Positions 1-53,943 of a stretch of 53,943 bases of DNA are shown one piece after another. Source of the DNA: a virus (lineage: Duplodnaviria; Caudoviricetes); the IMG/VR virus record IMGVR_UViG_3300035670_000275, positions 1-53,943 of that record; one strand, written 5' to 3'. The position numbers and the translations under genes were made by a program. Under the pieces are notes generated by a model. The model was not told where the DNA came from, ran no database searches, and saw nothing but the letters and a program-made list of their open reading frames with translations. Numbering within the stretch: the first letter of the stretch is position 1; every line of letters begins with the position of its first letter.

Positions 1-503
1 ATGATACCACGGACATAAGCGTCAGGAGCAGATGGGTCAGCAACGATGTCAGCGGCAGTAGATAACATGAAGTCATCTTGAACTACGTTAACACCTTCAT
101 TGTTCATTTTTAATGAACCAAGTGCTCGGGATGAAACACCAAGGTTTGCACCACCGTCTAAAAGACCGCGAGCAATATTACCCATTGGGGTTTCCATAAT
201 CTTTGCGCGACCAATGTAGTTAGTACCTTCTTTACGAAGGTCAACAATCATGTGGGATACACGATCTAGATTAATGCTTGGAGTATCTGGGTGCCCTAGT
301 TCACCATATGCACGATTCATCTTTACAGACTCTTTCATATAGCGAGCAACTTCTCTATCCATAACATGCTCTGGGTACATACGCTTGTTACGGTTTTGAA
401 GGGCTGATTGAAGGAAGATACCTTCAATAAAATATTCTTTTTTACCTTTCTTATCTTCAACGATAAGATTAGTTGTATCGAAAACTTCTTTAATTAACTT
501 CAT
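1..503 (-). CDS. gp21: Prohead core protease (T4 gp21-like), 3' end runs off the window
   Basis: Manual translation from ATG at 503: MKLIKEVFDTTNLIVEDKKGKKEYFIEGIFLQ...NRNKRMYP...AYGELGHPDTPSINLDRVSH...LGVSSRALGSL...DIVADPSAPDAYV. These are characteristic gp21 motifs, downstream of the portal. Confidence 0.95.
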   Translation of the reverse strand, partial: MKLIKEVFDTTNLIVEDKKGKKEYFIEGIFLQSALQNRNKRMYPEHVMDREVARYMKESVKMNRAYGELGHPDTPSINLDRVSHMIVDLRKEGTNYIGRAKIMETPMGNIARGLLDGGANLGVSSRALGSLKMNNEGVNVVQDDFMLSTAADIVADPSAPDAYVRGI

Positions 504-505
504 GG

Positions 506-967
506 TTATGCCTCATCAGGTGAACCGTCTAGTGTAGTGCTAGCACCAACACGAGAAGTATCATCATATGCGCCATAAGTGGCAGTTTCAACTTTAGTAG
601 ACCAACCAGCAACTTTGCGTAATACCAAGAAACCAGAAACGTCTTTTGCTGAACCGTTAGTAATAACGATATCATACGTTGGATCTAGATTAATTGGGAT
701 ACCCCAAGAGTTAGCTTCCATATATGGTGCGTTCTCTGGAGCACAAGCAATAACGATTTTGCTATTGCGGTTGATAGTTACTTTGGAATCAAGTTCACCA
801 GAAATGCTCCACTTAACGATAGTCACGTTAGGTGTATCAGAATTGCGAACTTGAGATCCAGCTGCGAGGTCAGCGATGGTAATAGTACCAGACTCAGCAG
901 CTGAAGACGTGAAGTGAATCACAGTCTCTAGGTTAGTGTTTTTGACAGTAGTAAATGTCATTGCCAT
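506..967 (-). CDS. Hypothetical protein in the head-gene cluster, probably structural
   Basis: 153-aa Ser/Thr-rich ORF with GGAG RBS, tightly packed between the portal/gp67 genes and gp21. Confidence 0.6.
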   Translation of the reverse strand: MAMTFTTVKNTNLETVIHFTSSAAESGTITIADLAAGSQVRNSDTPNVTIVKWSISGELDSKVTINRNSKIVIACAPENAPYMEANSWGIPINLDPTYDIVITNGSAKDVSGFLVLRKVAGWSTKVETATYGAYDDTSRVGASTTLDGSPDEA

Positions 968-970
968 TTG

Positions 971-1396
971 TTATTCTCCGATTCTTTCGAGTACATATAA
1001 AAAGTTCTGTTTTGACTCTCTCATATACTCAATTATTTCGTTTTGATTACATAATAAGTTATTTAGGTAATCTTGCGTTGACTCGTTAATTGCAATAACA
1101 CTTCCGTCATTCAACGTATAATTCAACTTACCTTCGACCAAGCGGTCTAATTTGTTGTACTTGCGCAATTCACAGATAACTGGGTCTACTGAGAATATGT
1201 TAGAAGAAGCCAATTCTAAGTATGACTCAATAAGAGTATCAGTAACTTTAACGTCATGATGTTCTTTAATGATTTCAGCTACTTTAGTGTTTGGAATTTC
1301 TTCGTAAATTTCTTTGGTGACTTCTTCTACAAGAGAAAAATTTTGTTCCTCTTGTTCTTTAATCTTGATTCTCTGTAAGAATTGCTTAAAGTGCAT
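971..1396 (-). CDS. Hypothetical protein at the gp68 position
   Basis: Likely start is ATG at 1396 (MHFKQFLQ...), 1 nt after the gp67 stop, rather than the 1438 start in the ORF track. No recognised motif. Confidence 0.55.
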   Translation of the reverse strand: MHFKQFLQRIKIKEQEEQNFSLVEEVTKEIYEEIPNTKVAEIIKEHHDVKVTDTLIESYLELASSNIFSVDPVICELRKYNKLDRLVEGKLNYTLNDGSVIAINESTQDYLNNLLCNQNEIIEYMRESKQNFLYVLERIGE

Positions 1397-1397
1397 A

Positions 1398-1586
1398 TTA
1401 CTCTTGTTCTTCTGCCGATGGTTCTTCTTGTGGCGCAACAGCGTTAAACATATTATGTGCTACAGTAACTCTAAGGTCATCTAGCTTTGCAGAAATTTTC
1501 TCTGCCATTGCAGTGTTAAAAGCGTCTTCGGTTGCGACTGCATTACCAGTCGCAATTGCGTTAATTAATTCTAATGTTGTAGTCAT
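1398..1586 (-). CDS. gp67: Prohead core protein (gp67-like)
   Basis: Small ORF directly after the portal, with an LINAI..GN...AF..AMA.KI pattern and acidic C-terminus as in T4 gp67. AAGGAG RBS. Confidence 0.7.
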   Translation of the reverse strand: MTTTLELINAIATGNAVATEDAFNTAMAEKISAKLDDLRVTVAHNMFNAVAPQEEPSAEEQE

Positions 1587-1595
1587 AGTAACTCC

Positions 1596-3332
1596 TTAAT
1601 TCCAATCAAATGAATCTTTTTGTTCACCAGTAGGTTTCTTTTTACCTTCTGATTTTTTAGCGTCTTTATCAGCAGCTTGTTGAGCGCTTGCTTCAGAAGC
1701 TGCAGTTTGTTGAGCGCTTGCTGTTTTTTGCGCAGCTGGAGCACCTTGCCCTTGTTGCATAGCAGCTTGTTGCTGCATTTGGGTTTGTTGCTGTTGAGCT
1801 TGGAACTCCATAGTTGGTTGTTGTTGAGCCAACTGTTGATCGCCCTTATTTTGAGCGAACGTGATATTAGTTTGTAGACTTGCTTTAATTTGCTTATCCA
1901 TCAACTCGATTTGATCGTCAGTCATGCGTAATAGGTTGCGTTTGATCCACTCATCAGAGTAGAAACGACCAATAAATGGTTCCATTTGAGTCAACAAAGT
2001 AACACGTTGTGTTAGCAACTCAGCGTCTTTTAATTCAGCGTAGTGGTTATCTTCAAGATAATCGAAACGAATACCGTGACGGATATCTTCCCAATCTCTG
2101 ATATTGATAATGTTCTTAGCTACCAATTGAACCTTCAAAGACTCCAAGAATAGTATAGCGAACTTCTTACGAAGTCTAACGATGAACTTGTTGAACTTAA
2201 CTTCATCACGAGTAATCTCGTTAGAACGACCAATACTGAAACCTTCAGACTGTTGCATACGGCTAACAGGAACGTTTAATGAGTGGTATAGTTTGTTCTG
2301 GAAGTATTCAATATCTTCGATGGCGCCAAGGTTTTGTCCGCCAGGAAGTGTAGAGATTTCTGTACCCTTACCACCTTCACGACGAGGCATCCAGAAGTCT
2401 TCCATCATTGATAGGTGACGACGGTCATCGCGTGTTTCTCCAGTAGTTGCATCATAAACAATCTTGTTACGGAACTTGTTCATGATATCGTTAACATACT
2501 GTTCAGCTTTTAGCTTAGGTAAGTTACCAACGTCAACGTAGAAAATTCTACGTTCTGGTGCGCGAGAGATACGATAGATGACTAAAGAGTCTTCAATCAT
2601 CTTTAATTGGTTAGTTGGTTTGATCGCTTTATGTAAGTGAGAAAGCGTCATACCAGAGTTCATGTCCATAACACCTGATGGGCAGTGAACCACAGAATCA
2701 ATTGGAAGTTTTACACCTTGTGTAGATTGTTCGCTCATACCCTTATCATTGTAAAGGTAGAACTCTTCCATTGTCTTAACAATTTCAACACCTTGAGGAG
2801 TTTTCTCCTTCTTGATGTTTTTAATTTTACGGATCTTACGGGGATCAATAAAACGTAATTCTTGAATACCAGCCTTGACGTTATTTTCGTCTAAAAGAAC
2901 TTGGTAATATAAGCGTCCATCAACATACCATTGACGGAAAATCTCATGCCCTCTATCATTAAACTTCAATAGTCTAAGAACTTCAGAGAACTCATCTGCG
3001 ATTTTATTTTTAATACCTGCTGAAACTTTTAAGTCATCGAGGATAATTTCGATTGGTTGTTTAGTTTCATCAGAGATAAGTGCCTCGTTTATGATGTCTT
3101 CAATAGCGGCATCACAATCAGTATATTGGGCAATCTCGCGATAACGACGAATAAGGTCGTTTTCGTTTTTAAGTGATGCATCTAAATCGACAACCATGCC
3201 GTAGTAACCACCAGCATTAACGCCAGTGTTTACTACGGTGGAGCCGTCTTGGTTTGATGGAGGAACTACCGAAGGAATCGGTAGAACCTGTTCATCTTTC
3301 GCGCGTTTGATTTCAAAGCCAAAAAGCTGCAT
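1596..3332 (-). CDS. gp20: Portal vertex protein
   Basis: FRQWYVDGRLYY, LVIYRISRAPERRIFYVDVGNLPKLKAEQY, EDFWMPRREGGKGTEISTLPGGQNLG and ITRDEVKF motifs. Carries a Q/A-rich C-terminal tail. Confidence 0.97.
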   Translation of the reverse strand: MQLFGFEIKRAKDEQVLPIPSVVPPSNQDGSTVVNTGVNAGGYYGMVVDLDASLKNENDLIRRYREIAQYTDCDAAIEDIINEALISDETKQPIEIILDDLKVSAGIKNKIADEFSEVLRLLKFNDRGHEIFRQWYVDGRLYYQVLLDENNVKAGIQELRFIDPRKIRKIKNIKKEKTPQGVEIVKTMEEFYLYNDKGMSEQSTQGVKLPIDSVVHCPSGVMDMNSGMTLSHLHKAIKPTNQLKMIEDSLVIYRISRAPERRIFYVDVGNLPKLKAEQYVNDIMNKFRNKIVYDATTGETRDDRRHLSMMEDFWMPRREGGKGTEISTLPGGQNLGAIEDIEYFQNKLYHSLNVPVSRMQQSEGFSIGRSNEITRDEVKFNKFIVRLRKKFAILFLESLKVQLVAKNIINIRDWEDIRHGIRFDYLEDNHYAELKDAELLTQRVTLLTQMEPFIGRFYSDEWIKRNLLRMTDDQIELMDKQIKASLQTNITFAQNKGDQQLAQQQPTMEFQAQQQQTQMQQQAAMQQGQGAPAAQKTASAQQTAASEASAQQAADKDAKKSEGKKKPTGEQKDSFDWN

Positions 3333-3356
3333 TATAAAAGTTCCTTCTTTAAAAGA

Positions 3357-3944
3357 TTAAACTGGGAAGCTGCCAATTGGCGTATTGATAGTAGTATTAA
3401 TACCGAAGCTAGCACCAGCACCTTCATTAGAAGTGAAGAAGTTGTAAACGAATTCAACGTCGAACTGTTCAATCGCGTTTTGTTGTTCGTAGTCTAGAGT
3501 AATCGCACCAATGTTAGTTGGGAATGCGTCAGTGAACTTATAAGACTTAATAGTTGCACCGTTACGGTCTAGCTGGTGAACAGACAAGTCAACTTGGTAG
3601 TCAGTAGGATTAGTACGACCGTTAGTTGTATTGTATTGTTGAATACCAGATTGCCATTGCTCAAGAGCATTACGGATGTTGAAAGTAGTATCGTTGTAAA
3701 TCGAAACAGTCCAAGGTTGGAATGAACGCTCGCCAGCGAAGTTCACTGGACGACCACGATACGGAATAGAAATTGTTTCAATAGTTGATGCGGGTAAAGA
3801 AGCAGCACGGCATAGGAACTGTGCTCTCTGACCAGCAATAACACCTAGTGTAACGAATGATGGGAAAGTCAACTCAACTCTGAATTGGTTAGGACGTGCA
3901 CCACCACCGATCATCTGGGCTTTAAAGTCAGCAATATTTGCCAT
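3357..3944 (-). CDS. gp19: Tail tube protein
   Basis: GGGARPNQFRV, FLCRAASLPAS, GRPVNFAGERSFQPWTVSIYND and QLDRNG...AFPTNIGAITLDY motifs. Lies between sheath and portal. Confidence 0.95.
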   Translation of the reverse strand: MANIADFKAQMIGGGARPNQFRVELTFPSFVTLGVIAGQRAQFLCRAASLPASTIETISIPYRGRPVNFAGERSFQPWTVSIYNDTTFNIRNALEQWQSGIQQYNTTNGRTNPTDYQVDLSVHQLDRNGATIKSYKFTDAFPTNIGAITLDYEQQNAIEQFDVEFVYNFFTSNEGAGASFGINTTINTPIGSFPV

Positions 3945-3967
3945 TTAAATCTCCTTGTTATTACTTT

Positions 3968-3975
3968 TATTTATT
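3968..3975 (-). promoter_or_regulatory. T4-type late promoter-like box (AATAAATA) upstream of gp19
   Basis: 7/8 match to TATAAATA about 24 nt upstream of the gp19 ATG, followed by an AAGGAG RBS. Confidence 0.6.
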
Positions 3976-3985
3976 CGTTCTAAAC

Positions 3986-4005
3986 GAGGGGAGTTTCCTC
4001 CCCTC
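3986..4005 (-). terminator. Stem-loop after gp18 (weak terminator or mRNA-stabilising hairpin)
   Basis: GAGGGGAG-GAAA-CTCCCCTC: a perfect 8-bp stem with a GNRA loop, followed by only a short GTTT tail. Confidence 0.6.
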
Positions 4006-4013
4006 ATCTATTA

Positions 4014-6704
4014 TTAACCACCGATTTCGCTGAAAGCAATGCTTGAACGAGCGGCAACGAAGTTAAGAGTAATAAAGTTGATAGAACGAGTTGGTTTAAC
4101 GAAGATATCGGCAACGAATTCGTTACGATCAATAACCTCACCAGTGTTGTTAGACTCATCACACTTAACTAGGAAGTCAGTAATACCACGACGACCTTGT
4201 ACGTCACGTAGGAACGGTTCAATTAGGTTCTTGAACTGACCACGAGTAAACGCATCGTTAAATTCGAACAACTGATACTTAGCAGCAGTTGCAATAGACT
4301 TCTCAAGAACGATAAACAAGCGACGAACGTTGATACGGTCGAAAGCAGATGGTTTAGATAGAAGCGTCTTATCACCGAATAGAACAGTACCTTGACCTGG
4401 GAAAGTAACAACTGGGTTAATAGCGTTACGGTACAGAGTATCACGGTTAGTCTGATTTGGGTTAGTTGATAGACGAACAACGTTCTTAATTTGACCACGG
4501 TTTAGACCACCTGGAGACCACCATGGGTCGTTAGTATAGTCAGTACGAGCACAAACGCCAGCAACGTCACCGTTTAGAGGAACCCAACGATACACGTCAT
4601 TGTAACGGTCATATTGGTACTTATAACCAGAATCCATTACAGTGTAAGAGTTTGAACCAAGCTCATCGCGATAAGCAATAATCTTATTGACTGAAGAGCT
4701 ATCATCACCGATAATAACTTCACCAGTATCCATATCTTCTGGAGAAACGAATAGAACAGCGTCTAATCTCTCTAGTGCTATGTTGTCAATAATATGTTTT
4801 GCTACAACTGAATTAGCTTTACCTGCCATGATTAGGTTTACATCATACAATGTAGAGTTGGCAAATAGAGAATATGCTGTCATACGCTGACCATCGGTTG
4901 ATGTCGCATCATCATATCCACCAGATAAAGATTGAGTTAATGGGCTAGACATAGAATGGAAAGTAGTACCTGCCATTGTAGAACCCCAATTGGAATCAGC
5001 CTGTGAAATATTATCTGTGTGATCAGTCCACCACAACCATTCAGAACGACCATTAATAACGTCTTTGTAGTAGTTGTTTTGACCGTCAGTTTTCTTGTTG
5101 TCAGATGCTTTAGAAACGAAAGCGAACTTTTCAAGAACAGCATTTTCAACGCCAGTAATATAACCTTTTTCGTCGATAATAATAATGTGTAATTCATCAT
5201 TAGAACCACCGATGCGCGCTGCACCTTCAGAAGTTCCTGGAGGGGCATCAAACTCATCTTTGTAAGTCCATGATGAGTATGTGGCAGCGTCTGCCATAGA
5301 TACTTTTAGGGTGTTTCCTAATTTTCCTGGATACTTGGCAGCCCACTCGCCAGTAACACCGCCACCATTGATATAGTTAGCAGAGTAATATTGAGCGTTA
5401 AGAATTGTAACACCAGCAGTGCTTACTGTAACGGAAACTTCAGCTGTATTGCCATTATTTGGAGCAGTACCAATAATAATTAAAGGTGAAGAGCTTAGAC
5501 CAGTACCTCTGTCGTTTCCTGTAGAATCAAAATCAATACCAGTAATGCTTGACGCGGATACAGAAACAGTACCAATAGAAGCACCAGAGCCACCGCCACC
5601 AGAAAGAGTAACTTGAGGGATCTTCTTATATCCACTACCTTGGTTAGCAACAGTGATAGAATATACACCAGAAGTACCAACAGTAGTTGTTGCAGTAGCG
5701 CCAGAGCCAGTTGCATCATTAATTACAACTGTTGGAGCAACTGTCCAACCAGAACCTGGATCATCAATAATAATATCAGTGATAACTCCACTAGTTATAA
5801 CGGCATGAACAGCTGGGTCAGTACCATTTTCTCTACGCGCACCACCTTCAAAAGAGAAAGCTGGGTCAACATAACCAGTACCACCAGCAGTTACTGTAAT
5901 TGTTTCAATACCAGTACCAACTAGTTTAGCTTCTGCAGAAGCACCAGAACCGTTATCGCCAACTGCAGTAATAATGTTCACGGATGGGGCAGTAGTATAA
6001 CCGCTACCAGCATCAGCAACAGTAATAGTAGTAATGCCACCGCCAGATAGAATAGCAGTACCAACAACTAAGTCGCCACCTTCTTCTTGTACAGTTTTAG
6101 TGATTACAGCTTGAGCAGTTGCACCAAAACCATCTCCACCTGTTAATGTAACAGTTGGGTTAGTATAGTTTGCGCCACGGTGTGTAACGCTAATAGAAAC
6201 AACTTTTCCACCAGAGATATTTGCAACAGCAGTAGCATATAGACCAGTTGGGTCAGTAATAGAAACAGTTGGAGCAACAGTGTAATTAGAACCACCATTG
6301 GTTACTGTGATAGCCTCTAGAAGATTGTGTACATAAACTGTAACTGATGGTGGCGGATCGATGGAAATATAACCATCACCTTCATCTACCATAGTTACTG
6401 TGTTAATAGCACCTGTTGGAGTAACAACAGCGTTCTTCATGTTGGTAGTTTGTTGACGAACTAATAATAGATTATTAGAATAAGATAGGAAGTTAGCAGC
6501 TGTAAAGAAAGACGGGAAGTTAGCATTGTTTGGTGTACCAAAACGACGAACTAGTTCATCTTCTGAAGTAATTGTGATTGGTTCCAAAACTGGACCCCAG
6601 TCGAACTGACCCGCAAACGCACCAATAGAGGTCGCTACGGCAGGAACGATAGAAGTAAAGTCTTTTTCTACGACTGCAACGCCTGGAGATAATTGAAACG
6701 GCAT
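4014..6704 (-). CDS. gp18: Tail sheath protein with a large Gly-rich repeat insertion
   Basis: N-terminal LSPGVAVVEKDFT...FAGQFDWGP. C-terminal YQYDRYNDVYRWVPLNGDVAG...PWWSPGGLNRG...FDRINVRRLF...FVADIFVKPTRSINFITLNFVA. Confidence 0.97.
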   Translation of the reverse strand: MPFQLSPGVAVVEKDFTSIVPAVATSIGAFAGQFDWGPVLEPITITSEDELVRRFGTPNNANFPSFFTAANFLSYSNNLLLVRQQTTNMKNAVVTPTGAINTVTMVDEGDGYISIDPPPSVTVYVHNLLEAITVTNGGSNYTVAPTVSITDPTGLYATAVANISGGKVVSISVTHRGANYTNPTVTLTGGDGFGATAQAVITKTVQEEGGDLVVGTAILSGGGITTITVADAGSGYTTAPSVNIITAVGDNGSGASAEAKLVGTGIETITVTAGGTGYVDPAFSFEGGARRENGTDPAVHAVITSGVITDIIIDDPGSGWTVAPTVVINDATGSGATATTTVGTSGVYSITVANQGSGYKKIPQVTLSGGGGSGASIGTVSVSASSITGIDFDSTGNDRGTGLSSSPLIIIGTAPNNGNTAEVSVTVSTAGVTILNAQYYSANYINGGGVTGEWAAKYPGKLGNTLKVSMADAATYSSWTYKDEFDAPPGTSEGAARIGGSNDELHIIIIDEKGYITGVENAVLEKFAFVSKASDNKKTDGQNNYYKDVINGRSEWLWWTDHTDNISQADSNWGSTMAGTTFHSMSSPLTQSLSGGYDDATSTDGQRMTAYSLFANSTLYDVNLIMAGKANSVVAKHIIDNIALERLDAVLFVSPEDMDTGEVIIGDDSSSVNKIIAYRDELGSNSYTVMDSGYKYQYDRYNDVYRWVPLNGDVAGVCARTDYTNDPWWSPGGLNRGQIKNVVRLSTNPNQTNRDTLYRNAINPVVTFPGQGTVLFGDKTLLSKPSAFDRINVRRLFIVLEKSIATAAKYQLFEFNDAFTRGQFKNLIEPFLRDVQGRRGITDFLVKCDESNNTGEVIDRNEFVADIFVKPTRSINFITLNFVAARSSIAFSEIGG

Positions 6705-6756
6705 TGTTGTTCTCCTTGTTTATAATGATTGCCTAGACAAAAACTGTCTACGATTT

Positions 6757-6764
6757 TATTTAGT
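6757..6764 (-). promoter_or_regulatory. Late promoter-like box (ACTAAATA) upstream of gp18
   Basis: TAAATA core in the gp17-gp18 spacer. It is followed by a short hairpin (TAGACA..TGTCTA, 6734-6750) and an AAGGAG RBS. Confidence 0.55.
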
Positions 6765-6780
6765 TTTTAGTTGTTTTCAC

Positions 6781-8358
6781 TCAAAAATTCAAAGGATCGG
6801 CTTCAGGTTTACCGTCATCATAGAATCCAAACGGAGTCAAATCTTCTTCGATAGCCTTAATTTGCTTTTCATACATAATCTTGCGCATATTGATATTATT
6901 TAGTTCTTTAAAATAACTCTGAGTTGTTAACCAACCAAATAGAACTAAAGGCATAACCAAGTCATCGTGATATCCTTCGTCGGCTTCATAAGAGCCACGT
7001 TTTTCAATAAATGTAGAGATTTCAGATATAGTATCAGGGTCGTTGATTAAGAGTTTATCTTCTTCAACCATAGCCTTAAAGTTATGACAACCAATACGCT
7101 TTACACGTTTATCAGTAGTAACACCTAACTGGGATTTCTGTCCACCAAAGCCACCACCGATAGACTGCACACCGTTTGCCCTTGAGACCATTAGGATGTT
7201 CTCGTATTCTAGTTCTTGGTGCATAATCTGAGCGACTTGGTCAGATACGTTTGTTTCAATTAAGATAAATGCGTTATTGTACTCCGTCGCAACTTTGAAA
7301 ATCACTGAAGGGAATAGCAGTGGAGTTATATCATTTCGTTTGTATTTGGCTACAATACGATATGGAGTCTCAGTAATATCAATCATCTGAATTGTAGAAG
7401 AGTCGCCCTCTACGCCAGCTGCAATATCAATAATACCGCAGTAAGTATGATTCTTCTGCGGTCTTTGGAAAACATCTAAACCATCTTTGCTTAGAATAGG
7501 TTGATCCACTGACATCTTAGCAATAACGTCTGCACGGATTAGCGTTAAGCTGGAACCTAAGAAGTTACATAAAACCTCTTGGTTAAACTTGAGCTCGCCA
7601 AGCATACGCTTCTGTTCTTCAGCCCAAGCTGCGTCACGTCCTGGGATTTCCCAGTAAGGGATAAACAATGGAACGAAACCGTTACGGTCATTCTCAGCAT
7701 CATTCCAGAAACGCCAGAAGTGGTTATAACCTAGTGGAGTGGAAGATAGTAGAATCTTAGTTGTCTGACCCGCAGAAATAGTTGGGTAAACCGCAGTGAA
7801 GAATTCCTCGGCAACGTTGTTTGGAATAATCGCAGCTTCGTCAACGTATAGCATGTTAACAGACTTGCCACGAATACCAGACTTACCAGTTGCAGCGGTG
7901 AAAACCTTTGAACCGTTTTCTAATTCGATGTCACCCTTGTTCCAACCAGTAACACCCTGTTGCATCCACTTAGGTAAGTTTTCGTACATCGTTTGATAAC
8001 GGTCAAGAACTTCACGGGCAGCTGCAGCTTTGTTGGCTAGAATAGCTACTTGCTTGTTTGATTGGAAAAGAGTGTACCAAAGAATGTATGCGGCAGAAGA
8101 TGTTGTCTTACCTTGCTGACGACCCTCCATAAGGATAACACGACGGTTATTATGAATTACGTCTATCTTCTTCTTCTGACAATCGTACAACTTAAATAGT
8201 TTTAAACCATAGTCAAGTGTAACAATGTAACAGTAGTTCTCGATAAAGTATATCGGGTCTTGCGCGCATTTGATGTACTCCTGAACTTGGTCAGGAGTAA
8301 ACTCAAAGGAAATACCAGCAGCTTTTAAGTTGGCATTACTATTATAAATTTCAGCCAT
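6781..8358 (-). CDS. gp17: Terminase large subunit
   Basis: YNSNANLK start, Walker A GRQQGKTT, Walker B MLYVDEAA, coupling motif SSTPLGYNHF, nuclease HDDLVM. Confidence 0.97.
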   Translation of the reverse strand: MAEIYNSNANLKAAGISFEFTPDQVQEYIKCAQDPIYFIENYCYIVTLDYGLKLFKLYDCQKKKIDVIHNNRRVILMEGRQQGKTTSSAAYILWYTLFQSNKQVAILANKAAAAREVLDRYQTMYENLPKWMQQGVTGWNKGDIELENGSKVFTAATGKSGIRGKSVNMLYVDEAAIIPNNVAEEFFTAVYPTISAGQTTKILLSSTPLGYNHFWRFWNDAENDRNGFVPLFIPYWEIPGRDAAWAEEQKRMLGELKFNQEVLCNFLGSSLTLIRADVIAKMSVDQPILSKDGLDVFQRPQKNHTYCGIIDIAAGVEGDSSTIQMIDITETPYRIVAKYKRNDITPLLFPSVIFKVATEYNNAFILIETNVSDQVAQIMHQELEYENILMVSRANGVQSIGGGFGGQKSQLGVTTDKRVKRIGCHNFKAMVEEDKLLINDPDTISEISTFIEKRGSYEADEGYHDDLVMPLVLFGWLTTQSYFKELNNINMRKIMYEKQIKAIEEDLTPFGFYDDGKPEADPLNF

Positions 8359-8366
8359 ATTTTAAA

Positions 8367-9122
8367 TTACAGTTCGTCAATCCACGCTTCATTTATTATA
8401 GTTTTAGTGGCTGGGTCGCCAGTAACACTGTATTGTGTGCTTGGGTTTTGTGCATTAATAGAGTCAGACAAATTGACATTGGCGGTAGCAATAACACCTT
8501 GTTGTTCCATCGGACCAAATAAAGATACTTTCATCTGGAAGTTAATAGTGTGTATAACAAATCTTCTAGTTTGAAAGTCGCCTTCGAATTCGTCAGAAAC
8601 AATAACAGAGTTGAGAACGACTGGGACGTCTAACTTAACACCCATGTCATTAACTGCATTAATTGCCATGGTATATTCTGGTGTAAACCATGGCAAAATT
8701 TGTTCCATAATTTGTAAAGCATCTTCTTGAGTCTTTGTAATAATATACAGCGACATGTCGATGTTATATGGGACTGGGGTTCTTATGCTTGTAGATTGAG
8801 AAGGATCCTCTGAAATGCAGTTGTTTTTTAATTGTTGCATACGGTTGATCTTACGCAAAGAGTCGTATGTATATGCAATAATTTCAAAAGACATTCTTGG
8901 AAGAGAAGTCAGCGTATGATTCTCTAAGGTTGGGTCTTCATCAATCCTGACTAACCATTTTTCTTTGGGAGCGTAAGAAAGCGGAACGTGAATGCGTTGA
9001 GCCTGTTCACCATTTACTGGATCACTAATCTTACGGTCAATGTAGATGTTAGAAAACAAACGACCGAAGCCGATAATACATTTTCTAACAATGCCGTGAT
9101 AAAATACGCTATCGTTTAACAT
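8367..9122 (-). CDS. gp15: Tail sheath stabiliser / tail terminator
   Basis: FYHGIVRKCIIGFGRLFSNI, VPLSYAPKEKWL, LPRMSFEI, QEDALQIMEQILPWFTP motifs. Confidence 0.93.
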   Translation of the reverse strand: MLNDSVFYHGIVRKCIIGFGRLFSNIYIDRKISDPVNGEQAQRIHVPLSYAPKEKWLVRIDEDPTLENHTLTSLPRMSFEIIAYTYDSLRKINRMQQLKNNCISEDPSQSTSIRTPVPYNIDMSLYIITKTQEDALQIMEQILPWFTPEYTMAINAVNDMGVKLDVPVVLNSVIVSDEFEGDFQTRRFVIHTINFQMKVSLFGPMEQQGVIATANVNLSDSINAQNPSTQYSVTGDPATKTIINEAWIDEL

Positions 9123-10681
9123 TAAATCTTCTCGTTTGTAATGATGTAATCGCCGCCACCAAGAGAAATAAACTCAATAATCATATCTGGTATTAACGAA
9201 AAAACCATTCCGTTGCCAAAATTTAGAGTAACAGGGCATAGGGTTGATCTATTAACCATAGTTGTTTTTAAACCAGGAAGTTCACGACCAAGCACAAAAC
9301 CTATATTATGCATATCCTGTCCGAAATAACCAACAGCTGGATCCAACACAATTATATCGGCTGGTTCCAACCCAGTAATTTCAGTAACTTCGTTCAACTC
9401 AATGTAAGTAATAGTTGGAGCTTTGTATGCAGTTTCTTGTGTAGTATTATCTGGGAATAGGATATATGGATTTCCAATTTGTTTCTCGAAAACAACTGGT
9501 CCACCGCCAGCAAAGTTATCTGTTAGAGTTACTTCCCACGAATCAGTATCTGAACTCCATTCTTGAATACTTAGGATGTTATACATGTCACCGCCAACGC
9601 GAAGTAACCATGCGCTATCAACTATATTAGAGAAATCTGCTGGGACTCTAGATTTCTGAAAATGGATATTATTTTGGTAGTAGTGGCTGACTTCATAAAC
9701 GCCACTTCCTGGCATTGCCTCACCCAATGCTACAGAAGCAGTACCAGTTCCAACAAAATTCCAACCATTAATATTTAAACCACTAGCACCAGGAGTCAGA
9801 TTAGGGATAGTTGGTTTGTCTGTTAGATCGTTATAGCTTGAAACTCCACCTAATAAACCTTGGTTATCTGTCAAATCAGATACGTCTTGTGGAATATTTG
9901 GCATGTCTTGCAAGTCATAAAAATTAACTTGAGGTACGCTTGCTTCAAAGTCGCTAATGATGCCTGCTTTTAGAACTTGTGCACCAGACTCTGGGTCTTC
10001 AAAAATTGTCATCATTAATTCTGTATTTGCTGGGTCAACTTCATTCCCATTATATACAGAAGGAATAACCCACATGTTATCAGAATTTAATGCAGCGAAA
10101 TCAATTTGTTCTAACGAAGCCTCTGGATAATCATACCCATCAACATAAATGTCTGTGATAAAACCATCTTCTGTCACATCATATCTGTAAGGGGTCAAGT
10201 AGTCGCCTCTAGCAATACCCCAATCATTGGCGTTATAAACCAATTGATAGAAAACTTGGTCAACGATAAAAAATGAATTAGAGTCTAATGGATTTTCAAC
10301 TGTCCACAATGCAGTATCATTAAAATAAACATCTTCTTCTGTTCTTTGGTCATCAAGCATAGAAGCCCAAACGAGTTTTCTATTTACACCTGGGATAACA
10401 ACCTTACCATATTGATCAGCAGAAATTTTAGTTCCACCAAGATTAATAGTATTTCCACTTAGATATAAATCTCTGAAGCGATTTGTTGGTGAACCAAGGT
10501 CGTATGTTTCACTTGATGTTGGAATAATATCAGTAGAAACTGCAGTTAGGTCAACGTCACCCCCACCATTTGCTGCATATAACTCATCAAAGTTTTCGTT
10601 AATCTTTTCAAACGCTGTGCGTAATGGATCACCAGACTTATTGTCTGCCATTGTTCCAAGGTTGACTGTTTGTTTAGCCAT
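9122..10681 (-). CDS. Fibre/appendage protein with gp9/gp10-type N-terminal attachment segment
   Basis: N-terminus MAKQTVNLGTMADNKSGDPLRTAFEKINENFDELY. Fibre-type motifs YDLGSPTNRFRDLYLSG and SYNDLTDKPTIP. TAATG overlaps with gp14 and gp15. Confidence 0.65.
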   Translation of the reverse strand: MAKQTVNLGTMADNKSGDPLRTAFEKINENFDELYAANGGGDVDLTAVSTDIIPTSSETYDLGSPTNRFRDLYLSGNTINLGGTKISADQYGKVVIPGVNRKLVWASMLDDQRTEEDVYFNDTALWTVENPLDSNSFFIVDQVFYQLVYNANDWGIARGDYLTPYRYDVTEDGFITDIYVDGYDYPEASLEQIDFAALNSDNMWVIPSVYNGNEVDPANTELMMTIFEDPESGAQVLKAGIISDFEASVPQVNFYDLQDMPNIPQDVSDLTDNQGLLGGVSSYNDLTDKPTIPNLTPGASGLNINGWNFVGTGTASVALGEAMPGSGVYEVSHYYQNNIHFQKSRVPADFSNIVDSAWLLRVGGDMYNILSIQEWSSDTDSWEVTLTDNFAGGGPVVFEKQIGNPYILFPDNTTQETAYKAPTITYIELNEVTEITGLEPADIIVLDPAVGYFGQDMHNIGFVLGRELPGLKTTMVNRSTLCPVTLNFGNGMVFSLIPDMIIEFISLGGGDYIITNEKI

Positions 10682-11430
10682 TATACTGTCCTATCTGTTT
10701 TAATTGTTGTCTGATCAGCAGTTAATGTAGAAGTATCGGCTGCTCTAGAATATCCTGGGGCATTAGTTGAGCCAACTTCACCAAATGGGTTAGACTCATC
10801 AAATATTGCATTTTCTGATACAGCTTTATCTTTGAATGTTTGGTTATCAGCAAAACCAGTAGCATCTTCAACTTCTGGATTAACAGTGACGTCAAACGAT
10901 TTTAGATTTTCAAACACGTCAATTTCTGGTATGCCAGTATCAATCTTCTCGCTACTGTATTGGAATAGTTCAATATCAAGTTTGTATGTGTATAACTTAC
11001 CAAGTTGGTAGAAAGGTTCTTGATGTTTAACAAACTTAATTTCAAATAAACCCTTAGTTAAAGGATAGTAAATTAAATCACCTTCGTTTGGTCTGTTTGG
11101 TAGATATGTTGTACCGTGAATACCAATCAGATCATTCCAGCGTTTACGAGCAACTGTTAGAGTTGCAGACTGATCCATCAATAAACCGAACTTCTGGATA
11201 ATCGCACCTTGTCCAGCGAAACTATTGATATTGTCAAAATACATTTCAATTGGATATGCATGTTCAAATTTACTTAAACGATCTTCTCCAAAAATTTTAT
11301 CTACTGATACTTGTTTTCTTGGAATATACAAGAAATCTTTACCGTAGATCTTAAGAGACTCAATAATGATTTCTTCTATAAGATCTTGTTCACCAGTAGT
11401 ACCTTGGGTGAAATATGGATTTGTCGCCAT
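10681..11430 (-). CDS. gp14: Neck protein
   Basis: NPYF..EQDLIEEIIIESLKIYG.D..YIPR, FGED..SKF..AYPIEMY, RPNEGDLIYYPL, PFYQLGK motifs. Confidence 0.93.
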   Translation of the reverse strand: MATNPYFTQGTTGEQDLIEEIIIESLKIYGKDFLYIPRKQVSVDKIFGEDRLSKFEHAYPIEMYFDNINSFAGQGAIIQKFGLLMDQSATLTVARKRWNDLIGIHGTTYLPNRPNEGDLIYYPLTKGLFEIKFVKHQEPFYQLGKLYTYKLDIELFQYSSEKIDTGIPEIDVFENLKSFDVTVNPEVEDATGFADNQTFKDKAVSENAIFDESNPFGEVGSTNAPGYSRAADTSTLTADQTTIKTDRTV

Positions 11431-11433
11431 GGA

Positions 11434-12399
11434 TTACCCCAAGAAGAAATCTAGTGGAGCTGACTTAGTTCTTAATTCATCTTCTAGATCTTCAATCTCT
11501 TTCATAGCTTCCGAATACAATTTATCGCCATCTAAAGTTACGCCACCTGGCAATTGAATACCAGAGAACTTCTTAATGTTAATAGCCCACTGCTTTTTAA
11601 ATAATGCAGTTACATAATGTTTCAACCAAGGTTCATTGAACACTTTAGCAAAATCTGCAGGGTTGATGGCACGGTATCCTTGTAGTAAAACATAGTCGCC
11701 AATAATAATATCAGTTTCCCAGTTTACATCAAGGTATAAACGATTTTGCATACGGTTAAAACGATACAATGGGTGACCGTTTAATTCAAGGTCAAGCATC
11801 GCTAAGTGTGACATTACTGTTTTGTAATAAACGATAGATGTAGAAGTAAGGTCGTATAAGTCGTTTAAGCGAAGTTGATATTGTAGATCGAAAATATTTT
11901 TAGATGACGATGCTTGACCAATATTTAAAACCTTAGTAACACCATAAACGTAGTCTGGTGTTGTGATGTATTTTAGATCGTACTCTCCAAGGGTTACTGG
12001 ATTAGATGCTGCAAGAACAGCAGTATTACCAGAAGAACCGTTGATTGTTTCTCCAGCAACGAATGTGCCAGTTACGTTTCTGACATAGATGCTACCATTA
12101 ACTGGTTGGCTGCCAGACTCCTGACAAACTTGTGCTTTTGCTCCAGAAGTTGCGCCAGTAATATTTTCTGCAATAACAAAAGACGTACCATTATTAGATT
12201 GCAAGTTTAAAGTGGTTGCACGAATACGATGTTTCAGGTACATCTGCTCTACACCCTCGTAGTGGTATAGATTCCAATATTCCAGCGCTTCATCTAAACG
12301 ATCCTCTAATTGAGTATCGTCAACGTTAATTTCCAAAACAGGTGCACCCAGCGCTCGTAGTGCGTATTGTTTTAATTGATCTCTAGATGCAGTTGCCAT
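11434..12399 (-). CDS. gp13: Neck protein
   Basis: LKQYALRALGAPVLEINVDDTQLEDRLDEAL, WLKHYVTALFKKQW..NIKKFSGIQLPGGVTLDG motifs. Confidence 0.95.
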   Translation of the reverse strand: MATASRDQLKQYALRALGAPVLEINVDDTQLEDRLDEALEYWNLYHYEGVEQMYLKHRIRATTLNLQSNNGTSFVIAENITGATSGAKAQVCQESGSQPVNGSIYVRNVTGTFVAGETINGSSGNTAVLAASNPVTLGEYDLKYITTPDYVYGVTKVLNIGQASSSKNIFDLQYQLRLNDLYDLTSTSIVYYKTVMSHLAMLDLELNGHPLYRFNRMQNRLYLDVNWETDIIIGDYVLLQGYRAINPADFAKVFNEPWLKHYVTALFKKQWAINIKKFSGIQLPGGVTLDGDKLYSEAMKEIEDLEDELRTKSAPLDFFLG

Positions 12400-12411
12400 T
12401 TTTGGTTAACC

Positions 12412-12720
12412 TTACTGTTTTGGATATTTATCTTTTACTGCTTGTACTGCTTCAAGATATGCTTGCATTGGGGCATCATTACCGTTTGCTTGGTGAAATA
12501 ATGCATCAGCCAATACTGATAACTTTGGGTATTCTTTGACACGTTTAAGTTGGTATTCTTTTTCTTTGTCAAGCTGTACTAAACGTTCTGCTTCTTTACG
12601 AATCTCTTCATCGGATGGTCTTGGTGTATCATCTTGAAAAACTAAATTGCCGTCAGCATCTTCATACGCTGGACCAGTAAATCCAAGATTGATAAGAGCC
12701 TCAATTTGTCGTTTGCTCAT
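12412..12720 (-). CDS. Putative fibre assembly chaperone (XkdW-like small protein)
   Basis: PRPSDEEI...EYQLKRVKEYP...DALFH...AVKDKYPK pattern typical of small proteins following fibre genes in aquatic phages. Position directly after the three fibre-like paralogs. Confidence 0.55.
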   Translation of the reverse strand: MSKRQIEALINLGFTGPAYEDADGNLVFQDDTPRPSDEEIRKEAERLVQLDKEKEYQLKRVKEYPKLSVLADALFHQANGNDAPMQAYLEAVQAVKDKYPKQ

Positions 12721-12729
12721 TTTTATTCC

Positions 12730-13308
12730 TTAAACTTGATATTCTGTTATAATTAAAGTTGAAACACCAGCTTCATACGAATCTGCACCAGCGCTAGTTA
12801 CAGTTCTGTTAACATAAAAAGTTCTGGCAGTACCGTTAGATGATCTAATATGTAGTCTATATGTAGAAGCTGTTGATAAACTAGATTTATCAACAAACCT
12901 AAACGCTATATTATCTGGCGTTGATGATGTATCTGGATCGTAAAACTGCGCATAAACACCAGACCATCTATTACCAGTTGCTCCACTTGAATTAGTTGAA
13001 TCTGGTAATGGTACGTTATTTCTGGTTACAACAAAAACTACATCGTGGGAGTTACACTCACCATTAACCATATAATCTAATACAATTATGTTGCCTGCTT
13101 TCTTTGGCGTGTGAGTCAGAGTCAACAAAGCCATTTCAGTACCGTTACCAGAAACTGGCGCTGTGTATGTTGTTATGGTTCTACTAACTATTGTTGAAAC
13201 GCCAACTGGCGTTCCTGGATACCCCATATTTCCAGCAGTTATAATTCCATCTGGTAAACCACTAGCAGCTAACCCTGTAATTGTTCCGTTTCCTAATACT
13301 ATTGGCAT
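12730..13308 (-). CDS. Short fibre/tip beta-sandwich protein, paralog 3 of 3
   Basis: Shares GTITGL..GLP, YSAPVSGNGT, TPKKAGN, GATGNRWSG and SAGADSYEAGVS blocks with its two neighbours. Confidence 0.6.
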   Translation of the reverse strand: MPIVLGNGTITGLAASGLPDGIITAGNMGYPGTPVGVSTIVSRTITTYTAPVSGNGTEMALLTLTHTPKKAGNIIVLDYMVNGECNSHDVVFVVTRNNVPLPDSTNSSGATGNRWSGVYAQFYDPDTSSTPDNIAFRFVDKSSLSTASTYRLHIRSSNGTARTFYVNRTVTSAGADSYEAGVSTLIITEYQV

Positions 13309-13963
13309 TATACATATACCTCATGAGCTACGCCAGTTGAAACGCCAGCTTCGTAATTATCAGCTCCAGCGCTGGAGTATGGTCTATTTAAATAGTAAGT
13401 GTTTGCAGTACCATTGGATGATCTGATACAAATAGAATACGTTGTCGCTGTTGCTAACGAACTATTATCTACGAAATATATTGTGTCAACAACTGGCGTT
13501 GATGATGTGTTATTATCGTAGTTGTTAGTGACAATACCAGACCATCTATTGCCAGTTGCACCACTAACATTAGTTGCGCCAGCAAGCGGTGTGCCATTTC
13601 TAGTTATCGTATACACCGAGTTGTATCCAGCTTCATTATGAAGCATCCACTTAAGAATAATCTTGTTTCCAGCTTTCTTTGGCGTGATTGTTAAATTAAC
13701 TAAAGCGATAGCAGTACCGTTACCAGAAACTGGTGCACTATAACTGGCTTGTGTTCGTGTTTGAACATATACTGTATTGACAATGTTTCCAGGATAACCA
13801 ATTTCAGTCGCTGTAATTGTCCTGTCTGGCAAACCACCAGCAACTAAGCCTGTAATTGTTCCATTTCCTATTTCTAAAGCCATTATCTATGTATCTCCGT
13901 TAAAACACAACTTGAAACACCAGCTTCATACGAATCTGCACCAGCGCTAGTTACAGTTCTGTT
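12759..13963. repeat. 52-bp perfect direct repeat between paralogs (12759-12810 and 13912-13963)
   Basis: ttgaaacaccagcttcatacgaatctgcaccagcgctagttacagttctgtt occurs identically at both positions. Confidence 0.9.
13308..13883 (-). CDS. Short fibre/tip beta-sandwich protein, paralog 2 of 3
   Basis: Same conserved blocks as its neighbours, with TAATG stop-start overlaps. Confidence 0.6.
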   Translation of the reverse strand: MALEIGNGTITGLVAGGLPDRTITATEIGYPGNIVNTVYVQTRTQASYSAPVSGNGTAIALVNLTITPKKAGNKIILKWMLHNEAGYNSVYTITRNGTPLAGATNVSGATGNRWSGIVTNNYDNNTSSTPVVDTIYFVDNSSLATATTYSICIRSSNGTANTYYLNRPYSSAGADNYEAGVSTGVAHEVYV

Positions 13964-14464
13964 GAGATATGCTGTACGAGCAGTTGCACCAGAAGCCCTG
14001 ACGTGTATCCTATATGTAGAAGCTGTTGAAAGGCTTGACTTATCAACAAATACAATTGTTACAGTGGTTGGCGTACTTGATTGATCACCATTTGATTCAT
14101 ATTGGTTTGTACCAATACCAGACCATCTATTGCCAGTTGCTCCACTTGAATTGGTTGAATCTGGTAATGGTACGTTATTTCTTGTTAGAACTAAAACAGT
14201 ATCCCAGTGCCATTCACCAGAAACTGTGAACTCACATATAACTACGTTTCCAGCTTTCTTTGGTGTAATCGTTGTTGTCAATAAAGCCATTTCAGTACCG
14301 TTACCAGAAACTGGTGCACTATAACTAGCTTGAGTTCGCGTTTGTTTTTGTACTACTTGTACAACTGCGCCAGGATAACCAATTTCAGGTTCAGTAATGA
14401 TACCTAATGGTAAACCACCTGCTGTAATACCAGTGATTGTTGTATCTCCGATTACAATCGCCAT
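13883..14464 (-). CDS. Short fibre/tip beta-sandwich protein, paralog 1 of 3
   Basis: Same conserved blocks, plus a GAVVQVVQ...TTITPK pattern common in fibre-tip proteins of aquatic phages. Confidence 0.6.
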   Translation of the reverse strand: MAIVIGDTTITGITAGGLPLGIITEPEIGYPGAVVQVVQKQTRTQASYSAPVSGNGTEMALLTTTITPKKAGNVVICEFTVSGEWHWDTVLVLTRNNVPLPDSTNSSGATGNRWSGIGTNQYESNGDQSSTPTTVTIVFVDKSSLSTASTYRIHVRASGATARTAYLNRTVTSAGADSYEAGVSSCVLTEIHR

Positions 14465-14466
14465 GA

Positions 14467-15441
14467 TTAATTAACCTTCTTTTTAATTTCTTCTACTTGT
14501 ACAGATAGTTCTTTAATCGCTTCAACTAGTAGAGGTACAAGACGCTCATATTGAATTGTTAGATAATTCTCACCGCTTTTGCTATTTCCATCTTCGTCAA
14601 TATCAAATGGAGCTGGTTTGACTGCTTGTGGTTGTACGGCTTTAACATCTTGAGCATATAAACCAATTTGCTCTTCATAGTTGTTATAACCAAAATCTTC
14701 TGCAAGTTTATTTTGAGTATAGATAACACCAACTAAAGAATTAACTTTTTCTAGAGCATTTTCAATCTGAGAGACTTCATCTTTTAGTCGCTTGTCAGAA
14801 TAGTATGCTGTAATTGTATTTGTTGCTCTTATTTGTCCTGCAGTGCCAGATGCAGCTGTACCAACGCCAATAGAACCAAACTGGTAGTTTCCAGCAGTGT
14901 CTAAACGAGCGATCGGTAAAGTACCAGAACCGATATATCCTGCATTAACATCTGTAATTGGAATAGTGATGTTTGAGGTGCCGTCAAAAGAAGTAGCAGT
15001 ACCTGTTGCCCCAGTACCGATAGCAATAGTTCTAGCAGTTTGTAATTTAGTTGCGTTGCCAGCAATAACAGAAGATTGATCTAGCCATGTTGGTGCGCCA
15101 GTACCACTAGATCTAAGAAGTTGACCTACAGATCCTGCGGCTGAATGCCCTGTTGTATTTACCGCTGTTTGATATGGTACACTACCAGCAACTCCACCAT
15201 TAATATTATTTGCTTGGGTAGCAGTTCCTGATAAAGAAGCACTAATAGTACCTGCGATAAAGTTACCAGATGCATCTCGGCGAACGGCTTTATTCGCAGT
15301 GTTTGTACTAACTGCATCTGCAGTTTCTAGCTTATCTGTATTCAGGTTAATAAAATTGGTATCAATCTCAGTGTTGGAGAGTGGACTATTCTTTACTGTC
15401 GCTCCACCACCTGATGTCACCCTTGTTGTTATTGCCGCCAT
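14467..15441 (-). CDS. Tail fibre protein with C-terminal intramolecular chaperone (peptidase S74-like)
   Basis: GNATKLQTARTI fibre motif. ITAYYSDKRLK cleavage motif, then IENALEKV...GLYAQDV...YERLVPLLVEAIKEL coiled coil. Confidence 0.85.
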   Translation of the reverse strand: MAAITTRVTSGGGATVKNSPLSNTEIDTNFINLNTDKLETADAVSTNTANKAVRRDASGNFIAGTISASLSGTATQANNINGGVAGSVPYQTAVNTTGHSAAGSVGQLLRSSGTGAPTWLDQSSVIAGNATKLQTARTIAIGTGATGTATSFDGTSNITIPITDVNAGYIGSGTLPIARLDTAGNYQFGSIGVGTAASGTAGQIRATNTITAYYSDKRLKDEVSQIENALEKVNSLVGVIYTQNKLAEDFGYNNYEEQIGLYAQDVKAVQPQAVKPAPFDIDEDGNSKSGENYLTIQYERLVPLLVEAIKELSVQVEEIKKKVN

Positions 15442-15473
15442 GTTTTGGTTCCTAAGTTATCTCTTGGATTATA

Positions 15474-16193
15474 TTATTTAGCTAAAAAAGATTCCATGTA
15501 TTCGTCATATGTTGGAATAAAACCACCCTCATATGATTTTAACTGTTTTTGTAGGAATTCTTTAACTTGTTTTTCTCTGATATCCACATAAAACCTTATC
15601 ATATACATTGGTTTATCGCTGTAATTAAAGGCATTATGGTAGTGGTAACTATTAAAAACGTATAGTCTACCGTTCTCGTATTGTGAATCGTATTGTGAAA
15701 TTGGTGTTGTATGGTCAGCTAGACGATACTCCATAAAATTTATTACACTATATTTTGAGCCTTCTGGTATAGATAAAGGTAACTGGAATACAGAAATCCA
15801 GTCAGGCTGACCAGCTTCGGACATATGGCCATGCCATCCAACAGAGCATCCTGGTTTAATATTCTCAAACCTAGCTAACAATTTCCCACCACCCATAGAT
15901 TCTATAATGCTTCTAAGATATGGGCACTTCTCAATAGCTGGAGATGGTTTAAAATCTCCAGTCCATGGTTCTTCTGGGTTAGAAACAGCCGACCCGTCTA
16001 TACTATAAAGAGCCACGCTATCCCAATTATTATCAACGTCATGTATCGGCATGAACTCGCCAAACCTAAATCCGCTTTTGAATGGAGATAGATCGTATGG
16101 TAAATTCAATAGTTCATTTAACACCCTATCGGCATCAAAATATACATCAGTTGGTAAATGGGCGATATCGTTTAACTTATTTAATGTATTCAC
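15474..16193 (-). CDS. Cupin-fold oxygenase, Asp/Asn beta-hydroxylase-like
   Basis: W..VALYS..G, KCPYLRSIIE, IKPGCSVGWHGH, QLPLSIP, GRLYVFNSYHYHNAFNYSDKP. This is the layout of the aspartyl/asparaginyl beta-hydroxylase family. Confidence 0.7.
   Translation of the reverse strand: MNTLNKLNDIAHLPTDVYFDADRVLNELLNLPYDLSPFKSGFRFGEFMPIHDVDNNWDSVALYSIDGSAVSNPEEPWTGDFKPSPAIEKCPYLRSIIESMGGGKLLARFENIKPGCSVGWHGHMSEAGQPDWISVFQLPLSIPEGSKYSVINFMEYRLADHTTPISQYDSQYENGRLYVFNSYHYHNAFNYSDKPMYMIRFYVDIREKQVKEFLQKQLKSYEGGFIPTYDEYMESFLAK
15475..15482 (-). promoter_or_regulatory. Late promoter-like box (GCTAAATA) upstream of the S74 fibre gene
   Basis: TAAATA core overlapping the last codons of the upstream oxygenase, about 34 nt before the fibre ATG. 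Confidence 0.5.
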
Positions 16194-16890
16194 CTGTATA
16201 TTCCTTCACTGCTCGTTCAACCATATCATACACATTATCATCTCTTAAGTCTGCAAAAAATCTTATGGTTAACCTTGGTGTTGTTACATTGTGATTGAAA
16301 ACATTATGGTAATGATATGCGTTAAAAATAACTGGTGTTCCTGGTTCATATGAAGATTCATATACACGTGGCGCACCATTTGAAAAATCGTTTGTTCTAT
16401 AATCTTTATTTGATATTACAGAGTATTTAAAACCTTCAGGGATGGTTATCGGGACTTGTACAATCATATGGGTTTCTGGGTGATATAACTCAAAAACATG
16501 ATTATGCCAGCCCATAACAGACATCGGCATAAGTTCTTCAACTCTACACAACGCTTTGCCTGCCCCAAGGGAATCAATAACCTCATAGGTATAGGGCATA
16601 AATTCTCTCAAACCAGTCTCTTGAAATTTACCCCATATTCTTTCTAGCTCTCCTGGTCCAGCACCTTCCATCCTATCACACATCATCTCGCCATTATAAC
16701 TATACAGCGATATGTTATTCCACTGACTCTTATCGTGTCCATGGTTGGATTGCATAGTAGCTTCGTATGGAAAAAGAGGGAATGGACAATTTCTAACCTC
16801 TTCTTCAATACGTTTAGGGTCATACTGAAACAAGAGAGGTAGGTGGGGGATATCCCTAACTAGTTCAGCCAATTTCAATGGATTTCGCAT
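16177..16890 (-). CDS. Cupin-fold oxygenase, Asp/Asn beta-hydroxylase-like (paralog)
   Basis: WNNISLYSYNG, MPYTYEVI, MGWHNH, QVPITIP, GTPVIFNAYHYHNVFNHNVTTPRLTIRF. Clearly homologous to 15474-16193. Confidence 0.7.
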   Translation of the reverse strand: MRNPLKLAELVRDIPHLPLLFQYDPKRIEEEVRNCPFPLFPYEATMQSNHGHDKSQWNNISLYSYNGEMMCDRMEGAGPGELERIWGKFQETGLREFMPYTYEVIDSLGAGKALCRVEELMPMSVMGWHNHVFELYHPETHMIVQVPITIPEGFKYSVISNKDYRTNDFSNGAPRVYESSYEPGTPVIFNAYHYHNVFNHNVTTPRLTIRFFADLRDDNVYDMVERAVKEYTGEYIK

Positions 16891-18799
16891 TTCTCTGCCT
16901 TATAAAATTTTCATAAAAATTAAGTATCCTATACCCTGTATCAAAGTTCTTAGATTTTGATGTTTCTATATCTGAAATATTTAGTAAGTAAGAATCTACA
17001 TAATCTTTGGAAACAACCATCCCCAAATCATCACACGTTTTTAATAAAAGATCAATATAATGGTCGTGAAATGTGAAAATGCAAGTTCTTAAAAGATATG
17101 TTACTTCTACAACCTCATCCGTGTATGGTAGTTTATAATATTTAAACTCCGATATATGTTTTTGTCTTCCGTGAACAATGTCACTTATCTCAGCTACTAA
17201 TTCGCGCATGGCATATACATATTCGTTATTTTCAACTTCCAATATATTTTTATAAAGTTGTTTAAAAAAACAGGATGGCTTTTCTATATTACCGAGTTTA
17301 ATATTCTCGTCAATAAGTTGTGGTAATTTAAAAATATATTCACCGTCTCGATCAGTTGCTTCTTTTTTAGTTTTTATCCAACTTTGTATTACCCAATGAT
17401 TCATAAACATAAACTCAACATAATCATCTTTCGTGTAACCATCAGCTTTAACCACAATTTCAACATCTGATTTATATAATGGGTCTTCTGTTATATGATA
17501 TCTTTTAGTTCTGTCATAATCGTCAAACTGTTGGCTGCCTAAAGATCTAGATTTACTAACAGATAATCTAATAGTTTCTATGTTAAATTTTTTCTTGTAT
17601 TCTGGATCGTATGCTGGAGAGTCTGGGAGTAGCATCCACATGTATCGTTCTAATGTATAACCGTGATCGTATTGAACGTCAACTTCATCATAAAATAGTT
17701 CTCTGGTGTGTCCAGGCAATCCCATAATAAATTCTAAGTCTGCTCTAACCTGATATTGTTTGTAAAGATATTTTGCATATTCAATATCAGAGTCCATTGG
17801 GACATTTTTACGTTTGATGTTAGCTAATACAGTTTCGTCTAAGGATTGCAAACTTATTTTGTATCTCTCAGTTAAGCCAGATCTCGCTAGAGGTTCAAAC
17901 GTCTTCCATTTCTTTTCTGGCGATGATTTAGTCATTCCATATATTTCAACGTATGTTGGTAAATCAAAAATATTTTTCATGTTTTCCAAATACTCTGTTA
18001 CCTCAGCATCTTCTTTATAGATGCCAAGATTAGCGTCTAATATTTGAACATAGTTGATACCAAACAATGGAATTTGATCTAAATCTTCATATACTAGCTC
18101 TTGAGGTTTACGGATAACTTTTCCACCGATGCCTCCACCCCATTCACAGAACACACATTCATATGGGCAACCTCTAGTGAGTTCTAATGGTAGGGTTAAT
18201 CCTAAGTTGTTTTTATCCGCTATTTCTTTACATTTAAAAACAATATCTTCGTTACCTTTAATAATACCACCTGGAAATTTAAACTCGCGTTTGTTTGGAG
18301 TTTTACCGCGACCTGTTCTATATACAGAAAACGATACTTCTTTCCAGTTGATCTTATCACCCTCAACCATCTGGTCAAGCATATCATTTATAAACATTTC
18401 CCCATAACTTGTTGGGTCGCAAATAGCGTCTACGAATCTATGTTTAAAAAACCAATCAATATTATTATGCGTGACGTTTAAATGTGGACCACCAAGAATA
18501 ATAATTCTATTTGGGTTACTTTTCTTTAAATCTTCCGCCAAGGACATGACAGCTATATGATTCCATAAGAAACAAGAAAACGCATAAACATCAGCGTTTT
18601 GATTTTCATAATATTCTAAAATATCATTATAACGCATGTTATCTATATCAAGTAACGGTTCCATCCAAGTTACATTATTTGGATATTTACCATTCTTTGT
18701 ATAATAATTTTTAAAACCAAGCCAATGCACTGGAATGCGCACAACTTCAGTTTTTAAATCTATATTAAGATATGATATTTTGACTTGCTTTGTTGCCAT
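16865..18799 (-). CDS. Cobalamin-binding radical SAM enzyme
   Basis: B12-binding-like segment DVYAFSCFLWN...LKKSNPNRIIILGGPH. Radical SAM motif ELTRGCPYECVFCEWG. Also DANLG, ISLQSLDETVLANIKRKN and FIMGLPGHT motifs. Confidence 0.88.
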   Translation of the reverse strand: MATKQVKISYLNIDLKTEVVRIPVHWLGFKNYYTKNGKYPNNVTWMEPLLDIDNMRYNDILEYYENQNADVYAFSCFLWNHIAVMSLAEDLKKSNPNRIIILGGPHLNVTHNNIDWFFKHRFVDAICDPTSYGEMFINDMLDQMVEGDKINWKEVSFSVYRTGRGKTPNKREFKFPGGIIKGNEDIVFKCKEIADKNNLGLTLPLELTRGCPYECVFCEWGGGIGGKVIRKPQELVYEDLDQIPLFGINYVQILDANLGIYKEDAEVTEYLENMKNIFDLPTYVEIYGMTKSSPEKKWKTFEPLARSGLTERYKISLQSLDETVLANIKRKNVPMDSDIEYAKYLYKQYQVRADLEFIMGLPGHTRELFYDEVDVQYDHGYTLERYMWMLLPDSPAYDPEYKKKFNIETIRLSVSKSRSLGSQQFDDYDRTKRYHITEDPLYKSDVEIVVKADGYTKDDYVEFMFMNHWVIQSWIKTKKEATDRDGEYIFKLPQLIDENIKLGNIEKPSCFFKQLYKNILEVENNEYVYAMRELVAEISDIVHGRQKHISEFKYYKLPYTDEVVEVTYLLRTCIFTFHDHYIDLLLKTCDDLGMVVSKDYVDSYLLNISDIETSKSKNFDTGYRILNFYENFIRQRNAKSIEIG

Positions 18800-19817
18800 T
18801 AATAGCCTCGATATAATCTACTTCACTGTTTATTTTCATAATTTGCGAAGAAAGTTTTTTCATTCTAACGCAATGTTCTTCAACCATGTTATTGGTTTTT
18901 AAGTCTTTTATAGTTTTCTTACACCCATTGCATATATTAAACATTTCACACCCAATACATTCTTCTTTCATTGAGTAGAGTTCAACTGCGTTTTGTAATG
19001 GAGTTTCGAACCCACCCTGTTTTACTTCTTTTACAAAGTTGATTGGGTATTCTTTATCATCTCCCATTGCACCGCATGAATAATAATCACCTTCTGGGTT
19101 TAATGCACGGATATGGTCATCACAATCTCTTGCTTGTGGGCAAATATTAGAAATATTTTTTAACCGAGTCATCATCTGCTTGGTATTAAACTCCCAAGGA
19201 TACAACCCTCTATTATATATCTCCACATATGTCTCGTATATTTTACTTAACAGATATGGTTTATCTAACTCACCAGAAGCCATAGCATAGTTCAATTTAC
19301 ACTGAACGTCCATTTTCTTTGCCAGTTCAACGTGTTTAATTGCATGCCTCTCGTTTTCCTCGGATATAACAGCAATAAACCCTGGTCGGTAACCAACACG
19401 TTCTAGGAATAAATCACTAACTGCCCAAAAATCTTTTTCGGTGTAAACCCTTCCGTTTGTTATTAATCTACCAAGCCCATACTGAAAACTTGTAGTCACA
19501 CCAACTCTTGGGTGTTTAAATAATGGAGTCCATAGGTCTGGCTTTTTGTAGAATGCCCAAAGATTTGTTGTAAAACCTATTGTTGTCTTTAGATTATGTT
19601 CATCTAGATAATCAATAATCTTCCAGTAATAATCTGGCTTCATCATCAATGGGTCACCACCATTGACAATAATAGTATTTGTGTTTGGGAATCTTGTGAG
19701 AAAGTCGAAGATATATTGGTGGTCTAATGTAGACGCTTTATCTTCGACTAACTTAGTTGATGAACAGAACGTGCATTTAAAATTACACAGTTCCGTCGGT
19801 TTGATTATCAGTTCCAT
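18765..19817 (-). CDS. Radical SAM/SPASM-domain enzyme
   Basis: IIKPTELCNFKCTFC (CxxxCxxC), NGGDPL, TTNL. C-terminal Cys set ICP...C...YSCG...CIGCEMFNICNGC...HC. Confidence 0.9.
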   Translation of the reverse strand: MELIIKPTELCNFKCTFCSSTKLVEDKASTLDHQYIFDFLTRFPNTNTIIVNGGDPLMMKPDYYWKIIDYLDEHNLKTTIGFTTNLWAFYKKPDLWTPLFKHPRVGVTTSFQYGLGRLITNGRVYTEKDFWAVSDLFLERVGYRPGFIAVISEENERHAIKHVELAKKMDVQCKLNYAMASGELDKPYLLSKIYETYVEIYNRGLYPWEFNTKQMMTRLKNISNICPQARDCDDHIRALNPEGDYYSCGAMGDDKEYPINFVKEVKQGGFETPLQNAVELYSMKEECIGCEMFNICNGCKKTIKDLKTNNMVEEHCVRMKKLSSQIMKINSEVDYIEAINGNKASQNIIS

Positions 19818-20751
19818 AATTTATCTTAAAAGTTTCCAACCAAGTGGAGTTGTCAATATTAATATACAAATCTCTAATTAAAAGAGGGTTAATGGAATCA
19901 TAGTTTTTTGGTGTTGGAAAACCTTGAGATATTTGTTTGGCTATTTTCTTTGAAGTATCTTTATTCAAAAGAAAATTCTTCAAAGACTCTCTACTAGTAT
20001 TATCTGGAATTGTAATGACGTTGGTTATTTCATCATTTTTACGAGATATAAATGTCAAAGAAGAAACCTGATTTATTTCTGAAAAAGGATTATCTGAATC
20101 TAATATATTATTTACATTATCTTTCAAATACTGTTCATCCTGAAACTTATCAGTTATATCACCATCAATAAACAATGGTAACAGATTCCATGCTTCCACT
20201 TCAGATAAATGATTTTTCTTAGTTGGTTTAAAAAACTTAGTAAAGCGATCTAAACAATAATCTAAGAAACTATCATCGCCTAAGAAATAATTAACAATAG
20301 CAAGTTCAATTCTAACTTCGCATGTTTTAGCAAATTCAGAAAAAGTTGTTGTTAGTTTTAATTTCTCTGGTAACTTATATTCTTTAAAAAGAAAAATGCT
20401 GTTATCTAAAACTGGAGTAATTCTAAAATTATGTTTATCTCTGTCGTAATCATATAACTTTTGCAAACCTTCTTTGCTTAGCAAAGCACCAAAGAAATAT
20501 GAATATATCTTTTGAAAACTCACATCATCCGCATAAATTATAACTTTCTGACCAGCAAGGTTCTCGTGAATATCAATAAACAGTTGTTCAATTTTTGCAG
20601 GGGTGATTGAAGAGAAGTTTTTGTACACATCAAAAGAAAATTGGAAAAAAGATTCCTCAGAGTAATCAAAATCTCCAACCCATACATGTTTAGAAACTTC
20701 ATCAATAGTTTCAGGAATAGCTAAAAAACAATTATCGAAAAGATAAATCAT
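19783..20751 (-). CDS. Hypothetical protein of the radical SAM cassette
   Basis: 322-aa ORF overlapping both neighbours. Its N-terminal half resembles 20748-21620. Confidence 0.7.
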   Translation of the reverse strand: MIYLFDNCFLAIPETIDEVSKHVWVGDFDYSEESFFQFSFDVYKNFSSITPAKIEQLFIDIHENLAGQKVIIYADDVSFQKIYSYFFGALLSKEGLQKLYDYDRDKHNFRITPVLDNSIFLFKEYKLPEKLKLTTTFSEFAKTCEVRIELAIVNYFLGDDSFLDYCLDRFTKFFKPTKKNHLSEVEAWNLLPLFIDGDITDKFQDEQYLKDNVNNILDSDNPFSEINQVSSLTFISRKNDEITNVITIPDNTSRESLKNFLLNKDTSKKIAKQISQGFPTPKNYDSINPLLIRDLYINIDNSTWLETFKINYGTDNQTDGTV

Positions 20752-21620
20752 GCTAATATCTCCAAATAATCGACAACCGTTTTATCTAAACCCATCCCCC
20801 ATTTTATGATTAATGGGTCATATTTGTCTTTATATGTTAGCGGTGTAAACAATAATAAGAAACCAGGATTGTCAATTAGTATGTTTACGTTTTTAGTTTT
20901 ATAATAATTGTATATCATTGGGTCTGCTGGGATATAAACATCTTTTCTTAAATGTAGATACAACTCAGCCATATTTTCTATTGTATTTTTATTATAGAAT
21001 TTATTATCTGTCACCCATCCAGTATAACCTTCAGCTACAATATGTTTCATTCTACCGAAATTAAAATACTCATATACATAAGAATCAACAACTGATCTAA
21101 TTTGAGAATAATCTTTTTTGACTATTCTCCATTCAATACCAGAATGTTTTTTAACCCACTGTTTGTCAATGTCAAAACCTTTTAAATCCGATGGCATGGT
21201 TTTAACTTGCTGAAAAGCATTAATAAAACCTCTGATGATTTCTTTGACACCTTCGTGTTTTAGAGTGTTGTATTTTATGATTAATTTAGCTGCAGCAAGC
21301 CTCATTAGCTGAATATAATATTTTTCATTAATATTACTGACTTGAGTTTTAATAAACCTAGAATAGATATTTACCATGTGTTCTGGGTCAGCGTATATCA
21401 CAAACTTCTCTTTATTATTTAGAGAAGGGAAGAATAAATCATCGTTGATAAACTTTTCAGAAGTCTCATATCTGCCGATTAACTCAGCATGTTCTTTATT
21501 TGAATTATAAAAACATGTACCACCATAAGAATGGTAATTTGAACCAACTACTACAAAATTTGAAGAAGGTTCAAATAAAACATCAGGTGATAGGTAGCAT
21601 GAATTAAACAGATGAAACAT
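20748..21620 (-). CDS. Hypothetical protein of the radical SAM cassette
   Basis: 290-aa ORF. MFHLFNSCYL and KFVIYAD match MIYLFDNCFL and KVIIYAD in the next gene. Confidence 0.7.
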   Translation of the reverse strand: MFHLFNSCYLSPDVLFEPSSNFVVVGSNYHSYGGTCFYNSNKEHAELIGRYETSEKFINDDLFFPSLNNKEKFVIYADPEHMVNIYSRFIKTQVSNINEKYYIQLMRLAAAKLIIKYNTLKHEGVKEIIRGFINAFQQVKTMPSDLKGFDIDKQWVKKHSGIEWRIVKKDYSQIRSVVDSYVYEYFNFGRMKHIVAEGYTGWVTDNKFYNKNTIENMAELYLHLRKDVYIPADPMIYNYYKTKNVNILIDNPGFLLLFTPLTYKDKYDPLIIKWGMGLDKTVVDYLEILA

Positions 21621-22362
21621 TAGATGCCTCTTTTTCTAAATCTGACAGTTGGTATGGAGTCAAAAACTCATCCAATATAAGATCTAAGATTGGGAAAATT
21701 AAACAATCATTATTTAAGTAGTTTAACAAAATGTTACCAGAATAAATTGGTTTATCATAGTAGTATTCATAATATAATAAATCATCAAAATTTGGAATTG
21801 ATGCTAAGTAATTCTCGTTAAACACTGGGTCTTGAAATAGATTAACCCAAGTCTTACCAACTGCAGTTGATTCTTTAACAATATTCGGAGTTATGTAATC
21901 ACCCAATTCTTGCTTATAACGGTTAATGTTCTTAATGGCATATAGAATAACCCCATCAATAATACCTTCAAGATCTTTAAAAAGCTGAACATCTTTTTGA
22001 ATCAATAGATCAATTTCATTATCTTTGATAATCTGATCGGAGAAGAATACACCTTCAGTTTCGTTCACTAACTCTAAATCATACATTTTGATTCTGAAAA
22101 GAATCTTGATAATGCTTCTTCTAAACTGAACGAGATCTAATGTTGTCTGACTCTTAATATACTCAATTAAAAGTTCACACCTTTCTTCAAATGAAACACC
22201 TTCTAGATTAATTTGAAAATCTAATTTTTTCAAATTACTCAAATACAGTAAAAAGTGCTTCCCTTTTAGTTTACTATTTTTATAATCTATTTCAATGATA
22301 TAATGATTTTCATCCGTGATGAATCTCTTTAATGTATCAACGTCAAATGGTATAGCGTGCAT
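21604..22362 (-). CDS. Hypothetical protein of the radical SAM cassette
   Basis: True start is probably ATG at 22362 (MHAIPFDVDTLKRF...), giving a TAATG overlap with the upstream stop. 252 aa. Confidence 0.7.
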   Translation of the reverse strand: MHAIPFDVDTLKRFITDENHYIIEIDYKNSKLKGKHFLLYLSNLKKLDFQINLEGVSFEERCELLIEYIKSQTTLDLVQFRRSIIKILFRIKMYDLELVNETEGVFFSDQIIKDNEIDLLIQKDVQLFKDLEGIIDGVILYAIKNINRYKQELGDYITPNIVKESTAVGKTWVNLFQDPVFNENYLASIPNFDDLLYYEYYYDKPIYSGNILLNYLNNDCLIFPILDLILDEFLTPYQLSDLEKEASNVSSV

Positions 22363-22946
22363 TAAATGCTCCCATGGCAAGAAGAATGACAAGAAGAATG
22401 GCAATAACGCTCTTGAAAATCCAAAGTAGCATTTCTATTGGTGGAGATTGCTGTGGATAAAGCTGCAACGAAAGCATCTAGGTCTGCAGCAGATATGGTA
22501 TTATTACCTGAAATTGTTGGAGCGGTCACAGCATTCATAGATACTGAATATGTCGCTTGTTTTAGATTTGTCACGTTTGTTGTATCATAGAATGGCGTTG
22601 TAGCAATAGTTCCGTTTGTATTAAAAAACTTTCTTAGCCTAGCTTTTCTGACCTTTGACAGAGTGACAGCATATGCTCTGAATTGAGTTATAATGGTAGA
22701 AGCTGTGACGTTTGTGTCAGTAATAGCAGCTGCAAAATCTGTTGTTAAACCAGTGGCAGTACCTTCTACTGGGAATGTTCCTGTGACATTCCCATAGTTG
22801 TTCCAATAATAAGTCCTACCAGTTTGTGCGTTTTGGAATGGGTGAGTTGTTGTTGACCATACAATTCCAGCATTGTATGTGTCCCTAATACTGTCCATCT
22901 GAGCAGTAATAGATGCCTTTGTAATATCACTTCCAGCTGTTGTCAT
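22362..22946 (-). CDS. Thr/Ala-rich structural-like protein with C-terminal Cys/His repeat; candidate modification substrate
   Basis: 194 aa. All three Cys lie in the terminal YCHSSCHSSCHGSI. ATGA overlap with the upstream rSAM gene. Confidence 0.7.
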   Translation of the reverse strand: MTTAGSDITKASITAQMDSIRDTYNAGIVWSTTTHPFQNAQTGRTYYWNNYGNVTGTFPVEGTATGLTTDFAAAITDTNVTASTIITQFRAYAVTLSKVRKARLRKFFNTNGTIATTPFYDTTNVTNLKQATYSVSMNAVTAPTISGNNTISAADLDAFVAALSTAISTNRNATLDFQERYCHSSCHSSCHGSI

Positions 22947-24007
22947 TTGTTAACCTTTATATACCTTAGTAATTTTTTAGGAGACGGGCAAATATCACCT
23001 TGCCATTCTAGTTGATGGCAATCGCTATTACAATTCTCAAAAACATCACATTCAAAACACCTATGATCCCTTGCTATCTCGCAACTTATATTATTTAGTC
23101 TTTTCGGTGAAGTTAATAATTTACTAATATCCATTGAGATATCGCCGAAGGAGTTATCTACTGCAGAGTTGGGGCAACCAGAGATGCTACCATCCGCATT
23201 AATTGTAAAGATCTTCTGTTCGCAATCCCTACATCTTATGCCACCATGAACCCCATACAGGCTTGCTTCTTTGATATTATTTATTAAAACGTCGTTATAT
23301 TCTGGTTTAATAGTCTCATACAACTTATATAAGTTGAAGAGCCATTCAGAAACTTCAGCGTTTGTTGGAAATATCTCTGTATTTTTTATAGCATTCCCAC
23401 CAGCAGTTAGACGTTCAAATTGTACATGATTAACCCCTAGAGTATTCAACCACTCCACTAGTTCTAGTTGGTTCATTTCTATGATATTTCTATTTAAAGA
23501 TATATTCAATGTTATATTACAACCTTCTCCAACTAACGTGGCCAGATTTTTCCTCCACAACGATTCTTGTTTTTGATTTTCAAATCTAATATCTTTGTCC
23601 CAACTTGTACAGAAACCATTCTTTAGGACTGTTTTGAAGAAACTAATGTGTTCATCAGTTAGAGTATAAACGAGGTTAGTTGAACACGACCACGATATAT
23701 TTTTCCAAAGCGGGGATACTCTTTCCCAAACATATATCATATCTTCAATTGGAGCAAGGAATGGTTCTCCACCGTGAAATATTATTGAACCACCCTGAAA
23801 AGATGGAAAATCCTCATAAAGTCTGTGAAACCACTCCACAGTTTTATGAGGATCGAAATATATCTTCTTACCGTTAATTCCGTTTGTAAAGCAGTGCTTA
23901 CAATTTAACTGACATGTTTCAGTTGTTTTAAGATAAACTACTAATTCTTTTGGTGCAAAACTGGAAGATAATTTATTTTTGTAAAAAAATACTGGTGATT
24001 CTTTCAT
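22943..24007 (-). CDS. Radical SAM/SPASM-domain enzyme
   Basis: YLKTTETCQLNCKHC, FHGGEPFL, STNL. SPASM-like CRDC...TINADGSISGCPN...CFECDVFENCNSDC...ICP. Confidence 0.92.
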   Translation of the reverse strand: MKESPVFFYKNKLSSSFAPKELVVYLKTTETCQLNCKHCFTNGINGKKIYFDPHKTVEWFHRLYEDFPSFQGGSIIFHGGEPFLAPIEDMIYVWERVSPLWKNISWSCSTNLVYTLTDEHISFFKTVLKNGFCTSWDKDIRFENQKQESLWRKNLATLVGEGCNITLNISLNRNIIEMNQLELVEWLNTLGVNHVQFERLTAGGNAIKNTEIFPTNAEVSEWLFNLYKLYETIKPEYNDVLINNIKEASLYGVHGGIRCRDCEQKIFTINADGSISGCPNSAVDNSFGDISMDISKLLTSPKRLNNISCEIARDHRCFECDVFENCNSDCHQLEWQGDICPSPKKLLRYIKVNK

Positions 24008-24028
24008 AATATAGTTTTTTCATAACAA

Positions 24029-25246
24029 TTAAAGAATAACGCACTCTACAAGTTTTAAACCTTCTTTCAAGTTTGTCTCAAGAGCAATACCAAAAGAGTT
24101 AGTTGTATCTCCAGCGATACCATGACCGCCATCATCGCAAATTAATGGTTGACCCTTTCTAATTGGTCCAACAACTTTAACTGGCACACGACCACGCAAT
24201 GCGATAGCTTGACCATCAGCTTCATCGTTCATAATGAATGCTGGGTTTGTAGAAACAACACCTAGGACACGTTGGTTCGTTGTGTGGCTGAGAGTAGCTT
24301 CTGCTGCAGTATCATCAGTTGATACCACAACTACTGTTCCAGGAGAATACTCATTATCTGTTGTATATTTTTCTGCCAAGTCAGCGTATCTAGCAGAAGT
24401 TGAAGTACCATATATTACAGCAAATCTATTAGTTGATTGACCAATATCGCCAGTACCATTAGTTCCAGATTTTTGAATAGATGAAACAGTTGGGTTTGTA
24501 ACAAGAGCAATTGTTGGGTTTCCAGCAGTACCATCAGCGTTTGTTATTGTGATGGAGTTGCCAGCTGCAACCGAGCGAACTGCTACTGTGTTATCAGTTT
24601 TTCTAACAACAATACCGTTGCCAGAAGAACCAGAAACGTTGGCTAGAATAGCGGAATATGCTTGGATGTCTGTACCAATTCTTAGACCTAATTTATCCCT
24701 AGCATCAAACGCTGTTGAAGCACCAGTACCACCATCAGCAATTGCTAAATCAGTAATACCCGTGATTGAACCGCCAGTAATATCAACTAAATCTGATTGC
24801 TGTGTTGAAATAGTACCAAGACCAAGGTTTGTTCTTGCGTTAGACGCTGTTACCGCACCAGTGCCACCGTGTTCAATTTGAACAACACCGTTAACGTTAG
24901 AAGCGTTACCAGTAACAGTTCCTGTTAAGTTACCAACAACGTTACCTAGAACATCACCAATGTGTTGTCCGTAAAATCTAACTGAATATAAATCGCCGAG
25001 ACCATCTCTAACAGCTACTGTGTCTGGCAAAGAATTGATACTTGGGTAATTGCCATGAACTTTATCTGCATCTAATGTAGAACCGCTGCCTCCGTGACCA
25101 TCTAATAGTTGAAGAATATTGGTGAAGTTGAATGCGACTGAATCTAGTTTTGTTCCAACTTCTCTATTGATATTATCGAAGTTTTGATCAACTTCTTCAA
25201 TTGTTAGTGGGCGTTCTTTATCAAGTCTTAAGTTAATAGCTGCCAT
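24029..25246 (-). CDS. Tail fibre/spike protein with C-terminal autoproteolytic chaperone (peptidase G2/IMC-like)
   Basis: LDADKVHG and GGTGA..A..AR.NLGL fibre repeats. [11 protein letters not shown]...PGTVVV...[14 protein letters not shown]...[18 protein letters not shown]. Confidence 0.82.
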
Positions 25247-25496
25247 TGCTTGCCTTTTCCAATATTTGTTTTAGCATTGATTTAATACTATGTACATCAT
25301 CTTTGATACTATTTATTTCATTTTGTATAGAGGTAATAGCATCTGAATTACTTCTATTAATTTCAGCACCACGTCTAATCATCTGTTTACTTTTTAGATA
25401 GGATTTATACGTGGTGCTGTCAGTGTTAACGACACCACCGTTGGCGGTGTCCTTCATAAGGTTTGAATATCCTTCAACTTTTGTCAAATTCATCAT
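25233..25496 (-). CDS. Small coiled-coil protein following the large structural protein
   Basis: [19 protein letters not shown] followed by the heptad [20 protein letters not shown]. Overlaps both neighbours. Confidence 0.65.
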
Positions 25497-28400
25497 GATA
25501 GGGCTAATAGTCTCAGGTTTTTAATTTTTGGTACAAACGCTGGGTTAGAAGATTTCAAAACAATTTTAATAGAGATATTGTTAAAAGGATCTAAACCAGT
25601 TAAATCAGTTGATCTTTCAACGAAAGTTCCCTCTGGGTCTTTGTTGATAGAAACGTAACCAGTATCAATATATGGTAATTTTCTTAAATCAACTGCGCCA
25701 GACCAAGTTCTGTAATATACCTTAACTGAAGTGTTATTTGGGATATTAGCATCGAACATAACCTTTAATGTATCAGCTGCCTCAGTAAGAGTTAAAGTTC
25801 TTGTAATATAGTTAGCTTCATTGCTGCAACCAAATGGAGCAACGTCATCAACATACTTATCTAACACGCTGATGCTAAAGTCAAGATCAGTAGTAGCATC
25901 AACGGTGGCAGAACCAGCGAATGAACGATCTAGATATACACGAGTTAGATCTAATTCTTCATTACCAGCATATGTTGTTTTGTCTTCTTCGCTAACAACT
26001 TTCTGCACAACATATGTACCATTAACGTTAGCGTTGCAGTTTTCAATTATAATGGTTTTACCAATACCAACAGATGCCAAGATGTTATCAATGGTATCAA
26101 TATTAGAACGAATAACGCCAACCCCACCAATATTCTCAAACACTAAGTTTGGTGCAGAGCGAATATAGAATGGTGTAGAAGAAGAAATTGCAGTAGTTGC
26201 TGTTCCTGTTAATGTAATGCTAGTGTTACTATTAACAGTGCTAACAGTACCGATTAATGCATTATCGCTAGTTCTATAAAGTTTATTACTTACACTTCCC
26301 GTAACTTGAGTTGTGAAAGTTGTCCCAGAACCAGTTACAGAAGTACCACTAGCAGAAGTAATAGTACCTGTACCAGTTAGAACCAAATCAGCATTAATAA
26401 TATCACCAGCTGAAATAATAGCACGTTTATCAATTTCTGTAACGTTGATGTTTGCTGCAGTTACATTATTGATTTTGTTAGCGATTGCAAACGCAGAGGT
26501 TTGTACGATATCAACAACTGGAGAAATATTATGATTAGTTGAATACAACACTGATTTCACAAGCAGAGATGATTGTTTAACTAATGGAGATTCTGTAATA
26601 ATATCTTGGTTTTCAAAAGAACAAATATGACCACGTGTTGTCAGGTTATAGTTGTTATTTGGTACTAGAGGAGTCCAAGCAGTAAATGAACCATCTTCTA
26701 GTTGCATTTTGAAATAATACTCAATCTTTGTATCTTGTAAGATTACATCTGAATTCTTCAAGAAAAGTGTATCAACTGGGAGGCAACGGTTACAAGTAAC
26801 AGTGTTTCCGCCATATTCACCCTTTGTGAAGTCAGCAGTTGTTCCAGATAATAGATTATTTCCGTATACATCAGTTGTCACCAAGTTAATAACAAAAGAA
26901 TCTGTCTCTAAACCTTCAGAAAGAACAGTGTGTTCTCTATTCAGTAATGTATGTGGGATACCTTTTGTTGTGTCGGAAGAACCATAATAGCCTTCTGGTA
27001 CATCACTTATATAAGCTATTTCACCTGCAATCATTCCGTGATTTCTAGCCCAAACACGAATCTTTGTTGTGTTTGGTGTGATCTCAAACGGATTAACATC
27101 CAACAAATATCTTTCTGGTGGTATTGTTCTAAAGATAACCTCAGACGCTGTTCCAATGTCAAACTTAGACTTATTCAAGTAGAACTTAACATCCAACAGT
27201 GGGTGGATTTCCCATTCTCTTGAGTTCTGAGAAGCATACAACGAGCCAGTCAATGGTTGACCTGCAATTGTATTGTTTGTCAAAATATCATCTTGACCCA
27301 TTTCAGAAACATAAATTCTAGCTCCTGGTTCATCAGTCATGATAACAAGGGCATAGGTTTCTGAGTCTTGTAAGTATATTGGGGCTTTAAATTTAAATGT
27401 AGTTGCAATAGAACTATCATCAGAAACATTAATTTCTTGTATAGTCTTAGTCACAGTTGAGAATGGGACAACCTTAGATGAAGGAACACCATTATCAGTA
27501 TTTCTAATCTCAACAGTAATTGGTCTGTTTCCAGAAACCTCAAAGTACAAATCAACAGAAGAAACAAACACACCGCCAACAGAGTTAATAGTGAATGTTT
27601 GTGCTAGGGGGTCAACTGTATGTTGGTAAATAACTTTAGAGTTTGTTGTGGTTCTTCTAATAGTTGGTTTACTTGTTGAACCATTTTGGTCAAATACTTC
27701 TTCTGATGTGAATCCAGCAACTCGGCTAGAAACAATAGTTCTTTCTTTAGTTAAAGAAATACCTTGAGCGAAGTAAGTTGCTCTACCAGTAGAGTCATAT
27801 TGGTTATCGCTATTAGAAACGTTATCTGTTAACTCAAAAGATTTTTCACCGCAACGGAAACTTAAAGTTTCATTTTCTGGCAATACAAACACACCACAAG
27901 CGTTACCTTCTCTATCAGTTATTAACTTATCTCCGTAAGAGCTTAGAGTAGGTGCAGTTGAAGTGCTTGTTGAACCATTGATTTCTGTTAATGTTACAGC
28001 GTTGAAGTTAGAAGTATTTTTAAGATTTACTGAACCACCTAATGTTTCACCAACAGCAAAACCATGTTTAACGTTGATTACAAATAGCTCTTGATTCTTA
28101 ATTCCATACGCATCATAATCGTCAGTTGGGTGCGCATAACCACCCAAAGCAACAACACATGATGCTCTGTAACGGTATAATTTACCTTTATTTCCATTGC
28201 TGTATGAAGCAGTGGAGTAAGTATCAAACGGTGAAATTAGAGAACCATCGAGAGTTTCTAAGATAAGCGCATTTCCGCTAATAGAACGAACTCTAAATGT
28301 TTTCAAATTCAACTGTTTTGCAGTTGCAGCGTTTGTTGTAATATCAACGCTTGATGGAATACTCTGGTTTTCTTTTAGATCAAGAAGGTTAACCTGAGCT

Positions 28401-31400
28401 GTTGCTTTATAATGGTCAAGGTTGTACATAACAACGTGATGGCCAGGTTTAATATTAACAGCATCAGCTACAGTAACTGTAATTGTCTCACTATCCGTAA
28501 TAATAGGAGCAATAGCGTTGATGGAAGTTGCAGTATGAGGGGTGTTCATTAACACATCACCGTATGCAAATGCCTGTTCTATCTTACCTTTAAATGCTCT
28601 AGAATTAGTGTCAGAGATAACATTATTGATCAGATCATCCCAAGCAAATGTCATAAGGGATTGGCCAATACGCGAAACTTTAAATTTATCCGCTGGGACA
28701 ACATATTCTTGCACAGAGACGTTATCAAAGAAAGGATAGAAACGTGTTAGAGGCTTTAAGTTCTGAGCAATAAAAGAAATAGGTCTAGATCTCATGTATG
28801 GGATATATGACATATCCACCACGCGATCACCATATGATTGAGTATTTACAGAAGATGTTACATTGTATTCAGTTCCAGTTCTAGTTTGGTAACCATACTG
28901 ATCAATAATAGTTGTTTGATATCCTGTAATCGTATTACCAGATCTAGATTCAGACGTGAAACTGGATACGTTTTTACCAACCCAGTGATCAACCCAATCA
29001 TCCCACTGTGTACCAATAACTTCTTCTACGATATACTTAATAGCATCATAGTTATTGTCGTCTACTGCAACTAAATCTGGATTTCTAGTAGTTGACTTCC
29101 AACTATCAGATGGTGGGTATAAATCAACGACACCGTTAAATGTACCAAACGCAAGAGTTTGGATGTCCATAGAACGAGTTGCATGTGGGTTAAAGATAAA
29201 TGGTTCTTCTGTAAATGGTAATGTGATAATATCACCAGTTTTAGAATAATTTTTATTTGAACGGTCTGTTGAAGAAGAAACATCTTCAACCATTTCAAGA
29301 GCAACAGAATTGTACTTTGGACGAAGGATTCTATTCTTTGAATCAATAGATATTTTATAATCTTCGTTCTTAACATCACCGATATTGTGACCAGTAAATT
29401 GATCAACAATAAAACCGTTCTTGAATCTATCAAGACCAGTAGTTTCGTCGATAACTGTCATAGTTTCAGTTTGTTTCTCAAGCAAACTTAGAGTCACATA
29501 ATATTCTAAATTAGAAATTCTACGCTCAAGTTTACCGATATCCTGCATAGTATATCTTCTATTTTCTCTCTGTTTGATGATAACATCTTTAACATCTTTA
29601 GTGTATGGAGGAATAGAGATAGAAGCTAATACCAAACCTTCTTGTGGGTCAATTGGTTCCTTCGGTGTAGGTGATGGAACGCCACTTAGAATATTGAAGT
29701 TACCAACAGAATCCAATACTAATTTATCAATTCTACCAAGATAGTTTGCAACTGGTGATGTTAAATCAGAACCAATTTTTGGCAATTCTGGGTAGAAATA
29801 GTTTGCGTTTGTCAGGATTGGTCTAAAGTCAATTACATCAGACAAACAGATTTCTGTTTTAGTGCCAGTGGCATCAGTTGTTGTGTAATATGGAATTTCA
29901 TCATATTGAAGATCTGACGAAGAATACACATATGAATCAACTGAGAAATAGTTACCATTTGTTCCAGCCACGGAGAAGTAGTCGTACACTGCACGAATTG
30001 CTCCGTTTGGAACTTGATATCCTGGTTTAACTATTAGTTTAGCGTTTGTATAGTATGTTGGTCTTTGACCGTTGTCTAGCGTAAATCTATCAGTAATATC
30101 AATTTCAGAATTTTCATCATAAGTGTCATAATCTCCTGGCGTCATATAAACAGCAACTAACTTTAATACATCACCATGAGGTAATTGGATTGTATTTAAG
30201 TTTAGGTTTGTTTTGCCAGTAATTTCTTCGACGTGTTCTCTGTTGATAACTTTAATCTTTTCAACAGCTGCAGTTTTAACCAATTGAACAGATGCAATTA
30301 GGTAGTAGTTACCGTTAGGTACGTTGTTAAATTCAACGTACTTTCTGTTAGTATCATTGTCGAACACAATCTGAGACTCGGTAATAGGCATTGGCTCATT
30401 GGAGTCAGCATTAATTAACAAGAAGTTTGACATGTCAGTTTCTGACAAGAAAGTTTCATCTGTTAATGGTGTTTCAAACCAAGCCTTGTTAGACTGGGTG
30501 TTCATAATTGGCCACTGACGGCGAACAACAATTGTGGAGTTTTTCTTAGTGTCCGCAGAGTTCTCTAGACCTCTAAGTGTCTTAACGAAAGATTTACCAA
30601 CAGGGAAAATTAATGATTCAAACGCTGGTTCTACGATATTTGCTCTAAATACCTGAATTACACCATCTGCAACAGTAGCCAGACCATTTGCAGATAAGGT
30701 GATGCTATTGTTAGTGAATGTGCTAACAACGCCGATTCTAACACCGTTTAGATAAATAACATCATTCGCCTTTAGAGTGTCTGCGAAATAAGTTCCTGAA
30801 CCAGTTATTGATGTAGAAGATGTAGAAGATGTGCCATAACCATCAATTGTCATTAATGATGGGTCAATGTTACATGTGAAATTGCCACCACCACCTGTTC
30901 CAGAAATACTCTTAACCGTACCTTCAAAAGAAGCATTGTTGTACATGTTGATGTCAAAAAGACCCAACTTGTAAACAGAAGAAGTTCTATTAGTATAATT
31001 ACCAGAAGATAGCTGAATGGATTTTACTCTAGCAGTACCAACAATATTTGCTGCAGATACTGAAGCGCCAACAGGGATGTTTGATGTTGTTCTAATTAAT
31101 GGTGCTACTGCGTAACCAGAACCACCGCTAACAATTGTATAACCAGTAACAGATCCGTTAGTTATGGTACATGTAATATTTGCACCGCTGCCAGCGCCAG
31201 TTAGTGGTTGAATTGAAAGAGTTGGAGCCGAAGTATAACCTTCACCACCATCAACAATAGTTATACCAGTAATAACACCAGAACCATTAATTGTGGCAGT
31301 TAAATTGGCAAGTCTTGGTTGTAAAGTTTTTAATAGATAAACTTTTTCAAAAGTTGAAATTGATGGGGCTTTGTATAAATTTGTTACATTTACATAGCTA

Positions 31401-32671
31401 CCAACATTAATACCAACAGAACGAAGGTCAACACGCTCGACGTGGTTATTTTCTAGACCATTAATTGGTCTAGCTTTGTTAAATTCAATAAACTGAGAAG
31501 CCTGATTTTCTACTTCATAACCTTGAACATATGCTTTGCCTGGGTCAACAACAGTTACAAATTTGTCGTCAGAACCATAAGTTGCTCCAGCGATAGGTGT
31601 TCCAATTAATGGTGGATATACACCAAAATTATTACCATCATTTAAATGTTCTCTAACTGATATTTTAAATTTATTAACTTCATAGTTACCAGATTCATCT
31701 AAGGTTCTTCTTGCAAGAGTTTTCTCAAGTTCTGAATATGATGCTTTATCAATTAGTTGTTGTACTCTACCTTCAGAAACTCTTACAAGTTCGATGAATT
31801 TAAAATTATCTGTTGTATCTAGATCAAGTTTAACTAATGAAAGAGAGATTTTATATCTGTGGGCACCAGGCGCAGCGAAGTTATAAGAACCAGTTGCGTT
31901 GTCTAGGATTTGATCATCGTCTTCTGGAGTGACAGTTTCTTCAGTAACTTTAAAACCAACTCTTGCAGTTGGAGTGTTAGTGAAACGACCAACGTATAAT
32001 TTTAAATCGTCGTTTCTTACAAAAATGCCATCTATGTAGTAGATACCAGCTCTAACATCAACGCTAAATGCATACCCAAGAACGTCAGAAGAAGGGTCGC
32101 CAGAATACACAGTGGCAGTTTCACCAACGTTACCATTAAGTTTAACTACGCATGTAATATCTGTAAGTTGGTCTTCTTTCAAACGGAAGTTAGTTGAAAT
32201 TTGGTTATCTTCTACTTTTGCAACTATGTTTTCGCCTGGGATTAAACGGTTGGTTTCATAATCACTAGCAGTACCCTCAATTTTACAATAAAGAGTTGGG
32301 ATATCAGTATTTTCAACAATATAACCACTACCAGAAGTGTCAAGAACTCTCATCTTGACACCAGAAGATTCACCAGTTATGATTTTATTTTTAAGAGTCT
32401 CAATATACGTTGTTACATCAACAGTACCTGTGAATTGTTCTAGTTTAATAAAATGAACTTTACTATCAACGTTCACAGAGCCAGGAATAACTTGGGAACC
32501 ATTTTTAAAGATATGACCACCAAAACGCGAAACTTGGTTTTGAAGGATAGTTTGAAGTTGTGTTAATTCTCTAGCTTGAACAGCATAACTAGGTCTGAAG
32601 AGGATTCGATAGAAATCCTTCTTCTCATCATAGTCGTCAAAATACGGTTCTGTATTAAAATCAATTGCCAT
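25493..32671 (-). CDS. Very large virion structural protein (VrlC/DUF4815-like)
   Basis: PYFDDYDEKKDFYRILFRPSYAVQARELTQLQTILQNQ, NFAAPGAHRYKI, LARRTLDESGNY, RRYTMQDIGKLERRISNLEYYVTLSLLE, DRFKNGFIVDQF and DPLAQTF motifs. Confidence 0.85.
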   Translation of the reverse strand: MAIDFNTEPYFDDYDEKKDFYRILFRPSYAVQARELTQLQTILQNQVSRFGGHIFKNGSQVIPGSVNVDSKVHFIKLEQFTGTVDVTTYIETLKNKIITGESSGVKMRVLDTSGSGYIVENTDIPTLYCKIEGTASDYETNRLIPGENIVAKVEDNQISTNFRLKEDQLTDITCVVKLNGNVGETATVYSGDPSSDVLGYAFSVDVRAGIYYIDGIFVRNDDLKLYVGRFTNTPTARVGFKVTEETVTPEDDDQILDNATGSYNFAAPGAHRYKISLSLVKLDLDTTDNFKFIELVRVSEGRVQQLIDKASYSELEKTLARRTLDESGNYEVNKFKISVREHLNDGNNFGVYPPLIGTPIAGATYGSDDKFVTVVDPGKAYVQGYEVENQASQFIEFNKARPINGLENNHVERVDLRSVGINVGSYVNVTNLYKAPSISTFEKVYLLKTLQPRLANLTATINGSGVITGITIVDGGEGYTSAPTLSIQPLTGAGSGANITCTITNGSVTGYTIVSGGSGYAVAPLIRTTSNIPVGASVSAANIVGTARVKSIQLSSGNYTNRTSSVYKLGLFDINMYNNASFEGTVKSISGTGGGGNFTCNIDPSLMTIDGYGTSSTSSTSITGSGTYFADTLKANDVIYLNGVRIGVVSTFTNNSITLSANGLATVADGVIQVFRANIVEPAFESLIFPVGKSFVKTLRGLENSADTKKNSTIVVRRQWPIMNTQSNKAWFETPLTDETFLSETDMSNFLLINADSNEPMPITESQIVFDNDTNRKYVEFNNVPNGNYYLIASVQLVKTAAVEKIKVINREHVEEITGKTNLNLNTIQLPHGDVLKLVAVYMTPGDYDTYDENSEIDITDRFTLDNGQRPTYYTNAKLIVKPGYQVPNGAIRAVYDYFSVAGTNGNYFSVDSYVYSSSDLQYDEIPYYTTTDATGTKTEICLSDVIDFRPILTNANYFYPELPKIGSDLTSPVANYLGRIDKLVLDSVGNFNILSGVPSPTPKEPIDPQEGLVLASISIPPYTKDVKDVIIKQRENRRYTMQDIGKLERRISNLEYYVTLSLLEKQTETMTVIDETTGLDRFKNGFIVDQFTGHNIGDVKNEDYKISIDSKNRILRPKYNSVALEMVEDVSSSTDRSNKNYSKTGDIITLPFTEEPFIFNPHATRSMDIQTLAFGTFNGVVDLYPPSDSWKSTTRNPDLVAVDDNNYDAIKYIVEEVIGTQWDDWVDHWVGKNVSSFTSESRSGNTITGYQTTIIDQYGYQTRTGTEYNVTSSVNTQSYGDRVVDMSYIPYMRSRPISFIAQNLKPLTRFYPFFDNVSVQEYVVPADKFKVSRIGQSLMTFAWDDLINNVISDTNSRAFKGKIEQAFAYGDVLMNTPHTATSINAIAPIITDSETITVTVADAVNIKPGHHVVMYNLDHYKATAQVNLLDLKENQSIPSSVDITTNAATAKQLNLKTFRVRSISGNALILETLDGSLISPFDTYSTASYSNGNKGKLYRYRASCVVALGGYAHPTDDYDAYGIKNQELFVINVKHGFAVGETLGGSVNLKNTSNFNAVTLTEINGSTSTSTAPTLSSYGDKLITDREGNACGVFVLPENETLSFRCGEKSFELTDNVSNSDNQYDSTGRATYFAQGISLTKERTIVSSRVAGFTSEEVFDQNGSTSKPTIRRTTTNSKVIYQHTVDPLAQTFTINSVGGVFVSSVDLYFEVSGNRPITVEIRNTDNGVPSSKVVPFSTVTKTIQEINVSDDSSIATTFKFKAPIYLQDSETYALVIMTDEPGARIYVSEMGQDDILTNNTIAGQPLTGSLYASQNSREWEIHPLLDVKFYLNKSKFDIGTASEVIFRTIPPERYLLDVNPFEITPNTTKIRVWARNHGMIAGEIAYISDVPEGYYGSSDTTKGIPHTLLNREHTVLSEGLETDSFVINLVTTDVYGNNLLSGTTADFTKGEYGGNTVTCNRCLPVDTLFLKNSDVILQDTKIEYYFKMQLEDGSFTAWTPLVPNNNYNLTTRGHICSFENQDIITESPLVKQSSLLVKSVLYSTNHNISPVVDIVQTSAFAIANKINNVTAANINVTEIDKRAIISAGDIINADLVLTGTGTITSASGTSVTGSGTTFTTQVTGSVSNKLYRTSDNALIGTVSTVNSNTSITLTGTATTAISSSTPFYIRSAPNLVFENIGGVGVIRSNIDTIDNILASVGIGKTIIIENCNANVNGTYVVQKVVSEEDKTTYAGNEELDLTRVYLDRSFAGSATVDATTDLDFSISVLDKYVDDVAPFGCSNEANYITRTLTLTEAADTLKVMFDANIPNNTSVKVYYRTWSGAVDLRKLPYIDTGYVSINKDPEGTFVERSTDLTGLDPFNNISIKIVLKSSNPAFVPKIKNLRLLALS

Positions 32672-32703
32672 TGTTTTGTCTCTTAAAAGTTAAACTGTAC
32701 AAA

Positions 32704-32711
32704 TATTTATA
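32704..32711 (-). promoter_or_regulatory. T4 late promoter (TATAAATA)
   Basis: Perfect consensus in the spacer, about 33 nt upstream of the ATG at 32671. Confidence 0.8.
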
Positions 32712-32717
32712 CGTTTA

Positions 32718-35700
32718 TTAGAAATTAATAATCGTTCTTAAAGTAATTGTTTCATCAGCCGAAGGGGTGAAACCTTGTTTATTGTCAATATACATCAATT
32801 GACCTGAATATTTATCGAACGTTGGATCGCCGATAGATGTTGCTGTGAAGTTATCAGTGATGTTTGATGTTTTAATAAACACATCATTAGATTCTGGTGC
32901 ATCATTATCCAAAGATTGAACGAGCGCACTTGTTTCTGTAACAGAAACAATTCTATATTGTTTCTTAGTTTTTGTAGATCCAACATATGTAACTACTGCA
33001 AAACCGTTTGTTTCAGAACCAGAAGTTGTAGTTGGTGGTTCTGAACCACCGATACCAGAAACAACAACTGTATAAATTCTGTCCTCAACATAGATAAAGT
33101 CGCCAAGAACTAGATTCAAAGATGGTTGCCATTCAATATCTGGAAGGCTAACACGTTCAATGTACAAGTCATCATCTTTTTTGAACTTGGTAATGTTAAT
33201 TGGCGCTTGCACGATATAACACGCTGAACCAATAGAACCTTGGAATCTTTCATAGCCGTTAAATACTCTAGGATTCTTAATAATACCAACTTGTCGATAG
33301 TCGTTACCAACAGTAACACCTTGGTTCAAATCTGTAGAAATATTTGAATAGAACATCAAAGATTTCGCAAATAATTCATCTGGAGAATTCTTTCCGTGGC
33401 CACCGTATGGTGAAATAATTGCTCTTAGTAATGCGCCATTACCATTTCCAATAATTTTAACATTAGCATAAGTGTAATCTTGACCACGTTTTAAAATATT
33501 AATTTTAGTGATAGCGTTAGTTACTGGGTCAATAACAGCTTCTGCTTGAGCGCCAGTACCATCACCTTCGATTGTGATGTTAGCTACACCATATGAATAA
33601 CCACCAGAAACAACGGCAATAGAATCAATAGTACCAGCTGGTGTCAAAATTTCGTTGTTTGCTTGTTGTGAAGAAATAGAACCAAGGCTTAAATCTGCAG
33701 TGAGTGCAGCACCAACCCCGTTACCAGAAACTGTCAAAGCAGCTTTCGTATAACCAACACCTGGGTCTTCAACAACAAGGTAAACGATTTGGCCATTATC
33801 AGTAATTGCGGAAATCTTAGCTTCTGATTTTGAAGTTAAGAAACTAGCCTCAGCGCCAGCGCCAGTGACATCAACAAAAGTTGCAGTTGGCGTTGTGTTA
33901 TAACCAGCACCATAACGAAGAACAGCAAATCCCTGAGCCACTGTACCTGCACGAACTAACGATGCTGGAATACCAAGATAACGCAAGACAACATCACCAT
34001 TGATTACATCACCGTCAGTATGTGTTGGCGCATCATTGCCAGTTGTACCATCATTCATAATTTGATACAATCTGTCTTCATAATATAAAGTTTTCGGTCT
34101 GTCTGGTTCATTAATATCTTCATCCGAACCAACTACTGAGTATACGCTAGTGTTTGCAATCCATTCATCCGAAGTTATGTAAGTTTCACCATCAGTATGA
34201 GTTGGTTTAGTTGAACCAAAAACACCAGCTGTTACAACTGTATACAAGTTAGTGTACAAGGAGTATTGCTCGTTGGTGTATACTTCCATACCCTGTTCCC
34301 ATAGATCACCAAATGTAACAGATGGTACAGATGTATAATTTTCACCAGCATTTGTAATATACGTTGAAATTACTTTATCCGCATAGATTTTAGATTTAGC
34401 AACTGCATACAAACCACCGCCACCAGAGAAATTAACATTAGGTGGGTAAAGATAACCAGAACCAGAGTTAACAACAACTACTTCACGGACTGAACCGTTC
34501 ATTGTTATGGAATCAATAACGCCAGTTTCAACCTCAGCTGTTGCAGCTGCAGCAGCGCCACCACCGCCAGAGAAAGAAACAGAAGGAGAAGTATAACCAG
34601 TACCACCTGAAATAATCTCAACTGAGTTGACAGGTGAACCGCTTAAAACCGCAGTAAATTGAGCTCCTGTTCCTGATGGGTCTGAGATAGCAATTTGAGG
34701 TGCGGTTGTATAACCAGAACCGTGATTAGTTATGTATAGGGTTGTAATGCTTCCATTAACATCAACTGCAGCTGTTGCTGCAGCGCCAGTACCACCACCT
34801 CCAATAAATTCAACAATAGGGGAAACATAGTTAGCGCCACCAGATTGTTTTGTAATACTTTGTATGGTTGAAGTTCCAATAACCGCTTGTAATACAGCAT
34901 CTTGTCCAGTTGGGTCAGAAACTGTTACGGTTGGTGGAGAAGTATAAGCGCTGCCTCCAGAAGTAACAGTGACACTAATAATATTCTGAGGGTTAGTTGA
35001 TGTTACTGAACCAGTTATTCTAGTGCCGATATATTTTAATGCCGTTGTACCATTCAACACTGTGCCAAATCTATGTGTTGGCGGAATAGTAGATGTTTGA
35101 CCTGGCGTAACAACCTCATAATAATCCCAACTATCGAAATTGTAAATTATCTGACCAAGGTTTAAATTGTTGTTTGCAACAAACGAAGACGCAGCACCAA
35201 ATGGTGGGCTAAATTCTACAGTTGGAGAAGAACCATAACGGCTTCCACCAGAAGCTAGACTTATACCATTAATATAAATCGGATCAGCTTCTCTATATCC
35301 ATCGCCAGTGACTGAAACAACAGCTGATGTATAACCAGAACCTTTATTGGAAATGAAGATATTATCCACAGTTCCGTTAGAATAAAAGTGATTAGTTAGA
35401 GCAGAAACAACTGGGATATAATCATCAGTGAAAAACTTATTACGAAGGTTGATTGGAACGTTATACATAAACTTCCAAACATATCCATCTAACGTAGTAA
35501 ATGGTTCTAGTTGTGTGCCGCTCGGCTTGACCGTAGAACGAGCGTTATTATTATTGTCTAGACATTTATATACATTATAATCGTCAGTAACAACGTAGAA
35601 ATTTGCATCTTCAAGTTTTTGCGCACCAGAAGGTGCAATCCCCATAGTTGCTTTTAGAGTAGCACCAGAACCAGAAGGTGATGTGATTGTAACTGTCGGC

Positions 35701-36173
35701 TCTGATGTATAACCATCACCTCTATTGGTTAGAACTACCCCAGCAACTGCGCCAGCAACGACTTCAGAAACAACCGCAGTTGCGCCAGAGCCACCGCCAC
35801 CTTCAATAGTAATAGTTGTATCATATAAATCAATATATCCAGAACCACCAGAAATAATATTAATACCTATTACTTGTTCAGAATATTCATCATCATACTG
35901 ATCATAGATTACATCAGATACCCAATTCTTTCTTTTAATAACGAAGGCAACATCAGAAGGTTTGATCTCTTTGATAGTGATCATCTCATTTCTACATTGA
36001 CGCTCATATTCATAACTATCCACAGGTTGAGGAGGTGCAGTATCATCCTCCCACGTGATGGTCTTGCCAAGGTAATAATAGAAAGAGGAAGTTCTTGCGA
36101 CAACCTCTTTGTACACGCCTTCTGCTAAAGACTTGTATAGAATTGTTTTTACTAGAGCCGTATTATTTGCCAT
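32718..36173 (-). CDS. gp8: Baseplate wedge protein gp8-like, extended by insertions
   Basis: YYYLGKTITWEDD..PP.P.D, KEI.PSDV.FVI.R.NW, FYVVTDDYNVYKCLDNN, DGYVWKFMY, ISPYGGHG, NDYRQVGIIKNP and KYSGQLMYIDN motifs. Confidence 0.85.
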   Translation of the reverse strand: MANNTALVKTILYKSLAEGVYKEVVARTSSFYYYLGKTITWEDDTAPPQPVDSYEYERQCRNEMITIKEIKPSDVAFVIKRKNWVSDVIYDQYDDEYSEQVIGINIISGGSGYIDLYDTTITIEGGGGSGATAVVSEVVAGAVAGVVLTNRGDGYTSEPTVTITSPSGSGATLKATMGIAPSGAQKLEDANFYVVTDDYNVYKCLDNNNNARSTVKPSGTQLEPFTTLDGYVWKFMYNVPINLRNKFFTDDYIPVVSALTNHFYSNGTVDNIFISNKGSGYTSAVVSVTGDGYREADPIYINGISLASGGSRYGSSPTVEFSPPFGAASSFVANNNLNLGQIIYNFDSWDYYEVVTPGQTSTIPPTHRFGTVLNGTTALKYIGTRITGSVTSTNPQNIISVTVTSGGSAYTSPPTVTVSDPTGQDAVLQAVIGTSTIQSITKQSGGANYVSPIVEFIGGGGTGAAATAAVDVNGSITTLYITNHGSGYTTAPQIAISDPSGTGAQFTAVLSGSPVNSVEIISGGTGYTSPSVSFSGGGGAAAAATAEVETGVIDSITMNGSVREVVVVNSGSGYLYPPNVNFSGGGGLYAVAKSKIYADKVISTYITNAGENYTSVPSVTFGDLWEQGMEVYTNEQYSLYTNLYTVVTAGVFGSTKPTHTDGETYITSDEWIANTSVYSVVGSDEDINEPDRPKTLYYEDRLYQIMNDGTTGNDAPTHTDGDVINGDVVLRYLGIPASLVRAGTVAQGFAVLRYGAGYNTTPTATFVDVTGAGAEASFLTSKSEAKISAITDNGQIVYLVVEDPGVGYTKAALTVSGNGVGAALTADLSLGSISSQQANNEILTPAGTIDSIAVVSGGYSYGVANITIEGDGTGAQAEAVIDPVTNAITKINILKRGQDYTYANVKIIGNGNGALLRAIISPYGGHGKNSPDELFAKSLMFYSNISTDLNQGVTVGNDYRQVGIIKNPRVFNGYERFQGSIGSACYIVQAPINITKFKKDDDLYIERVSLPDIEWQPSLNLVLGDFIYVEDRIYTVVVSGIGGSEPPTTTSGSETNGFAVVTYVGSTKTKKQYRIVSVTETSALVQSLDNDAPESNDVFIKTSNITDNFTATSIGDPTFDKYSGQLMYIDNKQGFTPSADETITLRTIINF

Positions 36174-36223
36174 CTGTTATATGCCTCGTTATTATTTCAT
36201 GTTCATAATATAAAAATAAAATA

Positions 36224-36685
36224 TCAGCTTACAGTAACTTTCCATGTAATAGCAATAGTGTCACCAGCTTGTTTGTTAACAACTGGGAATACAGTACGGC
36301 ATAGCATAGTACCACCAGAACCAGCAGCGTTGAAAATACCAGCTTCAGTGATAGCGCCAGTACCAGTACCTGCTGGGAAAGTTGCAGTGTAAGTAATAGA
36401 GTTGTTTTCTTGTAAAGAACCACTCAAAGTAACACGACCAGTTTGTGTTCCTAAAGTAGTATCTTCAACTGCTGGGGATGCTGTTCCAGTACCAATACCC
36501 ATGTGCGACATGTGAACTGGAACGTCAGAACCCTGAGCAATCATTTTACCAGCAATATAAACTTTACCAGTAGTAACAACTAGGTTTGGTACTTCAAATT
36601 CTTGAATCACTTGACCAAGTTCGTTGGTCTTTGTAATTTTTACCATACCTTTTGCTTTTACTTCACTTAGATTAAATTGTTCCAT
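36224..36685 (-). CDS. Baseplate/fibre attachment protein (tail-collar fibre-like)
   Basis: NLVVTTG...MGIGTGT..P...DTTL...ITEAGIFN...MLCRTVFPVVNK...ITW pattern. AAGGAG RBS. Confidence 0.6.
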   Translation of the reverse strand: MEQFNLSEVKAKGMVKITKTNELGQVIQEFEVPNLVVTTGKVYIAGKMIAQGSDVPVHMSHMGIGTGTASPAVEDTTLGTQTGRVTLSGSLQENNSITYTATFPAGTGTGAITEAGIFNAAGSGGTMLCRTVFPVVNKQAGDTIAITWKVTVS

Positions 36686-36694
36686 ATTATCTCC

Positions 36695-38899
36695 TTAATT
36701 AAATGTTGATGCCCAACCATTGGCATATTCTTCTAATGCGTATCCACCCTGTGCATACGGGTCAACGATTACATATCCATCTTCGGATATCGTATCTATT
36801 GTAGAATCTGTATTATTTATAACCTTATCAAATAATAGTGGCGGATACTGATCATCCGCCATAGTGGCTATTGAATCGCTGTCCAATATAGCTTTACTAA
36901 AATCGTGGGTAAGAACTTCATCAAACGCTGTTGTTTTTAGAGTCACCGCCAAGTTACCAACATCATCCTCAGCCGACAAAGTGGTATCTAGAGTTTGTTC
37001 ATCTGCTAAAAATATGCTCTGTACGTCATCAAATGTGGTCTCACCAACGTAGCCAAGACCAAGGCTCTTAAACACAGTAGAAACAGTTTCTTGACTTTGA
37101 ACCGTCATTGTAACTGAATCATCATCTGGTTTTTTAATTATATCAAAAAACGGAATCTTATACTGAGCCCATAATACGTTATCAACAAACGGATATTGGT
37201 TACCATCCGTTTGGTCCTGCGAATCGCTTAAATCTTTTGTAAATTCTTTAATTGACTCTTCATCGGTTACAAATTGAGTATCATATAAAGTAACGCCAAG
37301 AGATTTAATAAGAGCTTCAAGAGCAACAGATAAACCAAAATCATTTTGGATACTATATTCACCAAACATCATCATACCAGATGGGTGTAGCATCGAACGA
37401 ACGACTGATGCATAAGTATCTAACTGTTTGTCAATACGAATAACGTATGAAAACGCTTGATAGTAATATGAGTCTTGGATGAACATTGAATCATCCAAAA
37501 ATCCATCGTTAGTTTTATAATAACCTGGATATTTAGCAATTGCACCAAGAGATACATTCAATAGCGCTGGGTTTCCAGTTAAAGTGTCTTTAGCATCAAC
37601 GAAGAACTGTCGAGCAATTGTACCAACATATGCACCATCGGAATACTCTGAAGACCAATAATCACCATAGTTAAGATAACCACCTTCTGTGAAACCATTC
37701 AAACCATCAGAAAATTCATAGCTGTAATCAATACCCAGTATTGCTTCTGCATCTGCACCAGAGCCAGTATCGCCAACTTGAGGGATAATGTTAACGAATG
37801 CAGTTGTATATCCAGTACCATGAGTGTCCACCACAATATCTGTAATAACACCGCCACTTACAACTGCGTGAGCAGTTGCTCCAGTTCCATTACCACCAAT
37901 TAATACTGTTGGCGTTTGAGTATAACCGCTACCGCCAGAAAGTATATTAACAGAGCCGACAACATCTGGAACTAAAGAATATGTGATAGATGCTGATGAT
38001 TTATTTGTTTTTGTTTTTCGTGTACTTACCGCTGATGATGGCAGAACAGTAACAGAAAAATCTGTGTCATATCCGATAGCAAAACGAATAATGTCAAGGT
38101 TTACTAAACCACCAACATCATCTGTTTTTGTAACCTTGAACCAGAAAGCAGTACCATCACCAGAAGAAACTTCAAAAACTTGACCTGGTTTGAAACCAAT
38201 ACCATGTTCTTGAACTCTAATTCTAGCAGTACATGGCAAAATTTGCCCTTGGAATTCACTCTTGTATTTTAGGGTGTCTCCTGGGATAATAGAACCATAG
38301 AAATTTCTATCCAAGAAAAACTCATATACGTTTTCGCTAAACTGAACGACTTTTTCTACGTTTGCTGTAATTTTATTTAATGGCGCAGTAGAATTAGTTA
38401 AAGAAGTTCTAACAATTTTCTTTGATGTTTGAATATCAATACTTTTACCGACTAACGAAGATGGATCCCCAATATCAACTCTAACAAAAAGAGAAACGTC
38501 TTGTTGCCAACGTCCATCGGATACTCGTAGCATTTGCTTACCTGGATAATCCATGTAAACATCTCTACCATATAAAAGTCTAAACAATAGTTTATATGAA
38601 GCCTCAGAACCTTTTGATAGATATTGATCTTTAATGTTCTTTAGAAGATACTTCTCAGTTTCTACGCTATCACTTAATGGATAATTATGAGCCAGTTCAG
38701 CTTTAAAATATTTAACAAATTCATCTAAAGTTTCGTCAATATCTCTAATCTTAGATAAATCAACATTCGATTTATCTAAGAAGTCATAGTACGCTTCAAC
38801 GAAAGCTACGAATGTTGGGTATTCGGCTCTAATAAACTCTGGCAGCTGACTCGCCACCAGAGTTTTTAATTTAGCACGAACGTTAGTTTCAATACGCAT
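36695..38899 (-). CDS. gp7: Baseplate wedge protein gp7-like
   Basis: SQLPEFIRAEYPTFVAFVEAYY, KNIKDQYLSKGSEASYKLLFRLLYG, IQDSYYYQAFSYVI, LHPSGMMMFGE. Follows gp6. Confidence 0.75.
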   Translation of the reverse strand: MRIETNVRAKLKTLVASQLPEFIRAEYPTFVAFVEAYYDFLDKSNVDLSKIRDIDETLDEFVKYFKAELAHNYPLSDSVETEKYLLKNIKDQYLSKGSEASYKLLFRLLYGRDVYMDYPGKQMLRVSDGRWQQDVSLFVRVDIGDPSSLVGKSIDIQTSKKIVRTSLTNSTAPLNKITANVEKVVQFSENVYEFFLDRNFYGSIIPGDTLKYKSEFQGQILPCTARIRVQEHGIGFKPGQVFEVSSGDGTAFWFKVTKTDDVGGLVNLDIIRFAIGYDTDFSVTVLPSSAVSTRKTKTNKSSASITYSLVPDVVGSVNILSGGSGYTQTPTVLIGGNGTGATAHAVVSGGVITDIVVDTHGTGYTTAFVNIIPQVGDTGSGADAEAILGIDYSYEFSDGLNGFTEGGYLNYGDYWSSEYSDGAYVGTIARQFFVDAKDTLTGNPALLNVSLGAIAKYPGYYKTNDGFLDDSMFIQDSYYYQAFSYVIRIDKQLDTYASVVRSMLHPSGMMMFGEYSIQNDFGLSVALEALIKSLGVTLYDTQFVTDEESIKEFTKDLSDSQDQTDGNQYPFVDNVLWAQYKIPFFDIIKKPDDDSVTMTVQSQETVSTVFKSLGLGYVGETTFDDVQSIFLADEQTLDTTLSAEDDVGNLAVTLKTTAFDEVLTHDFSKAILDSDSIATMADDQYPPLLFDKVINNTDSTIDTISEDGYVIVDPYAQGGYALEEYANGWASTFN

Positions 38900-40731
38900 T
38901 AAACGTTCCTGATAGAAGTAAAGATATAATTCTTACCAGCCTGATTAGAACCAGCAGAAGTCATGTCATTGACAACATTAACAGTTAGATAATCTCTTGC
39001 AACTTGCACAATCTGATTGTATGCAGTAACAACGTCATATGATTCTGGTTTTAGGATTAATTCAAAGCTGGCATCAGCCATTGAAGTAATTGTTAAGTTT
39101 CTAATAATCAAAGAACCAGTTTCATAGTTGACTGAACCAATAGTTGGGTCAACGATAAATTTGTTCTGGTTGGCATCAAAATAGAATAAACGTAAATTAC
39201 CTATACCATCGTCATCAATATAATGCACATTAGCAGAGTTTGGAATATAAAAACCAGTAGATAAAACGGATTCAGCTGGAATAGTTGAACGATAGATTGG
39301 GTTAATCATATTCAACTTATATTCAGAACTGATATTATATCGTGGTGTAAACTCTCTACGAACTAGAATTTTAGTTGTGTTGTTTACAAGAGCTTGGTCA
39401 GATTCATCGATAAGTCTAACCAATTGAGAATAGCGTAAGACACCATCAAACTTTTTAAGGTTAGTATCATCATATTCATAAATTGAATCGCGAATAATTG
39501 TTTCTAACTGAGCTGGTGTTTTATCTGAGATCTTAGAGTTATAGTAAGCAGTGACGTCAATTTGTACATTGAAATACTCTGGATCAACGAATTCTGGTGT
39601 AATAGAAACAATAGATTTCGGCGCAATAATGTTGTACCTAATATAATCCTTTTGAGCTTGAGTTAGTTTTGTTGTGTCTGATGGTTTAATACATATAAAC
39701 GTTTTTCCATAAACTGGAGGGTCGTTGTCTTCACCACCCCACACTACAATAGATTGTGCTTGAGGGAAGTTCTTGTAAATAAGAGACTTATAATCTTCAG
39801 TTGTAACTGCACGGTTTTGAGCAGCATATAATCTCGGTGCGTTGTATTTGATAGAATCAATAGTTTCAGAAGATGAACCACCCGATGCGGCACCAGAGGC
39901 AACAACTGTCAAACCAGAACCTAAAATAGATGAACCAGCATATGAAAAAGTATTTGCGCCATTCGGTGCTTCTAAGCTAGAAACGTAATATTCTAGAGAC
40001 AAATAATTACCATTTTGAGGTTTATAACCAACCGTGCCATCGCCAAAATAAATCTCGTATAAACCATCATCAAGTTCTTTAATGAAATATGCTTTTGTGC
40101 CAGAATCTAAAGAAGTCATAGATTCAGCTGGAGTGAAAACGATAAATGAATCTTCTGTTGCAGTTTCTCTTAGCTTAACTTTTAAAGTTGACATATCAAC
40201 GTTTGCGTTTGGGATAATATATCTCTGTCCCTGAGAGATGTAATAGTTGTATATGAGAGGAGTACCCTCAATTAATTCAACGTCATTAAAAGTATAATAA
40301 CCACCAGCAGCAACTGTTGTAACGTCGGATGTGTTATAGAATGTGTATGAGACGCCATCAATTGATGTTAAGAACGGTTGACCAGAAGGTAAAGTAACAA
40401 CGTCTGGATTATAAGTTGGAGCAGTAACTGTGGCATTAACTTTAACCTTGGCACATGCTGCCGAGTTTGGGACATAACCCAACATCTTAGCGAGAGAAAC
40501 GACTGATGCACGTTTAGTGGCAGAATCCAAGAACATCTCATTAACTGCAAGGTTAGTATATAATGCATTGTAATGAGTGTTGTATGCTAGGATATCAAGT
40601 AGTATGGAAAAAGAAGACCCATCGAAATCATAATCTTGGAATTGTTCTTGTCCAGCTAAAAATGATTTAAGATTAGATTTGATTGCATCAAAGTCTAGGT
40701 CACCGACTTTAATTCTTTTTGAATTTGCCAT
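38899..40731 (-). CDS. gp6: Baseplate wedge subunit
   Basis: LDFDAIKSNLK.FL..Q..F.DYDFDGS...LLDILAYNTHYN, YEIYFGDG, SIKYNAPRLYAAQNRAVTTEDY, WGGEDNDPPVYGK. Confidence 0.95.
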   Translation of the reverse strand: MANSKRIKVGDLDFDAIKSNLKSFLAGQEQFQDYDFDGSSFSILLDILAYNTHYNALYTNLAVNEMFLDSATKRASVVSLAKMLGYVPNSAACAKVKVNATVTAPTYNPDVVTLPSGQPFLTSIDGVSYTFYNTSDVTTVAAGGYYTFNDVELIEGTPLIYNYYISQGQRYIIPNANVDMSTLKVKLRETATEDSFIVFTPAESMTSLDSGTKAYFIKELDDGLYEIYFGDGTVGYKPQNGNYLSLEYYVSSLEAPNGANTFSYAGSSILGSGLTVVASGAASGGSSSETIDSIKYNAPRLYAAQNRAVTTEDYKSLIYKNFPQAQSIVVWGGEDNDPPVYGKTFICIKPSDTTKLTQAQKDYIRYNIIAPKSIVSITPEFVDPEYFNVQIDVTAYYNSKISDKTPAQLETIIRDSIYEYDDTNLKKFDGVLRYSQLVRLIDESDQALVNNTTKILVRREFTPRYNISSEYKLNMINPIYRSTIPAESVLSTGFYIPNSANVHYIDDDGIGNLRLFYFDANQNKFIVDPTIGSVNYETGSLIIRNLTITSMADASFELILKPESYDVVTAYNQIVQVARDYLTVNVVNDMTSAGSNQAGKNYIFTSIRNV

Positions 40732-41120
40732 TATCGTGTTCTCTCTAAGATTAGTTCAAGAGTTATTGGTCGTTCTGTATTAACTATTTTAAACTCAATT
40801 GATACATACAGAGCATTGTTTTCTGGAGATGCAATAACAGATACATCTGTCAAATTAACTCTAGGTTCGAAATTAGATATAAGGTCAATGATTGCTCTTC
40901 TGACCATATGAGCTGTCATAGGGGTCATCGGATCAAACAATAAACTTTTTACAGGTGAACCAATTTCGCTATGAAACGGTCTCTCGAAGTTCCTTGTTAA
41001 GATTAAATTCTTAACAGACTGTTTTATAGCATTGTCGTCAAACCTGCGTGAAATATCCCCCGTCACTGGGTGAGGAGTAAAATTCAGGTCTAGATCAGAA
41101 AAAATTCTTGTTTTGCTCAT
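40731..41120 (-). CDS. gp25: Baseplate wedge subunit / sheath initiator
   Basis: FSDLDLNF..HPVTGD, AIKQSVKNLILT...ERPF..EIGS, NFEPRV motifs. Confidence 0.93.
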   Translation of the reverse strand: MSKTRIFSDLDLNFTPHPVTGDISRRFDDNAIKQSVKNLILTRNFERPFHSEIGSPVKSLLFDPMTPMTAHMVRRAIIDLISNFEPRVNLTDVSVIASPENNALYVSIEFKIVNTERPITLELILERTR

Positions 41121-41125
41121 TTGTA

Positions 41126-41133
41126 TATTTAGT
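41126..41133 (-). promoter_or_regulatory. Late promoter-like box (ACTAAATA) upstream of gp25
   Basis: TAAATA core only 5 nt before the gp25 ATG. Confidence 0.45.
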
Positions 41134-41426
41134 TATTCTATGAATGTGTTATTGGAACCTTCTGCACAAACATCACCGCATGCAATATTATCACCAATTC
41201 TTAGAGGCAATTTACCCTCTATTTTCGTTTTACTTGCACCGCTTATACCATTTCTAACAGATGATTCATGGACTGTTGTGCCGCAACTATGTGGTGCGTA
41301 CAGATCCCCATGTAAAGCAACATTCTTACTGTTAACCTGAGTTTTTGATGAAGAAGCTGATATACTGGTTGGAGGGAAACATGCGTGCCCAGTTGATAAT
41401 TGGTTGTCTAAAACTATTGCTGGCAT
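41133..41426 (-). CDS. PAAR-domain spike tip protein (gp5.4-like)
   Basis: TGHACFPPT, HGD...PHSC...H, RIGDNIACGD...GS.NTF motifs with His/Cys metal ligands. Confidence 0.88.
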   Translation of the reverse strand: MPAIVLDNQLSTGHACFPPTSISASSSKTQVNSKNVALHGDLYAPHSCGTTVHESSVRNGISGASKTKIEGKLPLRIGDNIACGDVCAEGSNNTFIE

Positions 41427-41902
41427 TATCTCTCGCTTATGCTGTTATTAACCACAGTTTTTAACTGGTTTTTACCAACATCCCAATCATTGGTAACTAT
41501 AATTGAAAATTGAGTATTCACAATTATATTGGATGGGGTGCTAGTTGCTGTTGCGTTGTAGTAAAATGTTTTATATTGCACCATTGGAGGGTGAAATGAC
41601 ACCAATTCTCTGACATTAGAAACACCATTCCAGTCATCCACTGTAATATAATTACCAGATTTGGATAAAAATGTTATATTGTATCCATCAAACGAAGAAG
41701 AATAATACCCACTAATGCTAGCAGAAGCCCCTGAAGAAAGAATAATATTGGTTTTTGGTTCAACTGCAGTTAACACAACATCCCATGTATCTGTTGGGTA
41801 ACTAACAGTATCACTATATGATATTGAAACGTTAAAGGAAACCAGTTCCTTCAACGCTCCTTGACCATATATTGGGGTGCCAGGATCAATTGACCAAGCC
41901 AT
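41426..41902 (-). CDS. Hypothetical protein, gp5.1-like
   Basis: 158 aa between gp5 and PAAR. C-terminal IVTNDW...QLK..V resembles the end of T4 gp5.1. Confidence 0.5.
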   Translation of the reverse strand: MAWSIDPGTPIYGQGALKELVSFNVSISYSDTVSYPTDTWDVVLTAVEPKTNIILSSGASASISGYYSSSFDGYNITFLSKSGNYITVDDWNGVSNVRELVSFHPPMVQYKTFYYNATATSTPSNIIVNTQFSIIVTNDWDVGKNQLKTVVNNSISER

Positions 41903-44900
41903 TACTTACCTTTTGGTGGAATTGAGTCAATCAAATAGAAACCATAAGGAATACCTTTTTCGTTTCTCTTATACGTTGAGTCATTAACCATAGTGAACGC
42001 CATTCTTCTGTTGTTATCTTTTCGATAGCTAATATGCATCCAAACAGAAGATGGATATCTATATTCTAAAATCATTTGATCATATGGTACTAGTCTTTCT
42101 AAAACCTGTATCAGAGCATATGTTTTATTATTTTTGTCTGGGTCAATAAGGGCTATATCAATGCAATGACCCTTACAGTGGTCCGATGTTGCCGATTCAT
42201 TAGGAACAACACCTTTCAGGCGATATCCTGATGTTATAGTCCACTGCTTATTAAACCCAGAAATTCCACCTGGCAAAGACTCTAAACAAGGCTCAAGAAC
42301 GTTATTTGCAGTTTCTGCTAGGTTACTTACAATTTCTTGTACAGTATACAAACGCTCTGGGGAGTTTTTGTTAATCTTTAACATCTGCGGGGTTAATCTA
42401 TGTTTACCACCGACGCCACCAGAAATCATCATACCAAGACTAATATTTTTAGATAAACGATAGTCGTTTGTAAAGTCTTTAGTTGTTAAGATTAGAGAAG
42501 TATCCACAGCAACAGAGGTCTTAGAACCGCCAGAAAGGACTGCAGAAGAATCAGTAGCTACTGGCGCAGGTGCTCCGTCAATTCCTTCTTCCTTCGCAAC
42601 CTTAGCTGCGGTCGATCTACCTTCTGGCGTATCCCAGTCATCTGGCGTTTCAATAACAGCTCTCTCTTCAAACTGTCTTTCTGGTGGGATGCTGTATTTA
42701 ATAGAAGAATTTAGTGGTGAACCCGCTGCAGGCACTGTTAGTTCTGGACCAACCTGAAGATCTTCTAGATCTTTAGAACCGCTTGCACCCATACCAAAAT
42801 TACCTTGGCCATAATCCATATTTGTAGTTCCACCAGATAGATAATTAGAATCTCCAGTAGCTTCAACGTTGGTTGTATCACCCTTAACAAAAACACCAGC
42901 AGTAGCTTGTACGTTCAAGTCAGCCTGTGATTTTATATTAACCTCACCTGCTTCCAAATTAAACTTCCCAGAAACCTTCATGTTAACGTTGTCGCCAGAA
43001 ACTAAATTGATGTCATTAGCTGCACCAATATTCATATTGTTTCCAACAACAACGTTTGCATTAGCTGCAACTTCAATATTAGCGTCTGATCTAGCAAAAA
43101 TATTTGTATTACCATCCACAGTAATGTTACACTCACCAGCAACGTGGATACATCCATTCTGTTCCATTAAGATGAAGTTATCACCAACAATATAATTTAC
43201 TTGTGTTCCGTTGGCATCAACTTCAGTAAATGTACCAGAGCGATGATATGTGTGAACACGCTCTTGACCTGGTGTATCATCAAACTCTTGGACGTGTCCA
43301 GATTCAGTTTCAAAAACTTTGTTGTACGGATATTTGGCACCATATGGTGCTGGAGGTTGATCCCAAACCCCACCAACAACACCCTTCGGTATTGATGTTA
43401 TTCTAGTCGAGTCCTTCAGCTTAACAACAGTGCCTTCAATAACACCACGTGCTAGACGGTTAACATCAGACTCCCCAATATATTCTTTTAAAGGATACTT
43501 GTTATTTGGATCTCTGAATCCAATACCAAACGAACCAGAAGTAATTGATTTGTTCGATGGTCCTGGTTTTGTACTAATACCCTCAAGAGGTTCTCCTGGC
43601 GAAGCTGCACCTGCGTCTTTAATAAATCCACCAGAACTTTGAACACCATAAAAGTATTCATAGTACGATAATTTTCTTGCAGCAATATCTGGTGTATTTA
43701 CACCAACAGCTTTTTTAGCTGCATAAAAGTAATCTGGGTGTGCGTTTGGGTTAATAGAAGATGAAACTCTATCTTTAATGTAGAGTGCTGAAATAATAGC
43801 ACTAACCTCAATATCGCTAACCAGTAAATCTGGATTATTAAGAATATCAGCATCTAAACCAAGGGCTTTGGCTTTATCTGCATATCTTTTATAATTACTC
43901 TTACCAGTTAATTGGATAAACCCTCTGCCGTAATAATTACCAGCTTCTTCATCTGTTAAATGACCAAAGAAACCTTTACCACGTTTTGTTGGTCCATAAC
44001 ACCAAGAAAAGAATTCTTTCCTAGAAACACCTTTCTTCGTTGCATTAGAATATTTGTCTATATCTTCAGGCGTGGCGAACGAGAAAACTTGTTTTAATCT
44101 AGACTCAGTATAGTTGTATGCTTCTTCTTGTGGAACCCACCCAGATTCACCACCAGCAATACCCAATAATGCGCACTTCTGTTCTTTTGTAGTTAACCCA
44201 ACTTTATCGCATGCTGCAATGATAGCTTTAATACCTTCAGTCGCTTTAGTTGTCGTTGTTTTAAAATTTGGCGGTGGTATTGTTGGAATATCGTTATTTG
44301 TCGGAGAAGACTTAACAGATACATTACGTTCAGTGGCGGAAACAACAGCAGTTTTAGATTCAGCAACAAATTTTGTATTTGACAATGGTGGCAAAAATTC
44401 TATAATGTTTTCACCGAAATCTCTAACAACGCTGGATATAGTTATTTCAGTACCACTATCAATAGAAATAATAGTTGTACCTTCTTGAATACCATAACCA
44501 ACAACACGCATGTTAGCCTGCAATTTGTTAGTAATATCAGTTCTACCAGCAATCGGGTCATAGACAGTTATTTTATTTCCATTATTTTTACCTGGTATGG
44601 ATCTAAGAGTAATTTTATCTAATGCGTCTGATTGAATAATTGGACCAGAATCATCAAAGTCAATTGGTACAGGTTCAGTGGCAATACCACCAACAGCACC
44701 AAGGATAAGACCCTGTTGCATAGAATCGTCTAAGTATGTTACAACTACTGATGTTCCCTCAACTGGACCAACATAACTAAAACCAATACCATTCATAGCT
44801 GCAGAATTTGATGGTTGCATAATAGCGCACCATGGCAAATCTGATGTGGGCAATAAGTTTTTATCGTGAGTGTGTAAACCAACAACTCGGACTTGACAGC

Positions 44901-44955
44901 GACCCAACTCTAGAGGGTCGCTTCTATTTTCAACAATACCAAAATAAATATTCAT
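41902..44955 (-). CDS. gp5: Baseplate hub spike with GH19-like and M15 peptidase-like domains
   Basis: OB-fold GIVENRSDPLELGRCQVRVVGLH. GH19-like GESG...YYGRGFIQLTGKSNY. YPYNKVFETESGHVQEFDDTPGQER plus beta-helix repeats. C-terminal ITSGYR...SDHCKGHCIDI...WMHISY. Confidence 0.9.
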   Translation of the reverse strand: MNIYFGIVENRSDPLELGRCQVRVVGLHTHDKNLLPTSDLPWCAIMQPSNSAAMNGIGFSYVGPVEGTSVVVTYLDDSMQQGLILGAVGGIATEPVPIDFDDSGPIIQSDALDKITLRSIPGKNNGNKITVYDPIAGRTDITNKLQANMRVVGYGIQEGTTIISIDSGTEITISSVVRDFGENIIEFLPPLSNTKFVAESKTAVVSATERNVSVKSSPTNNDIPTIPPPNFKTTTTKATEGIKAIIAACDKVGLTTKEQKCALLGIAGGESGWVPQEEAYNYTESRLKQVFSFATPEDIDKYSNATKKGVSRKEFFSWCYGPTKRGKGFFGHLTDEEAGNYYGRGFIQLTGKSNYKRYADKAKALGLDADILNNPDLLVSDIEVSAIISALYIKDRVSSSINPNAHPDYFYAAKKAVGVNTPDIAARKLSYYEYFYGVQSSGGFIKDAGAASPGEPLEGISTKPGPSNKSITSGSFGIGFRDPNNKYPLKEYIGESDVNRLARGVIEGTVVKLKDSTRITSIPKGVVGGVWDQPPAPYGAKYPYNKVFETESGHVQEFDDTPGQERVHTYHRSGTFTEVDANGTQVNYIVGDNFILMEQNGCIHVAGECNITVDGNTNIFARSDANIEVAANANVVVGNNMNIGAANDINLVSGDNVNMKVSGKFNLEAGEVNIKSQADLNVQATAGVFVKGDTTNVEATGDSNYLSGGTTNMDYGQGNFGMGASGSKDLEDLQVGPELTVPAAGSPLNSSIKYSIPPERQFEERAVIETPDDWDTPEGRSTAAKVAKEEGIDGAPAPVATDSSAVLSGGSKTSVAVDTSLILTTKDFTNDYRLSKNISLGMMISGGVGGKHRLTPQMLKINKNSPERLYTVQEIVSNLAETANNVLEPCLESLPGGISGFNKQWTITSGYRLKGVVPNESATSDHCKGHCIDIALIDPDKNNKTYALIQVLERLVPYDQMILEYRYPSSVWMHISYRKDNNRRMAFTMVNDSTYKRNEKGIPYGFYLIDSIPPKGK

Positions 44956-44963
44956 CTTTTACC

Positions 44964-46238
44964 TTAAACTTTTCTAATTAAAGAATCTTTGATCAATTCC
45001 ATAGTGCAATCATGCCCCTGTACAGTTATAGTATGATTTATTGCGCTTATTAGATACTTGCCAGATAAAGTTTTATCAATTATATCATCGGTTGTATCAG
45101 ACTTTTGAATTGGTCTATTTCTATGTATTGTTACTTCTGCAGTCATACCAACGGTGTAGTCAGTTCTACCAGGGACTGTGATAGTCATCTTGTTGGATTC
45201 TGCCATCTTTAAAAAAGAAATTCTTTCTTGAACTATTTTTGCGTTTGTTGTATCACCGAAACTAGTAAATGTTTCAAACGCACGAGGGTAAATTATATGC
45301 TTTGAATCAACCCTGATCGGAGCTTTTTCTGTAAACATTGGATATTTGTTTAAGTGAGTTTGAGACTCAAATCTTTTTAAAGCGACGTAATTCCTAACTG
45401 TATATGTTTTTTTAGTCGAATCATACGATATTAATTTTGAAGACAACATACCTGATCTTAGCCTGTCAATAAAATCGTAAGAAACTGGAACATCATATTC
45501 TGCGATACGTTTATAATCTTCTAAGATATTAAGAGCGTTACCACCAAGAGGGACAGTGTCGCGAGTGTACTTATCTTTAATAAACTGCTGTATTGGCGCT
45601 TTTTTATATAAGTTTTCCAGAGATACAAAATTAAACCCATCTCTGTTTTCAAAGAATAAAAACGAAGCAGACTGGGATTCTGAAATGGCGTTGTCTGCCA
45701 AAAAAGTTAAATTCTTAACTGGCGACCAGAAATTTGAAATATACTTTATAGAGTTACGTGTATTCTCCACCACAAAGTTTTTCTGTGACTCTATACCATC
45801 CTGTTTATCTAAAACAAATGGTGGGACAATGTCTGAAATTTTACCAGAAAAAACTTTACTTATTTTTTTATTGGTATCTGCTATTGATTCAACAGAGATA
45901 AAAAATAATTCATAAACCACTGACCTGTCACCAGTATTAACTCTGTCTGACATTCTATAGACGTGGAATGTGCCTTCAATGACACCCCCAGGGATCGATG
46001 GCGTTGACACTCTTAGTTGTAAATATTCTTCCCCAATTAACGGGAACACGTTAGTTAAATCGTGTGCGTCTTTTAAAACAATGGAACCAGTAATAAATGG
46101 CGAAAATATATCCTCAAAAATTTGTATTTGAAGTAATTGTCCAAGAACGTCTTGAAACACACCACGGCTGGTTGTGATTACAAGTTTGTCAATACTTACA
46201 TCACCAGCAAATCTTAGATATTTTTTTGTATTAGCCAT
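44964..46238 (-). CDS. Baseplate hub protein (gp27-like)
   Basis: IFEDIFSPFITGSIVLKD, FLFFENRDGFNFVSLE, ITVPG...VG...SGKYLISAINH pattern. Position between gp53 and gp5. Confidence 0.6.
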   Translation of the reverse strand: MANTKKYLRFAGDVSIDKLVITTSRGVFQDVLGQLLQIQIFEDIFSPFITGSIVLKDAHDLTNVFPLIGEEYLQLRVSTPSIPGGVIEGTFHVYRMSDRVNTGDRSVVYELFFISVESIADTNKKISKVFSGKISDIVPPFVLDKQDGIESQKNFVVENTRNSIKYISNFWSPVKNLTFLADNAISESQSASFLFFENRDGFNFVSLENLYKKAPIQQFIKDKYTRDTVPLGGNALNILEDYKRIAEYDVPVSYDFIDRLRSGMLSSKLISYDSTKKTYTVRNYVALKRFESQTHLNKYPMFTEKAPIRVDSKHIIYPRAFETFTSFGDTTNAKIVQERISFLKMAESNKMTITVPGRTDYTVGMTAEVTIHRNRPIQKSDTTDDIIDKTLSGKYLISAINHTITVQGHDCTMELIKDSLIRKV

Positions 46239-47053
46239 TACAGAAGTTCTTCATAATTCTTTAAAATAACCTCAAGAAGTTGCGGTGAAATTATTTTAAT
46301 TTTACGCTTTTGATCATTCTCATAACGGTGCACTTGAGCTCCAGTAACTGGTATTGCACCCTCGTCTGTTGGGTTTACTCTGAGACCTTTAGAATTTATA
46401 AAATAAATTGGATTGTTTTCTCGCCCAGTAGTATTAATAATAATTGGAATAGAACCAACACCGCTAGTTTCATCACCTTCACCGAATTGAGTTATTGGAC
46501 CAAATTCTTCTTCCATACCATATCTGAACACAAAGTATTGTGTGTTTTCATCAAGACCCAAATAATCTTCTGGGAAATTAATATATTTTACAAATTTTCT
46601 AGTTTCATCAGATAGTTTAATTGTTACTGGTGCTGTTAAATATTCAGCCTGAAACGGTAATGGTTCACCTGTAGTTATTCGTAGGTGAATATAAACGTGG
46701 CCATCTTCGTGCACGTCCCAATACCAATCATTTGATCTCAATTCTGGGTTGTACACCTCAGTTATATGTCTTTGCAAAACAGTTTCTTGCATAGGGAAGT
46801 CTGTTGCGTAATCAAGTTTTTCATTTGCCAACATAATAACCCAATGATATTCAGGAGAACCATAAAATTTTTCAGCAATTATTTCTGGGGTTTCGCCATC
46901 GATGATATCATACTCGTCATATAAAGAAACATTAGCTAATACTTCTTTTTTTATTCTAATGTTTCTTGTAATATCTTTTACAACGCTGGTTTTAGTTACA
47001 CCATTACCATAATTGAAATCATACAAAAATACTGGAAAATCCTTGAAGTACAT
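46238..47053 (-). CDS. gp53: Baseplate wedge protein (LysM-like)
   Basis: MYFKDFP...YDIIDGETPEIIAEKFYGSPEYHWVIMLAN...YENDQKRKIKIISP. Confidence 0.9.
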   Translation of the reverse strand: MYFKDFPVFLYDFNYGNGVTKTSVVKDITRNIRIKKEVLANVSLYDEYDIIDGETPEIIAEKFYGSPEYHWVIMLANEKLDYATDFPMQETVLQRHITEVYNPELRSNDWYWDVHEDGHVYIHLRITTGEPLPFQAEYLTAPVTIKLSDETRKFVKYINFPEDYLGLDENTQYFVFRYGMEEEFGPITQFGEGDETSGVGSIPIIINTTGRENNPIYFINSKGLRVNPTDEGAIPVTGAQVHRYENDQKRKIKIISPQLLEVILKNYEELL

Positions 47054-48210
47054 TATAGACCTCCCATAGCAGTTTCTCTAGATAGAAGTTGTAGTTCTCT
47101 AAACCCTAAAGATATATTGATCTGAGTTGGCATACCATTGGGGAATGTTGCAAAATTACCATTCGGCGTGTAGTTTATACTCATCTCTTCCAGAACACAA
47201 GAAGTGTGTCTATGTAAATTTGGGTTTTCTATTCCATTTGTATAATAGATTATATCAAATTCGGAAGGGTATATGTAAACATAATTCAGATCACTCTTAA
47301 ATTCTGGATGCATGTGAATCTTAAATTCTCTAATAATGTTCATAATATATGCGGCTTCGTCTGCTGATCTAGGGTAGAATTGATAATCAAAAGTGAATTT
47401 TCTAAAATCAACACCCTTGAATGTTTGTTCTTTCTTTGGGTTTGCTGCAATACCAAGCGCAGCGCTGACTGCTCCAGAGTTAGGTGCTTTTTGTAAGGCA
47501 ATTGCTGATGCAGCTTCTACACCCTGAGAACCCATGTCGGTTAATTTGTTGACAGCACCTTGACGATTTAGGGCTGCCTTAACTGCATCACCAGCCATTT
47601 GTAAATTAGCGGTATCTTCCTCAGACCATTGCATACCATAACGAACTGAGAGTTGGTTTGGTATGTGTAACGCGATAGCTGTTTTTAAACGTCTCTGTGA
47701 ACGAGAAGCGTCTGGAGCCATAACACCAGCGACGCCAGTAATAGCTGCCCCAGTGACAGTAGCTCCAGTTTTAGAACTAGATCCTGTAGCACCACCGTTA
47801 GCTGCAGCGAATATCTGTGTACCTGCATTTGCAGTTGCCAGCTGGCCGACTGACATACCTTTACCAACAAGCGCTCCTCGAAATCTTGGTTCTGTAGTTG
47901 GATCTAATTCAACCGTAGCTTCTTTAATATTTAATCTAGAATCAACAGCGACGTTAATATAAAATATAGCATAATTACCACCATAAACTTCAGACATAAG
48001 ATCTGATGGATACATGTGTTGATTGACTGAGTATTTCTGCGCGTCAAATCCCCCGCCATATGCAGGAACATTTTCTTTATTGGTGTGGGCTTTGTGAAAG
48101 TCGGAAGCTGTGTTTGCCGCAGCTTTATATCCAGCGCCAAGAAAGTCGCTAGTTTTATCAACAGCGCTTCCGATAAAACTATCAATACCTTTACCAAGTT
48201 TTTCTAACAT
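47053..48210 (-). CDS. gp48: Baseplate tail tube cap
   Basis: IALHIP..L...Y...W, NPKKEQTFKGVDFRKFTFDYQFYPRS..EA..I..II..FK, CVLEEMSINYTPNG and LGFREL motifs. Confidence 0.88.
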   Translation of the reverse strand: MLEKLGKGIDSFIGSAVDKTSDFLGAGYKAAANTASDFHKAHTNKENVPAYGGGFDAQKYSVNQHMYPSDLMSEVYGGNYAIFYINVAVDSRLNIKEATVELDPTTEPRFRGALVGKGMSVGQLATANAGTQIFAAANGGATGSSSKTGATVTGAAITGVAGVMAPDASRSQRRLKTAIALHIPNQLSVRYGMQWSEEDTANLQMAGDAVKAALNRQGAVNKLTDMGSQGVEAASAIALQKAPNSGAVSAALGIAANPKKEQTFKGVDFRKFTFDYQFYPRSADEAAYIMNIIREFKIHMHPEFKSDLNYVYIYPSEFDIIYYTNGIENPNLHRHTSCVLEEMSINYTPNGNFATFPNGMPTQINISLGFRELQLLSRETAMGGL

Positions 48211-48218
48211 AGGGTTTC

Positions 48219-48255
48219 CCTAAATACGTTTATTTACAGACTATTATTATTTATG
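48219..48255. promoter_or_regulatory. Overlapping divergent late promoter-like boxes
   Basis: Plus strand CCTAAATA at 48219-48226 towards gp4. Minus strand TGTAAATA (48231-48238) and CATAAATA (48248-48255) towards gp48. Confidence 0.55.
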
Positions 48256-48693
48256 TTCCATAAAAGAAAGTACATTCCCAAAAACCCAGAAAAATACTCT
48301 GGTGATCCAAATAACATAATTATGAGATCTAGCTGGGAAACTAAATTCGCCAATTGGTGTGATTCAAATTCTTCTGTTTTACGCTGGAGTTCGGAAGAGA
48401 CCGTTATACCATATGTCTGCCCAACTGACAATAAACTACACAGATACTTTATTGATTTTAAGGTAAAAATACAACAGAAAGATGGTTCCACTCAAACATA
48501 TCTTATAGAAATAAAACCATTAAAACAGACATTCCCCCCAGATTACCCTGGGAGGAGAACTAAGAAATACCTCATAGAATCAGCAAGTTTTATAAAAAAT
48601 CAAGCGAAGTGGAAGGCTGCTTACGAATACTGTAAAGACAGAAACTGGGTCTTTAAGATTATCACGGAGAAAGAACTCGGCATTTCCAACTAA
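48253..48693 (+). CDS. gp4: Head completion nuclease
   Basis: PKNPEKYSGD...RSSWE..F..WCD, WSSEE..IPY, HRYFIDF, LIEIKP..QT, NQAKW.AA and FKIITEKEL motifs. Confidence 0.93.
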   Translation: MFHKRKYIPKNPEKYSGDPNNIIMRSSWETKFANWCDSNSSVLRWSSEETVIPYVCPTDNKLHRYFIDFKVKIQQKDGSTQTYLIEIKPLKQTFPPDYPGRRTKKYLIESASFIKNQAKWKAAYEYCKDRNWVFKIITEKELGISN

Positions 48694-48696
48694 ATA
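48689..48696 (+). promoter_or_regulatory. Late promoter-like box (ACTAAATA) upstream of gp2
   Basis: TAAATA core containing the gp4 stop codon, 5 nt before the next ATG. Confidence 0.45.
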
Positions 48697-48701
48697 TATA
48701 T

Positions 48702-49334
48702 ATGCCGACGCAAATAAAACAAGCTAAAACCGCTGCACAGTTAGCGATGATGGACGTATTTGAAAAGAACAAATACGACCTATATGTCGCATTCAGAAAA
48801 TCAAAGGCTTGGTATGAACAGCAGATGGTTTTACTTATGAAACAAGGTATTATGCCTTGGACAGTAATGAAAGGAAACCCATCCCAACTTACTGTTAAGA
48901 TTATGCCAGGTAAAATGTACATGTTCGTGTACGACCCAGTTTCAAAAGGAAATCTTCCATATTTTGATAGATTCCCGTGTGTTGTTCTATACCAGAGAAC
49001 TATTTATGGGTTCAGTGGTTTAAATCTACATTATCTTCCTTATCAAATGCGTATAAAATTGCTATACCATATGATGCGTTTTAGAACAAACGCTAAAATG
49101 GATGAGAATACTAGATTGAAGTTTCAATGGCAATCTATTAAGGGTGTGTCCAAATTCGCAGCCGCTGTGCCAGCTTTCCATAATTATAACTTTGCTGGAT
49201 TAAGATCTCAATTCAGAGAAATACGTGCGTATGATTGGACTACTGCTGCATTGCTCCCAGTAGAACAATTCGTTAAATTATCAGATGATAGAATTTGGGA
49301 TAAGTCAAGACAAATAGTTAATAGGATAAGTTAA
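48702..49334 (+). CDS. gp2: DNA end protector protein
   Basis: PGKMYMFVYDP..K..LPYFDRFP, GLNLHYLP...R and W..A.LLPVEQF motifs. Confidence 0.9.
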   Translation: MPTQIKQAKTAAQLAMMDVFEKNKYDLYVAFRKSKAWYEQQMVLLMKQGIMPWTVMKGNPSQLTVKIMPGKMYMFVYDPVSKGNLPYFDRFPCVVLYQRTIYGFSGLNLHYLPYQMRIKLLYHMMRFRTNAKMDENTRLKFQWQSIKGVSKFAAAVPAFHNYNFAGLRSQFREIRAYDWTTAALLPVEQFVKLSDDRIWDKSRQIVNRIS

Positions 49335-50045
49335 ATGGCAAATACTAGAAACAGAGATTTTATCTCAGAAATAAAAACGATTGGTTTAGCGAGAACTAAC
49401 AGATTCACTGTCAGTCTAACGCCACCAGGATCAAACCCTGCTACTATTCGACGAGTTATGTTATTCTGCGAAGTGGCGTCTCTGCCAGGGTTGAATTATG
49501 CTACAACTCAAAATAGAGCATTCGGTGAATTAAGAGAAGTCCCATACGATAAGCTCTTTGATAATATCACGCTAACATTCCACGTTGATAAAAACATGGA
49601 AGTTAAAAAGATATTTGATAATTGGATGCATATGATCCAGAATCCATTAACCAGAACTTTTAATTACTACAACCAATATACAACAGATATGGTAATTGAA
49701 GTTCAAGACTTGATGGATAAAACAACATATCAGATGCAGATGTATGAGGTTTATCCAAAATCTATCTCAGCAATTAACTTGGATGCTGAAGCTAAAGATA
49801 CCATGAGACTCCAAGTAACATTCCAATACAAGTATTGGATGTCTAATGGTATCGAAGAGACCCGCACTGGCCAGAAATTATCCACGGATATGGTTGATAA
49901 ATACTATACAGATTTTACTGGGTTCCAAGAAAGGCTTAAAAAGGGTCTCGGCGAAGCTGGGAATTTTGTTACTGGCGCTGTTGGACAAACTGCTATGAGA
50001 ACTTTCTCCCAAGTAACTTCTAGAATTCCTTCTATTAAATTTTAA
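49335..50045 (+). CDS. gp54: Tube-fold baseplate tube initiator (gp54-like)
   Basis: GLARTNRF.V, CE.ASLPG, ITLTF..D......IFDNWM..I and YEVYPKSI..I.L...VTFQY motifs. A second gp19-fold gene. Confidence 0.7.
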   Translation: MANTRNRDFISEIKTIGLARTNRFTVSLTPPGSNPATIRRVMLFCEVASLPGLNYATTQNRAFGELREVPYDKLFDNITLTFHVDKNMEVKKIFDNWMHMIQNPLTRTFNYYNQYTTDMVIEVQDLMDKTTYQMQMYEVYPKSISAINLDAEAKDTMRLQVTFQYKYWMSNGIEETRTGQKLSTDMVDKYYTDFTGFQERLKKGLGEAGNFVTGAVGQTAMRTFSQVTSRIPSIKF

Positions 50046-50060
50046 TTTTGGATTTTGTTT

Positions 50061-50471
50061 ATGAATATTGATAAGTCGTTATCTCAAGTATTTGATATAG
50101 AAGAAACAACGAAACAAGAAATTGTTGAGTATGTACCTTCAGAAATAGTTGAATTTGATAATAAAGTTGAGTCTGATTACAATACAAGTAGAGATAATTT
50201 ACACGAGCTTTTATCTAAAGGTAAAGAAGCATTAGAAACTGCCTTAACTGTCGCAAAACAATCAGAACACCCAAGAGCATTTGAAGTTGTTGGTAACTTA
50301 ATGAAGCAACTTGCTGATATTAACCAACAATTACTGGACGTTCATCAACAGAAGAAGAAATTAGAAGAACCCTCAAAAATAAACAACAAATCAAACGTAA
50401 CCAACAATTCAATTTTTGTTGGCAGCACAGCTGAATTGAGTAATATGATTAAAAAACTTACAGGAGAATAA
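50061..50471 (+). CDS. gp16: Terminase small subunit
   Basis: DYNTSRDNLHELL.KG.EALE..L.VAKQSEHPRAFEVVGNLMKQLADIN..L...VTNNSIFVGSTAEL, matching the gp16 pattern. Probable start is ATG at 50061. Confidence 0.88.
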   Translation: MNIDKSLSQVFDIEETTKQEIVEYVPSEIVEFDNKVESDYNTSRDNLHELLSKGKEALETALTVAKQSEHPRAFEVVGNLMKQLADINQQLLDVHQQKKKLEEPSKINNKSNVTNNSIFVGSTAELSNMIKKLTGE

Positions 50472-50472
50472 T

Positions 50473-51198
50473 ATGGCTTTACCATTAAATGCAGCACCAA
50501 CATTCACATTAAAAATCCCATCAACTGACAAACAGGTTCGTTATAGACCATTTTTAGTCAAAGATGAAAAAGCGTTAATGATTGCGCAACAATCAGAAGA
50601 CACAACAGTCATGGTTGAAACCCTAAAGAGCGTAATCAAATCATGCGTTGTTGATGATATTAATGTTGATGATTTGGCAACCTTTGATATTGAATATATC
50701 TTTACACAAATCAGAGGTAAATCTGTTGGCGAGACTATTGAGTTATTGTTTGATTGTGATGAAGATCACGGTGAAGAGCTTAACAAAAAGGCAAAATCAA
50801 AAGTCACAATAGATTTGTCTCAGATTAAAGTTAATAGACCAGAAGGTCACACTAATAAGATTGAACTTTTCGGTGATGTTGGTGTTATTATGAAATACCC
50901 AACAGTTAATACCACTAAAGAATTAGAAAAAGATGCAAATGATGTTGATAGCATCTTCAACGTGATAGTAGAATCCATTGAACTAATTTATCAGGGTGAA
51001 GAATTATACTATGCTAAAGAACAGTCGAAAGAAGAACTATTACAGTTCTTAAATAACCTCTCCGCAGAACAATTTGGAAGAATTCAAAAGTTCTTTGAAA
51101 CTATGCCTAAAGTTTCAATTGATATTCAATATACTTGCCCTGTTTGCGGTAAACACCACACTAGACTTCTGGAGGGTCTAACAAATTTTTTCTCTTAA
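50473..51198 (+). CDS. gp26: Baseplate hub assembly chaperone
   Basis: MALP....PTF.LKIPST...VRYRPFLVKDEK.L, FDIEYIF..IRGKSVGE, MKYP, KFFETMPK, CPVCG...LEGLTNFF. Confidence 0.88.
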   Translation: MALPLNAAPTFTLKIPSTDKQVRYRPFLVKDEKALMIAQQSEDTTVMVETLKSVIKSCVVDDINVDDLATFDIEYIFTQIRGKSVGETIELLFDCDEDHGEELNKKAKSKVTIDLSQIKVNRPEGHTNKIELFGDVGVIMKYPTVNTTKELEKDANDVDSIFNVIVESIELIYQGEELYYAKEQSKEELLQFLNNLSAEQFGRIQKFFETMPKVSIDIQYTCPVCGKHHTRLLEGLTNFFS

Positions 51199-51380
51199 AT
51201 CTTTGTCATGATACACTAGCCAACTATTATAAAATGAACTTTTCTTTAATGCAATATCATAAATATTCGTTGGCTGAGTTGGAAAACATGTTACCATTTG
51301 AGAGAGAAATTTATGTACACATGTTAATCCAGTATCTAGATGAAGAAAAACAACGAATCGAATCACAAAAGAGGATGTAA
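51186..51380 (+). CDS. gp51: gp51-like C-terminal segment in the -1 frame (missing from the ORF track)
   Basis: Manual translation: FFLLNLCHDTLANYYKMNFSLMQYHKYSLAELENMLPFEREIYVHMLIQYLDEEKQRIESQKRM*. First ATG at 51234, TAA at 51378-51380. Confidence 0.8.
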   Translation, partial: FFLLNLCHDTLANYYKMNFSLMQYHKYSLAELENMLPFEREIYVHMLIQYLDEEKQRIESQKRM

Positions 51381-51384
51381 TTAA

Positions 51385-53256
51385 ATGGCTTTAGTTACCA
51401 CACAATCTAAACCGTTTATACAGCTAGTAGAACTTCAACAGAAGTCTGTAGATGCATTAAACAAAATTAAAGAAAGCGTTGAGCAAACAGCTGAACGTAA
51501 GAAAGCAGACTCACAGACTTTAATGTTGGAACAAACTAGGAAGCTAGTTCTAATCCAACAGGAATCTCTAAAACTAACTAGAAAAACAGTTCTTGATCAA
51601 GCCAAGCAGATGACTGACTTGACTAAACAGATGAAGAACTGGAAAACTGTTGGTGATAGACTAGGTGATATTAAACGTGGATTGGTGGAAGCAGCCGACC
51701 CAACGAACATCAAACGTAAGCTAATGAGCGCAATGAACGTTGGCGGTATGTTTGATAAGAAAATAGCTGACGCTGATTATATAAAAAATCAAAAGGTTAG
51801 AGGCAGCACAAGATCTACAAAAGAGTTAAAACAAGACGCTAAAGATATGAGAGCGTCTGGTCGCCAAGCACTTAAAGTCAATGAAGAAATTGACAGAATG
51901 CGTAAGACTGGTATGTCTGATGAGGACATCAAGAAGACAGTAAAAGGTAAAGAACTCTTCAAACAAAGAGATTATAACTTAGATAAGTGGAATCAATTAA
52001 ATATTGGCACTGGCGTCCTTGGTAGTAAAAAAGGTGCAACAGAAAAAACTGCACAACCTTTGATTCAATTAGCTTCTGATAAAGGTAAAATAACACAATC
52101 TACGACCGACGTTCTGGCTGACCAACAACAAGCCAGAGAAAATCAACTAGAATCATTAAAAATTGCAGAAAAGCAATCAGACTTATTACAGCAAATTGCA
52201 GCCAACACTGCTACCATGGCTGGTAAGAAGTCTTCTTCTGCAGGTGGCGCCGAGGACTCTGGAACTTCTGGCGCATCGGCAGGTGTTGGTGATTTTTCAA
52301 AATCACTCAAAGGGATAGGAAACGCACTAGGTGGTTTAGGTAAGGGTGTTGGTAAGGCAGTTGGTGGTGCTATTGGTGGGATTTTCCAAGGTATTATGGA
52401 AGGTATTGCTACTGGTATTAAAGCATTCGCCAATATCAAAGTTTTGGCTGGCGTTGCGGTTCTCGGTTTATTGACTGGAGTTATTTGGGGGTTAAGTAAA
52501 GCCCTTGATAATTTCTCAAAAATAGAGTGGCCAACAATTGGTAAAGCTGCGCTTGTTATTGGTGGTTTAATTGCAGCTGCGTATGCAGCTGGTGCTGGAG
52601 GTTTAGTAATAGGTATTGGCGTAGCAGCGTTACTTGGTCTTGCTGGAGCAGTTTGGGCTATCGGCGAAGCTGTTGGTATAATGGGTGATGGTTTAGAGAG
52701 GTTCGTCACTGCGCTTGAACGTCTGCAACAAATAGATGGAGATAAACTGTCGTCAGTCGGCGAAGGTCTAAAAAATCTAGCTGGTGCGTTTGTTTCTTTT
52801 GGTTTAGGGCAAGCCGCAGAAGGTCTTGGTAACCTAGTAAGTAGATTCTTAACAATAGGTACAGATTCTCCAGTTGAACGTCTATTAAAAATCGGAGAAG
52901 CTGGTCCTGGCGTGCAACAAGCAGCAACTGGTTTATCTGGTCTATCAACAGCAATGAAAAACTTTGCTAAAGTAGATTCAGATTCAATGAAGGCTGTTAG
53001 GGAGTTCCCATGGGAACAAGCAACTAAGTTTGTTGCAGCTGGCGGTGCTATGACTATTAAAGGCACTCAAGTTTATGCCGCATCAAAAGGCAATGCTGAT
53101 GAACAAGCAAAGGTTGATGCAAGTGGTAAACAATCTGGTGGAAAAACTAGCGTTAATACTGCAATCAGCAACAATACAACTCAACAGAATATTGTAAAAC
53201 CAAAATCCAGAAATGATGAATCTAGTTATTCTAGATACATAATGTCTAGATTCTAA
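51385..53256 (+). CDS. Tape measure protein-like (gp29 position)
   Basis: 623 aa with coiled-coil N-terminus and a long Gly/Ala-rich hydrophobic centre. Follows gp26/gp51. Confidence 0.65.
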   Translation: MALVTTQSKPFIQLVELQQKSVDALNKIKESVEQTAERKKADSQTLMLEQTRKLVLIQQESLKLTRKTVLDQAKQMTDLTKQMKNWKTVGDRLGDIKRGLVEAADPTNIKRKLMSAMNVGGMFDKKIADADYIKNQKVRGSTRSTKELKQDAKDMRASGRQALKVNEEIDRMRKTGMSDEDIKKTVKGKELFKQRDYNLDKWNQLNIGTGVLGSKKGATEKTAQPLIQLASDKGKITQSTTDVLADQQQARENQLESLKIAEKQSDLLQQIAANTATMAGKKSSSAGGAEDSGTSGASAGVGDFSKSLKGIGNALGGLGKGVGKAVGGAIGGIFQGIMEGIATGIKAFANIKVLAGVAVLGLLTGVIWGLSKALDNFSKIEWPTIGKAALVIGGLIAAAYAAGAGGLVIGIGVAALLGLAGAVWAIGEAVGIMGDGLERFVTALERLQQIDGDKLSSVGEGLKNLAGAFVSFGLGQAAEGLGNLVSRFLTIGTDSPVERLLKIGEAGPGVQQAATGLSGLSTAMKNFAKVDSDSMKAVREFPWEQATKFVAAGGAMTIKGTQVYAASKGNADEQAKVDASGKQSGGKTSVNTAISNNTTQQNIVKPKSRNDESSYSRYIMSRF

Positions 53257-53264
53257 AATGATGA

Positions 53265-53293
53265 AAAGGGAGCTAAAAGCTCCCTTTCTTTTT
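53265..53293. terminator. Intrinsic terminator between convergent genes, probably bidirectional
   Basis: AAAGGGAGCT-AAA-AGCTCCCTTT stem followed by CTTTTT on the plus strand. The upstream A-run gives a short T-tail on the minus strand. Confidence 0.8.
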
Positions 53294-53305
53294 GCCTAAG
53301 ACTTA

Positions 53306-53943
53306 TTAGTCTTCTGCGGCGATCTTCTCAAAGTAAGACATAACGTCTTCATCGTCATCCATTGCTGGTTTAGCCGATGCCTTTGGAGTAAACGCTGGTG
53401 CAGCTTTCGCTGGCTCAGGTGCTTCCATAGAAGCTGGTTCATCTTTGGCCAATTCTGCAGCAGACTTAGCATTGAACCCATCACCAGAAAGAACTTCATC
53501 CAACTTCTTCTTCAGATCAGCGTAAGACTTGAAGTTCTTACGATCTAAGAACTCAGCCAACTTATATTGAGCTTGAGCAACTTCAACAATCTTGTCGTCG
53601 TCACCTAGAGCAACTGGGTCAGAGAATACTGACTCATCATAGTTAGTGAAGCCGTCCTTCTTACGCATACGCAGTTTGAAGTTAGCACCTTCCCAGAAGT
53701 CAAACACGTTGACTGGTTTCTCATCTTCAAAAGTTGGGCGAGCCTTATCCATGATTTTATCAAAGATCTTCTTACCAAACTTGAACAAGAATACCTTACC
53801 CTCATTCTCTGGGTGTTTCGGATCAGAAACAACTAGAATGTTGGCGATGTAAGACAGACGACGCTTTTGGTTTTGCGCAATCTTCTTGTTAGCTTCAACG
53901 CCAGAGTTCCAGAGTTGAGTGTTTAGTTCGCTAACAGGGTCTT
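53306..53943 (-). CDS. gp32: Single-stranded DNA-binding protein, 5' part outside the window
   Basis: Frame is open to the window edge: DPVSELNTQLWNSG...QKRRLSYIANILVVSDPKHPENEGKVFLFKFGKKIFDKI...FDFWEGANFKL...NYDES. Acidic tail DDDEDVMSYFEKIAAED. Confidence 0.96.
   Translation of the reverse strand, partial: DPVSELNTQLWNSGVEANKKIAQNQKRRLSYIANILVVSDPKHPENEGKVFLFKFGKKIFDKIMDKARPTFEDEKPVNVFDFWEGANFKLRMRKKDGFTNYDESVFSDPVALGDDDKIVEVAQAQYKLAEFLDRKNFKSYADLKKKLDEVLSGDGFNAKSAAELAKDEPASMEAPEPAKAAPAFTPKASAKPAMDDDEDVMSYFEKIAAED

What the first reader, a model, noticed from the sequence alone, without database searches (positions are those of the whole stretch)
15474..24007. Phage-encoded RiPP-like maturation cassette (3 radical SAM, 2 oxygenases, Cys/His-tailed protein) inside the tail-fibre operon
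Seen: nine co-oriented genes with every junction overlapping (1-35 nt, including ATGA and TAATG couplings). In transcription order: rSAM/SPASM, 194-aa protein ending CHSSCHSSCHGSI, three unknowns, a second rSAM/SPASM, a B12-binding rSAM, and two cupin oxygenases. The block sits between two tail-fibre genes in a late structural operon. Known: SPASM-domain rSAM enzymes, cobalamin-dependent rSAM methyltransferases and Fe-dependent hydroxylases are typical peptide/protein tailoring enzymes. No transporter, leader protease or immunity gene is present. Inference: this is a dedicated system that chemically modifies a virion protein (crosslinks, methylation, hydroxylation), possibly to build a receptor-binding or metal-binding tip. 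I know of no characterised phage system of this kind, but cannot check novelty here.
Basis: partly seen in the sequence, partly recalled or inferred. Interest (0 to 1): 0.92.

Follow-up and report, generated by a model that had tools for sequence, protein, structure and literature searches.

The report
Radical-SAM kit for Cys-His-tailed fibre protein
A T4-like environmental phage carries, between two tail-fibre genes, a conserved set of iron-sulfur radical enzymes and oxygenases that always travels with a small folded protein ending in three invariant Cys-His-x-Ser repeats, and these enzymes probably modify that tail chemically, a step I found described for no virus.

Summary
Nine co-oriented, overlapping minus-strand genes (15474-24007) lie between two tail-fibre genes. 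They are two rSAM/SPASM enzymes, a class-B (B12) rSAM, two cupins, three unknowns and a 194-aa protein ending CHSSCHSSCHGSI.

The cassette is conserved. All 8 IMG/VR loci that reach far enough keep the full order. Of the best 120 homologues of the tailed protein, 119 keep the tail and none has another Cys.

A second form of the tail, (CHxS)3-RGRR, lies next to homologues of rSAM1, rSAM2 and the 266-aa unknown. It occurs in jumbo phages (Atu_ph07, RSL2, RSF1), in many viral contigs and in Bdellovibrionota MAGs. A distant form lies beside pilus genes on Pseudomonas megaplasmids.

In two variants the repeats are followed by a self-cleaving domain (Peptidase_S74 or Hint).

Best reading (0.55): the enzymes modify the tail of a fibre-associated structural protein after translation. 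Neither the chemistry nor the virion location has been shown.

The closest described systems are the bacterial HXS defence system and the archaeal Crp system. The cassette is a member of neither. I found no paper on the phage system. This scan has noted the same cassette before on other DNA.

The parts
22943..24007 (-). rSAM1: radical SAM/SPASM enzyme, always directly upstream of the tailed protein
   Evidence: CX3CX2C at residues 32-39, and CX10GX4C and CX2CX5CX3C cysteine motifs. phrog_1802 scores 9e-53. The best NCBIfam hits are DarE 9e-12 and PapB 2.5e-10, all far below their cut-offs. It is adjacent to the tailed protein in 19 of 19 type A and 19 of 26 type B cases.
22362..22946 (-). CHS protein: 194-aa folded protein with C-terminal (Cys-His-x-Ser)3 tail. 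It is the presumed substrate.
   Evidence: The tail is invariant in 119 of 120 homologues, with no other Cys in 120 of 120. Codons in the tail vary synonymously. The AF2 model has pLDDT 73 and pTM 0.71, with an alpha/beta fold. It has no PDB match, and the fold is shared with jumbo-phage forms.
21604..22362 (-). unk266: conserved helical protein of unknown function. It belongs to the cassette core, possibly as a helper or scaffold.
   Evidence: Homologues are present in type A and type B loci. The family has 644 clusters at E<=1e-3. The AF2 model has pLDDT 82 and pTM 0.82, with no PDB match at E<=0.001. It has no Pfam or NCBIfam family and matches phrog_20767 at 7e-24.
20748..21620 (-). unk290: fast-evolving unknown. 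Its N-terminal domain is shared with unk322 and with ~370-aa proteins of type B cassettes.
   Evidence: hhalign A4 vs A6 gives probability 96.5, E 9e-10, and A4 vs A5 gives probability 84, E 7e-6. It is about 31% identical among type A loci. It matches no family.
19783..20751 (-). unk322: a distant paralogue of unk290
   Evidence: It is about 30-33% identical among type A loci.
18765..19817 (-). rSAM2: the second radical SAM/SPASM enzyme and the most conserved gene of the cassette
   Evidence: CX3CX2C at residues 11-18 and SPASM cysteine motifs. It is 79-81% identical in type A loci and 56-59% identical to its homologues in Atu_ph07 and RSL2. The best NCBIfam hit is DynA at 2.7e-12, below its cut-off.
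16865..18799 (-). Class B (cobalamin-type) radical SAM enzyme, presumed C-methyltransferase
   Evidence: Radical_SAM 35.1 bits, B12-binding 30.6 bits against a cut-off of 32.1. KedN5 subfamily 3.9e-39 but 134 bits against a cut-off of 700. Solved relatives are TokK at 6e-28 and CysS at 9e-26. It is present in all 8 full type A loci and in only a few type B loci, such as L097 and L103.
16177..16890 (-). cupA: cupin metalloprotein, presumed oxygenase
   Evidence: GWHNHVFE and HYHN motifs, invariant in alignment A7. PF05118 scores 19.5 bits against 22.6. It is present in 8 of 8 full loci.
15474..16193 (-). cupB: a paralogue of cupA
   Evidence: It is 36% identical to cupA and has the same motifs. 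It is present in 6 of 8 full loci and absent in L006 and L008.
24029..25246 (-). fibA: upstream tail fibre. Its C-terminal self-cleaving (Peptidase_G2-like) domain co-occurs with the cassette in type A and type B loci.
   Evidence: PHROG tail-fibre hits. Peptidase_G2 scores 18 bits here and 30.6 bits in L056. The C-terminal domain is 37-49% identical in type B loci.
14467..15441 (-). fibB: downstream tail fibre with a Peptidase_S74 chaperone domain
25493..32671 (-). Giant structural protein (2392 aa), followed by the 87-aa virion protein at 25233-25496. Both are conserved upstream partners of fibA and the cassette. A T4-type late-promoter word lies at 32704-32711.
   Evidence: phrog_358 and phrog_473. 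The synteny holds in type A and type B loci. TATAAATA was found.

Best explanation
This is a protein-maturation cassette. The 194-aa protein folds into a small alpha/beta domain. Its last 13 residues, (Cys-His-x-Ser)3 plus one hydrophobic residue, are the substrate of the neighbouring enzymes. The conserved helix and strand just before the tail probably present it to the enzymes.

The two SPASM radical SAM enzymes most likely make carbon-sulfur or carbon-carbon crosslinks at the Cys and/or His residues. In this phage clade the B12-type radical SAM enzyme probably adds methyl groups and the two cupins probably oxidise or hydroxylate. The three unknown proteins would act as helpers or scaffolds, because neither SPASM enzyme has room for an N-terminal recognition domain.

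The finished protein probably joins the tail-fibre apparatus encoded on either side, perhaps as a crosslinked or metal-binding distal end.

Shown: the gene set, its strict conservation, its linkage to fibre genes, and the invariance of the tail. Inferred: that the tail is the substrate, the kind of chemistry, the roles of the unknowns, and the place in the virion.
For: (1) Linkage. rSAM1 lies directly upstream of the tailed protein in 19 of 19 distinct type A proteins and 19 of 26 type B proteins that have at least 1.3 kb of upstream sequence. Four of the other seven have an rSAM1 homologue elsewhere in the locus, and one has another rSAM gene adjacent.

(2) The full nine-gene order (eight genes where cupB is absent) is kept in 8 of 8 loci that reach far enough, although the tailed protein is only about 45% identical. 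Some of these loci are near-duplicates: L015/L016, L020/L021 and L006/L008.

(3) The tail is invariant in 119 of 120 homologues while the rest of the protein varies. There is no other Cys in 120 of 120, and codon use in the tail varies synonymously.

(4) The same tail plus RGRR follows the rSAM1 homologue in Atu_ph07 (gp170) and RSL2 (ORF068). Homologues of unk266 and rSAM2 follow, and cupins precede. Only the last ~59 residues align by sequence, but the fold is shared.

(5) The enzymes are of the peptide- or protein-modifying kind. Their cysteine motifs are complete, and their best family hits are DarE, DynA, PapB and anSME.

(6) Structural context. The cassette lies between two fibre genes, and the giant protein, the 87-aa virion protein and fibA are also linked to the cassette in type B loci.

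(7) Where extra sequence follows the repeats, it is a self-cleaving module: Peptidase_S74 in L047 (44.8 bits), which is the chaperone domain typical of trimeric fibres, and Hint in L095 (57.9 bits). The mature protein would again end just after the repeats.

(8) The Atu_ph07 paper (PMC6102473, section 29 read) states that most MS-detected virion proteins are encoded in clusters, one of which is CDS 170-215. gp170 is the tailed protein, and the numbering is consistent with gp180-182.

(9) There is precedent for rSAM enzymes maturing whole proteins: HXS (PMC13128918, sections 9 and 10 read) and Crp (PMC13692751, abstract read).
Against: No chemical or proteomic datum shows a modified tail.

Every named enzyme family is hit far below its cut-off, so the reaction type cannot be read from homology.

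The cupins match PF05118 only below threshold and have no solved relative by sequence.

Three Cys and three His could simply bind a metal without being modified.

Other cassettes carry many more rSAM genes than a 12-residue tail seems to need: 3-4 in Atu_ph07 and RSL2, 5 on pQBR103, and up to 9 according to earlier scan notes that I did not check. This hints at further substrates.

On pQBR103 the repeat is CHxA, not CHxS. A His-x-Ser-specific reaction as in HXS therefore cannot be general.

The virion location rests on the edge of a published gene range, not on a listed protein. Table S5 was not available to me.

The relatives in a cellular context show that the system is not bound to virions.
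Confidence: 0.55

Rival explanations
1. The Cys/His tail is an unmodified metal-binding end (Zn, Fe or Cu) of a fibre-associated protein. The radical SAM enzymes, methylase and cupins act on other proteins of the module, namely the flanking fibres or the giant protein. The tailed protein travels with them only because it belongs to the same fibre.
For: Three Cys and three His spaced i/i+4 make a plausible metal site. The fibA C-terminal domain and the giant protein co-occur with the cassette as faithfully as the tailed protein does. The number of rSAM genes per cassette (3-5) exceeds what 12 residues seem to need. That metal sites made of His repeats are known in phage fibre tips is my recollection and comes from no call.
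Against: rSAM1 is adjacent to, and translationally coupled with, the tailed gene (ATGA overlap) in nearly all loci. On pQBR103 and in the Bacteriovoracaceae MAG the tail and the rSAM genes stay together without fibA or the giant protein. C-terminal cysteine repeats next to SPASM enzymes are the usual substrate arrangement: the PapB and CXXX-repeat families appear among the hits, though far below their cut-offs.
Confidence: 0.17
2. The 194-aa protein is a long-leader precursor. The enzymes convert its tail into a small released product (a peptide, cofactor or metal chelator) that acts in the infected cell or outside it, and is not part of the virion.
For: The core is at the C-terminus and the enzymes are of the kinds used in peptide natural products and peptide-derived cofactors. 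In type B the tail ends in RGRR, which could be a processing or recognition site.
Against: No protease or exporter lies in or beside the cassette. The N-terminal part is a conserved folded domain. An S74 fibre-chaperone domain is fused to it in L047. It is always placed among fibre genes. The Atu_ph07 virion gene cluster begins at gp170 (PMC6102473, section 29).
Confidence: 0.1
3. The enzymes act on a non-protein substrate (a nucleotide, DNA, sugar or lipid), for instance to make a cofactor or to modify the host envelope. The tailed protein is unrelated to their chemistry.
For: The closest solved relatives of the B12-rSAM, TokK and CysS, act on small molecules. No family assignment reaches its threshold.
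Against: SPASM-type enzymes with full auxiliary-cluster motifs have their best hits among peptide or protein maturases. The cassette has no nucleotide- or sugar-handling genes. The co-occurrence with the tail holds across phages, predatory bacteria and megaplasmids.
Confidence: 0.05
4. The cassette is a counter-measure or mimic related to the bacterial HXS defence. The phage makes its own matured His-x-Ser protein to interfere with the host's periplasmic block of DNA entry, or to exclude competing phages.
For: Like HXS, it combines two rSAM enzymes with a protein that carries HxS repeats, and HXS acts at the step where tails deliver DNA (PMC13128918, section 9).
Against: There is no specific homology to HxsB, HxsC or HxsD; HxsC scores 29.6 bits against 267.9. 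According to the paper, 99.7% of HXS systems are in Pseudomonadota (section 10), whereas the cassette is widespread in environmental myoviruses. No peptidoglycan-binding domain or signal peptide is seen in the phage protein.
Confidence: 0.04

Closest known systems
HXS anti-phage system of Pseudomonadota (HxsA effector, rSAM enzymes HxsB and HxsC, HxsD). Li et al., Nat Commun 2026, PMC13128918; sections 9 and 10 read.
   Same: Two radical SAM enzymes plus a small helper mature a whole protein that carries tandem His-x-Ser repeats. The modification maps to one repeat motif (SHRSS, +8 Da). It has no leader-peptide or export logic of the antibiotic kind.
   Different: There is no specific homology: rSAM2 against HxsC scores 29.6 bits with a cut-off of 267.9, and no HxsB, HxsA or HxsD hit is listed. 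The phage repeat is Cys-His-x-Ser at the extreme C-terminus, and the Cys is invariant. The phage protein has no peptidoglycan-binding domain. Extra enzymes are present (B12-rSAM, cupins). It is encoded among tail-fibre genes of a virus instead of in a bacterial defence locus.
Crp system of Methanococcus voltae (Cys-rich protein CrpA and SPASM radical SAM enzyme CrpC). PMC13692751; abstract and outline read.
   Same: A SPASM radical SAM enzyme installs thioether (ranthionine) crosslinks on a protein-sized, Cys-rich substrate encoded next to it.
   Different: The section headings of the paper say that CrpC has a predicted recognition domain. The phage enzymes start their CX3CX2C motif at residues 32 and 11, which leaves no room for one. 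It is archaeal, has no link to fibres, and its substrate motif differs. I made no sequence comparison with CrpC, because I held no sequence of it.
Ranthipeptide/sactipeptide and darobactin-type SPASM maturases (PapB, DarE, DynA, anSME)
   Same: These are the best-scoring named families for rSAM1 and rSAM2, with near full-length alignments. The substrate is a short repeat-containing C-terminal core encoded beside the enzyme.
   Different: All scores are 10- to 15-fold below the family cut-offs. The substrate here is a folded 194-aa protein. No protease or exporter is present. That PapB acts on repeated Cys-x3-Asp motifs is my recollection and comes from no call.
Radical SAM gene cluster beside the type IV pilus genes of Pseudomonas megaplasmids (pQBR103, pQBR57, pBT2436 family). 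PMC7070040 and bioRxiv 10.64898/2026.03.27.714766; passages read.
   Same: Distant rSAM1 homologues (24-28% identity; 134 plasmid records, 129 of them Pseudomonas). On pQBR103 a 124-aa protein ending YCHSACHGACHGACHGARGWR lies among five rSAM genes. The function is unknown according to both papers.
   Different: The repeat is CHxA and occurs four times. The protein has a signal-like N-terminus. The neighbours are pilus or type II secretion genes, not phage fibres. I did not look for unk266 or cupin homologues there.
Self-cleaving chaperone domains of phage fibres and spikes (Peptidase_S74, Peptidase_G2)
   Same: fibB carries S74, fibA carries a G2-like domain, and one tailed protein (L047) itself carries S74 after its repeats. 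This places the tailed protein among fibre-type proteins.
   Different: These domains explain the folding and trimming of fibres, not the radical SAM enzymes. The window's own tailed protein has no such domain.

Membership tests
HXS system (HxsA-D) | HxsC-type radical SAM enzyme (TIGR03977 equivalog) | tested here: not met
   rSAM2 scores 29.6 bits against a cut-off of 267.9, over residues 8-90 only. rSAM1 has no such hit among its best 25.
HXS system (HxsA-D) | HxsB (TIGR03978), HxsD (TIGR03976) and HxsA (TIGR03979) models. These accession numbers are recalled. | tested here: not met
   None of the nine proteins lists these models at E<=0.1. For the two SPASM enzymes only the best 25 of 38 and 35 hits were shown.
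HXS system (HxsA-D) | Effector with tandem His-x-Ser repeats and a peptidoglycan-binding domain (PMC13128918) | tested here: inconclusive
   Three H-x-S units are present inside the CHxS repeats. There is no Pfam domain of any kind in the 194-aa protein.
Radical SAM/SPASM maturases | CX3CX2C cluster motif plus the seven-Cys SPASM motif (CX9-15GX4C ... CX2CX5CX3C ... C) | tested here: met
   A regex finds the motifs in rSAM1 (32-39, 259/262-278, 317-330, then C340) and in rSAM2 (11-18, 232-248, 287-299 with CX2 in the last step, then C316). The TIGR04085 domain model scores 24.3 and 25.4 bits against a cut-off of 27, just below.
Class B (cobalamin-dependent) radical SAM methyltransferases | N-terminal B12-binding domain followed by a radical SAM domain | tested here: inconclusive
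   Radical_SAM scores 35.1 bits (cut-off 29.5), and B12-binding scores 30.6 bits against 32.1. It matches solved TokK at 6e-28 and CysS at 9e-26 over residues ~56-411. It is not a member of the KedN5 subfamily (134 bits against 700).
Aspartyl/asparaginyl beta-hydroxylase family (PF05118) / 2OG oxygenases | Pfam model at the gathering score | tested here: not met
   The scores are 19.5 and 19.9 bits against 22.6. The invariant GWHxHxxE and HYHN motifs fit a cupin His/Glu metal site. Use of 2-oxoglutarate cannot be told from these data.
RiPP biosynthetic gene cluster | Short precursor with a leader and a core, removal of the leader, and export or immunity functions | tested here: not met
   The precursor candidates are folded proteins of 130-320 aa. 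No protease, transporter or immunity gene is in the cassette or next to it.
CXXX-repeat radical SAM target system (TIGR04115 maturase) | Maturase equivalog | tested here: not met
   rSAM1 scores 17.8 bits against a cut-off of 350.
Phage tail fibre with intramolecular chaperone (the flanking genes) | Peptidase_S74 or Peptidase_G2 domain at the C-terminus | tested here: met
   fibB S74 scores 47.3 bits against 22. fibA G2 scores 18 bits against 25 in the window, and 30.6 bits in the L056 homologue.

The most novel reading that the evidence does not exclude
Viruses, and also predatory bacteria and pilus-bearing megaplasmids, use radical-SAM chemistry of the natural-product kind to rebuild the Cys-His end of an extracellular fibre protein. 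The result is a crosslinked, methylated and oxidised non-proteinogenic tip, possibly metal-binding, that takes part in contact with the target cell. This would be the first enzymatic radical-SAM modification of a virion structural protein and a new class of post-translationally built adhesin ends.
Probability: 0.35. Interest if true: 0.9.

Novelty: new variant of a known kind. Interest (0 to 1): 0.8.

Why it matters
As far as my searches show, virion proteins have been described as cut, glycosylated or crosslinked by their own folds, but never as rebuilt by radical SAM enzymes. If the tail is modified and sits on a fibre, this is a new layer of host-recognition or stability chemistry.

It would be present in hundreds of environmental phage lineages. 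The tailed protein has 576 clusters at 90% identity, and the helper protein has 644 clusters at 50% identity.

The same chemistry would be shared with prey-attacking bacteria and with plasmid-borne pili.

It would also give enzymologists a set of SPASM and B12 enzymes with a defined, invariant 12-residue substrate. Cultured phages that carry the cassette (Atu_ph07, Burkholderia phages FLC6 and S13) and the plasmid pQBR103 make it directly testable.

Tried and rejected
Near-identical DNA and the tailed protein were searched in cultured phages. There was no match. The jumbo-phage forms were found only through rSAM1 and by reading the neighbouring genes.

Fold searches. The models of the tailed protein and of unk266 have no PDB match at E<=0.001. 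The BFVD library returned only uncharacterised relatives.

The ESM Atlas gave nothing usable for unk266 or unk290.

Sequence searches of PDB with rSAM1, rSAM2, the cupin profile and the fibA profile gave nothing significant.

Complex prediction with three copies of the tailed protein gave the verdict 'no answer' (score 0.02 against a mark of 0.42). This counts neither for nor against trimer formation.

The idea that His-x-Ser is the reactive unit, forming a three-residue crosslink as in cyclophane peptides or HXS, is weakened. The pQBR103 repeat is CHxA, and position 12 can be Ala or Asn in type B tails.

Recent horizontal acquisition of the enzyme genes was considered because of their lower G+C. 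It is rejected because third-position G+C is uniform at 0.19-0.32.

Fusions of unk266 to the tailed protein were sought among the longer family members. Their extensions are acidic, carry no CH repeats, and are uninformative.

Promoter and terminator scans inside the cassette were not above chance. The T4 late-promoter word occurs twice in the window, which is fewer than chance expects, but once just upstream of the giant gene.

Literature searches that found no description of the phage system. Passages read in jumbo-phage papers only list the genes.

Full report
WHAT THE WINDOW IS. The window is a whole IMG/VR virus record of 53,943 bases, estimated at about 34% of a genome. PHROG searches show the structural module of a T4-like myovirus on the minus strand. 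In order it holds a baseplate hub with lysozyme, baseplate wedge proteins, a 2392-aa structural protein, an 87-aa virion protein, fibre genes, head-closure proteins and the large terminase. Megablast found no close relative among cultured phages.

THE OBSERVATION. The junction overlaps are 4, 1, 17, 4, 35, 35, 26 and 17 nt, including two ATGA overlaps and one TAATG overlap. The 1-nt overlap holds if the first unknown starts at the ATG at 22362, which is where its homologues begin.

rSAM1 and rSAM2 have the CX3CX2C motif and complete SPASM cysteine motifs. The SPASM domain model scores just under its cut-off, and rSAM1 is under the Pfam Radical_SAM cut-off. The 644-aa enzyme is a class-B radical SAM protein whose solved relatives are TokK and CysS. 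The two 237/239-aa proteins are paralogous cupins with invariant GWHxHxxE and HYHN motifs. The Asp/Asn-hydroxylase label rests on sub-threshold Pfam hits.

The flanking genes are fibres. One carries a Peptidase_S74 chaperone domain and the other a Peptidase_G2-like one. No promoter or terminator signal stands out inside the block. A T4-type late-promoter word lies just upstream of the giant gene that heads the run.

CONSERVATION IN RELATIVES. A profile of the tailed protein finds 576 clusters at 90% identity, all unnamed. Of the best 120, 119 end in [Y/F]CHSxCHxSCHGS[I/L] and one is truncated. None has a Cys anywhere else. The codons of the tail vary synonymously between loci, so selection acts on the peptide and not on a DNA repeat.

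In 25 IMG/VR loci, fibA and rSAM1 always precede the tailed gene. In all 8 loci that extend far enough, the order is giant protein, 87-aa protein, fibA, rSAM1, tailed protein, unk266, unk290, unk322, rSAM2, B12-rSAM, cupA, (cupB), fibB. cupB is missing in two loci, and several loci are near-duplicates of each other.

Identity to the window runs from about 80% (rSAM2) through 64% (rSAM1) to about 45% (tailed protein, unk266) and about 30% (unk290, unk322).

A SECOND, WIDER FORM. rSAM1 has 39-49% identical homologues in the jumbo phages Atu_ph07, Phosso, RSL2, RSF1, FLC6 and relatives, and pPa_SNUABM_DT01. In Atu_ph07 and RSL2 the gene after the rSAM1 homologue encodes a protein with exactly three Cys that ends CHSSCHASCHNSRSRR or CHSSCHTSCHGSRGRR. 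An unk266 homologue and an rSAM2 homologue (56-59%) follow, and a cupin gene precedes.

A degenerate DNA word for the repeat found 95 stretches in IMG/VR. Among loci L004-L114, 84 distinct reading frames hold the motif. Fifty are true C-terminal tails of proteins of at least 100 residues: 19 of type A (ending I/L) and 31 of type B (ending RxRR).

rSAM1 is adjacent in 19 of 19 type A cases and in 19 of 26 type B cases with enough flank. Of the seven exceptions, four have an rSAM1 homologue elsewhere in the locus, one has another rSAM gene adjacent, and two lie on short loci with none. The remaining frames are low-complexity or out-of-frame chance matches with no rSAM neighbour.

The type B order is giant protein, 87-aa protein, fibre with the fibA C-terminal domain, cupin, rSAM1, tailed protein, unk266, a ~370-aa relative of unk290/unk322, a third rSAM, 2OG-oxygenase-like proteins, rSAM2.

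By sequence only the last ~59 residues of the tailed proteins align across the two types. The predicted fold is nevertheless shared (TM 0.67 at 19% identity, and a match to Atu_ph07 gp170).

INFORMATIVE VARIANTS. In L047 four repeats are followed by a Peptidase_S74 domain (44.8 bits), which is the self-cleaving chaperone of trimeric fibres. In L095 four repeats are followed by Hint domains (57.9 bits). Both modules remove themselves, so the mature proteins would again end just after the repeats. The S74 fusion places the tailed protein among fibre-type proteins.

L044 has two tandem tailed genes behind a 1979-aa protein that ends in the fibA domain. L110 has five repeats. L049 has six repeats followed by a Pro/Thr-rich linker and a further domain.

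OUTSIDE PHAGES. Only 6 of these are true tails with rSAM neighbours, and all 6 are on MAG contigs. Three are labelled Bdellovibrionota, Bacteriovoracaceae or Bdellovibrio.

In the Bacteriovoracaceae MAG the cassette lies on a 178-kb contig. Of ten large ORFs scanned within about 20 kb on either side, seven had Pfam hits, to cellular families and a Mu-type transposase, and three had none. No phage structural family appeared. An S74-domain protein lies next to the cassette.

Distant rSAM1 homologues (24-28%) occur on 134 plasmid records, 129 of them Pseudomonas. On pQBR103 a 124-aa protein with a signal-like N-terminus ends YCHSACHGACHGACHGARGWR. It lies among five rSAM genes, beside GspE and prepilin genes. 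Two papers note this conserved rSAM cluster with the type IV pilus genes and say that its function is unknown (PMC7070040 and bioRxiv 10.64898/2026.03.27.714766; passages read).

THE UNKNOWNS. unk266 gives a confident, mostly helical model (pLDDT 82) with no PDB match. Its family is large: 644 clusters at 50% identity with E<=1e-3, and 449 at 1e-10. Its invariant residues (Pro, Ser, Tyr, Asn, Gly) do not look catalytic.

unk290 and unk322 share an N-terminal domain of about 90-115 residues with each other and with the ~370-aa type B proteins.

Neither SPASM enzyme has space for an N-terminal recognition domain, because the cluster motif starts at residue 32 or 11. A helper role for the unknowns is therefore a reasonable guess, in the way that HxsD partners HxsC.

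MECHANISM. The best reading is that the enzymes modify the Cys-His tail of a fibre-associated protein. The SPASM enzymes would make crosslinks. In this clade the B12 enzyme would methylate and the cupins would oxidise.

Which atoms react cannot be told. Cys and His are the only residues conserved in all forms, because Ser is replaced by Ala on pQBR103. This favours chemistry at Cys and/or His, or a crosslinked metal site, over a Ser-dependent reaction.

The virion location is supported by context, and also indirectly by the statement in PMC6102473 (section 29) that MS-detected virion proteins of Atu_ph07 cluster in CDS 170-215. gp170 is the tailed protein. I could not see the protein list itself.

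COMPARISON WITH KNOWN SYSTEMS AND NOVELTY. The closest described systems are HXS (PMC13128918) and Crp (PMC13692751). In both, radical SAM enzymes mature whole proteins. The cassette fails the membership tests for HXS and for every named maturase family.

Six literature searches found no description of the phage system. Jumbo-phage papers merely list the genes.

This scan has reported the same cassette in more than ten other windows. I reached HXS on my own. I took the Crp paper and the megaplasmid lead from those notes and checked them, the Crp paper by its abstract only.

I rate the finding as a new variant of a known kind, namely radical-SAM maturation of a protein, in a new setting, namely virion fibres. 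Interest is 0.8.

Noticed in passing
window 12730-14464 (minus strand): Three tandem ~192-aa paralogues match the C-terminal part of a tail-fibre family (phrog_6942). They lie directly downstream of fibB and look like alternative fibre tips.
   Followed up: no
L095:1-1239 (minus strand): A tailed protein has four CHxS repeats followed by two Hint (intein-like) domains (Hom_end_hint 57.9 bits). A ThyX-like gene lies upstream of its rSAM1 homologue, as judged by eye from an RHRSF motif.
   Followed up: partly
L047:2486-3433 (minus strand): A tailed protein has four repeats followed by a Peptidase_S74 self-cleaving chaperone domain.
   Followed up: partly
L044:6766-7583 and L199:6062-6879: Two tandem tailed genes (137 and 134 aa) lie directly behind a 1979-aa protein that ends in the fibA C-terminal domain.
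   Followed up: no
L238:10386-10760 (pQBR103): A 124-aa protein with a signal-like N-terminus and a (CHxA)4-RGWR end lies among five radical SAM genes, beside type IV pilus / type II secretion genes on a Pseudomonas megaplasmid.
   Followed up: partly
L174 and G001:C3 (Bacteriovoracaceae MAG contig of 178 kb): A cassette with three rSAM genes, a tailed protein and an adjacent S74-domain protein lies among ordinary bacterial genes (FeoB, M28 peptidase, MFS transporter) and near a Mu-type transposase.
   Followed up: partly
window 32704-32711 and 36814-36821 (minus strand): The only two copies of the T4 late-promoter word TATAAATA in the window lie on the coding strand. The first lies in the short gap just upstream of the giant structural gene.
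   Followed up: no
proteins P0203, P0214, P0215, P0220, P0229, P0237: Some unk266 relatives carry acidic N-terminal extensions of 200-340 residues that look disordered, as RSL2 ORF070 does. These extensions hold no Cys-His repeats.
   Followed up: partly
BFVD entries A0A8S5USV2, A0A8S5USJ8, A0A8S5USJ7: One uncultured myovirus has three proteins of 504-660 aa that share the fold of the tailed protein. This suggests larger multi-domain forms of the family.
   Followed up: no
window 51183-51380: A first-stage note proposes a -1 frameshift site near the tail-assembly genes. I did not examine it.
   Followed up: no

Follow-up and report, generated by a model that had tools for sequence, protein, structure and literature searches.

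The window, i.e., the whole 53,943-nt stretch of viral DNA analyzed here (from a T4-like phage; Duplodnaviria; Caudoviricetes; IMG/VR record IMGVR_UViG_3300035670_000275), carries on its minus strand a cassette of radical SAM (rSAM) and other genes that sits between tail-fiber genes, in a late structural/host-recognition module (Table 1). One of them codes for the CH-tail protein. Its ORF (22362..22946, minus strand) ends in ...YCHSSCHSSCHGSI-stop, and the 194-aa translation closes with ...FQERYCHSSCHSSCHGSI before the stop codon. All three Cys residues lie in this tail and the first 181 residues are devoid of Cys, as the original prediction had described. The protein is rich in Thr, Ala, and Asn (36 Thr, 24 Ala, 17 Ser, and 15 Asn among 194 residues) and is closer in composition to the fibers than to the enzymes. 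The GC content of its gene is 39.5%, and that of the flanking fiber genes 39.4 to 40.3%, as against 34.3% for rSAM_A, 35.1% for rSAM_B, and 32.2% for the B12-binding rSAM; a contrast first judged by eye was thus borne out by calculation. Three uncharacterized cassette genes are at 28.6 to 29.8%.

Table 1 Features of the cassette and its flanks in the window
Feature	Position	Strand	Remarks
Tail-fiber protein, 405 aa, immediately upstream of cassette	24029..25246	(-)	PHROG tail-fiber families
rSAM_A, rSAM/SPASM-type enzyme, 354 aa	22943..24007	(-)	stop overlaps CH-tail start (ATGA); CX3CX2C residue 32; CX2CX5CX3C residue 317
CH-tail protein gene (P0001)	22362..22946	(-)	194 aa; N-domain of ~180 aa and C-terminal core
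Core, residues 182-193 (CHSS CHSS CHGS), then Ile194 and stop	22368..22403	(-)	translation
F2, conserved partner, 252 aa	21604..22362	(-)	phrog_20767; ATG 22362-22360 overlaps CH-tail stop (TAATG)
F3 family protein, 290 aa	20748..21620	(-)	in 66/80 loci
F13 family protein, 322 aa, clade-specific	19783..20751	(-)	in 10 loci
rSAM_B, second rSAM/SPASM-type enzyme, 350 aa	18765..19817	(-)	CX3CX2C residue 11; C287, C290, C296, C299
B12-binding rSAM, 644 aa, optional member	16865..18799	(-)	Pfam B12-binding and Radical_SAM
Two paralogous 2OG-Fe(II)/Asp-Asn-hydroxylase-like genes	15474..16890 (16177-16890; 15474-16193)	(-)	weak Pfam matches below cut-off
Tail-fiber protein, 324 aa, Peptidase_S74 chaperone domain, immediately downstream of cassette	14467..15441	(-)	domain match

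The N-terminal domain of about 180 residues was predicted to be confidently folded (AF2 pLDDT 84), a model in line with the earlier proposal of a folded carrier instead of a short leader, and the tail was predicted to be helical with low confidence. Foldseek found no PDB match for the N-domain at E ≤ 0.001, the BFVD matches were uncharacterized homologues only, the best hit of the wide VIA-align search (Z of 4.2) was at noise level, and the ESM Atlas gave no usable match. Neither Foldseek against the PDB nor VIA-align revealed a recognizable fiber fold. At E ≤ 0.1, NCBIfam gave P0001 no match other than a spurious one to BstA, and a Peptidase_S74 domain is absent from the window's CH-tail protein according to Pfam. 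Homology with the adjacent fiber was rejected (BLASTP E value of 0.23); the family cluster joining the two proteins was a single-linkage artifact.

The gene order giant protein, vsp87, fiber, rSAM_A, CH-tail is conserved. On the other side, in 66 of 69 loci, no more than 150 nt separate the end of the CH-tail gene from the start of F2. The F2 model is mostly helical (AF2 pLDDT 85.7) and had no match in the PDB by Foldseek or in the Atlas; the F3 protein had none in Pfam or NCBIfam. The two 2OG-Fe(II)-like paralogues belong to one blastp family (F15) and are replaced in other loci by cupin/JmjC and 2OG-Fe(II) oxygenase genes, and a cassette may have as many as five rSAM genes in addition to several oxygenases. 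The T4 late-promoter word TATAAATA occurs only twice where chance alone would give 6.4 matches. One match precedes the giant gene, at the head of the operon, by 33 nt, which is suggestive only.

Conservation and variation of the Cys-His tail

The pattern CH..CH..CH occurs only once in the six-frame translation of the whole window. In the first homology search, 117 of 118 homologues kept three C-H-x-x units and the remaining one, P0117, had two; a profile built without the tail retrieved 150 best relatives, 134 of which contain CH..CH..CH. In the 244 canonical tails, Cys and His are present at every unit without exception, and the fourth position is Ser or Asn in 243, 239, and 237 tails for the three units, respectively, and otherwise rarely Gln, Asp, or Ala. 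The (CHxS)3 core put forward in the original prediction holds for the window's protein and calls for one correction across the family: because Ser or Asn occupies the fourth position, the unit is better written C-H-x-(S/N).

The motif of the window is encoded by an exact repeat with a 12-nt period, as noted earlier (caagaagaatg at 22378-22388 and 22390-22400 on the plus strand; cattcttcttg at 22400-22390 and 22388-22378 on the minus strand). Among 65 distinct motif DNAs, a repeat with a 12-nt period and a length of at least 11 nt is seen in only a few, and codon usage is mixed, with TGT and TGC, CAT and CAC, and both Ser codon families represented. This argues that selection bears on the peptide and that the tandem repeat in the window's DNA is incidental. 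Judged from sequence, the motif is far beyond chance and the CH tail is a selected feature.

Relatives found with the tail-less profile have variant tails such as CYSD-CYVN-P-CYRS, CHYS-CFTS-S-CHFS, and Cys-less runs of HxN/HxQ; P0250, P0230, P0253, P0258, and P0261 are among the Tyr/Phe and Cys-less forms. These retain aromatic(H/Y/F)-x-(S/N/Q/D) units, mostly with a Cys in front, including where all three His are replaced by Tyr or one by Phe, and where two of the three Cys are lost and the spacing between units is altered. The number of units ranges from 2 to about 13 across homologues, with arrays of 4 to about 13 joined by VV or VPV linkers in some, and loci L135, L144/L149, and L166 have two substrate genes in tandem. 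In one homologue (L067), four CH units are followed by a Peptidase_S74 domain (E value of 1.5e-11; 44.8 bits, cut-off 22), and another (P0154) has an N-terminal Gly_rich_2 domain. The longest CH-tail homologues reach 453 aa. P0154 and other longer forms came from the profile search; a search with the window's protein as the query gave no longer fused forms, which is weak evidence. Most relatives of the window's protein end in RxRR-COOH, and the repeats are flanked by basic residues. In their modularity, the tail units behave like a repeated RiPP core. Two distant homologues, P0262 and P0265, have no Cys, His, or aromatic units at all; no locus was retrieved for P0262 and the variants P0250 and P0253 from viral contigs, or for the alignment of P0262 and P0265 from metagenome and viral contigs.

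The main rival to a modified tail is that the Cys3His3 tail forms an unmodified metal or Fe-S site, perhaps on the trimer axis of a fiber-like tip, with the rSAM enzymes acting elsewhere. Cys and His, both textbook metal ligands, do not vary in 244 of 261 family proteins, the low-confidence helix would place the Cys at i, i+4, and i+8 on one face, and the S74 chaperone domain of one homologue is trimer forming. Nevertheless, we consider this explanation unlikely. A ligand model does not account for the constraint to Ser or Asn at the fourth position, reached via both Ser codon families, nor for the near-obligate linkage to rSAM_A described below; the linkers are variable (VV, VPV, P, and S), contrary to a fixed periodic geometry, and the His-to-Tyr and His-to-Phe replacements, spacing shifts, and dropped Cys are tolerated. 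As the variants keep aromatic-x-(S/N/Q/D) despite these losses, a cyclophane register fits better than a pure metal site. Metal binding is not exclusive of modification, since the crosslinked product could also hold metal. The earlier suggestion of heme binding through Cx3CH found no support, as nothing in the cassette points to cytochrome c maturation.

Radical SAM enzymes and their linkage to the tail gene

Eleven Cys residues of rSAM_A are invariant across 39 sequences (C32/36/39, C259/262/278, and C317/320/326/330/340), and both the CX3CX2C motif and the C-terminal SPASM Cys pattern are present in all 76 full-length rSAM_A and in 55 of 57 rSAM_B copies. The SPASM domain model TIGR04085 of NCBIfam scored 24.3 and 25.4 bits, just below its cut-off of 27. 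From their Cys patterns, rSAM_A and rSAM_B appear intact and resemble SPASM enzymes that modify peptides or proteins. rSAM_B is the most conserved gene of the cassette, with 50 to 81% identity across loci. There is no space for an N-terminal RRE domain, as CX3CX2C begins at residue 32 of rSAM_A and at residue 11 of rSAM_B; this short N terminus is reminiscent of anSME, an enzyme acting on proteins.

The closest NCBIfam and PDB relatives of the enzymes are DarE, PapB, DynA, anSME, CteB, and ChlB. rSAM_A gave weak full-length matches to the DarE, PapB, and anSME models of NCBIfam, PapB aligning residues 26-333 with positions 7-319 of 330 (E value of 2.5e-10; 40.1 bits, cut-off 340), and its profile matched seven PDB sequences. 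Membership in the TIGR04115 family, whose targets are CXXX repeats, was not supported (17.8 bits, cut-off 350), nor was membership in the cyclophane synthase families YhhB (26.2 bits, cut-off 445), XyeB (19.2, cut-off 450), and AmcB (19.8, cut-off 425), the matches to which cover mainly the rSAM core. rSAM_B did not belong to the HxsC family (TIGR03977; 29.6 bits against 267.9, N-terminal residues 8-90 only), and no HxsB or HxsC model was found for rSAM_A among the best 25 of 38 matching families. With scores to all named maturase families far under the curated cut-offs, the chemistry is not readable from homology. A complex prediction with rSAM_A, the CH-tail protein, SAM, and three 4Fe-4S clusters scored 0.02 against a mark of 0.32, which has no bearing on binding.

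Linkage was determined starting from the tail and from the enzymes. Among 80 IMG/VR loci found through the CH tail, rSAM_A is located upstream of the CH-tail gene in 78, the other two ending at contig ends, and the two genes overlap or are separated by less than 100 nt in 73 of these 78. rSAM_B was found downstream in 52 of the 53 loci with at least 8 kb of downstream flank; in the single miss (L064), it lies just past the examined range on the same contig (L096). The reverse set, independent of the tail motif, comprised the best 80 of 364 IMG/VR rSAM_B loci, 63 of them with at least 8 kb upstream. rSAM_A was present in 62 of the 63 and a CH-motif gene followed it in 61. The tail-less HMM recognized 52 of these genes, and the motif identified the remaining 9, whose N-domain is divergent; the other 2 loci were not assessable. 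The association of the rSAM/SPASM enzymes with the tail is therefore tight in both search directions (78/80 and 61/63), and loss of the tail with the enzymes kept, the outcome that the original prediction had named as evidence against itself, was not seen in any of the 63 rSAM_B loci.

Proximity to rSAM_A in 78 of 80 loci, together with the position of the cassette between fiber genes and a number of enzymes that exceeds the apparent need of one 12-residue core, might also mean that the CH-tail protein assists the enzymes, be it as a subunit for docking or chaperoning or by donating electrons or Fe-S clusters, and that the neighboring tail fibers are the true substrates. We regard this as improbable. 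Variation in unit number from 2 to about 13 and tandem gene duplication are typical of substrates, not of subunits, the GC content and Thr/Ala/Asn-rich composition are fiber-like and not enzyme-like, and one homologue is fused to a self-cleaving fiber chaperone domain. Moreover, neither Pfam nor NCBIfam recognized an Fe-S-type Cys pattern in the protein.

The B12-rSAM, found in 25 of 80 loci, scored 134 bits with the KedN5 family (cut-off 700) and is likely of the C-methyltransferase type. Oxidative enzymes are abundant in the cassettes, with SPASM rSAMs, 2OG oxygenases, cupins, and the B12-rSAM. In the PQQ and mycofactocin pathways, residues of a precursor are converted to a released small molecule, and the CH-tail protein might similarly be a sacrificial scaffold whose C-terminal residues yield a small molecule or a short peptide. 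This wealth of enzymes and the location of the core at the extreme C terminus would suit such a function, which is nonetheless very improbable: no protease or peptidase was recognized in the cassette with Pfam, PHROG, or NCBIfam, repeated units and long arrays are ill-suited to a single cofactor, the fiber chaperone domain comes after the repeats in L067, and the cassette belongs to a late structural/host-recognition module.

Cultured carriers and the proposed modification

No direct similarity to cultured phages was found by tblastn of the CH-tail protein or megablast of positions 16000-26000 against INPHARED. Cultured carriers were reached only via the enzymes, rSAM_A and rSAM_B matching the same 15 INPHARED records. 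The hosts of the cultured jumbo-phage carriers are Ralstonia, Burkholderia, Agrobacterium, Sinorhizobium, and Pseudomonas. In all four lineages examined (RSL2, Atu_ph07, pPa_SNUABM_DT01, and Phosso), a gene whose product ends with C-H-x-S follows rSAM_A. The RSL2 homologue, ORF068, is annotated as hypothetical only, and its neighbor ORF065 as a virion structural protein. The homologue in pPa_SNUABM_DT01 is PA10_00065. The homologue in Atu_ph07 is gp170 (RefSeq tag); according to the accessible portion of the phage report, the virion clusters defined by mass spectrometry include CDS 170-215, of which gp170 is the first (PMC6102473). The accessible text on RSL2 relatives does not list the homologue among structural proteins (PMC8066314, PMC11898562). 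Several things point to the CH-tail protein being fiber-like and structural, namely, the S74 fusion in one homologue, the gene position, and the GC content.

Our literature search found no account of the CH-tail protein, nor of any phage structural protein modified by an rSAM enzyme. In their accessible parts, phage papers merely list the cassette genes (PMC8066314, PMC5468394, PMC11898562, PMC7029224, PMC2853527, PMC5332604, PMC11118758), and “radical SAM cassettes” in the T4-like host-recognition cluster were noted earlier, in the text accessible, without explanation.

With three Cys-His-x-Ser units and rSAM genes of the peptide-crosslinking type alongside, the locus probably encodes a crosslinked phage structural protein. 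We favor, as fairly likely, a late fiber-like structural or virion-associated protein whose C-aromatic-x-(S/N) units are the dedicated substrate of rSAM_A and rSAM_B and are crosslinked as cyclophanes and/or thioethers; we infer the modification and its chemistry, the roles of the enzymes, the virion location, and the function. The CH-tail protein and the enzymes would be cotranslated from a single late operon whose genes are tightly packed. By taking a hydrogen atom from the Ser or Asn side chain, the enzymes would then crosslink each unit internally. Most likely, the His would be joined to C-beta in a three-residue cyclophane of the triceptide kind; a Cys-S-to-C thioether like that of ranthipeptides might form instead or as well. 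In some phages, 2OG oxygenases, cupins, and the B12-rSAM could add oxidation or methylation. In this way, a fiber-type protein of the host-recognition module would gain a rigid C-terminal tip, held by crosslinks, that may bind metal and resist proteases. A point against crosslinking is that there are more enzymes than a 12-residue core obviously needs, and other substrates, e.g., the flanking fibers, are possible.

The cassette is common, with 364 IMG/VR rSAM_B loci, and occurs in T4-like phages and cultured jumbo phages. Modification of the tail, if it takes place, would account for the presence of several rSAM genes in so many large phages, bring new chemistry into host recognition or particle stability, and offer natural-product chemistry C-aromatic-x-S/N as a new substrate unit borne by a folded carrier. 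As four cultured lineages carry the cassette, the question is directly testable. A more ambitious picture, which we regard as possible but rather doubtful, is that in large myoviruses (T4-like aquatic phages and several jumbo lineages) phage rSAM/SPASM enzymes convert the C terminus of a fiber-tip protein into a chain of small macrocycles. Such a protein would be the first component of a virus particle with RiPP-type crosslinks; it would act at the interface of cell envelope and DNA entry, as a phage-side counterpart of, or counter-measure to, the bacterial HxS-repeat effector HxsA.

Comparison with known systems

Known substrates of rSAM/SPASM crosslinking are small secreted peptides, a few enzyme subunits, and, as of 2026, one bacterial anti-phage effector; we found no case in a phage structural module in the literature. 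Profile scores place the CH-tail system in neither the HXS system nor the triceptide RiPPs. In the trimeric fiber tips of phage T4, His residues along the threefold axis coordinate iron (the HxH sites of gp37) or zinc (gp12). The CH tail resembles them in that short His-containing repeats are found near the distal C terminus of a fiber-type protein, in a T4-like tail-fiber module. In contrast with these tips, whose sites are not known to need dedicated enzymes, it is tied to rSAM/SPASM genes and tolerates replacement of His by Tyr or Phe.

With thioether maturases (the ranthipeptide enzyme PapB, CteB, and TIGR04115), the system shares Cys repeats at fixed short spacing beside a SPASM enzyme. 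It differs from them in its scores to PapB and TIGR04115, given above, and in that some variants lose two of the three Cys. QhpD is a thioether-forming rSAM/SPASM enzyme that acts on a protein subunit, QhpC.

The HXS antiphage system consists of the effector HxsA with HxS repeats, the rSAM enzymes HxsB and HxsC, and HxsD, and is, as far as the accessible text goes, a precedent for a protein-sized HxS-repeat substrate matured by rSAM enzymes (PMC13128918). The same portion of the text describes a modification of +8 Da whose chemistry is itself unsolved and an SHRSS sequence of HxsA in which the flanking Ser, the His, and the terminal Ser are each essential (PMC13128918). By this account, the two systems have in common a protein-sized substrate (at least 214 residues for HxsA and about 190 here), tandem His-x-Ser units (here HSS, HSS, and HGS) with two rSAM genes beside the substrate, and basic residues around the repeats, here RxRR-COOH in most relatives; the essential residues of SHRSS are comparable to C-H-x-S. 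Unlike HXS, a bacterial defense, the CH-tail system is phage encoded, in a tail-fiber/host-recognition module, and its substrate has no peptidoglycan-binding domain. A Cys precedes each His, and both enzymes have SPASM-type Cys patterns. At E ≤ 0.1 in NCBIfam, P0001 did not match the HxsA family, and none of the uncharacterized cassette proteins matched HxsD.

Some rSAM enzymes are known to form His-containing omega1-X2-X3 cyclophanes, and the accessible part of the source names HaaB, YhhB, HtkB, ChlB, and XyeB as triceptide rSAM/SPASM enzymes, with HAA, HNR, and HTK as His-based units; HtkB accepted precursors with His-to-Phe and His-to-Trp replacements (PMC11499958). The CH-tail system differs from triceptides in having a folded carrier of about 180 aa, with some fiber-type fusions, in place of a short precursor with a leader, in the conserved Cys before each unit, and in being phage borne. 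Like triceptides, it has repeated aromatic-X-X units, here H/Y/F-x-S/N/Q/D, beside an rSAM/SPASM gene, and ChlB is among the seven PDB matches of the rSAM_A profile. The aromatic residues are interchangeable in both systems, in natural variants here and, in the HtkA experiments that the accessible text describes, with H1F and H1W.

The CH-tail gene and its surroundings

The product of the CH-tail gene is 194 aa long, with a high content of Thr, Ala, Ser, and Asn; residues 1 to 181 include no Cys, and the C terminus is ...FQERYCHSSCHSSCHGSI-stop. The original prediction of a Cys-free body followed by a Cys/His C terminus was confirmed in every detail. This includes its 11-nt word, found exactly at 22378-22388 and 22390-22400 with a period of 12 nt, and the by-eye impression that the gene is less AT-rich than the enzyme genes. 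Its GC content is 39.5%, akin to that of the flanking fiber genes (39.4-40.3%), versus 28.6-35.1% for the enzyme and unknown genes around it.

The window consists of a single long block of minus-strand genes for T4-type baseplate, giant structural, and tail-fiber proteins, in which neighboring genes abut or overlap. The gene of the giant protein heads the tightly packed part that includes the cassette, i.e., rSAM_A, the CH-tail gene, the unknowns, rSAM_B, and optional enzymes. It is preceded by TATAAATA, which we take to be the T4 late-promoter consensus; because the window holds 2 matches against 6.4 expected, this is a hint only.

Features of the window, in gene order, and of related loci
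Order	Feature	Position	Strand	Length (aa)	Remark
	TATAAATA	32704-32711	-		33 nt upstream of giant gene's start
1	Giant protein		-	2392	
2	Virion protein		-	87	
3	Fiber		-	405	
4	rSAM_A	22943-24007	-	354	stop overlaps CH-tail start (ATGA)
5	CH-tail protein	22362-22946	-	194	stop overlaps next start (TAATG)
6	Unknown protein F2	21604-22362	-	252	
7-8	Two unknown proteins, the first of family F3	19783-21620	-	290, 322	
9	rSAM_B	18765-19817	-	350	
10	B12-binding rSAM	16865-18799	-	644	
11-12	Two 2OG/hydroxylase-like paralogs	15474-16890	-	239, 237	
13	Fiber with Peptidase_S74 domain		-	324	
	Homolog with S74 domain	L067:9953-10897	+		
	Homolog with about 13 units	L037:9995-10675	+		
	Tandem CH-tail genes	L135:1896-3610			
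	Tandem CH-tail genes	L144/L149:2984-4497			
	Tandem CH-tail genes	L166:585-1354			

rSAM_A carries a CX3CX2C motif at residue 32 and an exact CX2CX5CX3C at residue 317, and 11 Cys are invariant across 39 aligned rSAM_A sequences. rSAM_B has CX3CX2C at residue 11 and a C-terminal run of C287, C290, C296, and C299. The nearest named families in NCBIfam (DarE, PapB, DynA, and anSME) are all peptide- or protein-modifying SPASM enzymes, and the PDB relatives are anSME, CteB, and ChlB, all with scores far below the family cut-offs. For the B12-binding rSAM, the best family is that of KedN5-type C-methyltransferases (134 bits against a cut-off of 700). Since 25 of 80 loci have this gene in their cassette, methylation may be an additional, optional step. 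For the two hydroxylase-like paralogs, the signals of Asp/Asn beta-hydroxylase and of 2OG-Fe(II) oxygenase are weak; in more distant cassettes, these paralogs are replaced by a cupin/JmjC gene just upstream of rSAM_A and several genes of 2OG-Fe(II) oxygenases. Compared by eye, the unknowns of 290 and 322 aa start similarly (MFHLFNSCYL... and MIYLFDNCFL...) and may be paralogs; blastp clustering did not unite them.

Linkage of the tail to the two enzymes

Among 80 loci found through the tail, rSAM_A is upstream of the CH-tail gene in 78, the other two being cut by contig ends, and the two genes overlap or lie within 100 nt of each other in 73 of the 78. rSAM_B is found downstream in 52 of the 53 such loci with at least 8 kb of flank and, in the exception, slightly beyond the range that was fetched. 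In 66/69 loci, the next gene after that of the CH-tail protein is F2. For the reverse survey we used rSAM_B only: 364 IMG/VR loci encode it, and 63 of the best 80, which were fetched, have at least 8 kb upstream. rSAM_A is present in 62 of these 63, and a gene ending in CH units comes directly after it in 61, the other two not being assessable; nine of the 61 have an N-domain too divergent for the profile. Two tandem CH-tail genes occur in three kinds of loci, those of L166 encoding just 126 and 128 aa.

In cultured phages, rSAM_A and rSAM_B match an identical set of 15 records, and in RSL2, Atu_ph07, pPa_SNUABM_DT01, and Phosso the product of the gene that follows rSAM_A terminates in three C-H-x-S units and RxRR. 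At least six consecutive genes around the cassette of the Pseudomonas jumbo phage pPa_SNUABM_DT01 (L083) are annotated as radical SAM; in RSL2 the number is four, and a dihydrofolate reductase gene lies among these. Across 185,579 species genomes, eight loci passed tblastn confirmation, and seven of them have a C-terminal CH-unit gene, flanked by cassette genes in six and cut by a contig end in the seventh (L089). All seven copies (L086-L092) are on MAG contigs, mostly binned as Bdellovibrionota; the likely source is phage DNA that was binned together with bacteria, or phages infecting those hosts. The eighth locus (L093), without cassette genes, looks spurious.

Enzymes kept with the tail lost was the pattern that the original prediction held to speak against a substrate; no such locus was found among the 63 retrieved through rSAM_B. 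The phage cassette is real, strongly conserved, and widespread.

Conservation and variation of the C-terminal units

The first homology search yielded 118 proteins, 117 with three terminal C-H-x-x units and one with two. As the motif may itself have seeded this search and the first locus scan, we built a tail-less alignment and searched its profile against 1.84 billion representatives. CH..CH..CH is present in 134 of the 150 best of its 316 matches, which were inspected. The other 16 comprise five fragments or truncated proteins, two proteins without any such units, and nine informative variants. In one variant all three His are replaced by Tyr, and in another the middle unit has Phe; five keep runs of H-x-N, H-x-Q, or H-x-S with a reduced number of Cys; one has just two units; and one has two CH units and then a long Gly-rich C-terminal extension.

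In every unit of 244 canonical tails, Cys and His occupy the first two positions without exception, and the third varies freely; at the fourth, 243, 239, and 237 tails have S or N in units 1, 2, and 3, respectively. Other relatives have 4 to about 13 units with VV or VPV linkers between them; the longest array, of C-H-x-S/N units with both linkers, ends in RGRR (L037). Mixed synonymous codons, including both Ser codon families, encode the tail residues. Since the residues are conserved, the codons mixed, and the unit number variable, selection acts on a modular unit of four residues, C-aromatic-x-(S/N), rather than on a DNA repeat. RxRR follows the last unit in most relatives; in the clade of the window, I or L stands at the end. 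Two distant members (P0262 and P0265) have no Cys/His units and a Pro-rich stretch at the end, and they retain RGRR-COOH; the basic end is thus a separate conserved feature.

A putative fiber-like substrate and known systems

Indirect evidence that the CH-tail protein is fiber-like comes from the position of its gene between fiber genes, its fiber-like composition and GC content, and features of its homologs. Its N-domain is predicted to fold confidently (pLDDT 84), and the model matched no solved fold. In the L067 homolog, a Gly/Asp-rich linker connects four CH units to a downstream Peptidase_S74 "chaperone of endosialidase" domain, a self-cleaving trimerization module of phage fibers and spikes. 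Self-cleavage, as expected for such a domain, would return the CH units to the C terminus. Another homolog has an N-terminal glycine-rich domain. The virion proteins of Atu_ph07 cluster in CDS 170-215 (PMC6102473), the first of which, gp170, is the CH-tail homolog by RefSeq tag. However, RSL2 ORF068 is annotated as hypothetical only.

In the best-supported reading, the CH-tail protein would be modified by the co-encoded SPASM enzymes, each unit receiving an intra-unit crosslink. This might be a three-residue aromatic-to-C-beta cyclophane, as in triceptides; such crosslinks have been described in units with His, and one enzyme, HtkB, also took precursors in which His was changed to Phe or Trp (PMC11499958). 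It might also be a Cys thioether, as in ranthipeptides; the whole of the PapB model aligns, weakly, with rSAM_A. The cyclophane is favored because natural variants lose Cys more readily than the aromatic residue or the residue at position four. As two SPASM enzymes are universal, both crosslinks may be made. The main alternative for these Cys/His units is a metal or Fe-S site, which may coexist with crosslinking; an accessory role and a sacrificial-scaffold role for the CH-tail protein are less likely. Crosslinking of a folded protein fits the enzymes, as neither has room for an N-terminal leader-recognition domain; F2 and F3 may aid recognition.

In the literature searched, neither the CH-tail protein nor any rSAM-modified structural protein of a phage is described; a pelagimyophage study noted rSAM cassettes in a host-recognition cluster, in its relevant section without interpretation (PMC7029224). 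The cassette, with the CH-tail protein as its probable substrate, resembles both triceptide and ranthipeptide systems, although the scores of its enzymes against those maturase families fall far short of the cut-offs. By analogy, its closest counterpart is the bacterial HXS defense system, in which HxsA, whose sequence includes five HxS repeats, is matured by two rSAM enzymes together with HxsD, and a +8 Da change on an SHRSS unit is needed to block phage DNA entry (PMC13128918). Although the phage cassette fell outside HXS in every profile-based test and its biological context differs, the two are alike in their protein-sized substrate, H-x-S units, two rSAMs, and basic flanks.
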